Assembly (NCBI GenBank): GCA_963662655.2
Contig: CAXXTU010000002.1
Coordinates: 2,304,034-2,368,033 of the forward strand
Direction of reading: 5' to 3'
From: Candidatus Cloacimonadales bacterium
Lineage (GTDB): Bacteria; Cloacimonadota; Cloacimonadia; Cloacimonadales; JAIOQZ01
Length of the DNA stretch: 64,000 bases
Shown here: positions 1 through 64,000 of the stretch, piece after piece
How positions within the stretch are numbered: position 1 is the first letter of the stretch
Layout: each line of letters begins with the position of its first letter
The notes under the pieces: model-generated
The model's input: the letters and a program-made list of their open reading frames with translations, nothing else
Database searches by the model: none
Told to the model about the DNA's origin: nothing
Translations under genes and position numbers: made by a program

Positions 1-1889
1 CTGAAGAACACGATAACGAAATCAGCGCTCGTTATCCAGTTATCGAATATTTCAGCCCAATTATCTTCATAAGCAACCATCGAATTGAAAATGACCGAAA
101 CCAGAACGCTTATCGCCATCCATATAAGAGAAATGGGAAAGATCACCCAGTAATATGAAGCAGCTTTGAAAAAGTTAGTCCAGTACAGTTGTGGGTAAAT
201 ATGCCTTGAATTGATACCGAACAATTCATGAAAGACGCCTTTTTGGTCGTCCGATAAACCATCCCAGAGATGTAGCGAAATCAACTTTCGAAAAACAAAC
301 AACAGTATGAACATGATCGCCAGGAAGGAGTCCTGTTGAAGCATGACTGACCAATGATAGGCCGTACCAACGGGCTGCGATGTAAAAAAAACGACCTGAT
401 TGATCGTCAGCACTAAAATGCATGTCGACAAGCCCAGGATAAACTCGATAGAGTTCTTCCGAACATAGACTCTCAAGTAGAATAAAACAAAACATATTGC
501 GCAAAAAATTACGAAAGAAATAATTCCCCAAATCAGTTCGAATACTTGCGCCATTTTCGTGATTCCGGTCCAACGGGTAAAAAACCACCAGTTTATAAAC
601 AGAAAAACAAACGTAAATATTTTTGTCCTGTATCGGTGCAGGTTATCTCTTTTCTTTCCGGGATCGACTTCTCTTGTGAAATGGTACAGCAACAGGATTG
701 CCAATATCGTAAATCCTTGGGATAAAAATGCCCCCATCCCCATTTTTATTGTATTATCGACCTCTAAGCTCTTGAGAGTCATGGAGATAAATCCCCAAAT
801 CAGTTCGAATACTTGCGCCATTTTCGTGATTCCGGTCCAACGGATGAAGAACAACCAGTTTACAAGCAGAGAAGCAAACGTACAAATATGTAACCTGTGT
901 CGGTTCAGGTTATCTCTTATCTTTCCGGGATCGACTTCTCTTGTGAAATGGTACAACAACAGGATTGCCAATATCGTAAATCCTAGGGATAAAAATGCCC
1001 CCATCCCCATTTTTACTGTATCATCGACCTCTAAGCTCAGGGGGATCATGGAAAACTTCACCAGGATTTCCGCATATGATTTCAACGGCATTAACAAAAC
1101 CGTAATGATGATCGAACATATCGCCGATCCAACAAGGAACCTCGCAGCACCCAGGCTCCAATGGCCGAATATTGATCGAAAATTCCTTATCGACTCTGCA
1201 GATTTTTTATATCTGAGCAAATTCGGGATCAAGGTGACCAAAATGCCTAACAGCAGGTTTTGAAGGATCAAGTACCTTGCTTCTACAATCTCCGTAGGGA
1301 TGAACTGGAGTGAGGCATAAGTAATATTAAGGGATATAAAAGAATTTAAAAAAAGGGAGTAGATTGCGAAAGCAGTCCGGTTTCTTTTTCTAACATTCCG
1401 AATTGCCATCATAGCTGCCGCGATACCGATCATAATCCAAACAGATAGAAAGGCTCTATGCCAGACAGAATACTGACGACCGGACATCTCGGTCAAACTT
1501 ACATAGAGAGCGAGGGTATTGACGAACAACACGATCGACATCCAAATCAAGCGTTTCTTTTCTCTCTTTTTCGGAAAGCGACTATGTTTGAAGTAAACCA
1601 AACTAGATGCCAGGCAAAGCGTAACAATTACATTGTAGGGGACAGACGCCCCCAAGAGAGTAAAATCACTGTAGGAAGATGATCCCTCTAGAAATGCTAA
1701 TTTCATCAAGACAGGGGATAACATCGATATGAGGCAGATTAGAACTGTAATTATCGCCAGTCCATTATACAAGTTGTTTGTTTTACGCACCTCGCGGAAA
1801 AGTACTGTTTTCCTTGCTCTGCTGATCCAATCGTGTTCTTTCTCTTTATAGAATGTTTCGAAATCATACTTATCTTTTACTGGCAGCAT
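1..1889 (-). CDS. Large polytopic membrane protein, at least 629 aa; the C-terminus runs off the window edge. Last gene of the SIR2/HD operon. Absent from the supplied ORF track.
   Basis: Manual reverse-complement translation from the ATG at 1889-1887 (GAGGGGAAAC directly upstream) is stop-free for 629 codons down to position 3. The protein begins MLPVKDKYDFETFYKEKEHDW. It has many hydrophobic helices, e.g. GLAIITVLICLISMLSPVLM, LIWMSIVLFVNTLALYV, WIMIGIAAAMMAI. It was probably not listed because no stop codon lies inside the window. Confidence 0.6.
   Translation of the reverse strand, partial: MLPVKDKYDFETFYKEKEHDWISRARKTVLFREVRKTNNLYNGLAIITVLICLISMLSPVLMKLAFLEGSSSYSDFTLLGASVPYNVIVTLCLASSLVYFKHSRFPKKREKKRLIWMSIVLFVNTLALYVSLTEMSGRQYSVWHRAFLSVWIMIGIAAAMMAIRNVRKRNRTAFAIYSLFLNSFISLNITYASLQFIPTEIVEARYLILQNLLLGILVTLIPNLLRYKKSAESIRNFRSIFGHWSLGAARFLVGSAICSIIITVLLMPLKSYAEILVKFSMIPLSLEVDDTVKMGMGAFLSLGFTILAILLLYHFTREVDPGKIRDNLNRHRLHICTFASLLVNWLFFIRWTGITKMAQVFELIWGFISMTLKSLEVDNTIKMGMGAFLSQGFTILAILLLYHFTREVDPGKKRDNLHRYRTKIFTFVFLFINWWFFTRWTGITKMAQVFELIWGIISFVIFCAICFVLFYLRVYVRKNSIEFILGLSTCILVLTINQVVFFTSQPVGTAYHWSVMLQQDSFLAIMFILLFVFRKLISLHLWDGLSDDQKGVFHELFGINSRHIYPQLYWTNFFKAASYYWVIFPISLIWMAISVLVSVIFNSMVAYEDNWAEIFDNWITSADFVIVFF
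526..1059. repeat. In-frame tandem duplication (2 x 267 bp = 2 x 89 codons) inside the membrane-protein gene
   Basis: The motif ccccaaatcagttcgaatacttgcgccattttcgtgattccggtccaacgg occurs at 526 and again at 793. The unit ends are near-identical and the middle has diverged. On the minus strand it encodes SLEVD[DN]T[VI]KMGMGAFLS.GFTILAILLLYHFTREVDPGK..DNL...WTGITKMAQVFELIWG twice. Confidence 0.85.
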
Positions 1890-1953
1890 AGTTTCCCCTC
1901 ATTTATTGCATTCGATAAAATTTTCAGTTTCTGATCCGTTTTTCGTAGCGATG

Positions 1954-3129
1954 TCAGATATCCCTTCGGGATACTTGAAGAGTCGCACAGAAAAGGAGGT
2001 AATTCACCCCAAAAGAGTTATACTGTGTCAGTTTAATCTGGTTTGCAGATAAACGGTATCGTATATTGATAAACCTCCTGTTCAGGCGATCGAAATCCAT
2101 ATTGAACACGTCCAGAAAAATATCACTGAGTTCAGTCGTGGATAGATTCGTGCTGAAATGGATACTATTCTTGCACAATCTCCGTTTGTCGTTCATGAGT
2201 TTATTCAAGTCAGACCAGGGGTGATTGTCGCTTGTTTCAATGTGCGAGTACTTTTCTATCAGAGCTTGTTGATAAGGTATTTTAGCCCATTCAGGATAAC
2301 TTAGTTGCAGAGTATCCAATCCTGCATAGTAATGACCATGATCGCTGTAAAACTGGACTTTATCATTACTTTTCCTTGTTGTTTTAGATGAGGATATTCC
2401 ATCCGGAAGACACATGAATCTTGGAATCAACCTCCATTTCATCTTATTTGGTTTTTTAGGAGATGATCGAAACCGAAAAAGCCCAATGATCCATGGTTTT
2501 TTGCGGAAAAGACCACAATTGATAGAGTGCAGCAGCACGGTTCGAATCGGAAGACGGAAACTTTTTCTTAGGTACATTAAAGCATTTAGTGGGTGGGGAT
2601 GTTTTGTACTTGAAAGATACTCGCTGAACGTACCGGTCAATTTCCGATGTGGCATCAATAACCAGAAGGCATATAGATTGCAGATCAACTCGACGACATT
2701 ATGGTCGAACAGCGTATTGTTTTCGGAGCAAGTGTGGCGGTAGAAATCAATATACCGCCTCAAGTACAAATGGCCGAGTTCGTGGGCAATGAAGCTTCGC
2801 TCCAAAGGTTCCAATTGGTCACCAAGCTCGAATGGGCGATTGCTTGAGAAATCCAGAATTTGTTGTTGATATCGATTCCTCCCCTGTATTGCAATCTCAT
2901 ATTCAATGAATTGATCTTGTCTTTTTTTCCCTAACTGCAGCAACACGGCTGGTGCACCATAAATGCTCATTGCATCAGGGTTGTATCTTATCCGATTGAC
3001 ATGAAAGCAGCGCATGGCCTGGATTATGGGATCACAAGTAGATTCAAACGGACAGATGTCCCTGATGTGATCGGTAATATGCTCAGAGAATACCGTCTGT
3101 AGTTCGTAATCAAAGTAAATGTTTCGCAT
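1954..3129 (-). CDS. ImmA/IrrE-family (peptidase M78 / DUF955) Zn-metallopeptidase domain protein with a ~230-aa C-terminal domain of unknown function
   Basis: HExxH motif ERSFIAHELGHLYL (aa 116-120) is followed ~30 aa later by ELICNLYAFWLLMP. This matches the family signature HELGH...E..aN.FA..LLMP. The start lies 14 nt after the upstream stop. Confidence 0.75.
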   Translation of the reverse strand: MRNIYFDYELQTVFSEHITDHIRDICPFESTCDPIIQAMRCFHVNRIRYNPDAMSIYGAPAVLLQLGKKRQDQFIEYEIAIQGRNRYQQQILDFSSNRPFELGDQLEPLERSFIAHELGHLYLRRYIDFYRHTCSENNTLFDHNVVELICNLYAFWLLMPHRKLTGTFSEYLSSTKHPHPLNALMYLRKSFRLPIRTVLLHSINCGLFRKKPWIIGLFRFRSSPKKPNKMKWRLIPRFMCLPDGISSSKTTRKSNDKVQFYSDHGHYYAGLDTLQLSYPEWAKIPYQQALIEKYSHIETSDNHPWSDLNKLMNDKRRLCKNSIHFSTNLSTTELSDIFLDVFNMDFDRLNRRFINIRYRLSANQIKLTQYNSFGVNYLLFCATLQVSRRDI

Positions 3130-3143
3130 GAAGTTTTTGTGGT

Positions 3144-4313
3144 CTATGTCTTATTCGCTTCATCGTACCGATTGAACAATTCTTCCAACTGGATTTTGCT
3201 TGTATTAGCAAGACACACAAAAGGATTTTGAGAGTTCCTATACGATGAGTTCTTTACTTTCTTTGCAGCCACTGCGCTTACAACATCAATCAGTTTCGTG
3301 AAATCCCTATCCGAATGAATCGTCTCAGCAAAAACCTCATGTAATCTTCGGAGTTCACTGGTTTCGGTTCTGACACTCATGTTGAATCTCTTTTTCAATT
3401 CTTGCATGCTGTTGTCGTTGACTGCTTTCAGTTGTCCCGGAATCCATACTCTTTGGATGATCTCACCCTTTTCTGGATGCAATACCCAAGAATCATTTGA
3501 AGAATTGATATAGAAATCTTGTTCAAGGTAATTATTAATCCCTATGCTAGTGAACAAGTTTTTGAGCGCATCGTCCTCCACGATACTGTCTGGAGTCTGA
3601 CTGAAAAATTCGATCATGAGTGGATACTGCAGGCAGATTTCTGGGCTCGTGTCACATCTGCAAAGTAGGTAATACTTCCTGCACAGGGATTCGTCGTGGA
3701 AACTCGGATATGGCCCGTATAGGCAACCCCTGAAATCGCTTTGTATGGTAGTTTTCATTTCGTTTACTGGGTTCGGGGTCAGAAATCTCCTCCGGAAGGT
3801 CATGAAGAAAAGGTGTGTATCCTGGGGAGCTAGTTGCATAATACGGCGGTAGCTAAGCCTTCCGAGAATTTTTGGAAAAGCTGGACCTTGAACGATGATG
3901 AAATGACTGGATTTATTATCGGGTTTTTTAATCTTCTTCTCCTCTTTCTTGCTCGCCTCAGCTTCCCTTATGCGTTTCACGCACTTGAGGATTTCTCTAA
4001 CAAGTGCATCCGCAAGCATCCTCTCGAAAGCGGCATCGATCAGTTTGACTTGTTGCAACCACTCCGTATTCTTGGGAGAGAGCGTCGATTGAGCTTCAGG
4101 ATAGTACCCTCCAATACCAGAAATCCCCATCGTTTCCATAATACCCATTTCGGGGAATGGAACGAACTGCGTTTGTGGTTCCCAGTCGAGAATATCGTTG
4201 TCGATATCCTTGGAATCGTCCCCTTCCGAGCTTGTTGTGGACGAAATACTGATAGCCACTCGAGATGGTGTTATAAACCATGAATATCCAATCCAGTACA
4301 AGGTTGTCATCAT
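3144..4313 (-). CDS. Hypothetical protein (no domain recognised); acidic N-terminus, lysine-rich linker, Cys-rich patch CRKYYLLCRCDTSPEIC
   Basis: Long ORF with a strong SD (AAAGGAGGT) upstream of ATGATG. The ATG at 4313 overlaps the upstream TGA by 1 nt. The track start at 4316 is a TTG. Confidence 0.6.
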   Translation of the reverse strand: MMTTLYWIGYSWFITPSRVAISISSTTSSEGDDSKDIDNDILDWEPQTQFVPFPEMGIMETMGISGIGGYYPEAQSTLSPKNTEWLQQVKLIDAAFERMLADALVREILKCVKRIREAEASKKEEKKIKKPDNKSSHFIIVQGPAFPKILGRLSYRRIMQLAPQDTHLFFMTFRRRFLTPNPVNEMKTTIQSDFRGCLYGPYPSFHDESLCRKYYLLCRCDTSPEICLQYPLMIEFFSQTPDSIVEDDALKNLFTSIGINNYLEQDFYINSSNDSWVLHPEKGEIIQRVWIPGQLKAVNDNSMQELKKRFNMSVRTETSELRRLHEVFAETIHSDRDFTKLIDVVSAVAAKKVKNSSYRNSQNPFVCLANTSKIQLEELFNRYDEANKT

Positions 4314-6556
4314 CAAACCTCCTTTAGGTGAATGCCTTTGTCGAAACAGACTTTCTGGAACCGATCCTTGAGATATTCACGGCCAACCGTATTCGACATC
4401 GGGTCGATCAGAATGATCCTTAACTTATACGCGACAGGTATGTTTGTCCTGAAATCTACTTGATGTAGTGGGATTGAAGCTGGTGTTTTGACAGACCAGC
4501 TTGCCGGGTCGCCCTCGGGGACATAAAACATTTCGTTGACAATCGGTCTTTTCCCGACCTTGATCACTCTTTTCTCAGGGTAGCCGCATACATGAAATGG
4601 CCCGATAACATCTACGAGTAATCTTCCTGGATGCTCAGCCTCGATCTGTCTCCCAATCTCAAAAATTTCCCGTTTTTTCTCATTCAGCCACGATTCGGCT
4701 TCATGCACCTTCTTGATATGCGAAGGAGCTCTTAGTATGTATGGCCCACCGAAGCATAGCATCGTAAATATTCTATCAAGCCATTGACCCGAGTTGTAAT
4801 ACGATTCGGAGTAATGAGGCGGATTCGATGACTTTCTGTCATGATCATAGATTCCATCATGACTCCAGCTTGTTATAAACGATTTATCGATAACAAGGCA
4901 GCATAGATTGAGGATTTGCTCGTAGATAGATTTCTGTTTGCCCGAGCGGCTGTGCTGATCCGCTGCCCAAATTCCGATCTCGAGTAGAATTTTCACTTCG
5001 AGTTGTAAATCTTCAGATTTACTTCTTGAAACAAACGGAATGAGCCTTTTGTGGGCCCCTTTTATCACTGAATCCTTATCGCCGTTGTTCAGGTTTTCCC
5101 GGAATGCGCATGCCCATGGAAACTCCTGATCGATCATTCGATATGTCTCAGCTATGGCACAGGCAAGCTTGAGGGTGCCAAAATCCGTGAAATATCGATA
5201 AATACGGCTCGCGGTCGATGCTTTTTGATCCAGTGAAACTTGCCCATTTTCTTCTTCCGCCAATTTCCCTTTTTTCGCTTTGCAGTCCTTTTTAGCTTCC
5301 TTTTTTTCTTCATTATTGCAATATCTGTGCGAAAAATCCCGATACTCCATGTAGTAGGTTAGATCGTTCAGGAACTGATCAAGGTATGGAGATTCGAGCT
5401 TGCGCTCTTCATTTAATACATTCGTAACGGTCTGTTCAACGACACCTTTTCGGAATAACTCTGCGAATTTTTCGTGGTTATCATCTTTGCCATTGTCTGC
5501 ACTCGATAAAGAAAAAAAGGATTCGACTGCTTCGTTCGAAAATCTTAGGATGAAATACGAGCACAGAATGTATTGCACAATTCTTTCCATCAGTCTCATT
5601 CTCGGGGAAAAGTATAACGTATTATAAAGGTAACTCCGCTCAGAGAGAAACCTGTAAGCAGCAACAGCCGATTTCCCGTGAAGGAAAATCTGTCCACCCT
5701 CAGTAGTAATCTCCTGGCCACTCAAGAAGTCCTTGAGCCACTGCATTGTATCACCCTGTCTGCCGGTTAATCCCATCCATTGCTGATCGCGAAAGATATA
5801 GTCGATCTTATCCGCATCGAACGGGCTGTTCATGATGCAATCGAGCCATGTGATCCCGCTTACGCCATCGAGCAATCTCTCGTACTCCATGAACTCCTCA
5901 AACGCTCTGTTACGGTTCTTCTCTTGTTCTTCAGCGCTACCGGAAACATCTTCTTTCATTGTTTCCTTGATCAGAGAGAGAAGCCTTATGCGCGTAAGTG
6001 TCTCATGGTGGTATGGCATATCGTTGAACGACCAGTGCAATTCACCGAAGACACGCTCGATTAAATGGGAAAAAGGAATATGCCCTATATCGTGCATTAA
6101 GGCGGTTATCACCAATCTTTTTCTCCAATCCTTGAATCTGTCTTTCAGTTCATCATCGTTTTTCAGTTCAGATATCGTTAGCATGCACTTCTGTAGATAC
6201 TTCACCCATGTTTCCGCGACGCGCATGACTCCTAGCGAGTGATTCAGTCTTGTATGTGTTGTTTGCACTTTCTTAGGGTCTTCGGGATTGAGCCAGTAAT
6301 CCTGAAGCGCAAGCTGATGAATCCTGTCTAGCATTGACTTCTGCTTGTTCTGCTGATCGGTAATCTTGTTGTACAGAACCAGAAGTTGCTCGCAGTCATC
6401 ATCTACGAAACGTTTTATGCTGATATCTATGAAGTTCTGGTCGGATGTACCACTTCCAGGTCGTGAATTGCATTTCGTTACGATGAAACTTTTCTCAATT
6501 TCCGTATCCGTGGGCCACAGCCCGTCTCCCGGTAAGATTTTTTTATATTTCACCAT
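4313..6556 (-). CDS. HD-domain phosphohydrolase of the SAMHD1/dNTP-triphosphohydrolase type, with a ~480-aa C-terminal extension
   Basis: Motifs RLNHSLGV (H106), ALMHDIGHIPFSHLIE (H155 D156) and DADKIDYIFRD (D247/D251). These parallel the SAMHD1/COG1078 signature H..HD.GH.PFSH..D.DK.DY..RD. No Walker A or DExH helicase motifs were seen, so it is not Cas3. Confidence 0.8.
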   Translation of the reverse strand: MVKYKKILPGDGLWPTDTEIEKSFIVTKCNSRPGSGTSDQNFIDISIKRFVDDDCEQLLVLYNKITDQQNKQKSMLDRIHQLALQDYWLNPEDPKKVQTTHTRLNHSLGVMRVAETWVKYLQKCMLTISELKNDDELKDRFKDWRKRLVITALMHDIGHIPFSHLIERVFGELHWSFNDMPYHHETLTRIRLLSLIKETMKEDVSGSAEEQEKNRNRAFEEFMEYERLLDGVSGITWLDCIMNSPFDADKIDYIFRDQQWMGLTGRQGDTMQWLKDFLSGQEITTEGGQIFLHGKSAVAAYRFLSERSYLYNTLYFSPRMRLMERIVQYILCSYFILRFSNEAVESFFSLSSADNGKDDNHEKFAELFRKGVVEQTVTNVLNEERKLESPYLDQFLNDLTYYMEYRDFSHRYCNNEEKKEAKKDCKAKKGKLAEEENGQVSLDQKASTASRIYRYFTDFGTLKLACAIAETYRMIDQEFPWACAFRENLNNGDKDSVIKGAHKRLIPFVSRSKSEDLQLEVKILLEIGIWAADQHSRSGKQKSIYEQILNLCCLVIDKSFITSWSHDGIYDHDRKSSNPPHYSESYYNSGQWLDRIFTMLCFGGPYILRAPSHIKKVHEAESWLNEKKREIFEIGRQIEAEHPGRLLVDVIGPFHVCGYPEKRVIKVGKRPIVNEMFYVPEGDPASWSVKTPASIPLHQVDFRTNIPVAYKLRIILIDPMSNTVGREYLKDRFQKVCFDKGIHLKEV

Positions 6557-6558
6557 AA

Positions 6559-8160
6559 TTAATCCACTAAATCCTTGAGGCTTTCGGTTAGATCAAGAGA
6601 ACCATCTGGTGTCAAGATTGTTACGAAACTCCCTTTCAATAATGAATTCCCCGTGTTTTCAACTGCCTTGATTTTGCTGAGCAAAGAAAGGGTTGGGGTA
6701 TCCTTATTCTTCCGACCCCAATTGTACCACGGAATTTCGAGTTTCCAGGCCATGTTAGCCAGATAATCAAGAATTGTTGAATCAGAATTCCCGGAGAAGC
6801 CGATTGTGCAAACACAGGAAATCTGCGATCCCAATACCCTCCATATCTCACTCATAATTTCCCCGATCTCGATATCCTTAACAACATAACCGGGGAATGA
6901 TATCGATATGGACCTGCGAGAACCACACTCGGGACAATGCTGAATTTTCTCGGCAACTTCCTTGAGTTTTTCAATCTCATCTTTCGGCAACGATTTATAA
7001 TGTTTTAAATCAGGAAAAAGCCCATCGTTCAGGGGCCCAATCAATGAGTTATATACGATCTCGATGTATTTTTTGAAGATGCTGATCTCATTCTTATTCC
7101 CACTGGAACCGTTGGGATCATTTTTATAGAAAATCCTGGCTTCCTCATTCTGATTCCGGCCAGAATTCTTATCATCTTCGTTAATGCGATGTAAAAGAAA
7201 AAAATTATCCCAGGTGCCATCCTCTACTGAGTCCATAATGCCTTTTATCTTGATATTCAGAGGCTGATTTGATTCTCGCAGCGCTTCAAAGACGGATATC
7301 TCTTTGTTGTAATTCGAGCAAAGGGTGTTCGAGCATACTACATGGTAAACATCACCTCGAAGTGTAATGATCCAGGGGCGTCCTTTATCTTTACCCACCT
7401 TGCTGTTGTGAGGTATCTTGGAAATCGCCTCTTTGCCGCTTACGACAATGCAGGGAATTTCATCCTTTGTGTTTAATTCTCGTGTCAAGGCGAGTGGGAT
7501 GGCACCATCGAAATTTGTCGTTAGCAGAATTATGTTCTGTCCAAGAAGCCTTTGTTTTTTTTCGCAAATGATTTCTCGGATCGACCTGTACATCTGGCAT
7601 GCTATATCGGTAACGGATTTTGGGGGATCAATATTATCAGCCTGTTTTCTTCTTGCTTTTGATGGATATTTACCTTCCGGAGATGACACGGATTCCTTCC
7701 AATCATTTTCCTTCATTTGAGCAATCACATCCATCTTGAATATCCAATCATAAAGAAAACTATTGCAGAATAACTCCCAAAGTTTGCCTTGCTTTTTCAA
7801 TTCACTGAAAAATTCTGCTTGGATAGGACGTGTTGGATACCGACCCTCTTTAACATGTTTCACGACAAGAAGGAATACTTCACTCTGGCGCATTTTTTTT
7901 GCAGCGTCCATGATTTTAATATTCCCTGCCCTCCCCAAAGCAATTTCGTTGATTACATAAATCGCGTGGTAGTATTCTTTGATAACTATTGGCGTTGCCC
8001 CAGATCCTAGAAGAAAAAGAGGAGCCTTGTTATTTTTCCAGCCTTGCCTAATTGATCTTCTGAGGCAATCAGGTCCGGAGTTGTTTTCAGTTTTTTTCTT
8101 CAATGGATCATCTGTCATTAACATTACCTTGCCATCATGATTATGACATTTTCCTTGCAT
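6559..8160 (-). CDS. SIR2-like (sirtuin/SIR2_2-type) protein with a split Zn-ribbon and a large insertion; catalytic His apparently replaced by Arg
   Basis: Motifs in sirtuin order: PLFLLGSGAT (aa 47-56, GxGxS-like), LLTTNFDGAIP (TTN[YF]D, aa 212-222), ITLRGDVYHVVCSNTLC (LHG-position plus first Cys pair), HCPECG (second Cys pair, aa 408-413), TIGFSGNSD (aa 452-460). The stop lies 2 nt before the HD gene start. Confidence 0.65.
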   Translation of the reverse strand: MQGKCHNHDGKVMLMTDDPLKKKTENNSGPDCLRRSIRQGWKNNKAPLFLLGSGATPIVIKEYYHAIYVINEIALGRAGNIKIMDAAKKMRQSEVFLLVVKHVKEGRYPTRPIQAEFFSELKKQGKLWELFCNSFLYDWIFKMDVIAQMKENDWKESVSSPEGKYPSKARRKQADNIDPPKSVTDIACQMYRSIREIICEKKQRLLGQNIILLTTNFDGAIPLALTRELNTKDEIPCIVVSGKEAISKIPHNSKVGKDKGRPWIITLRGDVYHVVCSNTLCSNYNKEISVFEALRESNQPLNIKIKGIMDSVEDGTWDNFFLLHRINEDDKNSGRNQNEEARIFYKNDPNGSSGNKNEISIFKKYIEIVYNSLIGPLNDGLFPDLKHYKSLPKDEIEKLKEVAEKIQHCPECGSRRSISISFPGYVVKDIEIGEIMSEIWRVLGSQISCVCTIGFSGNSDSTILDYLANMAWKLEIPWYNWGRKNKDTPTLSLLSKIKAVENTGNSLLKGSFVTILTPDGSLDLTESLKDLVD

Positions 8161-8213
8161 AATAATTTGCTTCGAGTAAGCTATATGTAAGTATCATCCC
8201 ATTCCAATAAATA

Positions 8214-8231
8214 TTGACAACATCCTGTCAA
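8214..8231. promoter_or_regulatory. Perfect inverted repeat TTGACA-N6-TGTCAA in the AT-rich region upstream of the SIR2 operon; candidate -35 box and/or operator
   Basis: The plus strand reads ttgacaacatcctgtcaa. On the minus strand the TTGACA (8231-8226) lies 66 nt upstream of the ATG at 8160. Confidence 0.3.
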
Positions 8232-8520
8232 GTTTATTTTGTTATGCATTATTGACTTATTCTTTACCGTTTCCTGCAATCAAGCTAGAGCTTAGTTATG
8301 CATAAAGCAAACGAAGTGCCGAAAGCCCTGAAATAAAATCTGGAGAATCAAATTGGATTTTGTGGCTGAAACTTCAGGTTTCATTGGCCATTTTACGATG
8401 TCGAGAAACACTGAAATCCCAATAAATGCTATGCCATTTTTGCACTTTCCGTAAAGCACTTCCATCAACCGCATAAATATTGGATAACGACATGAGCGAA
8501 ATTGAGTAAAATTAAACTTC

Positions 8521-8549
8521 TTGACATAACAAATCTTTGCGTTCTTAAT
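8521..8549 (+). promoter_or_regulatory. Putative sigma70-like promoter (TTGACA-N17-CTTAAT) for the 8577 gene
   Basis: TTGACA at 8521-8526 and an A/T-rich hexamer 17 nt downstream. The GGAGG SD and ATG follow at 8577. Confidence 0.35.
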
Positions 8550-8576
8550 TCGATTATCAAAATCCCAGGAGGACGT

Positions 8577-11500
8577 ATGAAACGCACCATGCTTTTCTCA
8601 CTGCTCATTGGAATCTTATTCCCATGTCTTGCCTTTGCTTCCGGCAGTTCGCAGCAACCCGATGAAATCATGGACATCAACGATCGTTTCCGCAATGTAC
8701 CAGCTGTTTCTTCAGCCACTGATCCAATGCCGATGCTCTACTATGCATCCTTTGGCGTAGCCGGAATTGACGAATGCGATATGGAAGAACCCCCATACGC
8801 AGTTACCGCCTCGATTATCAGGTTCAAGATTGAACACTCCGATATGGGTATGCGCCTTTTAGACGAGCAGACTCTTTACATGGATGGAAACTTCGTCGCT
8901 GCAAACGACAAAATTGATTATCTCAATTGTTACAATCAAGCCGACCTTGCTGGTATTCAAAACGACTTTACTACACATGCACGCGTCCGTTATGAAAGTG
9001 GCACAGGATTCATGGCAAGTCCTGTATATTGTGGTAACTTCATCCTGGTTCTGAATAAAAGTGGTCTCTTGATGGCAATTGATTCTGACTTCACGGGAGG
9101 TATAAACAATTACACAGAAGATGTCGTAATCAACAGTATCGACCTCAGGGCGATAGAGAGAGAAGAAATCAGCTTTATGTCACATGCTCTCGAGTATGGA
9201 TCAACCCCTGTGGTTATTGGAAACTATATCTATGTCGCCGGTTTGCAATCGATATTCAAGATTCAGATATCGAATTTCCAGGTCGTTAATTTCCACAACT
9301 TTAACGAACTGGCAAGTGCAAGCCTTGAGGGCATCAGAACCTTTTTCACACCATTGGTCTGGGATTTAAACAGCAATAATGATATTTATCTAACAATATC
9401 GACATCCAGATTCCCGTCACTAATGCCTCCATCGAATATTGTGTATGTGCTGGATCAGAATCTCGAAATCGTGTACACAGAAAACGGCTCAGGTTTAGTT
9501 AATGGAAGCAATCCAACTGTAGATTATAGTGGTTACATATATTATCCTGCAACAACTTTTCTAAGATCATCTCGAGAAACCAGGTCAGTACTTTCGGATT
9601 TCGACTATGGGTTTATTAATACTCCACAGGGAATTCAGAACTTTCAAGGTTCGATTCTTTCCGATTTCTCAGGTAACCTGATTTATAGTGCAAGTACATT
9701 CGATGGGTCTCAATACAGTCTAAGCACCTATTCTATATCAAGAGATTATAACTACTTAAACTCTAACAATGACCCAATTTTCGAGACTGAAGTCGCCGAA
9801 CTTGTGTTTGATCACTTCTTGAACACAGAGCCGTATTTAAACAATCATGGCTTTATCTGTGAAGATATTGATCATGACAGATCCTTGACGGTGTCCATTA
9901 GCTCACACCTTGGTAACGGAGTAGGCTGGCCTCCAGTTGAAGAAATCCCTTTTTGGTATAACGTTTACGATCACGAGACAAGCGATATTACTTTGGGATT
10001 TGTCGTATGTGAATATCAGACCTCCACCCATTCAAGTGGTTCTGAAATTATAAATGACACTGCGACCTATGGTGGCCTTGCACCATACAAGACCAACGAA
10101 TATTATGTTAATGCCACTTTCGGCACTGAAACTGGTGGACTAATGGCTTGGCCACATTATATGGATGTATCTCAGTACGGCCTTTCTTACTCCACGAAAC
10201 TTGAAATAACCCAGCCCGTCATTTCAAACACCAGCCACAGCAAATTTCAGCGGGATGTGACCAATAACTGCTCCTACACCTGGGCAGACAACTTCAAAGT
10301 TGCGATTGGCTTTATACCGCAGGACACTCAGATAGAGAAGGTTTTTGCCAACGGATATGCCAGAAATGCCACGCTTGATCCCGAGACAAATCTTCTTACA
10401 GCAACATTCGAGAAACTTCTCGCTCATCCCAATTACACTGTCGGATTCCGCTACACCGACAATAATGGCACACATTCAGCCTCTATTGGACATATTAATG
10501 TTCCGGAGATGCAACCGCTTGTCCTCAGCTTTGTACAGGACCTTGTTGTTGATGATGGCGATGTAGTCAACATCGATGAAAACAATTTGTGTTTCAACTC
10601 CATTACGATCAATTCAGGTGGAATTCTGAATATCAACGGCAGTGGCATATATTCCGAAACGATCAATATCAATAATGGGGCCGTATTGAATATCAATTCC
10701 GGGGCAAGTATTTCATCCTATGAGTGTTATTGCAAAAACGAACAAAACAACACCAATCCATCCGAGATCAATCTTGTATCAAATGGAAGGCTCATCACGA
10801 CCTGGCTGTTGCTTGATGAATGGGATGATGTTTATACTCAAATAGAAGGCAGCAATCAGAACAACGTAATCGTTTCAGATCTTTATTTGGGAATTGGAAG
10901 TGTGATGGAAATCCTCGAATCAACTGGATCTGGCACAACGAACGCAACTGTTACCATATCGAGAGCAGTAGGCGATCATATCAGAGGGACTATTCTCACG
11001 TCTGCGGTTTTGACAATAACCAATCGACTCGACATAGCATATCCCATAAGCATCTCTGTTCTCAATAATGGAAAACTGGTAGCATCTTCAACCTCCACTC
11101 ATTCTGGAGCAACAGCTGATATCAACATGTTTGGATCAGATAGTCCATTGGTTATTGCGGATGGAGGTGAGCTTGATCTACAGAACAAGGGACAACTTCT
11201 AATGGATGGTTCAACAGGATATGATCCCATTCTGGATATTTCTGGTACTCTGAGACTTAATAACTCGAGCGAGTTGCTATGCAGAGATGGGCAGATAATT
11301 CTTGAAGATGATACGTCCGTTTTCCTCTCAGGAAGATCATTGATCGAAGTGACAGATAATGGCGAATTGGATATCTACGACGATGTCACCATCACGGGCC
11401 ATACACCGATTGACTTTGCGAATCATCTGCCTGGCGACAGAATCGTTATCAAGAATGGCGGAGCTTTGGGAGTCGATCCAAGCAATCCCTCAGGTTTCTG

Positions 11501-13304
11501 TCACAACTTGACCGTACAGAGCGATACGTCTGAGCGTTGGGAAGGTATCGAGTTTCACGCACCCGAATACCAAGAACAAGATTACCTGTATTTTGAAAAT
11601 GCGAACATCTCCAGAGTACGTACCTTGAATATCAGTGAACGCGGCGAATCGGAAGTATACGTTAAATTCCTGAACTCTCAATTCGAAGATTGCGAGTACG
11701 GATTGAAGCTAACAAGGCTTACTTCTGTTATTCTCGATAATACGAGCTTCTCGGAATGTGAAACCGGGATTTTTTGCTATGCAGTAACGGATGTATCTCT
11801 TCTTAGCACAGACCCATCGGCCGACAAGGCAGTCTTCTCTAAGAATGAGTACGGGCTTATCATTCTAAGTGCAGATGAGGATGATCCCGAAACAATCTAT
11901 GACTACACCTTCGCCGATAACAGTGAAATTGGTTTATGGATTGAGGATAGTCGTTTCAACATAGGTGGAACATTCACACAACCAGACATCTACACTGAGA
12001 TCGGAGCTTGCTCATTTACTTCAAACGGAACAGCGTTGAATGCGTCTTTGGGTAGTGCCGATGAATCCGTTATTACCCACAGTAGTTTTACGGATAACAA
12101 CGATGATGCCTTGTTCATAGCCGAAATGAATTTACGTATCAACCAGAATACCATCAGCGATAATGGAAGGCAGGGAATCTGGGGATATCGCGGTGGCTTC
12201 GCCGATGTAAGAGCAAATACTGTCTCAAACAACGGCGGTACAGAAATCCTTGGTAGCGGATCGGTTTTCATCAACATGCGACAAACAGAACATGAAGATC
12301 GAAACATTGTTACCGATACGGGATTCGATCCGATCATAATACCGTCGATCCCTGATTTCTGGGATCCCGATGAAATGGATGTATATGTTATCGCTCGCAG
12401 CGACTTGGGAAGAGAGGTGGACGTAACGGGAAATGAATTCACCCCTCATCCATCGATCCACCCCGAGCGATATTATCCCTCCGTAAGAGATTTCATCTTC
12501 GATGGTCGGGCTTTCAGCGCTCAAGAACTTTTTGACGCTGGACTCGCCGCTTATGGCTATAGCGTCTACACGACAGCCAAAAACAACTTCACAAACCTTG
12601 TAACGTCATATCCCGAATCAAACGAAGCGGTGGCGTCTCTGATCTATTTCCTCTACATCGCATCGAAGACAGACAAGGATTATAAAGCAATGCGCCAGGA
12701 ACTGAACGCTCTGGTTTCCAAGGATTATCCTGATCTATACAAGGAAAAGGAGAGAGTCGTTACGGAATCCTTTATGTATGAGAAGAATTACATCGAAGCA
12801 ATCGCAAGGCTGGAAGAGGTTATAATAGAGCCAGATACGAGAATCGACAGTGTTATGGCTTTGGCCGATCAGGGTTACTGCTACGTGCAGCTCGCTGAAT
12901 CCGGCACAAGGGCATTACCCAATAAATGCACGGTGAAGACGAAAACAATCGAGGAATATCTCGAATATATGAAATCCCTTCGTATGTTCCTGAACGGCGA
13001 CGCGGAGTCCTCACAGGCGCCTGCATACGTGTTTGCACTTGACGCGAACTATCCCAACCCCTTCAATCCTACCACGACGATCTCGTATTCGATCCCGAAG
13101 GACGACAAAGTCGTCTTGAAGGTGTACAATATCAAAGGACAGCTCGTAAAGACGCTGGTCAACGATCACCTCGAAGCTGGAAAGCACAAAGTCGTCTGGA
13201 ATGGCGACAATCAGATCGGCAAGAACGCATCGTCAGGCATCTATCTGTACCGTCTCGAGTCCGGTGGGAAGTCGAAAGCGCAGAAAATGCTTTTACTCAA
13301 ATAA
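8577..13304 (+). CDS. Giant secreted protein with parallel beta-helix (PbH1-like) repeats and a T9SS/FlgD-Ig-like C-terminal sorting domain
   Basis: The track ORF starts at a TTG (8502). The likely start is the ATG at 8577 after GGAGG, giving the signal peptide MKRTMLFSLLIGILFPCLAFASG. The C-terminus is NYPNPFNPTTTISYSIP...VLKVYNIKGQLVKTL...SGIYLYRLESGGKSKAQKMLLLK. Confidence 0.85.
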   Translation: MKRTMLFSLLIGILFPCLAFASGSSQQPDEIMDINDRFRNVPAVSSATDPMPMLYYASFGVAGIDECDMEEPPYAVTASIIRFKIEHSDMGMRLLDEQTLYMDGNFVAANDKIDYLNCYNQADLAGIQNDFTTHARVRYESGTGFMASPVYCGNFILVLNKSGLLMAIDSDFTGGINNYTEDVVINSIDLRAIEREEISFMSHALEYGSTPVVIGNYIYVAGLQSIFKIQISNFQVVNFHNFNELASASLEGIRTFFTPLVWDLNSNNDIYLTISTSRFPSLMPPSNIVYVLDQNLEIVYTENGSGLVNGSNPTVDYSGYIYYPATTFLRSSRETRSVLSDFDYGFINTPQGIQNFQGSILSDFSGNLIYSASTFDGSQYSLSTYSISRDYNYLNSNNDPIFETEVAELVFDHFLNTEPYLNNHGFICEDIDHDRSLTVSISSHLGNGVGWPPVEEIPFWYNVYDHETSDITLGFVVCEYQTSTHSSGSEIINDTATYGGLAPYKTNEYYVNATFGTETGGLMAWPHYMDVSQYGLSYSTKLEITQPVISNTSHSKFQRDVTNNCSYTWADNFKVAIGFIPQDTQIEKVFANGYARNATLDPETNLLTATFEKLLAHPNYTVGFRYTDNNGTHSASIGHINVPEMQPLVLSFVQDLVVDDGDVVNIDENNLCFNSITINSGGILNINGSGIYSETININNGAVLNINSGASISSYECYCKNEQNNTNPSEINLVSNGRLITTWLLLDEWDDVYTQIEGSNQNNVIVSDLYLGIGSVMEILESTGSGTTNATVTISRAVGDHIRGTILTSAVLTITNRLDIAYPISISVLNNGKLVASSTSTHSGATADINMFGSDSPLVIADGGELDLQNKGQLLMDGSTGYDPILDISGTLRLNNSSELLCRDGQIILEDDTSVFLSGRSLIEVTDNGELDIYDDVTITGHTPIDFANHLPGDRIVIKNGGALGVDPSNPSGFCHNLTVQSDTSERWEGIEFHAPEYQEQDYLYFENANISRVRTLNISERGESEVYVKFLNSQFEDCEYGLKLTRLTSVILDNTSFSECETGIFCYAVTDVSLLSTDPSADKAVFSKNEYGLIILSADEDDPETIYDYTFADNSEIGLWIEDSRFNIGGTFTQPDIYTEIGACSFTSNGTALNASLGSADESVITHSSFTDNNDDALFIAEMNLRINQNTISDNGRQGIWGYRGGFADVRANTVSNNGGTEILGSGSVFINMRQTEHEDRNIVTDTGFDPIIIPSIPDFWDPDEMDVYVIARSDLGREVDVTGNEFTPHPSIHPERYYPSVRDFIFDGRAFSAQELFDAGLAAYGYSVYTTAKNNFTNLVTSYPESNEAVASLIYFLYIASKTDKDYKAMRQELNALVSKDYPDLYKEKERVVTESFMYEKNYIEAIARLEEVIIEPDTRIDSVMALADQGYCYVQLAESGTRALPNKCTVKTKTIEEYLEYMKSLRMFLNGDAESSQAPAYVFALDANYPNPFNPTTTISYSIPKDDKVVLKVYNIKGQLVKTLVNDHLEAGKHKVVWNGDNQIGKNASSGIYLYRLESGGKSKAQKMLLLK

Positions 13305-13615
13305 AATAACGTGTCATGCCGAGTAGCTCGTTTGTCACCTAGATGCTGTGAGTTTTGCGAGGCGATAACTCGAATCTCTCATAGAGTCGAAGGACAGCAT
13401 GAGTTTGTCGAAGCATAGGCTGCAAATGTTCTCTCTCCTCCCCCTCTTCATTTCGAAGAGGGGGCTGGGGAGAGGGATATTCGGCAATTTTCGTCTTTCG
13501 CTTAGCTGAAACGTAATGACTGAACGAAAGTCTTACACGGAGCGAAATCATGTTAGTGGAATATGTAGGCACCCCATGAAAAGGATCCTGCTGCTCATCC
13601 TGCTCCCCGTGATAT

Positions 13616-14559
13616 CGGTTCACCCCCACATGCGTGGGGAATACTATCCACTGGCTGGAAACCGGAGACGGAAACCCGGTTCACCCCCACATGCGTGGGG
13701 AATACTACGATGGAACGAACCGCGAGCAATTCGAGAACGGTTCACCCCCACATGCGTGGGGAATACACGATTGAACATATCCTCAGAAAAAAACACGCCG
13801 GTTCACCCCCACATGCGTGGGGAATACGGATTGGGCGACCCGCGCAACCTGCCGCATTTCGGTTCACCCCCACATGCGTGGGGAATACGACATGGTCAAC
13901 GCTGATCCTGCGAATACGTTCGGTTCACCCCCACATGCGTGGGGAATACTCATCGAATGGCTTTTGGGTTGTTTCGCTTGTCGGTTCACCCCCACATGCG
14001 TGGGGAATACGGTTACTGGAAGCAGACCGTCACCGATTGCCTCGGTTCACCCCCACATGCGTGGGGAATACGACTCCGCGTAGGTTTGTATAACGTAGGT
14101 CGACGGTTCACCCCCACATGCGTGGGGAATACATCCAACTTTTCACCCGCTTCAGGCGCGAAAACGGTTCACCCCCACATGCGTGGGGAATACTGATTTG
14201 AGAAATCGTAGAAATAGCGGGATCCCGGTTCACCCCCACATGCGTGGGGAATACACAATCGTACCATTCAGGTACCCAAGCTTGTCCGGTTCACCCCCAC
14301 ATGCGTGGGGAATACTTGACAACACCACGGTAATCGAAACGTACGGTCGGTTCACCCCCACATGCGTGGGGAATACTAAAAGTCGTCTGCCCTGCGTCTG
14401 TCGAAGCGCGGTTCACCCCCACATGCGTGGGGAATACTAGAAGTTTTGCACGTAACAGAACGCATCGACCGGTTCACCCCCACATGCGTGGGGAATACGT
14501 CAGTGCGAGCGCGAACGATCCTCAGCAGGTCGGTTCACCCCCACATGCGTGGGGAATAC
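13616..14559 (-). CRISPR. Type I-E CRISPR array: 16 identical 29-nt repeats, 15 unique 32-nt spacers, exact 61-nt period
   Basis: The plus-strand repeat is CGGTTCACCCCCACATGCGTGGGGAATAC at 13616, 13677, ... 14531. Its reverse complement, GTATTCCCCACGCATGTGGGGGTGAACCG, matches the sense orientation of the E. coli I-E repeat (GAGTTCCCCGCGCCAGCGGGGATAAACCG). The array is therefore read on the same strand as the cas genes. Confidence 0.97.
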
Positions 14560-14566
14560 TCTTGAT

Positions 14567-14842
14567 TTAATCGGGCTTCGAGGGCCTCGTCAGTAGCTTA
14601 AGTCCTTCCCAGTCTGTGACGATTCTGCTGTTGGCTCCCCAGAAGTCAACACAAAAACCCTGTTCGTTGTTGGTCGACCACAGCATCATGCAAGCGCCGC
14701 CTTTGGAGTCGGCGCAAACCTTCTTCCAGAGGCGATCGCGCACCATCGCGGATACGTTGCCGACGAACACGCCTGCCTTCACTTCGAGCAGCCAGCGCGT
14801 CAGCTCACCCCTGAGCGAGACCGGAACCTTTTCGAGAATCAT
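14567..14842 (-). CDS. cas2: Cas2 (type I-E)
   Basis: MILEKVPVSLRGELTRWLLEVKAGVFVGNVSAMVRDRLW parallels E. coli Cas2 ([30 protein letters not shown]). The track start at 14920 lies inside cas1. The ATG at 14842 or the GTG at 14851 is more plausible. Confidence 0.9.
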   Translation of the reverse strand: MILEKVPVSLRGELTRWLLEVKAGVFVGNVSAMVRDRLWKKVCADSKGGACMMLWSTNNEQGFCVDFWGANSRIVTDWEGLKLLTRPSKPD

Positions 14843-14847
14843 GACGT

Positions 14848-15801
14848 TCACTCTTCCTCCTTGTCTCCACCTTCTCCATAGGAAACGCCGCCGGCGCATT
14901 CGCCGGTCACGGGGTCCCACAAACCACCCGGCTTCGCGGGATCGGCATCGAAGTCGTCCTCGGCATCCTCGGGCGGTTTAGCCCCTAAGATGTCGTGGAT
15001 ATCCTTCACGATCCGCTTGAGCAGCCCCTGTTGATGGAACATGTCTCTACAGCGGATACGCACCTCGCGGCTGAGGTTTCTATCCACCTCCGCGACGGTC
15101 TGGAAGGCGACCGGGATCGTCAGTTCCGTCTTGTAGAGGTCCGCGACATCATAGACGAACGAGAGCTGCTTGCCGGTATGCACGAACCCGATTGCTGGGG
15201 AATATCCCGCCGCCACGATCGCCGCATGGGATATTCCGTAGAGGCATGAATTCGCCACCGACAACGCCTTGTTGATCGGATCGGCGTTCTTCCAGTCGCG
15301 CCGGTCATAGTTCCGACCCTTCCACGGGACGCCGGTATCGCGCGAGGCACGGAAGTAAGCGTCACGAACTCGAACGCCTTCCATGCCCCTGATTTGCTCC
15401 AGTGTCAGCGACGGATCAGGCTTCTCCGGGAAGCGGAATTCGTACATCCTGCGCACGATGTAGAGGCGGGACTTCTCGTTCGCCCAGAGCTTCACCTGCC
15501 TGAGAAGATGAGAAGCCTTCCGGGTCGCGCCGCTGCCCGATGCGTAGAACCTTACGCCCTGTTCGCCGCTCCAGACGACCAGGCAACCGCAATCTGCGAG
15601 CGTCGTGATCGCCGCGTGCGTAATGCTCGTGCCCGGTCCGAGCAACAATACGGAGAGATTGTCGCAGGGAATCGGGGTCAACCCGCGAAGATCGTGGACG
15701 GCGATTGCCTTGTCTTCCCGATCGATGATTCCGTGCTCGATGTAGAGCCAGCTCCACTTGTCACGGACCTTGGGGACTTGGTGATAATCCTTTGTCAGCA
15801 T
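14848..15801 (-). CDS. cas1: Cas1 (type I-E integrase)
   Basis: Collinear similarity to E. coli Cas1, e.g. LLGPGTSITHAAI, VVWSGEQGVRFYASG, AGYSPAIGFVHTGKQLSFVYDVADLYK. SD AGGAGG upstream. Confidence 0.95.
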   Translation of the reverse strand: MLTKDYHQVPKVRDKWSWLYIEHGIIDREDKAIAVHDLRGLTPIPCDNLSVLLLGPGTSITHAAITTLADCGCLVVWSGEQGVRFYASGSGATRKASHLLRQVKLWANEKSRLYIVRRMYEFRFPEKPDPSLTLEQIRGMEGVRVRDAYFRASRDTGVPWKGRNYDRRDWKNADPINKALSVANSCLYGISHAAIVAAGYSPAIGFVHTGKQLSFVYDVADLYKTELTIPVAFQTVAEVDRNLSREVRIRCRDMFHQQGLLKRIVKDIHDILGAKPPEDAEDDFDADPAKPGGLWDPVTGECAGGVSYGEGGDKEEE

Positions 15802-15811
15802 GGATCACCTC

Positions 15812-16588
15812 CTACCTCCTGACAACCGACAACAGCCCGAACCCGAAAGATTTTGCGGACCCGATCCCGTTGCGGATGGTTTCCATGAATTGTTCCGGAT
15901 CGGTCACTTCGAGGATGCCTTCCATCAGCGCTGCGTTGAAGGTAAGACGTTTCTTGTCGAGGTTCCAGCTACCGCTCCTGGTTGAAAAGCCGTCCGGCTT
16001 GTAACCGACGACCCGGAAGAGGCGTACAAGATCGAATTTCTCGATAACGAACCCACCATTGCCGGAACGTCTGCCGAGCCAGTCTTTATACTCGTCGTGG
16101 AGCCGCACAGCGCGTTCATCCTCGGTCTCGTCAATCGGCCCGGCGAGGGACACGATCGAAACCCGTTTGCCGATCGTCCTTTTGCGCCCCTGCCTGTCGT
16201 ATTTCTCTGTATGCTCGCGAGCGAAGTCACCCGTCGATATTTTCTTCGTGGGGTTCGCCAGCAGCCGGTAGCGCAGGATATCTCCTTCATGGAAGACAGG
16301 ATCGTAGGGCTTGTATGCCGGCAGAGACGCGAGGAAATCGGGCGCGTTGTAGAAGGCTTCTTGCCAGTTCGGTTCTGCCTCCGATTGCACCAGGATCATC
16401 GCGCGTGAGCCGTCTGAGCTGATGTTGTTGTCGATGCGGAAGAGGAACATGGCTTTTTGATCATCCTTCTTACCGAACGCCATCGAAAGTCGCTGGTGGA
16501 CGTGGTAGATGTTGTTGAGCCACATCCTTCCCGGGCGCGGTCGATCGGGATTACCGCCCGTGTCGATCAGTAGTTGGGACAGGTACAT
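15812..16588 (-). CDS. cas6e: Cas6e (CasE/Cse3 crRNA endoribonuclease)
   Basis: The N-terminus MYLSQLLID...YHVHQRLSMAF and the C-terminus GIGSAKSFGFGLLSV parallel E. coli CasE (MYLSKVII...YQLHQGLWHLF ... GIGPAKSMGCGLLSL). Confidence 0.9.
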   Translation of the reverse strand: MYLSQLLIDTGGNPDRPRPGRMWLNNIYHVHQRLSMAFGKKDDQKAMFLFRIDNNISSDGSRAMILVQSEAEPNWQEAFYNAPDFLASLPAYKPYDPVFHEGDILRYRLLANPTKKISTGDFAREHTEKYDRQGRKRTIGKRVSIVSLAGPIDETEDERAVRLHDEYKDWLGRRSGNGGFVIEKFDLVRLFRVVGYKPDGFSTRSGSWNLDKKRLTFNAALMEGILEVTDPEQFMETIRNGIGSAKSFGFGLLSVVRR

Positions 16589-17699
16589 CGTCGCCCTCCT
16601 TTTCTTCGAATCTGCGTTTACGGGTCTTCTTGCTGCGGAATTTCACGATCTCGGCGCGCTTTTCGCGGATACGTTCGCGCCACGCCGGGTCTTCGGGATC
16701 GATGCGGTCGATGCCCATGTTGGCGCCGTACTCGAGCATGGTGATGGCGTCGTGGCAAAGTCGGCACAGCGATTTCAGATCATCGAGCGATTCGTTGCCA
16801 CCCGCGCGCCGATAGGTGATGTGCTGCACGGTCGAAGAAGGTGAACCGCAGAAGGTGCAGCGTCCGTCGTCATGCGCCAGTCGCTTCGCACGTTTCTTGC
16901 GGAACTCGGTGTTCTGATAGTCGGCGTGGATGCGTTGTGTAGAATAAGCACCCTCCACGCCCAGTATCACATTACTGCGCTTCACATCGCCGTTTTTACC
17001 GACCGTTAACGATGATCGAATGGCGAAACGCGGTCTGTGGGACGGCGGATCGAAGGTGAAGGGGACATCGTACCAGACTTCGGCTTCTTCGGGGGCTTCG
17101 GGCTGGTTTTCGGTTGGACGCCAGTCGAGGAGAACCGTGACTTCGCAAGGTAGATGCTTATCATTGTCTTCGTGTCTTTGCGGCCAGGGAATCGATGCGA
17201 GGGCTTCTTCGAGCGAAGCGAATGTACCAGCGCGGTGTTCGTTAACCGGACGTGACATGGGGCAGTTCTTCCGGCCGAGGAAGAGCGCCCAGACGGGATT
17301 TTCGAGCGCGGATGACAAGGTCGCGATCAGATCTTCGTCACCCCGGAGCGCTACCAGGAAGCTCGCGTCGCAGAGGTATTCCCTGCGGGTGAGCATGGGG
17401 CCGTTTTTCTCTTTGCCTTCTGCCGTCGCCATCTTCATACCGGCGCCCACGGTATGCCAGTCCCACCAGCGGATGCCCGGGCGATCGATGCGCACGCCCA
17501 TTTCGAGGTTCGAGAGCTTTTCGAGCCAGCCGTCTTGCGCTTCCAGGCGGGATAGCCCCATCGCGGCGCAGAGCATGCCGATCACGCCGGACTTGGTAGG
17601 CGCTTCCTTCGTGCGCCGGATCACGAACTTCGATTCATGGCTTCCCCACGCCTGCATCGGTCCTTCCAGACGCAGGAACAGGGTGTTGTCACGCATCAT
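16551..17699 (-). CDS. cas5: Cas5e fused to a C-terminal HNH endonuclease domain (Cas5-HNH), followed by a basic tail
   Basis: The N-terminus LFLRLEGPMQAWGSHE...PTKSGVIGMLCAAMG parallels E. coli CasD (LILRLAGPMQAWGQP...PTRSGLLGLLGACLG). Residues 261-320 form the HNH core: GRCTFCGSPSSTVQHITYRRAGGNESLDDLKSLCRLCHDAI (C281xxC284, H293, N302, C312xxCH316). At 382 aa it is ~150 aa longer than canonical Cas5e. Its 3' end overlaps cas6e by 38 nt. Confidence 0.9.
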   Translation of the reverse strand: MMRDNTLFLRLEGPMQAWGSHESKFVIRRTKEAPTKSGVIGMLCAAMGLSRLEAQDGWLEKLSNLEMGVRIDRPGIRWWDWHTVGAGMKMATAEGKEKNGPMLTRREYLCDASFLVALRGDEDLIATLSSALENPVWALFLGRKNCPMSRPVNEHRAGTFASLEEALASIPWPQRHEDNDKHLPCEVTVLLDWRPTENQPEAPEEAEVWYDVPFTFDPPSHRPRFAIRSSLTVGKNGDVKRSNVILGVEGAYSTQRIHADYQNTEFRKKRAKRLAHDDGRCTFCGSPSSTVQHITYRRAGGNESLDDLKSLCRLCHDAITMLEYGANMGIDRIDPEDPAWRERIREKRAEIVKFRSKKTRKRRFEEKEGDDVPVPTTDRHGR

Positions 17700-18828
17700 G
17701 CTTCTCCACGATCGCTTTTTGCACCGCCTCCCAGTCGAAACCCATCTCTTTCACGATTGCCGTGACAAACTGGTCGAAATTGCTCAGGCTTTCTTTCGCA
17801 AGACCATGGAAATCATACCGTCCGCCCGGTGAGAACCAGTATCGCTCGCCCTGCGCGCTGAAGCCCTCGTCGAGCTCGGAGACGTACTGCGCCAGTTGTG
17901 CGACGCTTTCTTCCACCAGGTCGCGCTGTCCGGGCCTGACCGGCTTCACGAAGGCGTTGGCGTAGCTGATCGGCGTCTTGTTATCCTTCTTGATCTCGAC
18001 AAGGATTCCGTCCGGCGGGTTGTGCGCGGCGTAGCTGTTCTGTTTGCCACTCGGCGTGGTCAGCGCCATGGCACGGATGAACGCGCCGACGGTGTGCGCC
18101 GCCAGATCGACCTGTCCGCCAAGGTTAGCAACGAGCTGCTCCCAATCGATGGAGAAGTATTTATAGAAGCAGGAGGAGGAATAGAGCGCTTCATCGACAT
18201 GAGCTGCTCCGGATTTTGCCACAGATGCATCATCCACTGCGGTGAAGTAGTCGATTTCAGGGTGTGCGACGTGAGTTGATATCGCGTGTGCGGCTTGCAG
18301 GGCTGCTTCGATTCCAGTATTCGTTGCTCTCAGCATACTTTGCTTCTTTGCTTCAAGCATTCTGCCATGTAATGCAATATCTGGCTCCTCTGCTATAGTG
18401 ATGATAGTTGCAATTTTGTTAGCTTTCTCATCATCAGGTATCTTAGAAGTCACCACATCAACTAGCTTCGGAATAGCTTTTTTGGAGACAAACACAAGTA
18501 CTTTGGTGTGTTCTTTACCGGTTTCCTTGTCTTTCTCCATGTCCAAACCAGTCATCTTTAGAAGAGCCTTAGCTTTTTTCAGGACTTCTTCTTGCATCTT
18601 GTGATCTTTAGTAGTAGCTTCCGCGATCCTGTCTGCAAGCCACCTTGTTCTTTCCCCACCCATAAGCTTCTCAAACTGTTTACTCATCCTGATACTTCTC
18701 TTCAGGCACTGGCTTGAGATACGACTTCTGAGGTAGCCGCCGAACATGGTGGTCTTGGGTGCGCCGAGGTCGTCGCGGTTGAGGTTACTGGGCGCGTGAT
18801 TCTGGATGGCATGAATCTCGATTAACAT
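17689..18828 (-). CDS. cas7: Cas7 (CasC/Cse4 Cascade backbone)
   Basis: IEIHAIQNHAPSNLNRDDLGAPKTTMFGGYLRSRISSQCLKRSIR parallels E. coli CasC ([45 protein letters not shown]). SD AGGAGG upstream. Confidence 0.95.
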   Translation of the reverse strand: MLIEIHAIQNHAPSNLNRDDLGAPKTTMFGGYLRSRISSQCLKRSIRMSKQFEKLMGGERTRWLADRIAEATTKDHKMQEEVLKKAKALLKMTGLDMEKDKETGKEHTKVLVFVSKKAIPKLVDVVTSKIPDDEKANKIATIITIAEEPDIALHGRMLEAKKQSMLRATNTGIEAALQAAHAISTHVAHPEIDYFTAVDDASVAKSGAAHVDEALYSSSCFYKYFSIDWEQLVANLGGQVDLAAHTVGAFIRAMALTTPSGKQNSYAAHNPPDGILVEIKKDNKTPISYANAFVKPVRPGQRDLVEESVAQLAQYVSELDEGFSAQGERYWFSPGGRYDFHGLAKESLSNFDQFVTAIVKEMGFDWEAVQKAIVEKHDA

Positions 18829-18840
18829 GGGTTCCTCCTG

Positions 18841-19329
18841 TTATTGCTGATTGATGTATTGTTCGATCCATTTTTGTCGGGTAGTCTGTCTCTCCCAGAT
18901 GGAGAGGTCGTCGGTGACTTGTGCCCAGTTGAGGGACATCCCGAGCTTCGCGACCTCTCGCAAAGCCCATCTGAGGTGCGGCTCGATGGTGTCGAGCGAT
19001 TGGATGAGCATTTCATCGACTCGTTTATCGAAGCGGACTCCTTTGTCGGGATCACTCGGTCGTCGTTTGCTCAGTAGTATCATAAGGGGCTTTCCCTTCT
19101 CATGAGACAATGGTGCGACGGCATAGAGCTTGCAGATAAGCCATGCAACACTACGACGTGGTGCGGATTGGTTTTTCTGCCGTAATGGCCACCAGATGCC
19201 GGTAAAGATGTCGAATCCTTGCAGGCTTTCGTCGAGTCCTTGATCGGCATGGGTGCGCAAGAGGCTGAGCTCGCCCGATTTCAGCTTCGAAAGGCCGATA
19301 ATGAATCGATAGGTGCTGATACTTGCCAT
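18841..19329 (-). CDS. cas11: Cas11 (Cse2/CasB small subunit)
   Basis: Position between cas8e and cas7, and 162 aa when started from the ATG at 19329 (MASISTYRFI...). The cas8e stop (19331-19333) ends 1 nt upstream of this ATG. The track start at 19392 lies inside cas8e. Confidence 0.75.
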   Translation of the reverse strand: MASISTYRFIIGLSKLKSGELSLLRTHADQGLDESLQGFDIFTGIWWPLRQKNQSAPRRSVAWLICKLYAVAPLSHEKGKPLMILLSKRRPSDPDKGVRFDKRVDEMLIQSLDTIEPHLRWALREVAKLGMSLNWAQVTDDLSIWERQTTRQKWIEQYINQQ

Positions 19330-19330
19330 C

Positions 19331-20815
19331 TTACTTGTCCTCCTTCGGGAGCCTGGGACGTAGCCGCTTGATCTCCCTGCGCTTCTTGGCATCCCTGATT
19401 GTCACATCCGGAGCGAGCGATTCCGCTGCTGCTTTCATGAACGGTGCATATTCGTTTGCAGCATCATCCCATGTGTAATCGCCATTGCCCGAAAGCAAAT
19501 CGGTCATGTGATTCGCGACCTGTTCCTCGACGTGAGGACGGGATAGCCGGGAGATGAAGGCGGTACGGGTGGGGGCTTTCTTCTTAGCATTCTTTTGCTC
19601 TTCTTTATCCTTGCGTTTTTTCTCGTAGTCTTTATCATTGTATTTCCAAAGGACATCATGAATTCTTTCCGATAGATATGTTATCGCATTTCCCCATAAA
19701 TCACGACGAGCTTCATCTAATGACATTGCTGGGATTGTTACCATTTGTTCCCATGTATCAACCCCCTTGCTATTCTGGCTATCGATAGAAAAGACAACAA
19801 AATGTATCTTATTTCCCCTTGAAAAAGGTATCCAATCACGGTGTTTCAAAATAGTGAGGAGGGTTTTGTCGATCGATATTTTCGGAGTTTTTATTGGGTC
19901 ACTTACACGAAGGATTTTCGTTTCGTATTTGGTTTCCTTCTTTTTCGGTATCACTTTCGTCGCCCATAATACATGAGGATCCTGCCATTCCAACCCCTTT
20001 GACCATCCCGCTTCTTGCATGTATATCGTCCTGATGAATAGAAAGTGATTTTCCCCGCAAACCGAACATGGTTCTCCTCCGCTTTCCGTCTCGTTAAGAA
20101 AGACTTGCACAGGAATGGAGGTTAATCCCTGTAATAAGGACACTGGGTTAGACGGTTGCAAAAAAGGCTGTTCAGTTGTCCATGAGGGCAATCCAGGATT
20201 ATCCCCGGGATTCCAATTCAACCGGATCGTATGAAGAAGCGTTCCTGAATCAAAGAACCAGTAAACTGGAGGAACACCGTTGATACCGTGACTCAGTTTC
20301 GTGAAACCACTCATCGAGAATACGGGGGGTCTCAACAACGCCATTGCAGCGCACGAGGGACAGACTCCGTTTTCACTGTCTATAACATGACGGAAATGCC
20401 AGGAGTTATGTCCGCTTGGCAACTCATGAAACAGATTCGTGACAGGTTTCTTTTTCTGTGGTTTTATTTTTTGCAGGTTTGGAGCCAATTCTATATCCTG
20501 ATAAAACCTCTTCCCGTCTCCCAGCAAGTTGAAGCAATCATGTTGCCCTCTAAGGAAGGTGATCCACTCCATCGGTATCCCATTACCGTTTGCAGGAAAT
20601 GGCTTCCCTGTCCGGTCCGCGCACCAGTAGCACACAGCCAGCAGAAAGCGGAAGACTGCGAACCGGTCCATGGGGTTGCTGGGGGCGATCTGTCGTATCG
20701 CTGCTGCCTTATCGAGCGTTTCGATGATGCCAAGTCTTTCATTGTCTCCGTGAAGCGTCAGGACAGGCAACCATTTCTCATCGAGAAGATTGTAGCGTTG
20801 ATCGTTTGCGCACAT
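19331..20815 (-). CDS. cas8e: Cas8e (Cse1/CasA large subunit)
   Basis: The N-terminus YNLLDEKWLPV parallels E. coli CasA (MNLLIDNWIPV). 494 aa, first gene of the operon, SD AAGGAG upstream. Confidence 0.85.
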   Translation of the reverse strand: MCANDQRYNLLDEKWLPVLTLHGDNERLGIIETLDKAAAIRQIAPSNPMDRFAVFRFLLAVCYWCADRTGKPFPANGNGIPMEWITFLRGQHDCFNLLGDGKRFYQDIELAPNLQKIKPQKKKPVTNLFHELPSGHNSWHFRHVIDSENGVCPSCAAMALLRPPVFSMSGFTKLSHGINGVPPVYWFFDSGTLLHTIRLNWNPGDNPGLPSWTTEQPFLQPSNPVSLLQGLTSIPVQVFLNETESGGEPCSVCGENHFLFIRTIYMQEAGWSKGLEWQDPHVLWATKVIPKKKETKYETKILRVSDPIKTPKISIDKTLLTILKHRDWIPFSRGNKIHFVVFSIDSQNSKGVDTWEQMVTIPAMSLDEARRDLWGNAITYLSERIHDVLWKYNDKDYEKKRKDKEEQKNAKKKAPTRTAFISRLSRPHVEEQVANHMTDLLSGNGDYTWDDAANEYAPFMKAAAESLAPDVTIRDAKKRREIKRLRPRLPKEDK

Positions 20816-20946
20816 TGGTGTCTCCTTGCTAGTGGATTGAGGATCATATAATTCTAAAGCAATGTTATAGCGATATCAGGCATGGAAAATGCCGCAACAA
20901 TGACACACATACATTTAAGATGATGCGATGATTCTTTTTTGCCATA

Positions 20947-21144
20947 TCAATAAACTATATCGCTTAATGTCAAACGATTTGTGCCTATAGCTAAAAGCGG
21001 CAGAGGATTCTCCTGCCTTGAAACTTGCTCAATCCTCATATGAATCACCTCCCCAAACGGCGGTATGAAACGCTCTTGTTCCGTGACGCCCCACAGTGTC
21101 GGATATTCGCAGGATTCGGGCATTGAGATGGCGGGATGGTTCAT
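20947..21144 (-). CDS. Small hypothetical ORF (65 aa) upstream of cas8e, on the same strand
   Basis: Strong SD (TTAGGAGGAACCC-ATG). No recognisable domain. It sits where cas3 is found in canonical I-E loci. Confidence 0.3.
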   Translation of the reverse strand: MNHPAISMPESCEYPTLWGVTEQERFIPPFGEVIHMRIEQVSRQENPLPLLAIGTNRLTLSDIVY

Positions 21145-21382
21145 GGGTTCCTCCTAATGAGGTTTGGGGGATGGGTAGGACGAGGCATACATGATGAGCT
21201 GCTTTTCCCGTTCGGCGATCCGCGAGCGCTCAGACAATACAATTGAATACCGACAAAACTGATATTTCAGATTGTAAAGATTGGTGTTGAGATAGCCTCT
21301 AATGAATCAGATTCATTAAGATAATTTACTTGACATGTACATGAGTATTCATTCTTCATTAAAAAAACTTCTGGAGCCATCT

Positions 21383-24300
21383 ATGAAACTTTTTTTACTT
21401 ACGACACTTTTCGTTTTCACTCTCAGTTTTATTTTTGCCGATGGCGTACAGCCGTCGGGGGCAGGTACAGAGTCAAGTCCATATCAAATCGCGAGTCTCG
21501 ATAACCTGTTGTGGCTCAGCACGAATTCATCGTATTGGGGCGATTACTTTATGCAGACGGCAGACATCGATGCATCCGACACACAGAACTGGAATTCAGG
21601 CGCGGGATTTTCGCCGGTCGGTACTGAAGGCGATCCATTCTCAGGTGATTTCAACGGCCAGGGTAATGTGATTTCCAATTTGACGATTAATCGACCTTCT
21701 TTGGGAGGATGTGGATTATTTGGCTATACCGATGGAGCATAACTTCACGATATTCATTTGGAGAATGTACAGATTTCGAGTGAATCTAATGCGGGTACTA
21801 TTGCTGGATTCAATCTAAACACAAGTCTCTATCGATGTTCTGCAACCGGAACATTGACAGTCGATCATCAGTCTGTAAATTCCAATAGCTACGCAGGTGG
21901 TCTGATAGGCAGACATACAAGCTTCGATGGAGTGACCGCGAATATCATTGAATGCTACACTGATGTCGAAATAACAGCGAATGGCGACCGCGTTGGAGGT
22001 ATCACGGGGCTTGTTCTTTCAGGTTATCAGAGTACAGTCGGTGGAGATATTTTAATCTCCAACTGCTACAGTCAAGGAAGCATTTCTGCGAACAACCATG
22101 TTGCAGGATTGGTGGGCAGAATCCCAGACTGGGCTACCACGCCTGGTACGGTTGAAATCGTCAATTGCTACAGCACAACTTCAGTAACGGGAAACAATAC
22201 ACTTGGCGGATTGATTGCCGAACGTGGAATCGGAACTGTGACCACGTCTTTCTGGGATACCGAAACATCGGGTCAATCCTCCAGCGCTGGCGGTACAGGA
22301 CTTTCCACAGCAGAAATGAAGGACTTCTTCACCTACTACGATGCCGAATGGGACTTCATGAATGAATCACCGAACGGTACGAACGATCGATGGGGAATGA
22401 ACAGCGCTGATAATGGCGGTTACCCCTTCCTCTCTATCCAGGGTTACGAGAACGACTGGCCCAAACTGCCCGACGGTAACGGAAGTGAAGCGAACCCCTG
22501 GGAGATATCGACAATCCAGCACCTGTTGTGGTTGTCCATGCATGATGATGCCTGGGGAGGCAGCGATTACATCATCCAGACGGCAGATATAGACGCATCA
22601 GACACCCAGAACTGGTTCGATGGCGCGGGATTCTTGCCTGTCGGAAACGCTGACCAGAAGTTCATGGGTGAATACGATGGAGCAGGTTATTCAATATCAA
22701 ACCTTTACATCAATCGTCCCGCAACGGACAATGTAGCGTTGTTCGGCTTTACCGACCAAGCCAATCTATCCGACGTTCACCTGGTCAATGCAAATATCGT
22801 GGGGCAGGCTAAGGTGGGAGCCCTTGTTGGTCATGCTCACACCACGAATGTCCATAGCTGCTCGGCTACGGGCAATGTTACAGCCAATCACCAGACGGTA
22901 AACAACAATAGCTATGCAGGTGGATTAATCGGATCGTATGTATCGAATGAGAGTTCTTCCGCCAGCATTACATCCTCATATACAGACGTTAATGTAGATG
23001 TTATGGGAGATGTCGCAGGCGGTCTGATTGGGCTGATCTCGTCTGGATTTCAGGCAACACCCGGGGGTGACGTTCTCATCTCCAATTGCTACACGCGTGG
23101 CTCCGTAATCGGGCAAGCCAGGATTGGCGGGATGATCGGTAGAATCCCCGACTGGGCATACGTGCCCGGTACGGTTGAAATCGTCAATTGTTACAGCTCG
23201 ACGATCGTGTCGGGAAATTCTTTAGTTGGCGGTTTGATTGGCGATCGTGGAACCGGAACCTTAACCTCGTCTTTCTGGGATACGGACGTCTCAGGACAAT
23301 CCTCCAGCGCTGGCGGCACGGGGATGATAACAGCCGACATGAAGCACGCGCAATACTTCTACGAAGCAGGCTGGGATTTCGCCGGTGAAACGCAAAACGG
23401 TTCGGATGATATCTGGGGTCTCAATAACAATAAAAACAACGGCTATCCCTTCCTGATGTGGCAGGGATTTGCAAATACCGATTACTGCGTATTTGCCGGT
23501 TCCGGTACCGAGGCCGATCCCTATCAGGTATCGAGTCTCAACCACCTGAGAGAATTGAGTAGTCTTGCGTCGATATGGGATGATCACTTCATTCAGACCG
23601 CTGATATCGACGCGACCGGTACACAAAGTGATCCTTTTGTCCCAATTGGGAACGGTACGAATAAATTCGAAGGATCATACGATGGCAACGGCTTCCAGAT
23701 CACGAATCTGAATATTGATCGAAATGCTGATTATAATGGACTCTTCGGATACGCGTTGAACTCGACTATCACAAACATACATCTGGTTGATGTCGAGATA
23801 GATGGAAACAATTACACGGGTACACTAATTGGATATGGCAATAACGTTCATGTGACGAAATGCTCCGCAACAGGCAATCTTCATGGTGATAATTATGTTG
23901 GTGGTTTGATAGGATTTACCAGATACACTGGCAGCAATGGATCGTATGTAAGTGAATGCTGGACCAATGTTAGAGTTTTCTCATACACTCAATATGCTGG
24001 AGGACTCATTGGTTTCATAGTGAATGGCGATTCCCAGGTATCAACCACGTTTACGATCGAAAACTGTTATGCTCGCGGATGGGTACAATCAACGAATTAT
24101 ACCGGTGGACTCATCGGATATATATTGGTTGAATCATATCAAACCGCATCAGTAAAGAATTGCTTCAGCGCTGGACGTGTAGTGTGCTCGTTTAGTAACT
24201 ATGGAGGTTTGATAGGTTATAAAACACCCACCTGTGATGTTTTAAACTGTTTCTGGGATATGACGAATTCATACACGAATTCAAGTAATGGCGGAACGGG

Positions 24301-26200
24301 TAAGACAGCATCTGAGATGTTTGATCTCGCTACCTATACCGACCTGTCAACCGATGGATTGACCACTGCCTGGGACTTCGTTTGCAACCCCAATGACGAT
24401 ACCGGAAACGATGATATATGGGTGATGAATCCCCCCATCTATCCGGTGTTTAGCTGGCAGGAGGTGCCACCCGTGGTGGCAACGATCGAAGCGACCAATA
24501 TCACGACCAACAGCGCCGAAGCAGGCGGTATGGTCGGGTATGCCCGGGTCGATGCACCGGTCGCACGGACGGCGAGTGCGAGCAAAGAAGTGCCCCAAAC
24601 GCGGAACCAGCAGAAATCGTTCAAACAGGTTACCACCAAGGATCGCGCCGACGTAACGGCAAGAGGCGTGTGCTGGAGTACCTCGGCCAATCCCACGCTG
24701 GAAGACTTCTACACCGTCGATGGAAGCGGACTGGGGTCATTCACCTCGACGCTGACCGGATTGAGTGAGGGTACGATATACTACTATCGGGCCTATGCAA
24801 CCAGCGTCAACGGCACCGGTTACGGAGAAGAATACAGCTTCGTCACCCTCTTCTCACCCGCCGACAACGAATTTCCCGCCAACGGCGCGACAGGCTTACC
24901 GCGACAGGTAACCGTCAGCTGGCGTTTCAGTGGAAGCGCCGAGCTAACAGGATTCAAGGTGTACAAAGGTGAGACACAGGTTGGCGACCCCGTTCCCGTG
25001 TGGAATTTTGGAGAGAATACTCAGTACAACATGGCGATGCCGCTTGCCGATTGGGGCGAAACGGTCACCTGGAAGATCGTGCCTTACAACGATAACGGCG
25101 ACTGCACGGCTCCGGTTGTTTGGAGCTACACGACGATGGACGAACCGGCGGAACCGGATCAGGTTCCCACCGAAATCGTCTATGCCAGTTTAGAGGGTGT
25201 GTCCGTTACCAATCCCTCTCCTATCTTTTTCCCGTCGATTATCCTGGAGGAATTTGGTTTCCAGCCGACGTTGACCTATGGCTTCGGAACCGCGCCTTCC
25301 AATGCGACGATCGGTGGCATCGTCCGTGATTTACCGACTCATCTGCTCCCGCACAGCGAGTTCTGCACGGTGGCTTTCACCGCCGATATCCCTTCCGGCA
25401 TCCAGACGCTGATCGAGCTGTTCTACAGCTACACCTTGCATTCCAACGAGCTTGCCTGGTGGAATGGCTCGAGCTGGCAGGATATCACGATCTCCAGCGG
25501 AGCTGATTTCTCAACCCCTGGAACCGTGGTCTTCACATGGACATCGACCGGACGCGGTACCGACGAATTTGTGGTCAACAATGGCGATGGAACGACCCTG
25601 CCGGTCGAGATGTCTTCGTTCACCGCTACCGTTACCTCGCAGAATTATTCGAAGATCAACTGGACGACCCAATCCGAGAGCGATATGGCAGGGTACAATC
25701 TCTATCGCACGGATGAAAATAGCCTCGAAGATGCTCTGAAGATCAATCTGGATATTATCCCTGCCGCAAATGCAACCGAAGCGACCAGCTACGAGTTTCT
25801 CGACCAGGATGTTACGAAGGATGCGCAGTACTTCTACTGGCTTGAGAGCGTGGAACTTGGCGGAGGTTCATCCATGCATGGTCCGGTCACGGTGACAATC
25901 ACCGAGGATGGCGGTTCCGGCGATACGCCCGAAATTACGTTTTCAACCAAGTTTACCGGTACGTACCCGAATCCGTTCAACCCGGTGACGACGATCAGCT
26001 ATACGCTGGAAGCGAATCGCACCGTCCGGTTTTCCATGTTCGATCTGAAGGGCAGGAAAGTTGGTTCGTTATCGCAGCATGGCGAAAAGGGTCGCAACAC
26101 CCTGACCTGGAACGCAAAGGACCTACCCAGCGGAATCTACTTCATCCGGATGAACGCCGGCGATGTCGAGCAAGTTCGCAAGGTCATGATTCTGAAATAG
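21383..26200 (+). pseudogene. GLUG-repeat giant surface protein with a T9SS C-terminal domain, interrupted by one in-frame TAA at 21740-21742
   Basis: ORFs 21335..21742 and 21758..26200 share one frame. The sequence reads ...LFGYTDGA*LHDIHLENVQI..., which aligns to the module consensus LFG[YF]T....[IL]..[IV]HL.N. Signal peptide MKLFLLTTLFVFTLSFIFA from the ATG at 21383. Repeated GGLIG (GLUG) motifs and SSAGGTG.[ST].EM...GWDF...GYPFL.WQG modules. Ends with the NPFNP sorting tail. Confidence 0.8.
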
Positions 26201-26221
26201 CTTAATGACTTGATTTATATA

Positions 26222-26252
26222 ACGGGAGAGCCATCGACGGCCCTCCCGTTTT
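26222..26252 (+). terminator. Rho-independent terminator after the GLUG-1 gene
   Basis: ACGGGAGAGCC-atcgac-GGCCCTCCCGT followed by TTTT, 22 nt after the stop. Confidence 0.75.
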
Positions 26253-26835
26253 CTATCTCTATATCTGGCTACGACTTCTGTCTCGCCGTTTTCCCTTTCC
26301 TCTTACCGTTCACAGCCTCCAGGGCGATGATGATCACGCTTTGGGTGTGTCCTCACGGGTGACGATATGCAGACTGGCGGATATCCTTGATGTGCGCCGT
26401 GATATACGCCAGCACGTTGCCGTTTTCGCCCTTGAAAGCAGCCCTCATGCTACCTGAAATCTTCGCGTTGATAATCATCGTCTTCGGGGTGATCTCTGTG
26501 GTCTTTTACGTCTCCATCGGGCGGTCGCTTCGCGATCGGCAAGGGCCGTTCCCCATGGGAACGCATAAGTCTCCTTTGTGTCTCTAAGTATGTCTCTACG
26601 ATAAAGATCGCGAACAGAAAATCAAGTGCTTTGGGTGTTATATGTGCTGTTTTATCAGTGGGTTATGTTGGTCGATCGCACTCATTAATACGATCTTTCT
26701 CGTCGAAAACACAGTATTCAGAAAGTTATTGTGAGATTATTGTGAAGTCCTAAGAAAATCTGAAGTCTTGCTTGACACGATCTGAAAGATTATTAAAATC
26801 ATGAATAATTGGGATGAATATTTAGGGAGTTAGCC

Positions 26836-28428
26836 ATGAGATACCTCACAATTGCCATCTTACTCACCACTTGCGTACTGCTATCCGCCGAAAACCACCT
26901 CGACATCGTATGGGAGCAACAAGGCGAACAGCCAAGTGATAGCTATGGTTTCTATGTCATTTCACTCGATTTCAACGGCGACGGAATCGACGATCTGGCA
27001 ACAAGTGCGTATAGGCATCAATATATCGACGGCTATCCCATGCTTCGCGGGAAACTGTACCTTTATTTCGGGTCTAATGAAGGATTACCTGATTCAGCAA
27101 GCATGGAAGTAGCTATCACGGTTGATACAACGTATTCTTGGTATGCGTCATGGTTTGATATATGCAATCTAGGGGATATGAATGGTGATGGGTGTGATGA
27201 TATCGGATATACGCAATGGGAGAGAACTTACGAAGATGACTATATCTATACGAGTTATTGCAAGATTCTTCTTGGCAGCACTGTCAATGACACGATTCCC
27301 GATTACGCTTTTCTCGTGGACGACCGCATGAGCTTAATCAACCCATTGGGTGATATCAACGGCGATGGTTACGACGATGCTGGGATAACGGAGGATAACG
27401 GTCCTGTCTCCTACTATATCGTCTATGGCGGATCGTTTGAAATGGTACCGTTCGTTGAGGATCTCGATACGGACGGTCACTATGGATTCCGTGGATTAGG
27501 TGATGTAAACGGCGATGGATATGACGATTTCAACTATTACTACCGATATGACTGGAATGGTGAATCTTATCCATACCACAACTGCTTTTTCTTTGGTGGA
27601 GCTGTGCAAGATACGGTTCCCAATTACCATATTGTTCATCACTCAGCAAACAATACATTCATTGAACTCGCTCCTGCTGGAGACTGGAATAATGATGGAT
27701 ATGATGATTTTGTATTCACGGGCTATGATATTCCAGAAGATGGTAGCATATCTCCTGGTTGCCGATTATGGCGTGGCGGAGAAGAAATCAATTGGGATAA
27801 CTATGGGTATATCGAATACTACTCTTTCTTTTATCCAGCTTTTGGTGACCTGAACAATGACGGTAAAGGAGATTTAGTTAAGCCTTATCACATACCTACC
27901 TCAAATTCAGGAGGAATCCTTTATTTCTACTTGGGGGACCAGAATGGGACGATGGATTATCATCGAGGTAATACTCAAGCTGGCTATGGTATGGCTTATG
28001 CACATGCTGTTGGTGACTTCGATAACGACGGTTTCGATGATATTGCAGTAGGTGCGTATGGAAATGACAGCAACTATAATACAAACTGGGGATATGTTTA
28101 CGTTTATGGCGGACATGATAACCTGGTAGAGCAAGATCAGGACGCAACGGATGACGAAACCGTACCTCCGGCGGATATCACGTTCAATGCCTACCCGAAT
28201 CCGTTCAATCCAGAAATATCGTTTGAGATAAAGAGCAATCAGGATTATAAAAATTTGAGGATAGAGATATTCAATACCAAGGGTCAAAAAGTGGAAATGA
28301 TTCCTATAAAAACAACGCGAGAGACCATCACTTGGAATGCCGGTGCGCATGCTAGTGGCGTCTATTTCTGCAAACTCAATGCCGGAAGGAAAATATTACA
28401 GACAAGGAAGGTGACTTTGATTAAGTAA
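26836..28428 (+). CDS. FG-GAP/VCBS-repeat secreted protein with a T9SS C-terminal sorting domain
   Basis: Seven Ca-binding-like repeats: DFNGDGIDD, GDMNGDGCDD, GDINGDGYDD, GDVNGDGYDD, GDWNNDGYDD, GDLNNDGKGD, GDFDNDGFDDIAVGA. Signal peptide present. C-terminus YPNPFNPEISFEI...KVTLIK. Confidence 0.85.
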   Translation: MRYLTIAILLTTCVLLSAENHLDIVWEQQGEQPSDSYGFYVISLDFNGDGIDDLATSAYRHQYIDGYPMLRGKLYLYFGSNEGLPDSASMEVAITVDTTYSWYASWFDICNLGDMNGDGCDDIGYTQWERTYEDDYIYTSYCKILLGSTVNDTIPDYAFLVDDRMSLINPLGDINGDGYDDAGITEDNGPVSYYIVYGGSFEMVPFVEDLDTDGHYGFRGLGDVNGDGYDDFNYYYRYDWNGESYPYHNCFFFGGAVQDTVPNYHIVHHSANNTFIELAPAGDWNNDGYDDFVFTGYDIPEDGSISPGCRLWRGGEEINWDNYGYIEYYSFFYPAFGDLNNDGKGDLVKPYHIPTSNSGGILYFYLGDQNGTMDYHRGNTQAGYGMAYAHAVGDFDNDGFDDIAVGAYGNDSNYNTNWGYVYVYGGHDNLVEQDQDATDDETVPPADITFNAYPNPFNPEISFEIKSNQDYKNLRIEIFNTKGQKVEMIPIKTTRETITWNAGAHASGVYFCKLNAGRKILQTRKVTLIK

Positions 28429-28547
28429 TTGAAGCATCTCCCTGTACCCGGAGCTTTGCCTTGTGTACATGGTTGAAATACTTTCGTTCGTCTTTGATTC
28501 TGGTTTATCATATTACTGACAAAATTGTGCAAAAACTGGCAAGCTAC
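27721..28547. repeat. Copy A of a ~825-bp dispersed direct repeat (3' third of the FG-GAP gene plus 119 nt downstream)
   Basis: Collinear with 36891-37713. The downstream tail ttgaagcatctccctgtacccggagctttgccttgtgtacatggttga...ctggcaagctac is nearly identical in both copies. Confidence 0.85.
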
Positions 28548-29716
28548 AAATGCCTGGGACGTATATGGGACGAAGCGGGCAATTTCGGCAGTTTCTGCCC
28601 CCCCTGGGACGGCTTATGGATCGACATCATGCGTGAATATCGCGTCGTTGTAGTCGACCCAGAAATCCCCGCTCGCAAAGCCGGCATCATACCCGGGGCA
28701 GCCTTGATTCCGGGCACCTCGTCGATCATCTTCTTGATTTTCTCTCGGGAGTCCTGATAATCATGAAACTCCTGTGCAAGCTCTTCCTTTCGGGGCTCAT
28801 ATGCCTGAAGCCAAAGCACCGACAGTTCAAAACTCTGGGTATTCTTCATTTTCTCTATCTTATCGGCTTGTTCCTTGTCGCCGGTTTGCTCGTAGAGTTC
28901 AACAAGTTTCTCAATTGTTATGATCGTGATTGATTTTACTGCTCGCACAAGCAAGGATTCAGCCTCGGAAAACCTGCCCTGATCAACATACAGGTTTGCC
29001 AGATTCATCAATGTGGCTGCTGTAGCAGGATGTTCTGGACCTTCGATCCTTTCATGAATCGCTAGCACTTTCTGGAAGTAGGACTCTGCTTTATCGTACT
29101 GCCCCTTTTGAATATACACAACTCCCAGTCCAGTTATAGGACCTGTAACCGTATGATCAGGTCCCATGAGATTTTCATATATTTTCAGGGCTTGCTTAGA
29201 AAGTGGTTCTGCTTTCTCTGGTGTTTCCCGACTAATATATAGTCCCGCTAAATAGTGATGAGATGCAGCTCTATGCAGATGATTCATGCCCAGAACTCTC
29301 TTTCTCATATCAATCGATTTTTTGAAGTCTGCGATTCCTTGATCGAATTTGTACTAAGCGCTGTTCCAATGACCTGGCTGATAGTAATATTCCGCTGCCT
29401 TGATTTCTTCACCACTCACATCATAATGTCGGGCAATTTCCTCTGCGTGTTCGCCGAGTTGCTCTTTGTCATCCTGATAAACGGCGGTATGTGACGGATC
29501 ATGTGGAATTCTCCCTTATTGTGATATATCCTTTACGGCAGATTTTGCAAGATATGTCAACCTATTCGATTGAGCTATGCCTTCTTGTGGATGTGAAGTA
29601 TACAGATCAAATCCCCTGAATTGAATGAAAGAGGATTCATCAAGTATTTTTACATCAAGGAGAGAACCGATATAGTGCAGAATGTATTGGAAATCACGCG
29701 AATGAATTGTGTTCAT
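28544..29716 (-). pseudogene. Remnant of a TPR-repeat (STAND/AAA-TPR-like C-terminal) gene with two in-frame stops
   Basis: One frame reads MNTIH...DISQ*(TAA 29516-18) GRIPHD..LGEHAEEIARHYDVSGEEIKAAEYYYQPGHWNSA*(TAG 29354-56) YKFDQGIADFKKSIDMRKRVLG..., then TPR units (LAGLYISRETPEKAEPLSKQALKIYE..., LANLYVDQGRFSEAESLL). No upstream NTPase domain is present. Confidence 0.6.
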
Positions 29717-29780
29717 AAGTTTTTTACTTGACCTTTAGATGGACTTTTCGCGTATTTATGAAAAACTTCTGGAGCACAGT

Positions 29781-32700
29781 ATGAAATCTATCCTTTTAGC
29801 GACCCTTTTCGTTTTTACTTTCAGTTGTGTTTTTGCCGATGGCGTACAGCCCTCGGGGGTTGGTACAGAGTCAAATCCATATCTGATTCAAACGCTCGAC
29901 AATCTATTATGGCTTTGTACGAACTCTGCCGAGTGGGACAAGGTCTATCGTCTCTGGAACAATATCGATGCGATCGGTTGTGCGAATTGGAGTCAGAGCG
30001 GTTTTATCCCAATCGGTAACGATGAAACACCTTTCACGGGGCAATTTCTCGGAAATCACCATACAATTAGTAATCTGTACATGAGGCGTCCTGATCAGGA
30101 GGGCTGCGGGATGTTCGGAAAGACGGAGTACGCGTTGATACAAAAGCTTTTCCTGGAGAACATTGATATTCAAGGACAGGCGGTTGTTGGTGGATTGATC
30201 GGCGCAGCGTACCAGACAGAGGTCAGCAACTGCTATGTGTCGGGTATAATCGAAGCAACTCACCAGAGTGCAAACATGAACAGCTACGTCGGGGGTTTGA
30301 TCGGTCGCACGACATCGTTTGTAAATGCGGCAACGCTTCTGTTTTGCGGTGCACATGTCGATATTACGGCAGATGGTGACTGCGTCGGCGGTCTGACCGG
30401 AATGATGTTGGCTGGCTTCGGAGGGAATCCCGGGGGGAATAATCTTATTGCTAATTGTTTTGCCCGTGGTAGCGTAAGCGCACGGGAGAAAGTTGGCGGT
30501 CTGGTCGGGTACATGAGGGGAACCAATGGGTTCAACAGCATTCAGAAATGCTACGCTGCATCTCAGGTATCCGGCACCAGCACAACCGGCGGTCTGGTTG
30601 CACAACGTGATCTCGGTAATGTGACCAATAGTATATGGGACATTGACACATCCGGACAAACATCCAGCGACGGCGGAACAGGAAAGAGTTTCTATGAGAT
30701 GCAAAACTACCTCACATACGAGGATATCGGATTTGAGTGGTATGTGGAGGATGACTATTGGGCAATGCATCCGGCCGTCAATGGCGGATACCCCTATCTT
30801 GCGACGTTGTATCCGCACAATGTCAGTTATCATCACGATCCAGCCTGTCGTCCTCCCGGATCCGGTACTTCGGAGGATCCTTATCAGATAAGGCATGCCA
30901 ACCATTTATACAGAATGAGCGTCGATCCTGCCATGTGGGATTCCCATGTCCAAATTTATAATGATATCGACTTCTCAATCTCCGCGGAGTATCATGACGG
31001 TAAAGGTTATCTGCCAATCGGCATCAGCAGCGATCGCTTCACTGGTTATGTCCATGGTGACAACAAGACGATATCGGGCCTCACGATCAATCGACCCGAC
31101 GAGTCTGTGATCGGCTTATTCGCCTACACCAATGGTTCGACCATCGAAAACTTAAAACTCGCCGATGTCGATATCACCTCACATGGAAACGTGGGTGCTA
31201 TTTCCGGGGAGGGATACAACGCCACGTTGATCAACTGCTCGGCATCGGGCAGCATAACCAGCACGGTGACCTCGGGCTATTCCTATGCCGGTGGACTGGT
31301 CGGCGTAAACAACGGCACATCTTCACACTCCTCCGAGATCGTAGATTGCTTTGCCGATATCGATATCAATGCGACGGAAGCTTACGTTGGCGGTCTGATC
31401 GGCGCGAACAAATCGGGAACGAACTACCTCGATGGTGGAAACATGCACATCTACCGTAGCGCTTCAAACGGAGCGATGAGTGGAAGTAGCTACGTCGGCG
31501 GCATAATCGGCAAAATTGAAGTGTTGCTCCACGGCGATGTTGCAATCGATAATTGCTATGCCACGGGAGAAATCGTTGGCAGCAACAGCTCCGCAGGACT
31601 TGTCGGAGAAATCGAGACCGATGCATCCAGCACTGTCACGATCGAAAAATGTTACGCAGCCGGAAATGTTGATTGCGGCGGCAGCTCCGGTGGACTGATC
31701 GGATACAATGATGGTGGAGATATATCCAATTCGTACTGGGATACTGAAGCGACCGGTCAGAGCTCCAGCGCCGGCGGAACCGGACTCAATACGGCGGCAA
31801 TGCAGAGTTTCTTCACGTTCTACGATGCCGGATGGGACTTCATGAACGAGCCTGATAACGGAACAGATGAGATATGGGGCATGAATAGCGCCGATAACGG
31901 CGGTTACCCATTCCTTACCTTCCAGGGATACACAAACAACTGGCCCAAACAACCCGATGGCAATGGCAGCGAAGCGAATCCCTGGCAGATCGCATCACAT
32001 ACCAATCTGCTTTGGATGAGTCTCAACCCGAACACTTTTGACGATTACTACATACAGATGGCCGATATCGACGCGACCGATACCCAGAACTGGTTCGATG
32101 GCGAGGGATTCCTGCCAATCGCTAACAACAGCCAGCGATTCACCGGAACCTACAATGGCGACGGTTATCAAATATCGAATCTGTACATAGATCGACCGGA
32201 TCAACGGTATATTGGCCTTTTCGGGTTCACGGCAGCGGCAACGATCGATGATGTGCATCTCACCAATGTTTCGATTCACGGGCAATCAGCCGTCGGTGCA
32301 TTGATCGGAGGCAAACGCAACGGCGATGTCGGCTCATGCTCTGCGACCGGCACACTGACCGTCGAACAGGATACTGGCGGTAATTCCTACGCAGGTGGTT
32401 TGATCGGACGGAACGAAGCGTTCGAATCGATCTCGTCGAACATCATCGAATGCTTCGCCGATGTCGATGTTACTGCGACAGGAGATTTTGTCGGAGGCCT
32501 GACCGGAAACAATCGCGCGGGATATCCCGGTTACGAAGGCGGAACGATCCTGATCGAGAACTGCTATGCACAAGGAGATGTGTCTGGAGACGAAAAGACC
32601 GGTGGTCTTATCGGTAACCAGGATGGAACCGACAGCGGGACCATCGAGGTGAATCATTGCTATTCATCCGGCGCAGTCACAGGAACCGGCGGTCTGATTG

Positions 32701-35700
32701 GAACCTGTACGCATGGCACCATAAACTCTTCATTCTGGGACACCGAGACCTCGGGACAAAGCTCCAGCGCTGGCGGGACAGGACTCACCACAGCAGAGAT
32801 GCAGAATTTCTTCACCTATATGGATTCCGGTTGGGACTTCATGGGTGAGTCTTTGAACGGAACAGAGAATTACTGGGGATTGAATAGCGAAGAGAATGGC
32901 GGCTATCCATTCCTCGCATGGCAGGGATACAATAACGCACCCTTCGAGCAGCCCAATGGAGACGGCTCTGCATCGACGCCATGGGAAATCGCTACCTTTT
33001 CCAATCTCATGTGGATATCGACCAATAGCGCCGTATGGGACGATCATTTCATTCAGACGGACGATATCGTTGCATACTCGACAAGGGATACGCTTGGTAT
33101 CTCTCCCATCGGATCAAATTCCAACCCTTTCAGCGGCAATTACGATGGAGGCGGTCACACGATTACAGGTGTCGTAATCAACAAGCCAAATCGTGAATAC
33201 GTCGGGCTTTTCGCCTATGCGCAAAACGCCCATCTGGAAGATATCCATCTTGTCGATGCGGACGTTACCGGATTGAGGAATGTCGGAGGACTTGTCGGTA
33301 TGTGTAAAAACACCGATATTCATAACTGCTCGACAACGGGAAGCGTAACGGTACCGCAAAACTTCGCCGGAGGATTGATCGGAGAGATCTATGCCACTGA
33401 GAACCATGAATGCAACATCACATCCTGTTTCGCGGATATGGAAACCAGTGCAGCCAATAACTACGCTGGTGGGCTTGCGGCAATACTAACTTCCGGTATC
33501 CTTTTCAGTGAAGGTGGAGACATCCTGATATCCAATTGCTACACCATTGGTTCCGTTACTGCACCGGAATATACTGGAGGATTGATCGGATGTATGCCCG
33601 AGTCGTCGGTGGATTGTGGTTATGTGCAAGTCTCCAATTCTTTCAGTGCGACGGAGGTAAACGGTAGCTCGCATCGTGGTGGATTGGTTGGGTATCGAAG
33701 TTACGGTTATATCGTTTCATCATTCTGGGACACCGAAGTCTCCGGCATGTCCTCCAGCGATGGCGGAACCGGCCTCACCACGGCAGAGATGAGGGAAATC
33801 TCCACATACTTGGACGCCGGCTGGGACTTCATGGATGAAGAGGATAACGGAACGGACGATATCTGGGGTATCAATCCCGCTGAGAACAGCGGCTATCCCT
33901 TTCTCTCGTGGCAAGGATACGAGAATACCCCAGAGGCATATTTCACCGGCTCCGGAACCACCGAAGATCCTTATCTTATCAGCAATTTACTACAACTAAA
34001 CCACATATCGAACGATGACACCTTTTGGGACAAACATTTCGTGCAGGTGGCGGACATCGATGCAGCCGACACGCAAAACTGGTATGATGGCGCGGGATTC
34101 ATACCGATCGGAAACAATTCCCATCGCTTTACCGGTAGCTATGACGGTGGCGGATACACCATTGACGGACTGACGATCAATTGCAGCAGCAGGGAATATG
34201 CAGGCCTTTTCGGATATACTGAATTCGCTGAGATCACAGATGTCCATCTTGAAAATGTCAGCATATTCGCAAAAAAATACGTAGGTGCATTGATTGGAAG
34301 GAATCGTTGCAGCAACGTAACGCAATGCTCCGCTACAATAACCGTAGCGGCAAATAGCCGTACATATTCATATATAGGCGGACTGATAGGTGTTTGTGGA
34401 ATTGGTTACCATGATCCTGGAATGCAAGTGACAGAATGCTGGACAAATGTTTCAATCTGCACTTTAGGCGGTTATTGTGGGGGATTGATTGGTGAGTTAT
34501 TAAATGAAAATCTAGATGACAATTGTGTAAATATATCTAACTGCTACACGCAAGGCTCTGTCTCTGCCAATCGATTTGCGGCAGGATTAATCGGTAACGT
34601 TATTACAGCCATACACGAATCCTTCATGTTGGAGGATTGCTATTCATCATGCTATGTTGATCAAAACCCATATAACGATGATTTCGGTGGACTAATCATG
34701 TCTTGGACGTCATGTATCGTCAATAACAGCTTCTGGGATATTGAAGCGTCGGGAATATCAACCAGCGCCGGTGGAACCGGCCTCACCACGGCAGAGATGC
34801 AGAATCCCCAAACCTACCTTGACGCAGGATGGGACTTTATGGACGAATCCTTTAACGGTACGAACGATGTATGGGGGATCAATCCGGAGGAAAATGACGG
34901 CTATCCCTTCCTCGCGTGGCAGGGATACGAACATGTTAACGAATGGACTCCTGACGGTTTCGGTACCGAATCTGATCCCTATCAGATAGCCAATCTTACC
35001 AATCTTGCCTGGCTATCCGATCACAGCGATGAATGGGACAAACACTTCGTGCAGGTGGCAGACATCGATGCAACTGAAACGCAAAACTGGTACGACGGCG
35101 CGGGATTCCTGCCAATCGGGAACGGTACCTATCAATTTACCGGCTGTTATGACGGTGCCGGATACGCCATCGAGGGACTTACCATCAACCGCAGCAATAA
35201 AACATACGCTGGTCTTTTCGGATATACGAGATTTGCTGATATCTCGAATATCCATCTTGAAAATGCCAATATATTCGCTAAAAAGTACATCGGCGCGATT
35301 ATTGGCAAGGCTCGAAGCTGCAACGTAACACAATGCTCCGCTACCGGAACGGTTGATGGAAACGAAGCCACTCAAACTCATATTGGTGGATTGATTGGAT
35401 ATTGTTATCGTGAAGATGGTGATCCCGGAATCCAGATTATAGAATGCTGTACAAACATTTCCGCCAGTGCTTCAGGCAGGTTCTGCGGTGGGTTAATCGG
35501 ACTAATATCCATCTATGTCAATGACGATATTGGCGTAACGATATCAAACTGCAGCGCTCAAGGTTCGGTTTCAGCCTTCATGCTGTATGCCGGACTTGTA
35601 GGGAGCGCTTATTCTTCCATGGGAGGATTGATGCTGGTGGAAAATTGCTATTCCTCATGCTATATTGAACAAAACAATCAAGAAGCGTGGGGAGGTCTAA

Positions 35701-36218
35701 TAGCAGATTGTAATTACTGTGTTGTCAATAATTGCTTCTGGGATATTGAGGCGTCAGGAGTTGACCACAGCGTTGGCGGTATCGGTCTCACCACCGCAGA
35801 AATGCATAATCCCCAAACCTACCTTGACGCCGGATGGGATTTCATGGATGAGACCCAGAACGGCACGAACGATATCTGGGGTATCAATCCAGATGAGAAT
35901 GGCGGCTATCCCTTCCTCGCATGGCAGGGATACGAGAATATTCCACCGTCACCGGATGCACCGCAGGATATCGTCCTGACGACCGATTCAACCAGCGTGA
36001 CGATCACCTGGAGCCCCGTAACCGGCGCGACAAGCTACAGGGTTTTCTCCTGCGCCACACCGGACGGTGAATTTGTCGAAGATACGTCCGGCACATTCGA
36101 GAATGAATCCTGGATTGCACCGATGCCACGCGGAGGACGTTATTTCTACGTGAAAGCTGTTCGTGAATCTTCACGTCGAAATGAAGCGCTTCAGCGACAA
36201 GGTTTAAGAGCAAATTAG
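29781..36218 (+). CDS. Giant GLUG-repeat surface protein (six ~330-aa modules plus a C-terminal FN3-like domain); lacks a T9SS sorting tail
   Basis: Likely start at the ATG at 29781 (MKSILLATLFVFTFSCVFA), paralogous to the GLUG-1 N-terminus. Six modules each end in GYP[FY]L..[QL][GY]. The last two modules are ~70% identical by eye. It ends ...SYRVFSCATPDGEF...YVKAVRESSRRNEALQRQGLRAN with no NPFNP motif. Confidence 0.85.
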   Translation: MKSILLATLFVFTFSCVFADGVQPSGVGTESNPYLIQTLDNLLWLCTNSAEWDKVYRLWNNIDAIGCANWSQSGFIPIGNDETPFTGQFLGNHHTISNLYMRRPDQEGCGMFGKTEYALIQKLFLENIDIQGQAVVGGLIGAAYQTEVSNCYVSGIIEATHQSANMNSYVGGLIGRTTSFVNAATLLFCGAHVDITADGDCVGGLTGMMLAGFGGNPGGNNLIANCFARGSVSAREKVGGLVGYMRGTNGFNSIQKCYAASQVSGTSTTGGLVAQRDLGNVTNSIWDIDTSGQTSSDGGTGKSFYEMQNYLTYEDIGFEWYVEDDYWAMHPAVNGGYPYLATLYPHNVSYHHDPACRPPGSGTSEDPYQIRHANHLYRMSVDPAMWDSHVQIYNDIDFSISAEYHDGKGYLPIGISSDRFTGYVHGDNKTISGLTINRPDESVIGLFAYTNGSTIENLKLADVDITSHGNVGAISGEGYNATLINCSASGSITSTVTSGYSYAGGLVGVNNGTSSHSSEIVDCFADIDINATEAYVGGLIGANKSGTNYLDGGNMHIYRSASNGAMSGSSYVGGIIGKIEVLLHGDVAIDNCYATGEIVGSNSSAGLVGEIETDASSTVTIEKCYAAGNVDCGGSSGGLIGYNDGGDISNSYWDTEATGQSSSAGGTGLNTAAMQSFFTFYDAGWDFMNEPDNGTDEIWGMNSADNGGYPFLTFQGYTNNWPKQPDGNGSEANPWQIASHTNLLWMSLNPNTFDDYYIQMADIDATDTQNWFDGEGFLPIANNSQRFTGTYNGDGYQISNLYIDRPDQRYIGLFGFTAAATIDDVHLTNVSIHGQSAVGALIGGKRNGDVGSCSATGTLTVEQDTGGNSYAGGLIGRNEAFESISSNIIECFADVDVTATGDFVGGLTGNNRAGYPGYEGGTILIENCYAQGDVSGDEKTGGLIGNQDGTDSGTIEVNHCYSSGAVTGTGGLIGTCTHGTINSSFWDTETSGQSSSAGGTGLTTAEMQNFFTYMDSGWDFMGESLNGTENYWGLNSEENGGYPFLAWQGYNNAPFEQPNGDGSASTPWEIATFSNLMWISTNSAVWDDHFIQTDDIVAYSTRDTLGISPIGSNSNPFSGNYDGGGHTITGVVINKPNREYVGLFAYAQNAHLEDIHLVDADVTGLRNVGGLVGMCKNTDIHNCSTTGSVTVPQNFAGGLIGEIYATENHECNITSCFADMETSAANNYAGGLAAILTSGILFSEGGDILISNCYTIGSVTAPEYTGGLIGCMPESSVDCGYVQVSNSFSATEVNGSSHRGGLVGYRSYGYIVSSFWDTEVSGMSSSDGGTGLTTAEMREISTYLDAGWDFMDEEDNGTDDIWGINPAENSGYPFLSWQGYENTPEAYFTGSGTTEDPYLISNLLQLNHISNDDTFWDKHFVQVADIDAADTQNWYDGAGFIPIGNNSHRFTGSYDGGGYTIDGLTINCSSREYAGLFGYTEFAEITDVHLENVSIFAKKYVGALIGRNRCSNVTQCSATITVAANSRTYSYIGGLIGVCGIGYHDPGMQVTECWTNVSICTLGGYCGGLIGELLNENLDDNCVNISNCYTQGSVSANRFAAGLIGNVITAIHESFMLEDCYSSCYVDQNPYNDDFGGLIMSWTSCIVNNSFWDIEASGISTSAGGTGLTTAEMQNPQTYLDAGWDFMDESFNGTNDVWGINPEENDGYPFLAWQGYEHVNEWTPDGFGTESDPYQIANLTNLAWLSDHSDEWDKHFVQVADIDATETQNWYDGAGFLPIGNGTYQFTGCYDGAGYAIEGLTINRSNKTYAGLFGYTRFADISNIHLENANIFAKKYIGAIIGKARSCNVTQCSATGTVDGNEATQTHIGGLIGYCYREDGDPGIQIIECCTNISASASGRFCGGLIGLISIYVNDDIGVTISNCSAQGSVSAFMLYAGLVGSAYSSMGGLMLVENCYSSCYIEQNNQEAWGGLIADCNYCVVNNCFWDIEASGVDHSVGGIGLTTAEMHNPQTYLDAGWDFMDETQNGTNDIWGINPDENGGYPFLAWQGYENIPPSPDAPQDIVLTTDSTSVTITWSPVTGATSYRVFSCATPDGEFVEDTSGTFENESWIAPMPRGGRYFYVKAVRESSRRNEALQRQGLRAN

Positions 36219-36629
36219 CAATAAAACCATACCGTTTTGGCCCGAGTCGAAGGATTCGGGCCTGAATGGCTTAGGTTGCCCTTGCAGTTTCGTTGTCGTT
36301 GGTAATCTCACGTAATTTTGTCTGGTTTCATTCTTCGCCTGACTGCTCTTCCTGGTGACACTTCTACTTGCCGGTTTATTCACTGCTGTGACTTAGAAGA
36401 AAGCGTTCGGAACGGTCATATCAATGTTGACAACCCCATCCCCGGCCCTTCCCCTTCGCGCGAAGAGGAAGGGAGCAGAGAGGCTGCGTCTGCTGTCTGA
36501 ATCAGCAACTGTGTGCCCGTCAAGTTTGAAATAGGGAAAATTCCTGCTTCCGTTTTCCGTGGATAAATGCTTAAATTTGTCTGAAGTGAACACAATCCAC
36601 ATTACGATTAGAAAACCAGTCACTTTGTG

Positions 36630-36887
36630 GTTTTTCAGGAGATGTGGATTGTGGACAAATTTCTCGTAGTAGTTGATATCCCACCAGTCCCAGCACCACT
36701 CAAACACATTCCCGCTCTGGTCATATGTCCCAATACCGTTTGCCTGCTTCTCGCCTACGGGATGAGTATGATCGCTGGAGTTCGAGCTATACCACGCCAC
36801 GTCATCGATGTTGTTGCTCCCGGCATACGTGTAGTCCGGCGTGTTGGTAGCACCGCGAGCACTGTATTCCCATTCGGCTTCGGTGGG
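36630..36887 (-). pseudogene. Fragment of a formylglycine-generating-enzyme (FGE/SUMF1) family gene
   Basis: The minus-strand reading PTEAEWEYSARGATNTPDYTYAGSNNIDDVAWYSSNSSDHTHPVGEKQANGIGTYDQSGNVFEWCWDWWDINYY carries the FGE-sulfatase signature (TEAEWEYAARG...PVG...G.YDM.GNVWEW..D.Y). There is no N-terminal half, and the 3' part degenerates. Confidence 0.65.
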
Positions 36888-36890
36888 TTG

Positions 36891-37594
36891 GGCGATGTGA
36901 ATGAGGATAGCATGACCGCGATCGGTTGCAGACTTTGGCGGGGTGGCGAAACGATTCACTGGGACAGGTATGGACATTTCGAATATTACTCTTCTTTTCA
37001 CCCTTCTTATGGTGACTTGAATGCAGACGGGAAAGGAGATATTGTAAAACCGTATCATATTCCGATGCAGGGAGCTGGAGGAATCCTTTACATGTACCTT
37101 GGCAATTAAAATGGAACGTGGGATTACAATCAAGGCAATTCAGCAGAGGGATATGGGATTGCCTATTCCCATGCCGTTGGCGATTTCGATCATGACGGTT
37201 TCGACGATATTGCAGTAGGTACGTATGGAAATGGCAGCAACTATAATACAAACTGGGGATATATTTACGTTTATGGCGGACATGTGGATATCGAAGAGGT
37301 GGATACCGATGATACGAGCGACGAGTCAGTTCCACCTTCAGATATTACTTTCAATACTTACCCGAATCCGTTCAATCCGGAGATATCGTTCGAGTTAATG
37401 AGCGACAAAACTACAGAGATTTGAGGATAGAGATTTTCAATGTAAAGGGGTAAAAAATCGAAACTATTCCCATTAGGACAACGCGAGAGACCATCAGTTG
37501 GGATGCTGGTGCGCAAGCAAGTGGCGTCTATTTATGTGAACTCAATGCCGGAAGTTAAAAACTACAGACAAGGAAGGTGACGATGATTAAGTAG
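36891..37594 (+). pseudogene. Degraded, 5'-truncated paralog of the FG-GAP/T9SS gene
   Basis: Aligns to aa ~296-530 of ORF 26836..28428. It carries an in-frame TAA at 37107-37109 (LGN*NGTWDY vs LGDQNGTMDY). It also has a 1-nt deletion near 37410-37425 and two further TAA stops in the sorting-tail region. Confidence 0.85.
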
Positions 37595-37713
37595 TTGAAG
37601 CATCTCCCTGTACCCGGAGCTTTGCCTTGTGTACATGGTTGAGATTCTTTCGTTCGTCTTTGATTCTGGTTTATCATATTACTGACAAAATAGTGCAAAA
37701 ACTGGCAAGCTAC
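36891..37713. repeat. Copy B of the ~825-bp dispersed direct repeat
   Basis: See copy A (27721-28547). Homology ends at ...ctggcaagctac in both copies. Confidence 0.85.
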
Positions 37714-37758
37714 TTGTCATTCTTCGCGGATTTTTGTCAGTTGCAATCAGATATAAAA

Positions 37759-37790
37759 GAAAGGCTCCGAATCACTTCGGAGCCTTTTAT
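37759..37790. terminator. Bidirectional rho-independent terminator (11-bp stem, 4-nt loop)
   Basis: AAGGCTCCGAA-tcac-TTCGGAGCCTT is flanked by TTTT on the plus strand and TCTTTTAT on the minus strand. It lies 27 nt downstream of the tRNA-Thr 3' end. Confidence 0.8.
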
Positions 37791-37816
37791 AGCGGGGTTT
37801 TACGCCCACTCTATAC

Positions 37817-37892
37817 TGGAGCTAAAAGGGGGATTCGAACCCCCGACCTGCTGATTACGAATCAGCTGCTCTACCAACTGAGCTATTTCAGC
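37817..37892 (-). tRNA. tRNA-Thr (anticodon CGT), CCA encoded
   Basis: The reverse complement GCTGAAATAGCTCAGTTGGTAGAGCAGCTGATTCGTAATCAGCAGGTCGGGGGTTCGAATCCCCCTTTTAGCTCCA folds as a cloverleaf. Acceptor GCTGAAA/TTTTAGC, D stem GCTC/GAGC, anticodon stem GCTGA/TCAGC with loop TTCGTAA, T stem GGGGG/CCCCC with loop TTCGAAT. Confidence 0.93.
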
Positions 37893-37895
37893 TTC

Positions 37896-38573
37896 TTATT
37901 TGTATCCTTCAACAAGGACCGGAAGTCCTGCTGACGTGAAATCAAAAACTGTTCGATTGAGTTTCTTGTCAAGTTCTTCGATTGAAGCTTCGCCATCCGA
38001 GCAAATTATTTCGTAAAAACCGGGGGCTACAACCTCGATGTAGGTAGGCATATTTTCTTGCAGCGTAGATGGATACCAGAACCCGACGCCATCCAGCATG
38101 ATCTCGTCGTTGGAGACACTAATCGTCTCGAGCATGTCGTTCAATTTCAGATTATACTTCATCTCGACCGTCACGGGATTGTTGCCGCTTGGAACGTCGC
38201 TGAAATCGAGCGAGTACAGCCTCGCGTACTTGCCGATCCGCAGCCAGTCGTCCTGGGAAAGGTTCTCGCCGAAATCTTCGCGATAGATTTTTAGGACTTC
38301 CTGGGCCTCAACTTTTTCACCGTTGATCTGAACACTTTCAAGATACATATATTGATTCAGCAGGAACCGGCTCGTCGGGGAGTCGATAAATGCGCTGCGA
38401 TCCACTTTCAGCGTTGCCTGAAAGAAAAGCAGATTACCCGTGGGCTGTACGGTAGCGGTGAAAGCTCGTTCCAGCACCGGCATAAGGAATGAAACCTTCT
38501 TCTCGGTCTTATTTCCTGCACAGGATAACAGAATCATGGCAACCAGAATCATTGAGAAAATCTTCTTTATCAC
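37896..38573 (-). CDS. Lipoprotein of unknown function
   Basis: The likely start is the GTG at 38573, 7 nt after AAGGAG. Signal peptide VIKKIFSMILVAMILLSCAG with lipobox LLSC. The track start at 38594 is a TTG. Confidence 0.6.
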   Translation of the reverse strand: MIKKIFSMILVAMILLSCAGNKTEKKVSFLMPVLERAFTATVQPTGNLLFFQATLKVDRSAFIDSPTSRFLLNQYMYLESVQINGEKVEAQEVLKIYREDFGENLSQDDWLRIGKYARLYSLDFSDVPSGNNPVTVEMKYNLKLNDMLETISVSNDEIMLDGVGFWYPSTLQENMPTYIEVVAPGFYEIICSDGEASIEELDKKLNRTVFDFTSAGLPVLVEGYK

Positions 38574-38830
38574 TTTCTTACTCCTTAATCTCAAACGTAT
38601 AGATTTTTCCGCTCCAGTTTTCCGTCAACTTATTTATCAGTAATGACAGTGTTTACCATGACATTCTGCCGGCGTATCGACATTTTCTTGGTCGAAAAAA
38701 AGAACATGCGAAAAATGTCTTGACGATGTTCATTCCCGCCAGAAATTGCACGAATTTCCTGATTGATTTTCGTGGACAAATTGATCATGATAAAGATAGT
38801 GAATCATATAAACTCACAATGGGAGGAAGG

Positions 38831-41101
38831 ATGGCAGAACCCATCAAAGAGGTGTTTTATATCGTCCATCTCGAGGACGATCAGAAAGACAGGAACGAAT
38901 TCAAACGCGTTTTCCCCTGGATCGAAACTCGCTTAAACAAATTCTTTTTCGACCACTTCAGCTTCAAGAATATCATACCGGGACGCCCCGATTTCACACC
39001 CATGCTGGAATTCAAGCTGGTGCAATTCAAATCGATACGGGACTTTCTCGACGGAATATATCCGGAAAACCAGTTGACCGAGACCAGCTCGAAAATCCTC
39101 TTCTTCGTTATGGACTATGTTATCCAGCGCGAAGACCTGGTCATGGAAAACCTACCCATCGCGAAGGTCGCAGGGATGAATTTCGCCGACTGGCTGGACA
39201 GCATCTTCCCGCATATACCGGTCATTTTACTCGCTAACGAGGATGAATCGGAAGACGTCCCCGAGCGCTGGGGCGTGATTCCCCAGGACATCTTCTCCAA
39301 CATGACGGAGCTGAGCAAGGAATTCAACCTCTACTTCAACGAGTGGTGGGGCGCTTCTTTCTGGAGAGAGCTGAGACATTACGCGTTCGAGGAAGGCTCT
39401 AAATCATGGCACACTCCCGGCCATAACGGAGGGAACGCTTTCCTCCGCTCGCAATTCCAGAAAGCATTCTATTACACGTTCGATCACGCGATCTTCGAGA
39501 CCGATCTGAGCGTCTCCGTCGATCGCCTGGGCGACCTCTCCGAACCGGATTACCGATCCCGCGACTACGATCAGCCCGGACTCAAGCCGCTGCAGCGCTC
39601 GCAGATCAGGGCCGCGAACATCTTCGGCGCGGAAAACACCTTTTACATGACCAACGGCACCTCCTCCTCCAACAAGGCCATGCTCATGACTTTGCTGCAC
39701 CCGGGAGAAGTGGTTCTGCTGGATCGAAACTGTCATAAATCCGTTCACCAGGCGGTGGTGATGTCCGGCGCGCTGCCTCTGTACCTCGAACCGGAGTACA
39801 ACGAAGCGCTCGGCGTATGGACGCCCGTCGATTTGCCGACGCTTCAGTCCTTCATCACGCGGGACTACCCCGAATCGCTGAAGCCGCGCATGCTCATCCT
39901 CACCACATGCACCTACGAAGGCGTGCTGTACCCGATCCACAGAATCGCAAAGCTCTGCGAGGAATACGGAATCGTTTTTTACGCGGATGAGGCCTGGGCA
40001 CCGTACCTTCGTTTTCACCCCTATTACACCGCGAAAGACACCTATCGAGAGGCCGACGGAACCGAGAACCAGTTCATTACTCGCTATAACGGCTGCGACG
40101 CCGGCGCGCACTTCACCGTCCAATCGACACACAAAGCGCTTGCCGCGTTCAGCCAGGCTTCCATGATCCATATCTCCAGTTCCTTCCGCGCATTGCTGGA
40201 AAGGGACCAGAGCCCGCAATGGGACTGGCTCCGCGAGCGAAACTCGTTCCGTGGTAAAGGCTCCTACGAGAAGTTCTGCCACGACCTTGTGGAGAACCTC
40301 CGCTACTGGCATTCCACTTCGCCGAACTACCCGATGCTCGCCACGCTGGATATGGCCGGGCTCCAGATGCGCCTGGAGGGCCTCAGTCTGCTGGAGAAAC
40401 GTCATCGTTGGATCCAGAAATTCAAGCAGGATCTCGCTCAGATTTCTCCGGACAGCGTTGTGAACCTCATCGACATCATCGGCGACGAAAATGTCGATCG
40501 CTACCCCGGATACATGAAAGACCCGCTCAAACTCATCATCGGCGTTCAGGACGAAGAATGCGGGGATGAGCTGAAAAAAATCCTGGAGCGCGAGCACATC
40601 CAGTGGGAGAAAAGCTCCCGAGGCTGCATCGAGTTCCTCATCACGATCGGCACCTACAACGACCACCTTCAGAAGCTCTTCGAGATCATCAATAAAAACC
40701 GCGATCTCCTCGGCTATCCCGACATCCCCCTGAACTACGACGGCGAGAGCGTGGAATTCAATCGAGAGATCGCCCGAAGCCGAACCCTGATATTACCGAT
40801 GGACGCCGCTTCCTGCGATGGAGAGCTTGTAGCGCTGGGTGAATCGACCGGAAGAATCGGCGCTCAGATGCTGGTTCCCTACCCTCCGGGCATACCGGTA
40901 ATCCTTCCCGGTTTGCAGATTACGCAGAGCGTGGTAGATTATGTCCGAAGCCTGATATCTCAGGGACTCGGAGGAAGTATCCACGGGCTTTTCACCGACC
41001 GCGGGAAGCATTTCGTCAAGGTTATGAGGAAGAAAGAGGTTGACGTCTCGTGGGCGCGGATTGAAACGTACAGGAACTACATTAAAGAACAAGGATTATA
41101 A
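38831..41101 (+). CDS. PLP-dependent Orn/Lys/Arg decarboxylase family protein (large biodegradative type with an N-terminal wing domain)
   Basis: SWHTPGHNGGNAF (family motif .PGH.GG), TNGTSSSNKAM, PLP-lysine motif QSTHKALAAFSQASMIH, C-terminal VPYPPGIPVILPG. The ATG at 38831 follows GGGAGGAAGG. Confidence 0.8.
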   Translation: MAEPIKEVFYIVHLEDDQKDRNEFKRVFPWIETRLNKFFFDHFSFKNIIPGRPDFTPMLEFKLVQFKSIRDFLDGIYPENQLTETSSKILFFVMDYVIQREDLVMENLPIAKVAGMNFADWLDSIFPHIPVILLANEDESEDVPERWGVIPQDIFSNMTELSKEFNLYFNEWWGASFWRELRHYAFEEGSKSWHTPGHNGGNAFLRSQFQKAFYYTFDHAIFETDLSVSVDRLGDLSEPDYRSRDYDQPGLKPLQRSQIRAANIFGAENTFYMTNGTSSSNKAMLMTLLHPGEVVLLDRNCHKSVHQAVVMSGALPLYLEPEYNEALGVWTPVDLPTLQSFITRDYPESLKPRMLILTTCTYEGVLYPIHRIAKLCEEYGIVFYADEAWAPYLRFHPYYTAKDTYREADGTENQFITRYNGCDAGAHFTVQSTHKALAAFSQASMIHISSSFRALLERDQSPQWDWLRERNSFRGKGSYEKFCHDLVENLRYWHSTSPNYPMLATLDMAGLQMRLEGLSLLEKRHRWIQKFKQDLAQISPDSVVNLIDIIGDENVDRYPGYMKDPLKLIIGVQDEECGDELKKILEREHIQWEKSSRGCIEFLITIGTYNDHLQKLFEIINKNRDLLGYPDIPLNYDGESVEFNREIARSRTLILPMDAASCDGELVALGESTGRIGAQMLVPYPPGIPVILPGLQITQSVVDYVRSLISQGLGGSIHGLFTDRGKHFVKVMRKKEVDVSWARIETYRNYIKEQGL

Positions 41102-42600
41102 TGATGAAGAAGTATGGCTTTGACGGCATTCGCCTTCAGAAGAGAAAGCAACTACTCGAGATGGATTACAATCCATATCCATATAATTTTGGCGACTTTA
41201 CCTCGGTTGAAGAGATTCGCAGGTACGGGGATTCGAACACTCTGACCGAAGAAGCGGATTCGAAGGAATTTACAGCGGTCGGGAGACTCTGGTCCAAGCG
41301 CAAGATGGGCAAGAGCGTATTCATCGACCTGAAGGATCAGACGGCGAAGATCCAGGGGCTTGTTTCACGTGAAAGCATAGACCCCGAGTACTGGAAGCTG
41401 ATTTCCACGCTCGATCTGGGCGACATCATTGCGATTACCGGCTCGCTCTTCATGACGAAAACCGGCGAAATGACGATGCGCCTGAGCAAGCTTGAAATCC
41501 TGTCCAAGACGGTCGTTCCCATCCCCATGGGGAAAGAGACCGACGACAAGGTGTTCAACCGCGTCGCGGACCCGGAGGCCAAGTATCGCGAGCGTTACAT
41601 CGACTGGATGCTCGATCCAGAAGACCGCAACCGCATCTTCCTGCGCGCGAAGATCATCTCCGCTGTGCGGGAGGTTATGGAGTCGTGGGGATTCATCGAA
41701 GTGACCACGCCGACCATCGAATTCGTGTATGGTGGCGCGGAGGCGCGTCCATTCGAGACCTCCATCTGGGCGTTGGGAAACAGTCCCGCTTACATGAGAA
41801 TCTCGCCCGAGCTATATTTGAAGCGCTTCATCGTGGCTGGTTTCGACAAGGTTTACACCATCTGCCAGAACTTCCGCAACGAGGGAATCGACAACACCCA
41901 TAATCCCGAGTTCACCATGATCGAGTGGTACGAGACGTTTACCGACTACGAAGATCAGATGCGGAATTTCGAGAACCTGGTATCCGGTGTATGCCAAAAA
42001 GTCCACGGCACGACGAAAATCACCTATCAGGATCGGGAGATCGAGTTCAAGCCACCTTGGCGCAGAATAACGGTTTTGGAAGCCCTGAAGGAAATTGCCG
42101 GTATCGATGCGGATGCCATGAACCTCGAGGAGCTCGTCGCGGTGATGAAGAAGCACGAGATGAAGATCGAGAAGAACCTGAGCTGGGGCGTCGCGGTGAT
42201 GAAGTTGTTTGAAGAACTCTGCGAGGACAAGCTGGTTCAGCCAACGTTCATCATGAACCACCCGTGGGAGATTTCTCCCCTCACCAAGATCAAGCGTGGC
42301 GACGAGCGTTTTGTGGAACGTTTCGAGCCGTACGTTTGCGGAATGGAGCTGGGTAACGCGTACTCGGAGATGACGGACCCGGTTCTGCAGCTCGAGCGTC
42401 TTCAGGCGCAGCGCGAGCCACAGGAAGGCCAGGACTACTCCGATCATCCGGTCGACGCCGATTTCGTGAAGGCCATCGGCTGCGGAATGCCGCCTACGGG
42501 TGGCGTTGGCGTAGGTATCGATCGTCTGGTCATGCTCCTTACGGACAGCCAGAACATCCGCGACATCATCCCCTTCCCCATGTACAAACCGAAGAAGTAG
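41101..42600 (+). CDS. lysS: Lysyl-tRNA synthetase, class II
   Basis: OB-fold region GRLWSKRKMGKSVFIDLKDQTAKIQ. Class II motifs FRNEGIDNTHNPEFTMIEWY and GMPPTGGVGVGIDRLVMLLT. The start overlaps the decarboxylase stop (TAATG). Confidence 0.93.
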   Translation: MMKKYGFDGIRLQKRKQLLEMDYNPYPYNFGDFTSVEEIRRYGDSNTLTEEADSKEFTAVGRLWSKRKMGKSVFIDLKDQTAKIQGLVSRESIDPEYWKLISTLDLGDIIAITGSLFMTKTGEMTMRLSKLEILSKTVVPIPMGKETDDKVFNRVADPEAKYRERYIDWMLDPEDRNRIFLRAKIISAVREVMESWGFIEVTTPTIEFVYGGAEARPFETSIWALGNSPAYMRISPELYLKRFIVAGFDKVYTICQNFRNEGIDNTHNPEFTMIEWYETFTDYEDQMRNFENLVSGVCQKVHGTTKITYQDREIEFKPPWRRITVLEALKEIAGIDADAMNLEELVAVMKKHEMKIEKNLSWGVAVMKLFEELCEDKLVQPTFIMNHPWEISPLTKIKRGDERFVERFEPYVCGMELGNAYSEMTDPVLQLERLQAQREPQEGQDYSDHPVDADFVKAIGCGMPPTGGVGVGIDRLVMLLTDSQNIRDIIPFPMYKPKK

Positions 42601-42636
42601 TCAATTCGGGGATACTCCCCGACAATATAATGTGGA

Positions 42637-42674
42637 AACGCCTCCGGTGGTTAGCTCCCGCTGGAGGCGTTTTT
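42637..42674 (+). terminator. Rho-independent terminator of lysS
   Basis: AACGCCTCCGGTGG-ttagctc-CCGCTGGAGGCGTT followed by TTTT. Confidence 0.8.
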
Positions 42675-42892
42675 GCATGTGCCTATGGGTTTGCAGAAAT
42701 CTTTTTTAGGTTTTTATGCAAATCTGGTAGGTAAGCATCTGACGAAGCGTTATAACCTGAGCTTCCTTTCTCTGTCATCCTTGATCTGTGATTTTATTCA
42801 CAAAATCGAATCCCTCAACAGAGTCGAGGGGGCAATGTCTATGCTTCGACTCCGCTCAGTTACGATATCAACATACAAGCACTTCGCGTTTC

Positions 42893-43057
42893 CGGCAAGA
42901 TTTCGTTTTCGTTGCACGAAAGCCGACTCCAGCACAAGTGCTTTCGGCAAGATTTCGTTTTCGTTGCACGAAAGCCGAAATTATCCGCTAACATAATTTC
43001 ATTACATGAAATTACAACGCTCAGGATTTCGTTTTCGTTGCACGAAAGCCGAAATTA
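42893..43057. repeat. Three copies of a 28-33-nt hairpin-containing repeat in a convergent intergenic region
   Basis: GATTTCGTTTTCGTTGCACGAAAGCCGA occurs at 42899, 42951 and 43025. Copies 1 and 2 share the prefix CGGCAA; copies 2 and 3 share the suffix AATTA. Spacings are 52 and 74 nt. Each copy contains TTTCG-ttgca-CGAAA. Further palindromes lie between copies (AGCAC-aa-GTGCT; TAATTTCAT-tac-ATGAAATTA). Confidence 0.8.
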
Positions 43058-43495
43058 CTATTTCATCAAAATCGCCTTGATGGCTCCGGCGTATTCCCCA
43101 CTCTCCATCGTGATCATGTAAACGCCCGACGGCGCGTGGTTCCCGCAGTTATCGCAACCATCCCAGACAAACGTATTGCGCCCTTTGCGGCCAATACCGC
43201 TGAACTGCTGAACAAGCTGTCCCTTCACATCATTGATATCGATCGTGAATTCAGCTTCCCTCTCGAGATAGAAAGCCAGCGTTGTTTCAGGATTGAATGG
43301 ATTCGGATCGTTCGGCAGCAGCATTGTAAGGTGCTCGCTGCTATCTGAAGCTTCCTCTCTCTCTGGGTAATCGGTCTGTTCGTTCATAGCATAATATACC
43401 TCTGTGTTCATCGACGGATTACCGCTTCTCTGGGCAAACAGGTTCCCCACCGTCAGCAAGCAAAAAATCGAAAGAATCAAAATGATTTTCGTCAT
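43058..43495 (-). CDS. Small secreted protein consisting mostly of a T9SS C-terminal sorting domain
   Basis: Signal peptide MTKIILILSIFCLLTVGNLFA. DPNPFNPETTLAFYL...GVYMITMESGEYAGAIKAILMK. Strong SD GAGGGAGG. Confidence 0.75.
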   Translation of the reverse strand: MTKIILILSIFCLLTVGNLFAQRSGNPSMNTEVYYAMNEQTDYPEREEASDSSEHLTMLLPNDPNPFNPETTLAFYLEREAEFTIDINDVKGQLVQQFSGIGRKGRNTFVWDGCDNCGNHAPSGVYMITMESGEYAGAIKAILMK

Positions 43496-43827
43496 CTCAT
43501 ACCTCCCTCAAGATATCTCATGGCGCTATCGAAGAGCGCTCCTTCACCGGTAACTTCCACCTTATACTTCTATGCTATCCGCGCAATCCGATTCTGTCAA
43601 TTTTCGTCTCTTTCGCAGGCAGAAACAAAGATGATTATTATTTGGGATTCCTGTGAAAAATCGAGAAATTTCATTATGCGTTTAATCTGACTTGACGAGT
43701 TTCGGAGGGAAACGGGCGTGTGGCGACAACCATATCAAACCCAACGAATTACTATCCAGGAAAGGGATTCTCTTGACGGATTCGAGCAGAAGTTTACTTA
43801 TATGCACGTCAACCAAAGGGGATTTCG

Positions 43828-45381
43828 ATGCAAACCAAGCAAAATACCGAAGAAGTTAAAAAACTTGTCGCATTGGTTCGTGAAAAAATGCATTCTTCAC
43901 CCGAAGAGGCTCTGGAATATCTTGCCGAATGCGATCAGATCATCGAATCGATGCCGGATAATGCAGCCAAAGGAATGCTGATCGCCCTCGTCTACCAGTA
44001 TTACCTGCATCTCGATCATCTTGGTGAAGCCGAGAGGGGTTACAACATGGGGTTGGAGCTTTCCGAGAAAATGGGCGAGCTTCGCGATGTGGCGATCCTG
44101 AACAGCAATCTGGGACTGATTTACAGCAGAAAAGGCAACCTGAATCGATCGCTGGACCACTTCATGAATGCCCTCGATTACTTTGAACAGCATGACGACA
44201 AGATGATGCAAGCTCAACTATACAACAACATTGGCGTCCTGTACAGCAACAAGCTCGAGTTCGACCGAGCGCTAGACTTCATGATGAAGGCCATGAACAT
44301 CCGGGAGGAAATTGACGATCAGGTGAATCTGTGCGACACGGCGATCAATATCGGTAACCTTTACACTCGCATCGGGAAACCGGAAATGGCGATCGAATAC
44401 TTCCGGTACGCGCTCGATTATTGTCCCGAGGACGACGTCAACCGCGTTTGCAGTATTTACAGCAATCTTTGCCAGACGAACATGATGGTGGCAAAATCAC
44501 AAGAGGCCCTCGATTACGGGCTGAAAGCGCTCGATTTATACGATCGTATAGGCGATGCGAAGCCACAGGCATCGCTCATGAACAACCTTGGGAACCTTTA
44601 CTACAATCTCAGGGATTTCATTCACGCGAAGGAGTTCTACCAGAGAGCTATCGATCAGTACAGCCAGAAAAACGAGCCGTGGGGGACTGCCAATGCCTTG
44701 ACCAGCATGGCAAACAGCGAGATTCGTCTTTTGCAATACGACCTTGCACTGACCCATCTGCTGCAAGCACGCACGATCGCAGAGGAAATCGACGCCATCG
44801 ATATCCTTTACCTGAATCACCAGAACTCGTTCCTTCTCTATATGAGCCTTGCCGACAGCGAGAAAGAGAACCACCTTAAACGTTCGGGGTATTTGAAAAA
44901 GGCCCTGGACGAACAAAGCGCTTTGCTCGCGCTACGCGAGCGCATCTCTTCCGAAGAGAAAACGCGTGCACTTGCAGAGATGGAGCTCAAATACGACTCG
45001 GAAAAGAAATCCAAGGAAGCCGAAATCTATCGCCTGAAAAACGTTGAACTGGCCGAAGCGTACGAGAAACTCAAATCGGCTCAGGACGAGATTATACAGC
45101 TCGAAAGAAGCAATTCCGTTTCCGCTATGGCCGTTACCGCGAATCACCAAATCAACCAACCCCTTACCGTTTTACAGGGAAATCTTGACCTCCTCGAAAT
45201 CCAGCTTGCCGGAAACCATGACGCGATGAAGTTTTTGGAACGGGCGCGGCAGGCGGCTCAGAAGATTCGGGACATCGTTGTCAGCTACAAAGATATCGAG
45301 AGTTATCGTTTCGAGAAGTACAGTGAGAAAACACAGATGGTCGTTATTGACAAAAAGAAGGATCCTGCCGATTGTGAATAG
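43828..45381 (+). CDS. TPR-repeat protein with a coiled coil and a C-terminal histidine-kinase DHp (HisKA)-like segment but no ATPase domain
   Basis: Multiple TPR-like units (LNSNLGLIYSRKGNLNRSLDHFMNALDYFE etc.), then ERSNSVSAMAVTANHQINQPLTVLQGNLDLL, which resembles the H-box AHE[IL]NNPL. The protein ends ~75 aa later. Confidence 0.7.
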   Translation: MQTKQNTEEVKKLVALVREKMHSSPEEALEYLAECDQIIESMPDNAAKGMLIALVYQYYLHLDHLGEAERGYNMGLELSEKMGELRDVAILNSNLGLIYSRKGNLNRSLDHFMNALDYFEQHDDKMMQAQLYNNIGVLYSNKLEFDRALDFMMKAMNIREEIDDQVNLCDTAINIGNLYTRIGKPEMAIEYFRYALDYCPEDDVNRVCSIYSNLCQTNMMVAKSQEALDYGLKALDLYDRIGDAKPQASLMNNLGNLYYNLRDFIHAKEFYQRAIDQYSQKNEPWGTANALTSMANSEIRLLQYDLALTHLLQARTIAEEIDAIDILYLNHQNSFLLYMSLADSEKENHLKRSGYLKKALDEQSALLALRERISSEEKTRALAEMELKYDSEKKSKEAEIYRLKNVELAEAYEKLKSAQDEIIQLERSNSVSAMAVTANHQINQPLTVLQGNLDLLEIQLAGNHDAMKFLERARQAAQKIRDIVVSYKDIESYRFEKYSEKTQMVVIDKKKDPADCE

Positions 45382-45746
45382 TTACATCTCTTTTCCGGAT
45401 CCCGCATTCTTTCTGAAATCTTGTACCGCCGTGGATCAGATTGGTTCGATCCGAACGAAGGTGTATTCATTCACGGCTGGAGTGTCCCGGAAGCCGTGGT
45501 GTTATACACCGGAGTGAGAGCGGAGCGTGATCGGGCCAATGTGACCGCGGATGTCGGTTGTAGGGTAATGGCTTTCCAGCGTGGAATCTTCATCCGATCT
45601 GCCGCTCCAACGTGGATATACCACACCTTTTTGACTATCGAACAATAAAGATAAGGTGTGGAACACCACGTATTCGCGTCGGATCGAACGAATCTTCTCA
45701 CGCTTCGAGGTACAGATGCGAAGTTTCCCCCATAGATTAGGATGCA

Positions 45747-45774
45747 GCAAAGCCCCCTTTCCAGGGGGCTTTGC
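45747..45774 (-). terminator. Strong 12-bp hairpin downstream of the 45795 gene (terminator-like, no clear U-tract)
   Basis: GCAAAGCCCCCT-ttcc-AGGGGGCTTTGC, 21 nt past the stop codon of the minus-strand gene. Confidence 0.45.
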
Positions 45775-45794
45775 AATACAGTGCATTCAATTAT

Positions 45795-47867
45795 CTATTT
45801 TATTAGAACCATTTTTCGGGTCATAACACGATCACCGCTCTTCAGTTGATAGAAATAGATACCGCTCGAAACGCTCTTTCCCGCATCATCTGCACCGTTC
45901 CACACCGCGTGGTGCCGACCGGAATCCAGCGGTTGATTTACCAGCGTCTTCACGAGCTGACCCCGAACGTTGTACACGGCAAGGGTGGTTTGAGCATGCT
46001 CGGGGATGTCGAACCGAATGTTCGTCTCCGGATTGAACGGGTTGGGGTAGTTTTGCAGGTCCATCGCTTCGATTTCAGGCGAGTCTCCAGCGCTGAGCAT
46101 GAATTCCACGTCGACCGCCATGTACTTTATCATCCCACCTTCGTTGGTCCCCTGCCCCTGAATGTACGAGCCAAAGCTATTGTCGTCAAAGAAGAAAAGA
46201 TGGATTCGCCCAACACCGTTTCCGCGGTATTCGATATGATCCGCAGGATACACATAGACCGGCGTCATTCCTTCCAGTTCGGGTGTCTCGTTTGCGTTGA
46301 GGCGGATCGGCTCCATCCATTCACGCCCATCCACACTGATGGAAATCATGATCTCAGGCACGGTAGCCCAGTCTGCGTAATCCTCGTCACCGGCTTCATT
46401 GAAGTAACGGCATTTCAACCCGTCCTGCCATACAGCAGCGTAATAGTTGTACTCTAGATTTGCGCTGAACTTGTAGCTGTTCTCGTGGAACGCCTCATCC
46501 CAACCATGCCACCAGATGGGCCACCCGTAATTCGCAGCAACGGTACCGTCATCAAAGTATTCATCTACCTCCCCATCCTGATCCTCATCCCAGGGGATGT
46601 ATGGATACTCGTTTGCAGGCGGAACGCTTTGCGGATAGAGGTCCTTGAATTCCCACTCCTCAATTGCTGGATCGAAAACGATGTCTTTCACATAGCTGTA
46701 ATAGCCCCAGAGGAAATGCTCGTCATCCGGACTCATGTACCCCAGAACCATGTTGCCGATAAAGTGAAGCCGCCCGTCCGCGTCGAACATCGCCTGCGGG
46801 TGACTGCTGTTAACCAGATCGAAGTAGATGTCTGAGCCCTCGTACTCAAAATAAGGGGATCCATCCTCGTTCTCCGGATTATCAAGGTAGTAAGCAGATT
46901 CATGTTCGTAGATATGCCAGACGCCCTCACCGTAATTGTCGTTGTATATCACGAGCATCTCCGAGCCCGATTCCGGCAGATCGTCGGCATTCAGATAGCC
47001 GATCATGCCGATCTTTCCATCTTCGGTAACCGCAATCCCTTTCTGATAACGTCCCCAGGTCGGCCCAGCGTTGTAACTGTCCAGCATCTCGATGGTGGTG
47101 TATGTCCATTCTGCGTTCATGATGTCACCGGTTTCGATGTCCGCCGTGGTGTAATCGGTGTATGCGATCAACACGTTCTCGGATGGATTATCCGTATGAG
47201 AAGTATTGTTGGTTGCAAACACAAATACCCTTCGCTTACCGTCCTCGGCGTATGTAGGGGACTTCATGATGAACACGTAAGGCCAGCCGAAGAGATCGTC
47301 CTCAAATGGCGTAATAACCCCGGCAATCTCCGAATTATCTACAATGTTGAACGGCGAGGAAATCAGCCCGGGTGAGCTGAGCAGATGCCACACATCATAT
47401 CCTCCGGTAATCGTCATCTCGGGCAATCCGAAATTCACATGATAAGCGATAAGCGGATCGCCGGTCACAGGATCGAGGTCCAGCGAGCCATAACCCTCGG
47501 ACACATCTTCCTGAGAAAGGTAGTTCACACTGTTGAGCGTACCGTCATGGTTAATGTAAGCCAGATACTGCCGGCGGGTAGAGCTTGCTGTTTCACGGCT
47601 GTGGAAGGTTACGTATAGTCCGCCCGTAGCATCGTTCTGCTGAAAGTGTATGGGATTCGCAATGTAGCTTCCCGGCATGTAATCGTAGTATGAAGTCTGT
47701 ATATCGACGGGGGGAATGCTTACATCGTGATTGGGCGCATTTCTGCTGCTGGAAGAGGCTTTCGGGTGAATCCGGCACTCGGCCTCAGTCGGTTTGTCTG
47801 GGATCATCTCCCCTGCAAAAGCAAGGGCTACGCTAAAAAGAAGCAAAATGATCAGCAAGTTTCTCAT
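45795..47867 (-). CDS. Secreted protein of unknown function with a T9SS C-terminal sorting domain
   Basis: The likely start is the ATG at 47867 after GGAGG (MRNLLIILLLFSVALAFAGE). C-terminus NYPNPFNPETNIRFDIP...LAVYNVRGQLVKTL...SGIYFYQLKSGDRVMTRKMVLIK. Confidence 0.8.
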   Translation of the reverse strand: MRNLLIILLLFSVALAFAGEMIPDKPTEAECRIHPKASSSSRNAPNHDVSIPPVDIQTSYYDYMPGSYIANPIHFQQNDATGGLYVTFHSRETASSTRRQYLAYINHDGTLNSVNYLSQEDVSEGYGSLDLDPVTGDPLIAYHVNFGLPEMTITGGYDVWHLLSSPGLISSPFNIVDNSEIAGVITPFEDDLFGWPYVFIMKSPTYAEDGKRRVFVFATNNTSHTDNPSENVLIAYTDYTTADIETGDIMNAEWTYTTIEMLDSYNAGPTWGRYQKGIAVTEDGKIGMIGYLNADDLPESGSEMLVIYNDNYGEGVWHIYEHESAYYLDNPENEDGSPYFEYEGSDIYFDLVNSSHPQAMFDADGRLHFIGNMVLGYMSPDDEHFLWGYYSYVKDIVFDPAIEEWEFKDLYPQSVPPANEYPYIPWDEDQDGEVDEYFDDGTVAANYGWPIWWHGWDEAFHENSYKFSANLEYNYYAAVWQDGLKCRYFNEAGDEDYADWATVPEIMISISVDGREWMEPIRLNANETPELEGMTPVYVYPADHIEYRGNGVGRIHLFFFDDNSFGSYIQGQGTNEGGMIKYMAVDVEFMLSAGDSPEIEAMDLQNYPNPFNPETNIRFDIPEHAQTTLAVYNVRGQLVKTLVNQPLDSGRHHAVWNGADDAGKSVSSGIYFYQLKSGDRVMTRKMVLIK

Positions 47868-47898
47868 CGTAACCTCCAGTTTGTTCATTCATGTCAGT

Positions 47899-47926
47899 AT
47901 TGTATGAAGAATCTTCACTTTGTCAA
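47899..47926 (-). promoter_or_regulatory. Sigma70-like promoter TTGACA-N16-TACAAT for the 47867 gene
   Basis: The minus strand reads cTTGACAaagtgaagattcttcaTACAATactg. The -10 element ends 31 nt upstream of the ATG. Confidence 0.55.
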
Positions 47927-48003
47927 GAAAGGATTCGTTGCGGATGAAAAAAGAAAACCCGAATCCGAGGATCCGGGTTTTCAATTATGTCAGAGCTATA
48001 CGA

Positions 48004-51000
48004 TTACTTCAGAAGGATCATCTTCTTGGTGCTTGTATAGCGTCCGGCTTTCATTTTGTAGAAGTAAACACCGCTACCAACGTTCTTGCCATTCGAGTCG
48101 TTACCGGTCCACTGAACCTGATGACTTCCGGCTTCCATCTTCTCGTTCACAAGAGTGCGAACCAGCTGACCCTTGAGGTTGTATACCTCGATGGTCACGT
48201 CTGACTGCTGCTTGAGTGAGAAGTGGATGGTTGTTACAGGGTTGAATGGGTTCGGGTAGTTACCTTCCAGAGCTGTGAAAGCTGGAACGTTGCCAGGATC
48301 GTTGTTGGTGATGTTCACGATGTTTGAAGGACCTGATTCGTTTCCGTCTGTATAAACAGCGGTTACGTAGTAGCTGTGGCCACCGGCAGGCACGTTCACA
48401 TCGTTATAAACAGTGATGTTTACGTTATTCTGCGTTGCATGATACTGATCGTCGCGATAGATGTTGTACGAGCCAACGGTAGGACGATCACGATGAACTG
48501 GAGCTACGTAAACAGAGCCGTCGTTCTTGCGGCTTCCGACGATATTCTCTGAAGGTTCGCCGAATCCGAAAACAGCTTCGCCACGTGCATTGTTTACATA
48601 GACGTCGTCCATTCTCATCCAGTACACATCGGTAACTTCGTTATGTACGAATGCAATGCGGCAATTCTGACCAGCGTAATCGCTGAGGTCAACGGTTACC
48701 TCATGCCAGACAGTGCTTGATAACGTTTCTTCGTGAAGGGTCACGTCGAAGTCGTTAACGCCAGCACCGGTGGTTGAAAGGAGAACTTCGTAGTGCTCTG
48801 CCGGCCAGTCGCCATCGACAGCCGCTACCCAGAAGCTGAGCTCGTATCCACCCTGAATTGCGATAGGAGGAGTGATGAGCCAGTTGTCCGGAGTAAGAGC
48901 GCCAATGTCGTTGATGAACGATGCTGAGCCAATCATGTACTCGCCCGAATGAGCTTCGCCCCAGTTTGTTCCGTCGAGGATTTCCCAATTGTAGGCGTCG
49001 CCATCGTTGTTGATGAGAGACCAACCTTCAGGAATTGCTGCATCTTCGAAATCTTCGCTGATGCTGTCGACAGCTTCCTGGTTGGTTCCAGGAGCATCCC
49101 ACTGAAGAAGGACGTTGAAACCGTTAACGGTTGCTTCGAGCATTTCAGGTGGATCGTATTCGAGCTCTTCGATCTCAACTTCGTCCGAGTTGGAAGGAGC
49201 TGATTCGTTTGCTGCGTTGTTATATACAGCGGTTGCATAGTAGGTGTAAGTGCCCGGTTCCAGCGCTTCATCGAGATAATCAAGCTGGAATGCGTCTTCT
49301 ACGAATGCAATTTGTTCGCCGTTACGATAGATTTTGTAACCTTCGAGATCGCGGTTGCGATTGAGAGGTTCGGGGGTAATGATGTTGGTGTGTTCCTGTT
49401 CGAATGCAGGAAAAACATCAACGTTTCTTGGTGAGCTTGCCAATGGGACAAGGTCGTCACAACCGCGTCCACCGGTGGCGAAGCCAACGATGTTCCAGTT
49501 GTAGTTGAGGTTCGGGTACTCGGTAACCAGACTGAACCAGCCACCGAGATTGAGCAGGTCACTCTTATAGGCGACTGCTGGGCCGGCGTCGCAGCCAGCC
49601 GGGTGGTCGCCACCGGTATTGGCGCGGAAACCGATCCAGAGTTCTTCAGAAGCGTCGATCATGACAGGAGTGTTCAAAGTGAAGTAGTTCCATTGATCGA
49701 TCGTAACATCAACTTCCTGGTCCACAATCATGCTACCTGCGTTAACATTGGTTCCGTTAACGCTACCGCCGGTCCAAACACGGACGTAGTAGTCGCAGTC
49801 TTCATAGCGAGGGAAGAAACCGACCTGATTGAGGCTCAGTCCATCGAAAGCATCGAGGTCACTTGTGTCGAAACGAATCGCGACGTCAAAGTCGGTTGCA
49901 GAGTTGGTTCCGATACCGTCATAGTTTTCGCCGTCATCGTAGCGAAGTTCGGTGAAAGGCGAGTTCCAGCTAAGCTGTACGTTCACGTCGTTCACGACGG
50001 TTGCTTCGAAGTTTGTCGGCGCGGGGAATTCACTCGCAGCGGCAAGCTCGAAATCAACGGTTTCAGTCTGATCTGCGGTAATGACAACATCTTCTTCGAC
50101 GTATGTCATGTATCCGGCAGCAGAACAAGAAACATCGTATGTTCCTTCGTCTACTTCAAATGAATACTCACCGGAAGCGTTGGTTGTTCCGGAAGCGGTT
50201 CCGGCAACGATAACAGCGCCTTCGATCGGTGCGTTTGTATCTGCGTCGGTTACCGTACCTTCAAGCGTTCCGGCCACTAAGGCTTCGATAACGACTTCAA
50301 CATTGTTCGAACCTTCTGATTCGCCTTCGTCCCAAAGAGCGCTCACATAATAAGAGTAAGTGCCGTCTTCGAGATCTTCGTCGAGGTAAGTAAGGGTTTC
50401 AGCGTCATCGACGGTTGCCACGTTTTCACCATCGCGATAGACTGCGTAACCGGTAAGTTCGCGGTCTCTCGGGGTGCTAACTTGACGGAATTCACGTTCG
50501 ATAGCGACTTCGGTATTGACAGCCGGGCGTTCCGGTGATGTCAGAGGAATAAGTTCGCCACCTGCACGTTCGGCGGTAGCCATACCAACGATGTTCCAGT
50601 TATAGTCGAGGTTGGCATATTCCGTAACCATGCTGAACCAGCCGCCGAGGTTGAGAAGGTCGCCCTTGTAAGCAACGGCGGGACCTTCGTCACAGCCAGC
50701 CGGATGGTCGCCCTGAGTATTGGCTCTGTAGCCAATCCAGAGTTCTTCATCGGCATCGATCGTAAGGGCAGTTTCAAGTGTGACATAGTTCCATTCTTCG
50801 ATGGTAAATGTGTCAACAGCCTGATCAACAACCATAGTACCTGAGTTGATGGTTGTTCCGTTAACGCTTCCGCCGGTCCATACACGGATCGAGTATTCAC
50901 AATCCGCATAGCGAGGGAAGAAGCCGACCTGATAGAGTGCATACCCGTCATAGGATGCAAGGTCACTGGTTTCGAAACGAATCGCAACGTCAAAGTCGTT

Positions 51001-51207
51001 TGCCGAGTTGGTTCCGATACCATCATAGTTAACGCCGTCGTCATAACGAAGTTCCACACTGTTAGGATCTTGCGGCGCGCCCCAAGTAAGGCTAACGTTT
51101 GTTTGATCAACAACGTCCGCTTCCAAGTTCATTGGTGGCCACGGTTGAGCGAATGCTATTACAGCAACAAGCATCAAAGCTGCCACAAATAACAATTTCT
51201 TGGACAT
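48004..51207 (-). CDS. Large secreted protein: two ~350-aa internal repeats, a CarboxypepD_reg-like domain, a choice-of-anchor/cleaved-adhesin-like domain and a T9SS sorting tail
   Basis: The internal duplication (LRYDDG.NYDGIGTNSA.DFDVAIRF.TSDL...VGFFPRY.DC.Y..RVWTGGSVNGT...GDHPAGCD.GPAVAYK.DLLNLGGWFS.VTEY.NL.YNWNIVG) occurs twice. GTLEGTVTDADTNAPIEGAVIVAG...EGTYDVSCSAAGY. C-terminus NYPNPFNPVTTIHFSL...KKMILLK. SD AAGGAGG. Confidence 0.85.
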   Translation of the reverse strand: MSKKLLFVAALMLVAVIAFAQPWPPMNLEADVVDQTNVSLTWGAPQDPNSVELRYDDGVNYDGIGTNSANDFDVAIRFETSDLASYDGYALYQVGFFPRYADCEYSIRVWTGGSVNGTTINSGTMVVDQAVDTFTIEEWNYVTLETALTIDADEELWIGYRANTQGDHPAGCDEGPAVAYKGDLLNLGGWFSMVTEYANLDYNWNIVGMATAERAGGELIPLTSPERPAVNTEVAIEREFRQVSTPRDRELTGYAVYRDGENVATVDDAETLTYLDEDLEDGTYSYYVSALWDEGESEGSNNVEVVIEALVAGTLEGTVTDADTNAPIEGAVIVAGTASGTTNASGEYSFEVDEGTYDVSCSAAGYMTYVEEDVVITADQTETVDFELAAASEFPAPTNFEATVVNDVNVQLSWNSPFTELRYDDGENYDGIGTNSATDFDVAIRFDTSDLDAFDGLSLNQVGFFPRYEDCDYYVRVWTGGSVNGTNVNAGSMIVDQEVDVTIDQWNYFTLNTPVMIDASEELWIGFRANTGGDHPAGCDAGPAVAYKSDLLNLGGWFSLVTEYPNLNYNWNIVGFATGGRGCDDLVPLASSPRNVDVFPAFEQEHTNIITPEPLNRNRDLEGYKIYRNGEQIAFVEDAFQLDYLDEALEPGTYTYYATAVYNNAANESAPSNSDEVEIEELEYDPPEMLEATVNGFNVLLQWDAPGTNQEAVDSISEDFEDAAIPEGWSLINNDGDAYNWEILDGTNWGEAHSGEYMIGSASFINDIGALTPDNWLITPPIAIQGGYELSFWVAAVDGDWPAEHYEVLLSTTGAGVNDFDVTLHEETLSSTVWHEVTVDLSDYAGQNCRIAFVHNEVTDVYWMRMDDVYVNNARGEAVFGFGEPSENIVGSRKNDGSVYVAPVHRDRPTVGSYNIYRDDQYHATQNNVNITVYNDVNVPAGGHSYYVTAVYTDGNESGPSNIVNITNNDPGNVPAFTALEGNYPNPFNPVTTIHFSLKQQSDVTIEVYNLKGQLVRTLVNEKMEAGSHQVQWTGNDSNGKNVGSGVYFYKMKAGRYTSTKKMILLK

Positions 51208-51270
51208 AGATTTCCTCCTTGTTTTTTCGATAAGGTATAAAAAACCCTATGATTTTCCAGTTTGCAATAT

Positions 51271-51298
51271 TCATTACTGAGTAAGAGTTTCTTGTCAA
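51271..51298 (-). promoter_or_regulatory. Putative promoter TTGACA-N16-TAATGA for the 51207 gene
   Basis: The minus strand reads caTTGACAagaaactcttactcagTAATGAatat. Confidence 0.4.
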
Positions 51299-51529
51299 TG
51301 TTTTTTTCGATGCCTCCGTTTCCGCTTATAAGTCGCATCTCGACATTTCAGACATATCTGGAACCACAAATCACTTTTTATACCCAGCACAAAGAGCGTA
51401 GGAGTATATAATGCAAAATATATTCCCAATATAATTTCGGGCCACAAATCGAATTCGACATCCCGGAAATGTTTGACAACAGCTTGCCCGGGCGTTTCTT
51501 GAACCATAAGAATTTATTGAGAGATTACC

Positions 51530-53713
51530 ATGAAGTATGAAGACTATACCGCCGAGGAGTTTTTTGATCGAATTCGTTCATTTTCCGCTGAAGATCGGGA
51601 GCTGATCGAGGAAGCATACCGGTTTGCCGATACGGCGCACAAAGGGCAGAAGCGCGACTCCGGGGAGCCGTACATCACGCATCCCGTCAACGTCGCCTGG
51701 ATTCTTGCGAACATGAAGACCGACGCCGAATCCGTCGCAGCCGGCTTGTTGCATGATGTGCTGGAAGATACGGACAGAACCGCCGTCGATATCGAGGAGC
51801 GTTTCGGGGCGTCGATCGCGCGCCTCGTCAACGGGGTCACCAACCTCCAGCATTACACCTACTCAGCCGGGCAATCGCACATGAAAAAGCAGGCGGAGAA
51901 TTTCAGGAAGTTCCTGCTGTCCGTCGTGGACGATTTTCGCGTCCTGATCATCAAAATGGCCGACCGCCTGCACAACATGCGCACGCTCGATTACCTCTCC
52001 CGATCGCGAATCAATCGCATTGCCAGCGAGACGCTCGACATATACGCACCCCTGGCCAATCGCTTCGGGCTGGCGAAGATGCGCTGGGAGCTCGAAGACC
52101 TGAGCTTCAAGCACCTGATGCCGGACACATACAAGCAAATCGCCATGCTCGTGAACGAGAAGAAAGAGGCTCGCGAGCGCTACATCGACATGGTTCTCGA
52201 TCCCGTGAGAACGTTGCTGGAGAATGCCGGTATCCAGGCCGTGACAACCGGAAGAAGCAAGCACCTCTACAGCATCTACCGCAAGTCGATCCACCGCGAT
52301 ACGCCGTTTGAGGATATCTACGACCTCGCGGCGATCCGCATCATCGTCGGTTCGATCGAGCAGTGCTACGAAGTCCTCGGGATACTCCACCGGAATTTCG
52401 AGCCGATCGAGCATCGTTTCAGGGATTACATTGCACGCCCCAAGGTGAACCAATATCAATCCCTCCACACGGGGGTAATCGGCCCCTTGGGGAGGATGGT
52501 CGAAGTCCAGATTCGCACGCACGAGATGCACATGATCGCCGAGGAAGGACTGGCCGCTCACTGGAAGTACAAGGAGTCGCAGGGAAGTTCCTTCACGAAC
52601 GGCGCAAACTTCGACGAGCAGCTTGGCTGGATTCGATCGATTCTTACGCAGCAAGCCTCGGCCCCCGCCTCCGAGTTCCTCGAGTTCGTCAAGATGAATC
52701 TCTATCCCGAGATCATCATCGCAATTACGCCGGAGGGTGATTACATCAAGCTTCCCAAGGGCTCCACGCCGGTCGATTTCGCCTTTGCCGTTCACACACA
52801 ACTGGGCTTCAAGACCATCGGCGCGAGAATCAATGGGAAGTTTGTGCCGCTTCGCACCGAGCTGAAAACCGGGGATCGCGTCGAGGTGATCACAGGTTCG
52901 TCCCCCAATCCGGGCAAGGACTGGCTTGAGTTCATGAAATCCTCCCGAGCCCGGCAGAAAGTCCGCTCCTGGCTACGACGCCGGGAGCTCGAGGACGCCA
53001 TCCAACTCGGTAAGGAGATCTTTGAGAAGCGCTCGCGAAAAGCCCATCTGAAGTTCCCGGATGCGGAGGAGTTTCACGCCATCCTGAAGCTCATGAAAAT
53101 CACCGACGAGAATCAGTTGTATGCGAGACTGGGAAAAGGCACGCTTCTTTTCACCGATTTCGAAGAGGCGGTGAGAAGTCACCGCGACGAACCCCCGGCA
53201 GATGAGACGGACATGGAGATCGAGGCTCGGGAAATCCATGAATTTCAAGGCGTGCGGATCGGGCAGATCGACAGCCTCCTCATACACTATGCCAAGTGCT
53301 GCAATCCGGTTCCGGGTGATCAGATACTGGGATATACCACGCGCGGCAGGGGCATAACGGTTCATCGGGTGGATTGCCCCAACAAGGGCTTCCGTAAATT
53401 GATCGAGGATGAAAAGGAGCGCATCATCCCCTTGCAGTGGGATAGCCCCGCGTCAAACACCAGGCAGGGATTCTCTGTTCAGATCATGGTGTTTGCCAAA
53501 AGCAACCGCAACATGCTCAAGGAGATCGTGAACACCTTTTCGCGGCTCCACATCGAGCTGACGCAAGCACGCATGGATAAAGACGTTGACGGTGCAAAAG
53601 GCTGGTTTACATTTCGCATCCAGCACCGAAACGAACTTGAGCAGGTATTCCGCGCCCTCAGGAAATTGCCCAAGATTCTCCATATCGAACGCGTAACCGG
53701 AAAAAACGAATGA
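51530..53713 (+). CDS. rel: Bifunctional (p)ppGpp synthetase/hydrolase, RelA/SpoT (Rel) family
   Basis: HD hydrolase motifs HKGQKRDSGEPYITHPVNVA and LLHDVLEDT. Synthetase region RSKHLYSIYRK...YDLAAIRIIV...DYIARPKVNQYQSLHT. TGS and ACT-like C-terminal regions. Confidence 0.93.
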   Translation: MKYEDYTAEEFFDRIRSFSAEDRELIEEAYRFADTAHKGQKRDSGEPYITHPVNVAWILANMKTDAESVAAGLLHDVLEDTDRTAVDIEERFGASIARLVNGVTNLQHYTYSAGQSHMKKQAENFRKFLLSVVDDFRVLIIKMADRLHNMRTLDYLSRSRINRIASETLDIYAPLANRFGLAKMRWELEDLSFKHLMPDTYKQIAMLVNEKKEARERYIDMVLDPVRTLLENAGIQAVTTGRSKHLYSIYRKSIHRDTPFEDIYDLAAIRIIVGSIEQCYEVLGILHRNFEPIEHRFRDYIARPKVNQYQSLHTGVIGPLGRMVEVQIRTHEMHMIAEEGLAAHWKYKESQGSSFTNGANFDEQLGWIRSILTQQASAPASEFLEFVKMNLYPEIIIAITPEGDYIKLPKGSTPVDFAFAVHTQLGFKTIGARINGKFVPLRTELKTGDRVEVITGSSPNPGKDWLEFMKSSRARQKVRSWLRRRELEDAIQLGKEIFEKRSRKAHLKFPDAEEFHAILKLMKITDENQLYARLGKGTLLFTDFEEAVRSHRDEPPADETDMEIEAREIHEFQGVRIGQIDSLLIHYAKCCNPVPGDQILGYTTRGRGITVHRVDCPNKGFRKLIEDEKERIIPLQWDSPASNTRQGFSVQIMVFAKSNRNMLKEIVNTFSRLHIELTQARMDKDVDGAKGWFTFRIQHRNELEQVFRALRKLPKILHIERVTGKNE

Positions 53714-54903
53714 CACAGAAACAGCTAACGGCGAATATCAAACTGTATCCCTGGTACCGGCTTTTCTCCAGCCTGATGATCATCGGACCCATCCTGGTTC
53801 CATTCATGATCTTCAAGGGATTGAACTATTCGCAGATCATGCTCCTGCAATCGATCTCGGCGATTTCCGTGTTCGTTTTCGAGGTTCCCACGGGATCGAT
53901 CGCCGACAAAATCTCCCGGAAATTCTCGCTGGTCATCAGCAGCGTCTTTTGCAGCCTGGGATTGTTTCTGTACATCGTCTCGCACTCGTTCTGGGTGTTC
54001 GCTCTTGCGGAAATCCTGTTCGGGCTGGGAATGACTTTCAGCAGCGGAGCCGATTCGGCCCTGCTCTACGAGAGCCTGATTCGACTGGATCGGAAAAAGG
54101 AGTACCAGCACCACGAAGGTCATGCGCAGTTCATGATATTCATCGGACAGGGAATCGGTTCCGTTATCAGCGGATTCATCTACAAGTTCAACCCGTTTTC
54201 ACCCTTCTGGATCAGCGTGGGTTTCATCGTCTTCTCAGGTTTGACGGCCATCGGATTCCACGAGACCGACCGCACGAAGAGCGAACACAACTACCTGATT
54301 CACGTCGTGAAAAGCATCGGCATAGCGGTAAAGACGCCCCGCATCCTTTGGACGGTACTCTTCGCCGCGCTCATGGGCTTCACCTTCAGAAGTTCGTTCT
54401 GGCTCTATCAGCCCTATTTCAAGCATGTCGAGATCGACGTGATGTGGTTCGGGGTAATCTTTTTCTTCTTCAACGTGGTGGCCGCGTTAACATCCAAGGT
54501 GCTGGTCAAACGGTATTACAACGCTCGCCCGAGGAAAGTTCTTATCGGGCTGGGCCTGTTGATCGGCGCATCGTTCATCCTGCCGGCAATCTTCGTCTCG
54601 CCATTCGCATTGATCGCGCTCGCGTCCCAGCAGATTGTGCGAGGCCTCTATCAGCCCACTCTGCGATTCTACATCAATCATCAGATCAAAGACCAGTACC
54701 GCGCAACCTTTATTTCGCTGGTCAGTCTTGCCGCCAGCCTTAGCTTTGCACTGCTGTCCCCGCTTGTGGGAATCAGCCTGGATCAGTGGGGAACGATCCA
54801 GACATACTGGTGCATGGGAATCGTCTCGCTGGCGGGAATCAGCTTCCTGATGCTTCTACGTCGCTTCCAAAAAGCGAAAAAGGCCAGGGCGGCTACCTCA
54901 TAA
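53710..54903 (+). CDS. MFS transporter
   Basis: About 12 hydrophobic helices. The motif FEVPTGSIADKISRKFSL resembles the MFS loop 2-3 motif. ATGA overlap with the rel stop. Confidence 0.75.
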   Translation: MTQKQLTANIKLYPWYRLFSSLMIIGPILVPFMIFKGLNYSQIMLLQSISAISVFVFEVPTGSIADKISRKFSLVISSVFCSLGLFLYIVSHSFWVFALAEILFGLGMTFSSGADSALLYESLIRLDRKKEYQHHEGHAQFMIFIGQGIGSVISGFIYKFNPFSPFWISVGFIVFSGLTAIGFHETDRTKSEHNYLIHVVKSIGIAVKTPRILWTVLFAALMGFTFRSSFWLYQPYFKHVEIDVMWFGVIFFFFNVVAALTSKVLVKRYYNARPRKVLIGLGLLIGASFILPAIFVSPFALIALASQQIVRGLYQPTLRFYINHQIKDQYRATFISLVSLAASLSFALLSPLVGISLDQWGTIQTYWCMGIVSLAGISFLMLLRRFQKAKKARAATS

Positions 54904-55002
54904 AGCCACGTCGGTTGATGTAAATACCCCTGTTTTTATATTGACTGAATCGTGCTGTTGCCATCACATTTGCATTAATGAATTGATACCCGGAGATCGA
55001 AT

Positions 55003-56553
55003 ATGCCAGATAGAGAATCCTCAAAAACTGAGATAACGCAACAGGAAGCGCTCAAAAAGCTTGTTTCGCTCAGCAATGAAGCCAAAGAAACGAAAGATAT
55101 CCACGAACGAGTACGATTACTTGAAGAGGCATACTCGATCATGGGTATCGCGGAGATATCGAGAAAAGAAAAGGATCAGCTAATCCAGGGTCTCGTTCGC
55201 GCCAATGAGAGGCTCGAGCTCATGGATCGCAATCAGGAAATTCTTGAATCCGAATTGGCTGACTCGCTTAGTAAAAAGGAGTACAACTCGGCGGCATTGC
55301 ACTGTATCGATCTATCGAAATGCTATTACTGGCAGAAGGATCTTTCGAAGGCCTCCGAGATCATGAAACAGGGTGTGCGATATGCCGATCTGGCGGAAAA
55401 CTCCAGTGCGAAAGGAGCTCTCCTGGTGAATCTTGGGCTTGTTAATGCCACGATTCACGCCTACGACCAGGCCCTGGAACATCTGATCGAAGCCGAACGT
55501 ACGATCGCCGATCTGGACAATAAAACCTTGTTGATAACCATCCATCTGAACCTGATCAACACCTACAACAACCTCGGGCAATTCGAGGACGCCCTCGAAA
55601 TCGCAGACAAGACCATTAGAATGTGTGAAAATGAGGAACATGAAATCAGCCTGGCCGGTGGATATATCAACCGTGGGACAGTCAATGCAAATTTGCATCG
55701 ATACAACGACTCGATATCGGACTTCCTTCGAGGCGTCGAGATTCTCGAGAAAAACGAGGCCATGCCGAACTGGCTCCACGATGCTTATGTGAATCTCTCC
55801 AACATGTATCTCATTACAGGAGATGTCGAACGCGCCGAGTCCTGGCTGAATAAAACGCTAGAGTTCTCGCAGAAGGTATCCGATGAGAATCAACACGCCG
55901 CGGCCCTGACGATCATGGGGAAACTTCATATTAAAAAGAAATCGTATAACGAGGCCCTGAAGTATCTGAAAGAAGCAGAAAGACTGGCCAAAGACAATCA
56001 CCTGAACGAAGTCAGGATCATTGCTTACGAACAACTCGTAAACGTCTATGGATTGCTCCGCAGATACAAGAAGAAATCGGAATACCTCCAGAAAATCATC
56101 GATATCGAGCGACACTCCTTCCCGAAGAACCTGAACGAGCAAATCGCCAACATGAAGGTCCGTTGGGAGACCGAGAGAAAGGAACAGGAATCGCATCTTC
56201 TCCGCAAGAAGAATCAAGAACTCGAAGAGATGAACGACGAATTGAAGGAGATGTACGATAAGCTTTCCAGCGCACAAGATGAAATTATCAATCTGGAAAG
56301 GAAGAACTCCATATATGCCATGGCGGTTACCGCGAATCACGAGATCAATCAGCCGCTGATGATCATCAAGGGTAACATTGAAATGCTTGTCATGAAATTC
56401 GGCAACGAGAGTATCAATCCCTACCTGAAAAGAATCGACGAAGCAACGGTACGAATCGATCGGATCCTCACCCGGTATAAAGACAATCGCGAGTACAAGA
56501 TGCAGGCCTACTCCGACGAAATCGATATGGTCGTGTTTGAGGAAGAAGAGTAG
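55003..56553 (+). CDS. Paralog of 43828..45381: TPR repeats plus coiled coil plus a DHp-like H-box, no ATPase domain
   Basis: Same length (516 vs 517 aa) and architecture. ERKNSIYAMAVTANHEINQPLMIIKGNIEML compares with ERSNSVSAMAVTANHQINQPLTVLQGNLDLL. Confidence 0.7.
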   Translation: MPDRESSKTEITQQEALKKLVSLSNEAKETKDIHERVRLLEEAYSIMGIAEISRKEKDQLIQGLVRANERLELMDRNQEILESELADSLSKKEYNSAALHCIDLSKCYYWQKDLSKASEIMKQGVRYADLAENSSAKGALLVNLGLVNATIHAYDQALEHLIEAERTIADLDNKTLLITIHLNLINTYNNLGQFEDALEIADKTIRMCENEEHEISLAGGYINRGTVNANLHRYNDSISDFLRGVEILEKNEAMPNWLHDAYVNLSNMYLITGDVERAESWLNKTLEFSQKVSDENQHAAALTIMGKLHIKKKSYNEALKYLKEAERLAKDNHLNEVRIIAYEQLVNVYGLLRRYKKKSEYLQKIIDIERHSFPKNLNEQIANMKVRWETERKEQESHLLRKKNQELEEMNDELKEMYDKLSSAQDEIINLERKNSIYAMAVTANHEINQPLMIIKGNIEMLVMKFGNESINPYLKRIDEATVRIDRILTRYKDNREYKMQAYSDEIDMVVFEEEE

Positions 56554-56569
56554 GGTACGAATCCAAAAT

Positions 56570-57313
56570 CTACTTTCGTATCCCAAGCCATAAGAAGAAA
56601 ATCGGCTTCAGGATATCCCACCAATCCACAAAAGGCTTGATTTTACTGTAAGAGAGTCCCTTTTGATTGATGATGCTCTTCTTGGATTTAGGATAAATCT
56701 TTGAAACCGGTACTTCTCTATACCGATATCTTCTACCTTTTGTGATTTTGAAGAAGAGGTAAATCTCGAGTCCATATCGCTCCAGCCACTCCTGGTCTAG
56801 ATTTATGTCCGGATCGTCGAGAATGGAAAGCCTGAACGCCCTGAAGCCCTCCATGGAATCGGTGATCTTTCTGGAGGTGATGCAACTCAGGAAGAACGCG
56901 ATACATTTCACCATGACCAGACGAAACACAGGCGTATGATCGCGCCTGCTACCCGGCAAGTATCTTGAACCTTGCACATAGTCCGCGTCATCGTCCAGAA
57001 GCGGCCGCACAAGCCTCTGCACCTCGGCAATGGTGTTCTTATTGTTGCCCGGCAGCATGGCGATATTTTTATATCCGTGATCCCTTGCATAATAGCATGC
57101 ATCGCGGATCGAAATACCGACCCCCATATTCTTCTCATGCCTGATCAGTTGGAAATCGTAACCTTTTACCAGTTCGAGGGAGTTATCCGTCGTCCCGTCG
57201 TCAACAACCAGAATATCGTATGGATAACCGTCAGGCTTGCTGTCCAGAGTAGCTTTCAGTCTTGTATCGTTATTGTATGACACGATCAGCGTAATACAAT
57301 CTTTATTGCTCAT
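56570..57313 (-). CDS. Family 2 glycosyltransferase (Dpm1/GtrB-like)
   Basis: ITLIVSYNNDTRL...YDILVVDDGTTDNS...RHEKNMGVGIS...DADY. The likely start is the ATG at 57313 (MSNKDC). Confidence 0.75.
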   Translation of the reverse strand: MSNKDCITLIVSYNNDTRLKATLDSKPDGYPYDILVVDDGTTDNSLELVKGYDFQLIRHEKNMGVGISIRDACYYARDHGYKNIAMLPGNNKNTIAEVQRLVRPLLDDDADYVQGSRYLPGSRRDHTPVFRLVMVKCIAFFLSCITSRKITDSMEGFRAFRLSILDDPDINLDQEWLERYGLEIYLFFKITKGRRYRYREVPVSKIYPKSKKSIINQKGLSYSKIKPFVDWWDILKPIFFLWLGIRK

Positions 57314-57740
57314 GGCGTTTTTTTCTCCATGGTCTGCGCTTGAAAATGACCGACGACAAAACAAAGTTCACGATCGTCGTCACGGGGAGTATGAAAAAGA
57401 TCAGCACCCAGTTTTCAAACGGCAGTAACTTGCGAAGTAAATGCAGTCCACCGGTACCGCAAGCAAGCGTGATGATGTATGTACCGTAGAACTGGAGGAG
57501 GCTTGCGAAATTCTTCTGCTTGGAAAAGGTATAATTTGCGTTCAACAAGTAGGACAGGAATATCGTACTGATATAAATCAGAACATACGTGATCATCAAA
57601 GGTGTTCCGATAAGCTTTAAGAAGATATAGCTCAATATCAGCGAGATGATCGTTACGCCACCGCCTACCAGTAAGAACCGGTAGAATTCGCCGGCTTTTC
57701 TTCCCAGCCTTTCTTCGAGAAATGTCGAGATCACTTTCAT
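57303..57740 (-). CDS. GtrA-like small membrane protein
   Basis: 145 aa, four hydrophobic helices, N-terminal FYRFLLVGGGVTIISL. Adjacent to the GT2 gene, as is typical for GtrA/GtrB pairs. Confidence 0.55.
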   Translation of the reverse strand: MKVISTFLEERLGRKAGEFYRFLLVGGGVTIISLILSYIFLKLIGTPLMITYVLIYISTIFLSYLLNANYTFSKQKNFASLLQFYGTYIITLACGTGGLHLLRKLLPFENWVLIFFILPVTTIVNFVLSSVIFKRRPWRKKRHEQ

Positions 57741-57759
57741 TTGTTTATCCGATATCCAC

Positions 57760-58803
57760 CTAAGCGGTTTTCATCGCGCCAGTTTCAGGATCGATTTGAA
57801 CAAGGGCTTGATTGCTCAGGAGGCTGAGCTGAGCTGCCTCGATCATACGAATGATGCGTAAAGCATGCTGCGCGTTCGTTCGTGGAACAGCTCCGGTCTC
57901 GATGCAATCGAGGAAATGGTTGCATTCAGCGGAAAGCGGCTCGGAGGAAGCAAGCTTTGGAACAAGAATATCTCCCGTGCGGTAAGCAAGCTGGAACTCT
58001 CCAAAGGTAGTTGATTCTTCAATCACATCGACTCCCATGTCGTAAAGCCTAACTTTGTCGGATGATCGTGTATCGTCGTACACCACCATCTGCTTCTTCC
58101 CTACGATGTAAGACTGTCGAAGTTTGACAGGCGAAATCCAGGATAGATGAATGTTTACAAGGACATTGTTAGGATATTGGAGATTTATAAACGCGACATC
58201 GCAAACTTGGTCAAACGTAGACGCCTTACCCATGACTTGTATCGAAAGCGGCATCTCTTCCAACCAGTATTCCAGGATCGAGAAGTCATGCGGAGCCAAA
58301 TCCCAGATCACGTTATAATCGTGCTTCACTTTCCCCAGGTTGATCCGCGTAAGCTGTATGAAATTGATTTCGCCCAGCGCACCATCCTGGATGTATTCCT
58401 TCACCTTGATCACTGGAGGGCTGTACAAGAAAGTGTGGCCAACCATCATAACACGATTACGTTCTCCGGCCAGTCGAATTAGTTCTTCCATCTGTTCGCT
58501 GGAAGCGGTGAGAGGTTTTTCTACAAGGATATGCTTGTCGTGCAGCAGCGCTTCCTTTGCAATTTCGTAATGAGTGCAGATCGGTGTAACGATATTGACG
58601 GCGTCAATTTCCGGATCGTTCAGAAGATCGTGATAATCTTCCGTCATCTGCGTATAGCGATATGATTCCTTCGCCAATGCAAGCCTATCCGGATTGATAT
58701 CGCAGATGTATTTCAATTCGGCACGTTTATTCGAGTCCCAATTACGAGCCAGGTTGGGCCCCCAATAACCGAAACCTACTAAACCGACAATGAAACTACC
58801 CAT
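57760..58803 (-). CDS. Gfo/Idh/MocA-family NAD(P)-dependent oxidoreductase (WbpB-like sugar dehydrogenase)
   Basis: N-terminal Rossmann motif VGLVGFGYWGPNLARN and the conserved ILVEKPL motif. Confidence 0.8.
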   Translation of the reverse strand: MGSFIVGLVGFGYWGPNLARNWDSNKRAELKYICDINPDRLALAKESYRYTQMTEDYHDLLNDPEIDAVNIVTPICTHYEIAKEALLHDKHILVEKPLTASSEQMEELIRLAGERNRVMMVGHTFLYSPPVIKVKEYIQDGALGEINFIQLTRINLGKVKHDYNVIWDLAPHDFSILEYWLEEMPLSIQVMGKASTFDQVCDVAFINLQYPNNVLVNIHLSWISPVKLRQSYIVGKKQMVVYDDTRSSDKVRLYDMGVDVIEESTTFGEFQLAYRTGDILVPKLASSEPLSAECNHFLDCIETGAVPRTNAQHALRIIRMIEAAQLSLLSNQALVQIDPETGAMKTA

Positions 58804-58827
58804 AACCTACTCCTTTCGGTCGTAAGC

Positions 58828-59604
58828 TCAGACCGTTTTCTTCTTTTCTCTCAGTAATGCTATTCTCTCATCGATCTGTTGGACCAACTCATCCATGCGC
58901 GTAAAACTCTCTTCCGGATAGCCCTTGCGGAAATGCTTTGGCCACGGATACTGTACATCGTATTTTAAAGAGCGAATTTGATCGATTCGCGCGATGGTTT
59001 TAGCCGGATTTCCACCCACGCACATGACATCGGGAACCGAGCTCCGGACAACGCTGCCGCCTGTAACGACCGCTCCCATGCCCACATGAACGCCCGGGAA
59101 AAGAAGCGTGTTCGTCAGGATTACAGCCATGTGACCGATCGTGATTCCCTCAAAACAATCGGAAGGCGGAAAGGGATCGTTCGTGAATTGCACGCGAGGA
59201 AAGAACCATACCAGATCCCCGATTTTTGAACCTTTGCCGATGTGAACTTCGCTGTGGATTTTCGTGTAGGATCCTATCTCGGTATCGCCTTCGATATCGG
59301 AGTTGGTTCCGATCTGAAGATAAGGCCCCGCCACCGTGTTTTCTCTCACAAGAACCGAGTGTCCGGTTATCAGCCTGCGCCCGAACGTTGAACCTTCATA
59401 GAGCACACTGTGGCTGCGGATATGCGAATCCGGTCCGATAACCAGAGGCTTGCCCTCCGCGAGCCGGGTGGGATAGCCAATAATGCTGAAATCTTCGATA
59501 ATGGTGTTGTCGCCGATCTCCACGTTGGGATGAACCACGACCCCGTATCCGAAAGTTACGTTGGAACCGATTTTCGCTTCAGGTGATATACTCGCTTGCA
59601 TCAT
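58828..59604 (-). CDS. Left-handed beta-helix (hexapeptide-repeat) acyl/acetyltransferase
   Basis: Repeated [LIV]G..... hexapeptides: IGSNVTFGYGVVVHPNVEIGDNTIIEDFSIIG... Confidence 0.8.
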   Translation of the reverse strand: MMQASISPEAKIGSNVTFGYGVVVHPNVEIGDNTIIEDFSIIGYPTRLAEGKPLVIGPDSHIRSHSVLYEGSTFGRRLITGHSVLVRENTVAGPYLQIGTNSDIEGDTEIGSYTKIHSEVHIGKGSKIGDLVWFFPRVQFTNDPFPPSDCFEGITIGHMAVILTNTLLFPGVHVGMGAVVTGGSVVRSSVPDVMCVGGNPAKTIARIDQIRSLKYDVQYPWPKHFRKGYPEESFTRMDELVQQIDERIALLREKKKTV

Positions 59605-59612
59605 TTCCTCCG

Positions 59613-60338
59613 TTAGAGCGTACCGTTATCGACGAAATAAACCGAGCCCGACACCGACGAAGCAGCGTCGGTAAGTAGATAGACGATGGTTTCCGCAACA
59701 CTTACGGGATTTGTGGCTTTCTTCATCGAGGTTCTCTTGTAAATCCGGTCCTTCTGGTCCTTTGTCAGGGTGCTGCTGATCTGTGTTTCCATGAATCCCG
59801 GAGCAACGCAGTTCGAGCGGATGCCTTTCGCACCCCACTCCCTCGCAACCGTTCTCGAAAAGGATTCGAGCGCTCCCTTCGTGGCGGCGTACATGCTGAG
59901 TCCCTTATAGCCTGTATGGGCAGCGACGGAAGAGATGTGAACCAGGCTACCCGATATATCGTGAAGAAGCATATCGCGGATGACATACTTCGTCAGCATC
60001 ACTGGAGCGTGAAAGTTGATACGGAACATCTTCTCGAGCGGATCTACCGCTGCGTTTGTCACGATGTCGTCGTATGCGAAAGCCGCGTTGTTCACCAATC
60101 CGGCAATCGGGCCATGCTCCTTCAACGTCTTGAGGTAAAATTCGCTGATTTTATCGACTTGCTCGAGATCGAAATCGAAGTGCAGGTACCTCTCAGGATA
60201 CGCTTCGACTCTTTTCTCCGCTTCGCTGGTGTTTCGATAATCGACACCCAGAATCCCGAATTCGGTTTTCTCCAACAGAATCCGAACGATTTCGGATCCC
60301 AGCCCACCGGTATCACCGGTTACCAGTATTTTATTCAT
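59613..60338 (-). CDS. Short-chain dehydrogenase/reductase (FabG-like)
   Basis: The likely start is the ATG at 60338 (ATGA overlap with the upstream stop). MNKILVTGDTGGLGSEI (TGxxxGxG), SSVAAHTGYKGLSMYAATKGAL (S...YxxxK). The track N-terminal extension lies inside the upstream gene. Confidence 0.85.
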   Translation of the reverse strand: MNKILVTGDTGGLGSEIVRILLEKTEFGILGVDYRNTSEAEKRVEAYPERYLHFDFDLEQVDKISEFYLKTLKEHGPIAGLVNNAAFAYDDIVTNAAVDPLEKMFRINFHAPVMLTKYVIRDMLLHDISGSLVHISSVAAHTGYKGLSMYAATKGALESFSRTVAREWGAKGIRSNCVAPGFMETQISSTLTKDQKDRIYKRTSMKKATNPVSVAETIVYLLTDAASSVSGSVYFVDNGTL

Positions 60339-61570
60339 CTTCGTTTCCTTTTTCCTGTATGAGAGCTTTCCAATCGATCCACGAACCTGATTACTCTCGG
60401 AACCTTGTATGGCTGTAGCTCGCTTCGCAAAAATGTAAGTATATCTTTCTCGAGATCGTTTGTGATGCTCTTCGGAGAGGGCTGAACAAACGCCTCCAGG
60501 ATATTGCCGAGTACCGAATTCGATCGCGCCCTGACAACGCAATCCACCACGCCCGGCACCTCGCGAACAAGGTCTTCGACCTCGAGGGGATTTACTTTGT
60601 AGCCTCCCACGTTGACGAAATCCTGCTTCCGGCTTACAAACCTGAAGCTTCCGTCCGGGTTTTGCTCGACCATATCCCCGGTCCGGTACCAGCCGTCCGC
60701 GAAATCGACGTTCGAGAAATCGCCCAGCAGTGAGTGATGAATCCATAATTCGCCTTCCGGTGAGACACGGACCAGGTCTTTCACGCGCTCGCCGGGCTTG
60801 AACACGTCGTTTCTGGCAGAAAACAGTGAACCTGCTTCCGTGGAGGCGTAGACATTCCGGATCGCTGCGTTCGGGAAGGCTTCTTCCAGCAAAGGGACAA
60901 GCGCTGCATCGTACTTCTCGCCGCCGCAGGTAACTTGCCGGACGCTTTCAACCGGCGTCTCAATATCCAGCAACAACCGACGATAAAAAGCAGGTGTCGC
61001 GGAGATATGCGTAATCCCCTGCGTCTTCATGAGTTCTCTCGATTGAGCGCTGGTGGCATGGAAGAGGTCGATAATCGGATTCTGATTGCCGATAGCCTGA
61101 AGCATAACCTGCAAACCTGCGAAATGCGCCGCATGATAGGCTAGGGCCCACACATCTTCCTTGTGATCGGAACTTCGCCGCACAGCCCGGGCAAGCGTTT
61201 TCCAGGAATGCCCGACTTTTTTCGGACGCCCCGTTGTCCCCGATGTATAGATGTAGACTCTTGCATCAGGGCTGTTTTCGAGCTTGTTCCATGCGTGATC
61301 GAAATTCTCGAATTCGATATCACCGGATTCGATATCTCTGGCCAGATCATCCGGTTGCAATCCAAGTGAAGCCACTTCGGACTCCTGCATGCCGTGATCG
61401 AGCAGAACCGAGCTGTTTCCCCGCACGAAATGAGCGAGGAGCGAGGAAATCAATTCACGTCCGTTGGGCTGACGTAAAACATAGGGGAGTTTCCCGGGTC
61501 TGGAGAGAAAATCCATCAATTCTTCGTAGCTTTTTTTCTCTCCGTCCGGAGTCATCCAAAATAGGCTCAT
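60335..61570 (-). CDS. AMP-dependent (adenylate-forming) acyl-CoA/acyl-ACP ligase
   Basis: AMP-binding motif YIYTSGTTGRPKKVGHS, later YRTGDMV and a GGYKV-type motif. ATGA overlap with the ACP gene. Confidence 0.85.
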   Translation of the reverse strand: MSLFWMTPDGEKKSYEELMDFLSRPGKLPYVLRQPNGRELISSLLAHFVRGNSSVLLDHGMQESEVASLGLQPDDLARDIESGDIEFENFDHAWNKLENSPDARVYIYTSGTTGRPKKVGHSWKTLARAVRRSSDHKEDVWALAYHAAHFAGLQVMLQAIGNQNPIIDLFHATSAQSRELMKTQGITHISATPAFYRRLLLDIETPVESVRQVTCGGEKYDAALVPLLEEAFPNAAIRNVYASTEAGSLFSARNDVFKPGERVKDLVRVSPEGELWIHHSLLGDFSNVDFADGWYRTGDMVEQNPDGSFRFVSRKQDFVNVGGYKVNPLEVEDLVREVPGVVDCVVRARSNSVLGNILEAFVQPSPKSITNDLEKDILTFLRSELQPYKVPRVIRFVDRLESSHTGKRKRR

Positions 61571-61791
61571 GGCAACAATCCGAGGATGTCTCCCACCGTT
61601 CTTACGATTCCGTTAGCAAAGATATCCACGCCAAAATGATCTTCAATTCGTACCGTGAGCTCGGCGAGATCGAGAGAATCGAAATTCAAATCTTCTCTCA
61701 GAGTTTGCTCCGGAGATATTTCTGAAATCGACGGCATATCCTTTTTTTCCAAAACCTTATTGACTATTTCGAGTAACGCTTTCTTCTTCAT
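61567..61791 (-). CDS. Acyl carrier protein
   Basis: 74 aa from the ATG at 61791. Phosphopantetheine site LNFDSLDLAELTVRIEDHFG (DSL motif). Confidence 0.85.
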   Translation of the reverse strand: MKKKALLEIVNKVLEKKDMPSISEISPEQTLREDLNFDSLDLAELTVRIEDHFGVDIFANGIVRTVGDILGLLP

Positions 61792-62071
61792 ACATCTCAC
61801 TTCGTTTATTATTGCTTTCAGCTTATGAACACAATTGAGTAATCGTATCGTGTCAAGGGGAAAATGCTTCTTTTCTCAAACCTTAAATAACCTACGCAGC
61901 TTCTTTCGCAGCAGAGGAAACAACGATTTCAACATGCTTGCCCAGTATCACGCAGTTTCCTCGAATACGCCGTATTGAACTTATGCTTGTGCGTTTCCTA
62001 TATTTATCGTTTACAATTATTGATTTTTATTGTTGATGGTAAAATATTATATCAAATTTCGTTCAGATATT

Positions 62072-62106
62072 AAAAAATGCCCGGCATCCAATTGGCTTCC
62101 GGGCAT
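62072..62106 (-). terminator. Rho-independent terminator of the 62128 gene
   Basis: The minus strand reads ATGCCCGG-aagccaattggatg-CCGGGCAT followed by TTTTTT, 22 nt after the stop. Confidence 0.8.
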
Positions 62107-62127
62107 TAATAATAACGATGTCTGTAA

Positions 62128-63366
62128 CTATTTCAGAAGGACCATCTTCTTGACAATCCGCTCAGTTCCTGTATTCATCAAGGCAAAATAGATACCGCCG
62201 GCGACTTGTGCATTCCAGGTCAGTGTATAAGTTCCGGCATCTTTGTGACCGCTGAAGAGAGTTTGAATTTTTTGTCCGCGAATGTTATAGATGTCGATTT
62301 TCACGAATCCATCGCTGGCCATGCTATAGCTTATATTTGTGGATGGATTGAACGGGTTCGGATACACATCGATGCTGCTTGCGACCTGCGGGACGTCTTC
62401 GCCATCAACCGCATCTCCGAATCCATATACGTATTTACCGCTGTTGACCCAATCATTGTTTACCCACATCTGGGAAACAACATAACCCAGAGAGCCATCG
62501 ACCATGTAGTACGTTGCCTTGTGGTCGTTGATCCACTCGGTGCCAGTCCAATCCATGTCAAGGTTACTTTCGATGTTGTTACCGTCCCATTCGAAAGTGC
62601 TGTAATAATCATTGATCCAGGCAGATCCATCCCAGACTTTTCCCAGTTCTTCCAAGAGCAAGATGCCGGAGAACGTGAATGTCTCCTGCTCTTCATTCAC
62701 ATACTGGTCACCGTCCCAGTACCTGTACGTGTAGAGACTTGGGGTGGATCCATTGTATTCCCAGGTCTCCCATTTGTCGTTTTCCCACTGATCACCATTC
62801 CAGGATGTTTGCATAGCGGATGTGATATCCTCACTAGTCCATGTGTATTCCATCTGGTAATCTTCCTGCCAGTTGGTAACCGCGTTGACCTCGCCCAGGA
62901 TATGGATAAGGTAATGCTCATCGTAGGTATACGTTTCGCGGGTCGTATCCATCATCTGACCGGACAGGTTCGCACTGACAAGAAGTTGTGTGGGGATACC
63001 TGCATTTAACGTGTACGTGTAAACCATAAGAAATTCTGTTTCCTGATAAATCAGAGACTGCGTGAAGACAGTCGGGTATTCCCCATCGTAATCGATGGTC
63101 AACTCGCTGTATAGATGCCAGTCGTTAGCTTCTGCATCCCATGTGTACTGGTTCATCGACGTGTACTGCATCTCGTGAGCCTGGTGGAACATCATCAGCG
63201 TATAGGGATACGGAGTAACGAACATGTGAGAGTAGTCGGTGCGGTCTGAAAAGGTCATTACCATCGACCGAGCCGACTGCTCGAACTGCGCTGAGACATC
63301 CTGCGTAGGCATTGCTGCCAGCAGTTGAATTGCGCAGAAAGCAAGAAAGAAAAGCAATCGTTTCAT
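62128..63366 (-). CDS. Secreted protein of unknown function with a T9SS C-terminal sorting domain
   Basis: Signal peptide MKRLLFFLAFCAIQLLAA. W-rich repeats. C-terminus VYPNPFNPSTNISYSM...IDIYNIRGQKIQTL...GIYFALMNTGTERIVKKMVLLK. SD AAGGAG. Confidence 0.8.
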   Translation of the reverse strand: MKRLLFFLAFCAIQLLAAMPTQDVSAQFEQSARSMVMTFSDRTDYSHMFVTPYPYTLMMFHQAHEMQYTSMNQYTWDAEANDWHLYSELTIDYDGEYPTVFTQSLIYQETEFLMVYTYTLNAGIPTQLLVSANLSGQMMDTTRETYTYDEHYLIHILGEVNAVTNWQEDYQMEYTWTSEDITSAMQTSWNGDQWENDKWETWEYNGSTPSLYTYRYWDGDQYVNEEQETFTFSGILLLEELGKVWDGSAWINDYYSTFEWDGNNIESNLDMDWTGTEWINDHKATYYMVDGSLGYVVSQMWVNNDWVNSGKYVYGFGDAVDGEDVPQVASSIDVYPNPFNPSTNISYSMASDGFVKIDIYNIRGQKIQTLFSGHKDAGTYTLTWNAQVAGGIYFALMNTGTERIVKKMVLLK

Positions 63367-63558
63367 AGATTCTCCTTACGTTTTGAGATGCTTTATCGTG
63401 CAGTAAGAGATCGAGAAATGTCAAGATAATTGTATGGCCATTCACTCCTATTTTTGCAGTGGTATTAGCTTTGGAATAAAGTATGCCTCCCCTTACCTCT
63501 TCAGGCATTTATGAGAACATTCGAAAACTTGCTCACGGCTCAGTTGGAGCAGCTTCCA

Positions 63559-64000
63559 TCACAGCAGGCGATACACCTCCTTCTCGATTTTCAGAATCAA
63601 TGCCAATATCTCATGCTGCTTCCGGCGATCCTCCGGAGACCAAGATTCAAACGCGCTTTGCTGAAAAGGATTCGGCATGTAAAGGAACGACTCTTTCAGC
63701 AAGCTTGCTTCTCGTTCGTAGAACTCGGCCATCTGGCGGATTTCATCCCCGGAACGCTGGAATCGATCGATATTGGAGAGCAGGTATTCGGCGGCAGTGC
63801 CCCTGGCTTCTTTCAGGCTTTGTGTGATCCACCAGTTTCCGAGCACCATATTTTCTTTCTGCGGCACTTTCGATACTTCGCCAAAGTCCGGGGCGATCAG
63901 GGCTTTCATCCAGTTTTCGACAGCATTCAGGCCCGAGAAGTATGGGCCGTAGCTTTTATCCACGTAGAGCTCCCTGGCCAGCTTCAGAGATTCTTCGTAG
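63559..64000 (-). CDS. Hypothetical protein, 3' part only (the N-terminus lies beyond the window end)
   Basis: The frame stays open upstream of the GTG at 63963 that the track uses as its start, up to the window edge. No domain recognised. Confidence 0.5.
   Translation of the reverse strand, partial: YEESLKLARELYVDKSYGPYFSGLNAVENWMKALIAPDFGEVSKVPQKENMVLGNWWITQSLKEARGTAAEYLLSNIDRFQRSGDEIRQMAEFYEREASLLKESFLYMPNPFQQSAFESWSPEDRRKQHEILALILKIEKEVYRLL

Follow-up and report, generated by a model that had tools for sequence, protein, structure and literature searches.

The comparative analysis of the low-GC gene cluster at the start of the 64,000-nt stretch of DNA that was analysed (the window) revealed that its conserved part is a three-component cassette, which comprises a sirtuin-like/HD pair (genes A and B), a partner protein (gene C) and an M78 peptidase (gene D). 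The cassette is a rare, horizontally mobile unit and looks like an undescribed anti-phage system. The best explanation, to which we assign a probability of about 55%, is a mobile three-component cassette of the abortive-infection type that would act against phages or mobile genetic elements (MGEs), with the HD domain as its putative effector.

Table 1. Features of the cassette region and the nearby CRISPR-Cas locus, in window coordinates
Feature	Position	Strand	Size	Description
Gene A	6559..8160	-	533 aa	divergent sirtuin (SIR2)-like domain protein
Gene B	4313..6556	-	747 aa	SAMHD1/EF1143-type HD protein, putative dNTP triphosphohydrolase
Gene C	3144..4316	-	390 aa	partner protein, predicted RNase-H-like fold
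Gene D	1954..3129	-	391 aa	ImmA/IrrE-family (M78) zinc metallopeptidase
Gene E	1..1889 (ORF 3-1889)	-	at least 629 aa, off window edge	polytopic membrane protein
AT-rich intergenic region	8161..8501	.		separates A from the divergent T9SS-cargo gene
Three-component cassette copy	1954-8160	-		A-B + C + D
CRISPR array	13617-14559			type I-E
cas genes	14848-20815			type I-E

The five ORFs all lie on the minus strand and are closely packed, as the sequence-only reading had noted. A and B are 2 nt apart (the junction reads TAA-TT-ATG), C and D 14 nt and D and E 64 nt, while the gap between B and C, given earlier as -1 nt, is 0, -1 or +2 nt depending on the choice among three adjacent start codons. 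The region upstream of A is presumed to be the promoter region of the cassette. It is AT-rich, as was claimed (GC of 31.5% in 8161-8290 and 35.8% in 8161-8501), but the promoter itself did not stand out: there is one sigma-70-like match (8220-8193, minus strand), and the promoter-like matches of the region do not exceed the shuffle expectation. A terminator scan found nothing above chance. No other 8 kb of the window is as poor in GC as the operon, which has 42.3% (41-44% in the individual genes) and so falls about 2.3 sd under the mean of 48.5%; the cas operon has 54%, with peaks of 57-60%. The earlier contrast with the cas genes (33-40% against ~53-63%) was right in direction, although its figure for the operon was too low. 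One gene, which encodes a 1600-aa T9SS-sorted protein, separates the operon from CRISPR-Cas, as had been stated, and the latter is located 5.5 kb from the cassette.

The order A-B, C and D was constant in about 11 loci, and the named MAGs come from five phyla. Wherever the sequence downstream of an A-like domain was long enough, C and then D followed directly (L001, L004, L005, L006, L007, L010, L013, L015, L016 and L062), with intergenic gaps of -146 to +51 nt and one of 211 nt; C was always immediately downstream of the fusion gene, and D directly 3' of C in every M78-type cassette. The closest relative of the window cassette is L001, in which C is 49% identical. C and D were both missing beside the other HD proteins of about 700-1000 aa, those with N-terminal or flanking regions outside the A profile. 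The neighbourhood is therefore syntenic elsewhere as far as A-B, C and D are concerned, often amid mobile or defence genes: Tn7-like genes (L001), KilA-N, transposases, HepT/MNT and AbiEii (L004), an integrase and Hachiman HamB (L006; 1e-151), IS1595 (L007) and a type II MTase (L016). The flanks of L010-L016, in which the neighbours were pooled and not assigned to individual loci, also contained housekeeping or uninformative genes (glutathione synthetase, RuvX, ATCase, UDG and MacB/FtsX-type transporter domains), and L007 adjoins an amidohydrolase gene of this kind. The M78-type MAGs belong to Cloacimonadota, Gammaproteobacteria, Planctomycetota, Fimbriimonadaceae and Bryobacterales, and all homologues come from MAGs or metagenomes. 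Relatives of A numbered 108 among 1.84e9 representatives; the cassette was found at about 8 loci in a set of genomes that represent 185,579 species and at two metagenome loci, and at none in 2.9 million viral contigs.

Gene E had been counted as a member of a five-gene unit. It has about 12 hydrophobic segments and an internal tandem duplication of 267 nt (at 520-1038, 91% identity), and it matched nothing in Pfam or NCBIfam. The flanking sequences of L001, the closest relative, and of L004-L007 contained no homologue of E. E is a lineage-specific neighbour that lies outside the conserved cassette, even though it is adjacent and co-oriented.

The view of A and B as two separate components also had to be revised, as in most relatives they are halves of a single polypeptide of 900-1270 aa. 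The closest homologues of B are proteins of 959-1273 aa whose N-termini align to A, and A aligns to the N-terminal ~390-560 residues of the fusions P0003, P0004, P0006 and P0008. In the window, A and B are translationally coupled halves that are split in the inter-domain linker, where the junction, TAATTATG, forms a tidy stop/start overlap region. A second split form was found in L016, a Bryobacterales MAG, with an A of 420 aa and a B of 574 aa separated by 5 nt; this split lies at a different position of the linker, and C and D are kept. A stand-alone size (330-560 aa) was observed in 39 of 107 relatives of A.

The assignment of B to the SAMHD1/dGTPase-type HD proteins was borne out by matches to Pfam HD (1.3e-7, 32.4 bits, cut-off 22) and to PDB 2o6i, EF1143 (7e-8), with which all of the catalytic motifs align (H..R..HSLGV, HDxGHxPxSH, DADKxDYxxRD and R..Y..Y); their residues in B are invariant in alignment A3. 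The PADLOC dGTPase model gave a partial match (5.7e-8). The substrate is regarded as putative because the NCBIfam anti-phage dGTPase models scored 21-22 bits against cut-offs of 383-400 and the HD matches span the catalytic core only. A profile of the conserved C-terminal part of B, which is about 400 aa long, found no PDB match. The motif residues named earlier in the three proteins, N216 (TTNFD) in A, H155/D156 (HDIGH) in B and H116-E117-H120 (HELGH) in D, are all where they had been placed.

By its sequence features, A is a divergent sirtuin. Its family profile retrieved only SIR2 proteins as top PDB matches (FAM118B at 8.5e-4, 8yhx at 4e-3, the SIR2-APAZ-like 8in8, DSR2, SIRT5 and KomC), and the GAGxS, TTNFD, Cys4 ribbon and GFSG elements are colinear with E. 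coli CobB, where hhalign pairs TTNFDG with TQNIDN. The earlier SIR2-like label stands on this profile and this colinearity; the single-sequence searches of Pfam, PADLOC, NCBIfam and PDB gave no significant SIR2 match. G52, N216, D218, G269, D270, C276, C281, C409, G454 and G457 are invariant in the family, and C412 and S456 are invariant in alignment A1 and nearly so in A4. The AF2 model (pLDDT 68) has the SIR2 of SIR2/HerA as its best, non-significant Foldseek match (E=0.19). Between the Cys pairs, it shows an insert of about 80-100 aa that is predicted with low confidence (pLDDT <50 over 304-384). In the local alignment, R268 lies opposite the His of the CobB 'MHG', and this position is R in 31, W in nine, K in three and H in one of 44 relatives. 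Since 43 of the 44 thus carry R, W or K instead of the catalytic His, canonical NAD+ cleavage by A appears doubtful, and the NAD+ depletion that had been proposed by analogy with ThsA and DSR is unsafe. The catalytic His is required in FAM118B according to PMC12700824, where its importance for ThsA and SIRT2 is also cited.

Gene C, previously described as lacking a recognisable domain, indeed matched nothing in Pfam (including NurA and Piwi), PADLOC, NCBIfam or, as a profile, the PDB sequences, and only five homologues were found among 5.8e9 proteins. Its structure, however, models with moderate confidence as an RNase-H-like fold of the PIWI/EndoV/NurA type. The AF2 model (pLDDT 63, pTM 0.65, from a 6-sequence alignment) has the order b1-b2-b3-long helix-b4-a-b5, and 27 of its top 28 Foldseek PDB matches are EndoV, Argonaute-complex (SPARTA/SPARDA) or NurA/HerA-NurA-complex chains; the remaining one, 5xou_B, is a chain of an unnamed protein in a TtAgo complex. 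E-values ranged from 2.5e-3 to 1e-2, with probabilities of up to 0.99 and TM scores of 0.2-0.35. P55, E98 and G201 are the only invariant residues, and beta1 and beta4 lack the conserved acidic residues of a nuclease.

That D is an ImmA/IrrE M78 peptidase was supported by Pfam Peptidase_M78 (3.5e-5, 24 bits, cut-off 22) and by the conservation among 10 homologues, in which H116, E117, H120, A154 and P160 are invariant and E147 and C150 nearly so. The weak matches to PADLOC capP (5e-7) and RmrA (7e-7) and to NCBIfam spr1629 cover the HExxH core only, and the C-terminal domain of about 160 aa is family-specific. The proposed likeness to CapP, an M78 immune peptidase that is reportedly stimulated by ssDNA (PMC13228613), survives as a loose analogy, because D has no CapH-like HTH partner.

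In a sister cassette, which consists of the fusion, a C-like gene and HerA (DUF87), HerA occupies the slot of the M78 protease. It was found in L011, L056/57, the P0015 contig, L058 and L061, with a spread over Bacillota, 'Deltaproteobacteria' and probably Thermodesulfovibrionales. The C profile matched the C-like genes of L011 and L056/57 at ~1e-13 and did not match that of L058 (L061 and the P0015 contig were left out of this scoring), and the HerA matched the PADLOC HerA models at 8e-36. The flanks of L056/57 and the P0015 contig contain PLD, SNF2 and an Eco57I/MmeI-type MTase, Mrr_N and SocA. The sharing of one slot by D and HerA suggests a post-translational trigger role for D rather than transcriptional control.

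The earlier statement that no named system fits agrees with the absence of a PADLOC model that covers A or C, and we found no paper describing the A-B, C and D cassette. A near relation is SIR2-HerA (Nezha), likewise a compact mobile operon in which a sirtuin-family protein has a partner; HerA is present in the sister cassettes and the SIR2 of this system was the top, non-significant match of A. Unlike Nezha, the window cassette has the protease in place of HerA, its sirtuin-like domain, joined to an HD dNTPase by fusion or coupling, has a Cys4 ribbon but no catalytic His, a PIWI/NurA-like gene is always added, and no PADLOC SIR2 model matches A. The SAMHD1-type defence enzymes share the catalytic motifs of B, but those known are stand-alone proteins of about 430-500 aa; B falls far short of the cut-offs of their NCBIfam models and carries its additional C-terminal region. 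SIR2-like-dGTPase fusions are mentioned in one sentence of a 2026 survey (PMC13519002) for a Ca. Methanophagales archaeon and Verrucomicrobiota; the C and D/HerA partners, the missing His and experiments on the fusion are all absent from that survey. SPARSA (SIR2-APAZ with a short pAgo) also places a sirtuin-family protein beside a PIWI-like protein without slicer residues, and chains of SPARTA/SPARDA complexes and long Argonautes are among the matches of C. In contrast, C proteins are 260-420 aa long with no detectable MID/APAZ and no Pfam Piwi match, the effector adds an HD domain, the third component is a protease or HerA, and the PIWI-like fold of C comes from a moderate-confidence predicted model. 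The C-like gene immediately upstream of HerA in the sister cassettes recalls nurA-herA, and NurA structures are among the matches of C, but C has neither the conserved acidic catalytic residues nor a Pfam NurA match, is coupled to a nucleotide-pool effector instead of Mre11/Rad50, and has no HerA beside it in the window. D resembles the CapP/CapH and RosmerTA RmrA switches in its intact HExxH…E and differs from them in its family-specific C-terminal domain, its exchange with HerA and the lack of a CapH-like/XRE HTH partner or a fused HTH domain.

Gene content, synteny, the fused and split forms, the conserved motifs, the rarity and patchy spread and the mobile or defence neighbours are observations, from which we infer each biochemical activity, the role of the cassette in defence and the direction in which it is regulated. 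As an abortive-infection-type system against phages or MGEs, it would deplete dNTPs through the HD domain. The sirtuin-like domain, which keeps its dinucleotide-binding motifs with Arg in place of His, may bind NAD+ or a nucleotide as a module for regulation or oligomerisation or, alternatively, act as a non-canonical catalyst that uses the invariant Asp270. C would be a nucleic-acid-sensing or adaptor subunit. D would be the trigger and license the effector, probably through cleavage of C or of an inhibitory segment. Cutting of the A-B linker is unlikely as the activation step, since the natural A|B splits keep D and the HerA-type cassettes have no protease.

Among the alternatives, a module for MGE maintenance or regulation (a toxin-antitoxin-like addiction system or an ImmA-type switch), in which the dNTPase would be a toxin that is checked by C and/or D, is rather unlikely. 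ImmA/IrrE peptidases are classic MGE switches, D weakly matches RmrA/spr1629-type antitoxin models, integrases, transposases and Tn7-like genes often adjoin the cassette, and its distribution is patchy. On the other hand, no conserved HTH repressor accompanies D, as the upstream neighbours of the cassette vary by locus, and the cassette was not found in the viral contigs; the flanks differ in every locus, which indicates that it moves as cargo instead of serving a single type of element as a core function. Where this reading ends and abortive-infection defence begins is in part a matter of terms. A housekeeping or stress-response unit that controls nucleotide pools or processes DNA ends, combining HerA/NurA-like repair with a dNTPase, is very improbable. 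SAMHD1-type dNTPases have homeostatic roles too, as is reported for Caulobacter Dgt (PMC12186491), HerA-NurA serves to resect DNA ends (PMC12977600) and some loci lie amid housekeeping genes; extreme rarity and patchiness, the lack of a conserved genomic position, the absence of conserved nuclease residues in C and a GC content under the genome background in the window all speak against it.

The five-gene operon as originally conceived, in which a SIR2 NADase would deplete NAD+, the HD protein dNTPs, the M78 protein sense infection and the membrane protein act as effector or anchor, agrees with the co-orientation and tight spacing of the genes, with the invariant N216/D218 of the NAD-binding TTNFD and with the HD and M78 assignments. 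It has become quite implausible given that E has no homologue in the compared flanks, A and B are mostly one protein and the NADase His is replaced. Similarly low is the probability that the system has decayed in the source genome, with the A|B split as a disruption of the fusion gene. The fused form of most relatives and the low-confidence insertion in A would fit this, and the split could reduce or abolish function there; yet the ORFs of A-D are all full length with every invariant motif kept, the junction is tidy and inside the linker, L016 was split independently with C and D retained, and many A relatives have the size of a stand-alone protein.

The cassette is likely a new defence-type system that was assembled from known parts.

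The comparison of homologous loci showed that the conserved unit at the start of the window consists of genes A, B, C and D, with A and B mostly encoded as one fusion protein in relatives, and we place the probability that this set is a conserved functional cassette at about 0.9. Profiles of A, B, C and D that were built from the window and five loci were searched in all of the ORFs of 55 loci (L001-L055), while L056-L058 were judged by a profile search of selected genes, and L061, L062 and the contig encoding the homologous protein P0015 (JGI 3300075153) by gene calls and Pfam matches. In every M78-type locus that had an A-like domain and enough downstream sequence, C and then D directly followed the fusion gene (L001, which equals L002, L003 and L009; L004; L005; L006; L007/8; L010; L012/13; L015; L016; L062). 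The synteny in other genomes on which the sequence-only reading had staked its proposal was thus observed. Neither C nor D accompanied 16 other HD proteins (~700-1000 aa), whose non-HD regions did not match A even at E<10. The boundaries of the five-gene unit that had been proposed were wrong or incomplete, as A and B are usually one gene and the membrane protein E lies outside of the conserved cassette. No homologue of gene E was found in the flanks of L001 and L004-L007, even though the C protein of L001 is 49% identical to that of the window. Because the synteny holds and E has no homologues in the compared flanks, the cassette was delimited as A-B, C and D; E was rejected as a component and is a lineage-specific neighbour. 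Gene E has approximately 12 hydrophobic segments, no family match in Pfam and a tandem duplication, the unit of which is an 89-aa two-helix transmembrane module with 69 of 89 residues identical between the copies; it looks like a recent, in-frame, internal duplication. The coordinates of all of these features are collected in the table.

Coordinates of the features discussed (window positions unless a locus is named; genes A-E from the ORF listing and direct translation)
Feature	Position	Strand	Details
Gene A	6559-8160	minus	533 aa
Gene B	4313-6556	minus	747 aa
Gene C	3144-4316	minus	390 aa
Gene D	1954-3129	minus	391 aa
Gene E	3-1889	minus	at least 629 aa, continues past the window edge
Tandem duplication in gene E	520-1038		267-nt unit, 1.9 copies, 91% identity
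AT-rich region	8161-8290		31.5% GC
Type I-E CRISPR-Cas locus	13617-20815		cas1, cas6e-like, Cas5-HNH fusion, cas7, cse2, cse1
CRISPR array	13617-14559		16 repeats, identical 28-nt core, 61-nt period
Cas5-HNH fusion	16551-17699		Cas_Cas5d 2.6e-41, HNH 4.8e-6
Secreted proteins	8502-13304; 21758-26200; 26836-28428		C-terminal Por_Secre_tail (T9SS sorting)
Closest homologous cassette	L001:1002-4236		Cloacimonadota MAG JAIOQZ010000039
Sister cassette	L011:1207-6210		Bacillota MAG
Sister cassette	L056:1252-7919		'Deltaproteobacteria' MAG
Sister cassette	L057:778-5997		'Deltaproteobacteria' MAG
Sister cassette	L058:257-5181
Sister cassette	L061:1770-7658
Sister cassette	P0015 contig

The ORF listing and direct translation bore out the five co-oriented minus-strand ORFs, and the gaps of 2 nt (A/B, where the junction reads …GAT TAA TT ATG…), 14 nt (C/D) and 64 nt (D/E) agree with those reported from the sequence alone; B and C have no gap or share 1 nt, according to which of three neighbouring start codons is taken. 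The residues cited for the motifs of A, B and D were also found where that reading had placed them. The region in which it had seen an AT-rich promoter is indeed AT-rich, but promoter matches, like those of the terminator scan, did not exceed the shuffle expectation. Likewise, the first 8 kb are the lowest-GC part of the window, ~2.3 sd below the mean of the 8-kb windows, but the estimate of ~33-40% GC was incorrect: the operon has 42.3% GC against 54% in the cas operon (peaks of 57-60%) and 48.5% in the window. Scans of positions 1-8500 for Rfam families and tRNAs found nothing, and no solitary CRISPR repeat (crlRNA-like) was found near the operon. The CRISPR-Cas locus, which was confirmed to lie one gene away, is of type I-E, and no cas3 ORF was seen beside it. 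Its Cas5 is a fusion with an HNH nuclease domain, and the locus is similar to HNH-Cascade variants that reportedly came from large-scale CRISPR mining. The window also encodes three large secreted proteins with T9SS sorting domains, which point to an FCB-group or Cloacimonadota-like host; this fits with the closest relative of the cassette being in a Cloacimonadota MAG.

Regarding the first two genes, the homologues of B (P0003-P0009) were 959-1273 aa long; their C-terminal two-thirds matched B with 33-43% identity and their N-termini matched A. An exhaustive HMMER search of 1.84 billion representatives returned only 108 relatives of A, and among the 107 with a sequence, 42 were at least 780 aa long (fusions with HD) and 39 were of a stand-alone size. 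A and B therefore correspond to the halves of what is a single protein in most relatives. The break in the window falls inside the inter-domain linker, ~80 residues ahead of the QLALQ motif with which the HD region opens. An independent split occurs in a Bryobacterales MAG (L016), where it lies 53 residues ahead of the corresponding motif and the gap is 5 nt. A sequencing artefact or obvious decay is judged an unlikely origin of the break given this second split, and the split form is regarded as a natural variant because of it and because the break lies in the linker.

Among the enzymatic activities that can be predicted for the cassette, dNTP hydrolysis by the HD domain of B is the best supported. 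B scored 32.4 bits against the Pfam HD model (cut-off 22) and matched EF1143 (2o6i, 7e-8) and a second HD protein (6.6e-6) in the PDB. Its motifs H..R..HSLGV, HDxGHxPFSH, DADKxDYxxRD and R..Y..Y aligned with those of EF1143 and 9mr6, and are those of the SAMHD1/EF1143 class of dNTP triphosphohydrolases. The catalytic residues H103/H106, H155-D156, H159, H164, D247-x-D249-K250 and a Y-x-x-x-Y near 309 are present, and the catalytic motifs were invariant in eight fusions. The original description of B as a SAMHD1/dGTPase-type HD protein therefore stands on the Pfam score and the aligned motifs, and B can be predicted to be a dNTP triphosphohydrolase of this class. The curated dGTPase models were not reached (NCBIfam dGTP_triPase 28 bits, cut-off 152; antiphage_dGTPase 22, cut-off 400), the PADLOC dGTPase match was partial, covering only ~70 residues, and the matches to Cas3-HD were weak. 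The C-terminal region of ~400 aa is conserved, and a profile of the C-terminal half detected no relative among the PDB sequences.

The assignment of A required profile methods. Single-sequence searches of Pfam, PADLOC, NCBIfam and the PDB with the window protein yielded nothing useful, the profile searches (Pfam, PADLOC, NCBIfam) gave no SIR2 match even at E<=1, and a word-indexed homologue search returned only A itself. Weak SIR2 or SIR2_2 matches were present in only three of 44 relatives, and the window protein stays below the curated SIR2 threshold. When a profile of 34 A-domains was compared with the PDB, the top matches all belonged to the sirtuin family: FAM118B (8.5e-4) and the SIR2 protein 8yhx (4e-3), followed by a SIR2 superfamily protein, DSR2, SIRT5 and KomC. 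In alignments of 44 and 34 sequences, the motifs G52-x-G54-x-T/S56 (GAGxS), TTN216-F-D218 and G454-F-S456-G457 were invariant or nearly so, as were G269/D270, C276/C281/C409/C412, K428 and D460. C276, C281 and C409 were invariant and C412 was invariant in one alignment of A-like domains (A1) and nearly so in the other (A4), which suggests a Cys4 module like the Zn-binding one of canonical sirtuins. Between the two Cys pairs there is a large insertion that varies among relatives, being absent in P0003 and longer in P0008 and P0069; in the window it is rich in charged residues, spans ~80-100 aa (residues ~300-400) and has a pLDDT of <50 over 304-384. An hhalign comparison of the A family with E. 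coli CobB recovered only the NxD block (TTNFDG = TQNIDN, probability 14%, P=0.002), a BLASTP alignment of P0019 with CobB spanned GAGxS to NxD (E=0.002), and the local alignment of A with CobB remained colinear over the cysteines of the Zn ribbon and the GxSG block. The AF2 model of A had a pLDDT of 68, and a Foldseek search of the PDB with it was not significant, the top match being the SIR2 of a SIR2/HerA complex (E=0.19) and the rest generic Rossmann folds. Because of this, the SIR2 assignment rests on the profile comparison with the PDB and on the motifs.

In the local alignment, R268 of the window protein sits on the catalytic His of the CobB 'MHG' motif, and among 44 sequences this column held R in 31, W in nine, K in three and H in one, the latter being the distant P0019, which Pfam calls SIR2. 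The equivalent residue of FAM118B, H206, is required for activity and NAD processing, and the corresponding His is cited as important for ThsA and SIRT2 (PMC12700824). The claim of a SIR2 protein that depletes NAD+ was therefore wrong or incomplete with regard to the chemistry. We conclude that A is a domain of the sirtuin fold in which dinucleotide binding has probably been kept; NADase chemistry of the canonical kind is not a given, and the invariant Asp270 would be the only obvious substitute for the missing His.

Gene C had no match in Pfam, PADLOC or NCBIfam or, by profile, among the PDB sequences, and only five homologues were found in 5.8 billion proteins. An AF2 model from six sequences (pLDDT 63, pTM 0.65) had the order β1-β2-β3-long helix-β4-α-β5, as in RNase-H-like folds. 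When it was compared with the PDB using Foldseek, 27 of the first 28 matches were Endonuclease V, chains of Argonaute complexes (MpAgo, human Ago1/2, RsAgo, AaAgo and SPARTA/SPARDA) or chains of NurA and HerA-NurA complexes, and the remaining one, 5xou_B, was a chain of the TtAgo complex whose protein is not named in the table of matches. These matches had E-values of 2.5e-3 or weaker, probabilities of up to 0.99 and TM scores of only 0.2-0.35; a viral library gave only noise. C had been described as lacking a recognisable domain, which was wrong or incomplete, as it may have an RNase-H-like fold. Across the homologues only P55, E98 and G201 are invariant; no conserved acidic residue of a DEDD/DEDH kind was found on β1 or β4, and the sequence matched no Piwi, NurA or Endonuclease_V profile. 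A gene next to herA is the genomic signature of nurA, and the C-like genes adjoin herA in the sister cassettes, which independently fits a NurA/PIWI-type identity. We regard the PIWI/NurA-type fold as moderately supported; C would be a nuclease-dead sensor or adaptor.

D narrowly passed the Pfam threshold for Peptidase_M78 (PF06114; 24.0 bits, cut-off 22), and H116, E117 and H120 of its HExxH motif were invariant, with E147 and C150 nearly so. The ImmA/IrrE M78 assignment therefore holds on the threshold, the HExxH and E147. The PADLOC matches to capP and RmrA were weak and confined to the catalytic core, the capP match covering 51 profile positions. Pfam found no HTH domain in A-D, and no upstream or downstream gene was conserved across the cassette loci. 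Because neither an HTH domain nor a conserved HTH neighbour is present, D does not fit the usual picture of a transcriptional switch of the CapP/CapH type; of the suggested CapP-like switch, the peptidase assignment holds, and a CapH-like HTH partner is missing. The sister cassettes have, after the fusion gene, a gene for a ~300-350-aa protein and then a HerA (DUF87) ATPase that replaces the M78 peptidase. The second gene matched the C profile at ~1e-13 in L011 and L056/57, and not detectably in L058 (E=0.6), while the HerA of L011 matched the PADLOC HerA models at 8e-36. The L058 fusion is the sole member with the canonical His in the sirtuin 'HG' motif. HerA is absent from positions 1-13300 of the window and known only in the sister cassettes. 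Since either HerA or M78 follows the second gene, the third position is a swappable module.

The cassette is rare, with approximately eight loci among genomes that represent 185,579 species, and it is coherent; all of its carriers are uncultivated. The M78 type was found in MAGs labelled as Cloacimonadota, Gammaproteobacteria, Planctomycetota, Fimbriimonadaceae and Bryobacterales and the HerA type in Bacillota, 'Deltaproteobacteria' and probably Thermodesulfovibrionales. A metagenome scan with the C patterns found two loci, and the same scan of a viral collection found none, so no viral origin was seen there. The flanks are unlike at every locus. Immediately upstream of the cassette of L001, the closest homologue, there are Tn7-like genes (a protein with a Mu-transposase C-terminal domain, a TniB/AAA_22 ATPase and a small HTH-like protein), which suggests that the cassette is transposon cargo. 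Other flanks hold KilA-N, two transposases, HepT/MNT and AbiEii (L004); an integrase, a DUF5906-family protein and Hachiman HamB at 1e-151 (L006); IS1595 (L007); a type II methyltransferase (L016); and, in the window, CRISPR-Cas. Those of L056/57 and the P0015 contig carry a PLD-domain protein, an SNF2 helicase and a 1100-1180-aa Eco57I/MmeI-type methyltransferase (directly upstream in L056 and on the P0015 contig), a set beside HerA-type cassettes that is a restriction- or DISARM-like module, as well as Mrr_N and SocA genes (SocA_Panacea, downstream in L057). The flanks pooled over L010-L016 also included housekeeping genes, namely glutathione synthetase, RuvX, ATCase and UDG. This pattern is that expected of mobile defence cargo.

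The view that no named system matches the cassette was supported by PADLOC 2.0, whose models of Thoeris, DSR1, DSR2 and other named systems returned nothing for A or C and only CorA (0.08) for E, and by the literature, in which no description was found under SIR2-HD, SIR2 + SAMHD1 + M78 or HerA + NurA + SIR2 + HD. The one related statement that was found is a single sentence of a 2026 dGTPase survey (PMC13519002), which records fusions of dGTPase and SIR2-like domains in Verrucomicrobiota and in a Ca. Methanophagales archaeon and gives neither partners nor experiments. Approximately eleven SAMHD1-like HD proteins of 865-942 aa (L032, L039, L041, L044-L048, L051, L053 and L054) have another N-terminal domain of ~370-450 aa, which the A profile did not recognise, and lack C and D; their hosts are MAGs of the Acidobacteriota lineage, Verrucomicrobia, the Actinomycetota lineage, Dehalococcoidia, Thermoanaerobaculia and an unclassified bacterium. 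These proteins may form a fusion family of their own, possibly that of the Verrucomicrobiota fusions in the survey. The closest known systems are SIR2-HerA, the stand-alone defence dGTPases, the SIR2-type short-pAgo systems, HerA-NurA and CapP/CapH, and the cassette misses at least one defining feature of each: SIR2-HerA (Nezha) has a HerA ATPase next to the SIR2 gene, unlike the window cassette, and in CapP/CapH the substrate of the protease is the small HTH repressor CapH, which has no equivalent beside D.

Taken together, the cassette is a candidate for a multi-gene defence system that targets the nucleotide pool, and we lean towards a defence role. The specific mechanism is far more tentative. 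The sirtuin-like domain, which is always attached or coupled to the HD enzyme, has an intact binding pocket and lacks the catalytic His; it is best taken as a regulator that would bind a ligand or oligomerise, or else it would be a non-canonical catalyst. The constant partner is C, and the third gene, a protease or a HerA motor, would be a plausible DNA-responsive trigger. CapP is reportedly an M78 immune peptidase that ssDNA stimulates (PMC13228613), and the Sir2-HerA ATPase is reportedly activated by DNA ends (PMC13434337). Proteolytic separation of A and B would be one way of activating the effector; it is unlikely since the split forms keep D and the HerA-type cassettes have no protease. 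For the same reasons, the target of D is more likely to be C or an inhibitory segment than the linker between A and B. A bolder reading, which is possible and on balance rather doubtful, is an undescribed immune family in which a His-less sirtuin would serve the covalently attached SAMHD1-like dNTPase as a gate that senses NAD+ or nucleotides or as a scaffold for polymerisation, with a nuclease-dead Argonaute/NurA-like sensor of nucleic acids and an interchangeable M78 or HerA trigger controlling this effector. If it is true, SAMHD1 restriction would have a counterpart in bacteria that is wired to a PIWI-like sensor.

Two features were unexpected, namely the fusion of a sirtuin that lacks the His with a SAMHD1-like enzyme, and a PIWI/NurA-like partner that occurs with a protease/HerA swap. 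The family escapes PADLOC 2.0 and, for A and C, Pfam, and annotation pipelines could find it with profiles made from the present loci. If it is a defence system, its multi-gene architecture would physically join the sirtuin and the SAMHD1-type HD domain, the two best-known nucleotide-depletion folds, and a sirtuin retained without its catalytic His would suggest that the domain senses or scaffolds, as has been debated for the SIR2-like domains of SAMD9/9L. It would also add a new small PIWI/NurA-like partner protein, and the natural exchange of an ImmA/IrrE protease for a HerA ATPase could show how triggers license effectors. With the cassette, regulated restriction of the SAMHD1-like kind would then have a concrete model in bacteria.

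Follow-up and report, generated by a model that had tools for sequence, protein, structure and literature searches.

The reference for type I-E CRISPR-Cas systems that carry an HNH nuclease on Cas5 is the system of Candidatus Cloacimonetes ADurb.Bin088 (Altae-Tran 2023 Science; Zhang 2024 Mol Cell; Liu 2025 Nat Commun), whose Cas5-HNH Cascade is represented in the PDB by entries 8yb6, 8yha, 8zlu, 8zp7 and 9jxs. This system cleaves dsDNA precisely and in a PAM-dependent manner without Cas3, and the activity is lost on mutation of the HNH active site (PMC10910872, PMC11794572). It also edits human cells in which no Cas3 is present (PMC10910872). In the 2025 classification, the Cas5-HNH variant was given the name I-E2 (PMC12669027). 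A likewise Cas3-less type I system with a resident HNH domain and precise double-strand breaks is the I-F4 Cas8-HNH Cascade of Selenomonas sp. (Hirano et al. 2024), in which the domain is inserted in Cas8f on an I-F backbone and represents an independent acquisition.

The locus described here lies within a 64-kb stretch of DNA, referred to as the window, from a contig of about 3.7 Mb. It occupies positions 13616-20815 of the minus strand, on which all of its genes are encoded in the order cas8e-cas11-cas7-cas5::HNH-cas6e-cas1-cas2, followed by a CRISPR array. The ORFs and family matches reproduce the gene order of the original prediction at the same coordinates and on the same strand. All seven cas ORFs are intact, and the five effector genes, which stand in canonical I-E order, are matched by Pfam, NCBIfam and PADLOC I-E models; the I-E-specific models for Cas5e, Cas6e, Cas7e, Cas11, Cas1e and Cas2e pass their curated cutoffs. 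The locus is very probably a type I-E variant I-E2 (Cas5-HNH Cascade) CRISPR-Cas system of a Cloacimonadales-like bacterium. Such systems are of an already known kind, described in 2023, with solved structures and a place in the classification, and the window adds a further relative; the earlier statement that HNH Cascades had been reported around 2023-2024 from Cloacimonetes was correct (Altae-Tran 2023, ADurb.Bin088 system).

With canonical I-E systems (E. coli K-12; Thermobifida fusca Cascade) the locus shares the gene order through to the array, the matches to I-E family models, and a 29-nt repeat that ends in AACCG, forms a hairpin and is separated by 32-nt spacers. Unlike them, it has no cas3, carries an HNH domain on Cas5 and, by homology, is predicted to use one Cas11 rather than two. 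The distance from cas2 to the array is also shorter, 7 nt against 105 nt in E. coli K-12. With ADurb.Bin088 it has in common the order of the five effector genes, the HNH domain attached to the Cas5e C-terminus through a long linker, the H/D/H triad, the Cys4 zinc site, the linker-contacting residues of Cas11, 32-nt spacers, an I-E-like repeat and the lack of cas3. All five Cascade subunits find their best PDB match in the ADurb.Bin088 HNH Cascade by a wide margin, with canonical I-E proteins far lower.

The large subunit Cas8e (Cse1/CasA, 494 aa; 19331..20815), the predicted PAM reader, is recognized by Pfam PF09481 (6.2e-34) and PADLOC Cas8e (4e-37). Its score is under the NCBIfam cutoff (41 vs 70 bits) but well over that of Pfam (118 vs 24.7 bits), and among PDB entries it is closest to the Cas8 of the Cas5-HNH Cascade (8yb6_J, 1.2e-62), with canonical Cse1 at 3e-6. 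The small subunit Cas11 (Cse2/CasB) is encoded by a longest ORF of 183 aa (18841..19392) that matches Pfam PF09485 (7.7e-9) and TIGR02548 (30.6 bits, cutoff 28.5). Translation probably begins at M22 (19329), 1 nt past the cas8 stop, which would give 162 aa, because the PDB Cas11 chain aligns from its residue 5, which pairs with residue 27 of the ORF. This protein has a single PDB match, 8yb6_K (1.1e-28), and the alignment shows conservation of W68, R71 and Q75, the counterparts of W46, R49 and Q53, which are essential for function in the reference. The backbone subunit Cas7e (Cse4/CasC, 379 aa; 17689..18828) matches Pfam PF09344 (CT1975) at 5.8e-97 and TIGR01869 at 7e-82, over its cutoff; its best PDB match is 8yb6_D (3.7e-110), with the top canonical Cas7e at 5.6e-40. 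The pre-crRNA endoribonuclease Cas6e (Cse3/CasE, 258 aa; 15812..16588) matches Pfam PF08798 (2.1e-43) and TIGR01907 (2.4e-20) and aligns from its first residue with 8yb6_B (8.9e-59). Its H31 pairs in the alignment with H20, the catalytic histidine of E. coli CasE.

The defining gene of the locus encodes a Cas5e of 382 aa with a C-terminal HNH nuclease domain (16551..17699). Residues 6-219 match Pfam Cas5 (2.6e-41), and TIGR01868 is found at 1.3e-44. The HNH domain, which had been proposed from the sequence, is confirmed by a profile match to Pfam PF01844 over residues 281-319 (4.8e-6; 27.1 bits, cutoff 21.4) and by full-length alignment to 8yb6_A (1.7e-129, 56.5% identity, 359 aligned residues). 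The protein consists of a Cas5 body (about residues 1-235), a linker (about 236-262), the HNH domain (about 263-368) and a 14-aa tail, the last of which is encoded by a 38-nt overlap with cas6e (16551-16588) that had also been noted and is real. Foldseek searches with an AlphaFold model of modest quality (mean pLDDT 64) gave 8yha_A, 8zlu_B and 8yb6_A as top matches at E of about 1e-34. The match to the I-F HNH Cascade, where the nuclease sits on Cas8 and not on Cas5 as in the window, is structurally weak (8yh9_A, E 4.7e-3).

The active site can be read from the alignment to the reference. H293, D307 and H316 align to H310, D324 and H333, and C281, C284, C312 and C315 align to the zinc-finger cysteines C298, C301, C329 and C332; the DNA-contacting residues Y261 and Q292 are kept as well. 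Among 121 family members, the triad and Cys4 positions vary little or not at all (a single Ser at position 315), which indicates purifying selection on nuclease activity. The catalytic triad is predicted to be H293/D307/H316, with Asp where classic HNH domains have Asn. The original prediction had named H293 and N302 as catalytic residues: the first stands, and the second is rejected, since position 302 varies in the family whereas position 307 is exclusively Asp or Glu and D307 is the equivalent of the essential D324 of the reference. An N302A mutant would therefore probably be uninformative.

The Cas5-HNH protein of the window differs from that of ADurb.Bin088, to which it is about 56% identical, in lacking an insertion of about 12 residues at reference residues 104-116 and in extending 14 residues further at the C-terminus, where its gene overlaps cas6e. 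Several published contact residues between HNH and Cas6 are also substituted (E289 to K272, K302 to G285, H295 to D278, and Cas6 R33 to Q32, from ADurb.Bin088 to the window). Given this level of identity and these substitutions, the two systems could differ in PAM, cut positions and collateral activity; the activity, PAM and cut sites of the window's complex are predictions from the ADurb.Bin088 homologue.

By analogy with that homologue, Cas6e would process the array transcript to crRNAs of 61 nt, in which the 32-nt spacer is preceded by an 8-nt 5' handle and followed by a 3' hairpin. Each crRNA would be bound by six copies of Cas7 and single copies of Cas8e, Cas11, Cas5-HNH and Cas6e, with the HNH domain held in the belly of the complex at the canonical second-Cas11 site, clamped by Cas6e and Cas11. 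Cas8e would read the PAM, a full R-loop would form, and the outcome would be a defined double-strand break rather than the processive shredding typical of Cas3. Cas1e-Cas2e would insert new spacers into the array at the end nearest cas2.

The closest loci come from Ca. Cloacimonadales MAGs, with Cas5-HNH identities of 83-86% and an identical repeat; metagenomes contain hundreds of additional relatives. In Cas2, the window is 93-96% identical to three Cloacimonadales loci, L001, L002 and L006. These three share the repeat of the window and have entirely different spacers, which amounts to complete turnover among the four loci; L002 has lost cas1.

The signature gene of type I systems, cas3 (HD nuclease plus SF2 helicase), is absent from the window, as expected for I-E2. 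Pfam scans of its plausible ORFs with a length of 150 aa or more revealed no Cas3 with HD and helicase domains, and tblastn with E. coli Cas3 (E <= 0.01) gave no match in the 64 kb, although the same query found remnants in other loci. The absence of cas3 that had been predicted is thereby corroborated within the 64 kb. The sole HD protein of the window (4313-6556, 747 aa) was rejected as Cas3, as it resembles HD enzymes of the SAMHD1/dGTPase type and has no helicase domain. The 65-aa ORF upstream of cas8e (20947..21144, minus strand), which has no match in Pfam or NCBIfam, represents the leftover 3' end of a DUF2201/VWA-like gene: in tblastn searches it matches L002 as well as the C-terminus of the DUF2201 protein of L001 (56% identity, 45 aa, E 8e-14), where an intact 370-aa gene lies directly upstream of cas8. 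This ORF is outside the CRISPR-Cas system.

The part of the contig searched for cas3 is 64 kb of about 3.7 Mb, and it can be argued that Cascade depends on a Cas3 encoded elsewhere, with HNH in an accessory role such as extra nicking or primed adaptation. Cas3-like sequence does occur upstream of cas8 in a minority of I-E2 loci (L063, L064, L065, L032, L028 and L084), which Altae-Tran et al. likewise noted (PMC10910872). However, the tblastn matches in these other loci mostly cover part of Cas3 only, and the closest relative, L001, has no cas3 in its 10-kb flanks. The ADurb.Bin088 homologue, moreover, cuts dsDNA and edits human cells without Cas3 (PMC10910872), and in its structure HNH fills the position of the second Cas11. 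Dependence on a distant Cas3 is consequently very unlikely, and homology to the published I-E2 systems supports the earlier reading of a Cas3-less I-E system in which the HNH domain on Cas5 would cut the target.

The adaptation module is also complete, in agreement with the original prediction of intact cas1 and cas2. Cas1e (317 aa; 14848..15801; TIGR03638 6.3e-116), the integrase, is 45% identical to E. coli Cas1 and retains the catalytic residues E141, H208, D218 and D221 in the alignment. The longest ORF of cas2e has 117 aa (14567..14920) and matches Pfam PF09707 (1.7e-32) from residue 26 and TIGR01873 (3.2e-19); its start is probably M27 at 14842, giving 91 aa. The array (13616..14559, minus strand) contains, as had been counted before, 16 identical 29-nt repeats (GTATTCCCCACGCATGTGGGGGTGAACCG on the transcribed strand) and 15 unique 32-nt spacers, with a period of 61 nt and its leader-proximal end at 14559. 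The repeat RNA folds like those of type I-E systems, with a hairpin of 7 bp and then 7 unpaired nt at its 3' end.

Co-opted Cascades characteristically lack Cas3, and the locus could be a decaying or non-nucleolytic remnant that binds without cutting, as a repressor or a guide for a mobile element (compare I-F3, I-B CAST and type IV). No protospacers were found for those spacers searched, and the close relative L002 lacks cas1, which would fit such a fate. Against it stand the seven intact ORFs, the HNH catalytic and zinc residues conserved across 121 members, the absence of Tn7-like or transposase domains in Pfam scans of the window's larger ORFs, intact Cas1 and Cas2 with catalytic residues, perfect repeats, and spacer sets that are wholly different between close relatives. 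This explanation is therefore very improbable. Perfect repeats, the retained active-site residues of Cas1 and Cas6e, and the lack of shared spacers among four loci with the same repeat argue for ongoing adaptation.

The one unusual feature of the locus, and a minor one, is the short junction between cas2 and the array. A gap of 7 nt (14560..14566, minus strand), with the sequence ATCAAGA in the window, L001, L002 and L006 alike, separates the cas2 stop from the first repeat. This leaves no room for an intergenic leader, so that any leader would have to lie inside cas2. Of 54 I-E2 loci in which the gap was measurable, about 38 have one of at most 30 nt. In small and phylogenetically non-independent samples, synonymous-site identity in cas2 rises from the 5' to the 3' end in two groups, the Cloacimonadales (0.53 to 0.85) and one other (0.56 to 0.73); the gradient was not seen in a third group. 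It is conceivable, if somewhat doubtful, that the 3' half of cas2 serves both as coding sequence and as a regulatory element containing the spacer-integration signals, in this lineage as well as in the majority of I-E2 loci. The Cloacimonadales loci may also have a sigma-70-like promoter there, as a TTGACT-16-(C/T)AGAAT motif ending 62 nt ahead of the first repeat is present in 4/4 of them; it is absent outside this group. Transcription reading through from the cas operon would account for expression of the array without any special element.

The gain for basic understanding is small, as HNH Cascades have already been found, biochemically tested, solved by cryo-EM and classified. The practical value is modest: the locus provides a divergent orthologue (about 56% identity, with altered HNH-Cas6 contacts) that could be screened for differences in PAM, cut pattern or editing efficiency. 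A leader embedded in cas2 could be of some interest for research on spacer integration. One metagenome scan yielded 357 matching stretches, with relatives from at least eight named lineages, which indicates that I-E2 is common among environmental bacteria and not very rare.

The minus strand of the window carries an uninterrupted operon of cas genes with a CRISPR array after it, and Pfam, NCBIfam and PADLOC models identify each gene as the type I-E version. According to the ORF list and these models, the order is cas8e (19331-20815), cas11 (18841-19392), cas7e (17689-18828), cas5-HNH (16551-17699), cas6e (15812-16588), cas1e (14848-15801) and cas2e (14567-14920); the array, on the same strand, occupies 13616-14559, where a 29-nt repeat recurs 16 times unchanged around 15 distinct 32-nt spacers. 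The original prediction had described the I-E gene order, an HNH domain on Cas5, the lack of cas3 in the 64 kb and 16 perfect repeats with 15 unique spacers, and all of these features are present. Pfam profiles matched both domains that it had read in ORF 16551-17699: in the 382-aa Cas5-HNH protein, the Cas5 domain covers residues 6-219 and the HNH domain (PF01844) residues 281-319, the latter above the Pfam gathering threshold. The 38-nt overlap between cas5 and cas6e, also noted earlier, is real, because the alignment of Cas6e to its solved homologue begins at residue 1. Two starts in the ORF list are most likely placed too far upstream: that of Cas11 is probably M22 (19329), 1 nt past the cas8e stop, and that of Cas2 M27 (14842), just past the cas1 stop. 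The transcribed repeat, GTATTCCCCACGCATGTGGGGGTGAACCG, folds into a hairpin of 7 bp and leaves 7 nt unpaired at the 3' end, as does the repeat of E. coli type I-E. GC content is 58% over cas2, cas1, cas6e and cas5 (about 14000-18000) and 46-49% over cas8e and cas11; the flanking genes have 40-50%. This contrast is compatible with horizontal acquisition or a locus of mosaic origin, or with the two together.

The 2025 classification (PMC12669027) defines variant I-E2 by an I-E backbone, an HNH domain fused to Cas5 and a typical lack of Cas3, and the system described here has all of these traits at the sequence level. For every Cascade subunit, the best PDB match is a solved type I-E HNH Cascade, that of Candidatus Cloacimonetes bacterium ADurb.Bin088, hereafter the reference, with canonical I-E proteins far weaker: Cas5-HNH matches chain 8yb6_A (E 1.7e-129; 56.5% identity over 359 aligned residues), Cas7 8yb6_D (E 3.7e-110), Cas8 8yb6_J (E 1.2e-62), Cas6 8yb6_B (E 8.9e-59) and Cas11 8yb6_K (E 1.1e-28). 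An AlphaFold model of Cas5-HNH, built from a 16-sequence alignment and of modest quality (mean pLDDT 64), served solely as a check on which structures match best; Foldseek placed 8yha_A, 8zlu_B and 8yb6_A first (E about 1e-34), with canonical Cas5e lower. The earlier reading of a Cas3-less system with an HNH on Cas5 agrees, at the level of sequence, with the published ADurb.Bin088 system, and HNH-Cascade had indeed already been reported, as it stated (PMC10910872, PMC12669027). The locus is real, but already known: it is an I-E2 orthologue, neither a new kind of system nor a new variant.

In the reference Cas5-HNH, cleavage requires H310 and D324, the latter at the position where HNH nucleases classically have asparagine, and the D324N mutant too is impaired; the third residue of the motif is H333, and a zinc site formed by C298, C301, C329 and C332 is needed for DNA binding and cleavage (Liu et al., PMC11794572). 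In alignment, H310, D324 and H333 correspond to H293, D307 and H316 of the window protein, and the four cysteines to C281, C284, C312 and C315. Conservation was scored by aligning the window protein with 120 homologues, the reference standing outside that alignment: H293, H316, C281, C284 and C312 are invariant, C315 is cysteine in all but one sequence, and position 307 is only Asp or Glu. The HNH call itself, with H293, H316 and the cysteines, therefore stands. The proposed HNH asparagine, N302, does not: its position varies (N 44, D 41, G 14, E 10, H 3) and is Lys in the reference, and D307 is the equivalent of D324. Other functional residues are also kept in the family, namely Y261 and Q292, which contact DNA, and W137 and Y210, which stack on the crRNA, and in Cas11 the conserved W68, R71 and Q75 are the equivalents of the essential W46, R49 and Q53 of the reference. 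Some of the published HNH-Cas6 contacts differ between the two systems, with E289, H295 and K302 of the reference replaced by K272, D278 and G285, and Cas6 R33 by Q32.

Neither a Pfam scan of the window's plausible ORFs (150 aa or longer, over all 64 kb) nor a tblastn search of the window with E. coli K-12 Cas3 (nothing at E <= 0.01) revealed a Cas3 HD and helicase protein. The same tblastn query picked up cas3-like sequence in six other fetched I-E2 loci. Such sequence is kept upstream of cas8 in a minority of I-E2 loci, mostly as part of Cas3 only: as two overlapping pieces in L063, L064 and L065 (about 55-2940), which may reflect a frameshift, and as short parts in L032 (33-293), L028 (3406-4155) and L084 (2088-2297). 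These loci fit the remark of Altae-Tran et al. (PMC10910872) on cas3 remnants. The sole HD-domain protein found in the window, a 747-aa ORF at 4313-6556, was considered as a diverged or remnant Cas3. This was rejected, since it has no helicase domain and reaches only E 0.008 with the PADLOC Cas3 HD model; its HD domain resembles dNTP triphosphohydrolases (PDB 2o6i, 7e-8; TIGR01353 and PADLOC dGTPase models).

The slot upstream of cas8e does hold the 65-aa ORF described earlier (20947-21144, minus strand), which has a good ribosome-binding site. It is not a small Cas-associated or anti-CRISPR-like gene; it is what remains of the 3' end of a DUF2201/VWA-like metallopeptidase gene. In the related Cloacimonadales locus L001 that gene is complete (5739-6851) and stands immediately upstream of cas8, preceded there by AAA-ATPase and DUF3150 genes. 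A PHROG "HNH endonuclease" match to this ORF (E 5.6e-4, 29 residues) is weak and was treated as chance.

Beyond the array, a few kb away and with one surface-protein gene between, lies a low-GC (41-45%) cluster of four genes (1954-8160, minus strand). It encodes a 533-aa and a 390-aa protein, neither of which has a recognisable relative in family libraries or the PDB, the 747-aa protein, in which a SAMHD1/EF1143-like HD dNTPase domain is joined to an extension of roughly 400 aa, and a 391-aa M78/IrrE-like peptidase that weakly resembles the defence regulators CapP and RmrA. This cluster may be another defence module. The stretch 520-1038 is a tandem duplication of a 267-nt unit (1.9 copies, 91% identical), and the beginning of a 234-aa ORF without family matches overlaps it. 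The window otherwise encodes mostly large type-IX-secretion cargo proteins and housekeeping genes (LysRS, RelA/SpoT, decarboxylase). Very large surface proteins, up to 2159 aa, are unusually dense (8502-13304, 21758-26200, 26836-28428, 29739-36218, 45795-47888, 48004-51207 and 62128-63366), and the CRISPR locus sits between two of them; most carry type IX secretion C-terminal sorting domains, and GLUG, M26-N, FG-GAP and cleaved-adhesin domains occur among them. Two paralogous TPR-HisKA proteins are encoded at 43828-45381 and 55003-56553.

Several points suggest that the system is active. All ORFs of the operon are intact and the 16 repeats are perfect; aligned to E. coli Cas1, with which it shares 45% identity, Cas1 retains E141, H208, D218 and D221, and Cas6e keeps the histidine aligned with E. 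coli H20. The window and three Cloacimonadales loci have an identical repeat and Cas2 proteins that are 93-96% identical, yet share zero spacers, which points to continuing spacer turnover. Protospacers were found neither by blastn of the whole array against 50,697 phage records, nor in IMG/VR scanned with five patterns made from spacers, of which three had N at each sixth position, nor by matching the 15 spacers to the window with up to 8 mismatches, nor by comparing the 606 spacers of all the fetched loci with every locus; these searches yielded no PAM.

The array begins unusually close to cas2, with a gap of 7 nt in the window versus 105 nt in E. coli K-12. The first repeat likewise starts 7 nt past the cas2 stop in L001 (13091-13099), L002 (6527-6535) and L006, all related Cloacimonadales loci, and 6 nt past it in L004 (13303-13310). 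Among 54 measurable I-E2 loci, the gap is at most 30 nt in about 38 and 94-116 nt in 10. Since 7 nt is too short for an intergenic leader, any leader must sit inside cas2. From 5' to 3', synonymous third-position identity in cas2 rises by quarter through 0.53, 0.61, 0.77 and 0.85 in the Cloacimonadales group; it also rises in one other group (0.56, 0.55, 0.52 and 0.73), and a third group tested has no 3' rise. These values are suggestive, though weakly so, of a putative leader or regulatory segment embedded in cas2. A general sigma-70-like promoter inside cas2 of short-gap I-E2 loci is not supported: the motif TTGACT-16-(C/T)AGAAT (window 14649-14622) is conserved in no loci other than the four closely related Cloacimonadales ones, and promoter-like matches across the region occur at chance frequency.

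The closest Cas5-HNH proteins (83-86% identity) occur in Candidatus Cloacimonadales MAGs, including the 3.89-Mb chromosome OY771587.1. In the Cloacimonadales MAG locus L002, the cas6e stop is followed directly by an N-terminally truncated cas2 (about 6100-6530); cas1 is deleted, and the array and the conserved 3' end of cas2 remain. The Cas5-HNH family is large: clustered at about 60% identity, its proteins form more than 120 groups, from sources named Terriglobia, Chloroflexota, Myxococcales, Hydrogenedentes and Desulfobaccales, genome loci in Chthonomonas, Phycisphaeraceae and Planctomycetaceae, and matches in 357 stretches of a metagenome collection.

The probable mechanism is taken from published work on the homologue. 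Cas5-HNH Cascade was shown to bind crRNAs whose spacers are 32 nt long, to deplete plasmids carrying a PAM in E. coli, to cleave ssDNA collaterally and to make indels in human cells, which are lost with HNH catalytic mutations (Altae-Tran et al., PMC10910872). Cryo-EM studies (including PMC11794572) revealed one Cas11 and six Cas7 subunits in the reference complex. Its HNH domain sits where canonical Cascade has a second Cas11, clamped by Cas6 on one side and Cas11 on the other; the substrate channel opens when the R-loop forms, and cleavage of the target strand precedes that of the non-target strand. By analogy, the system of this Cloacimonadales bacterium would be expected to work like the reference Cas5-HNH Cascade.
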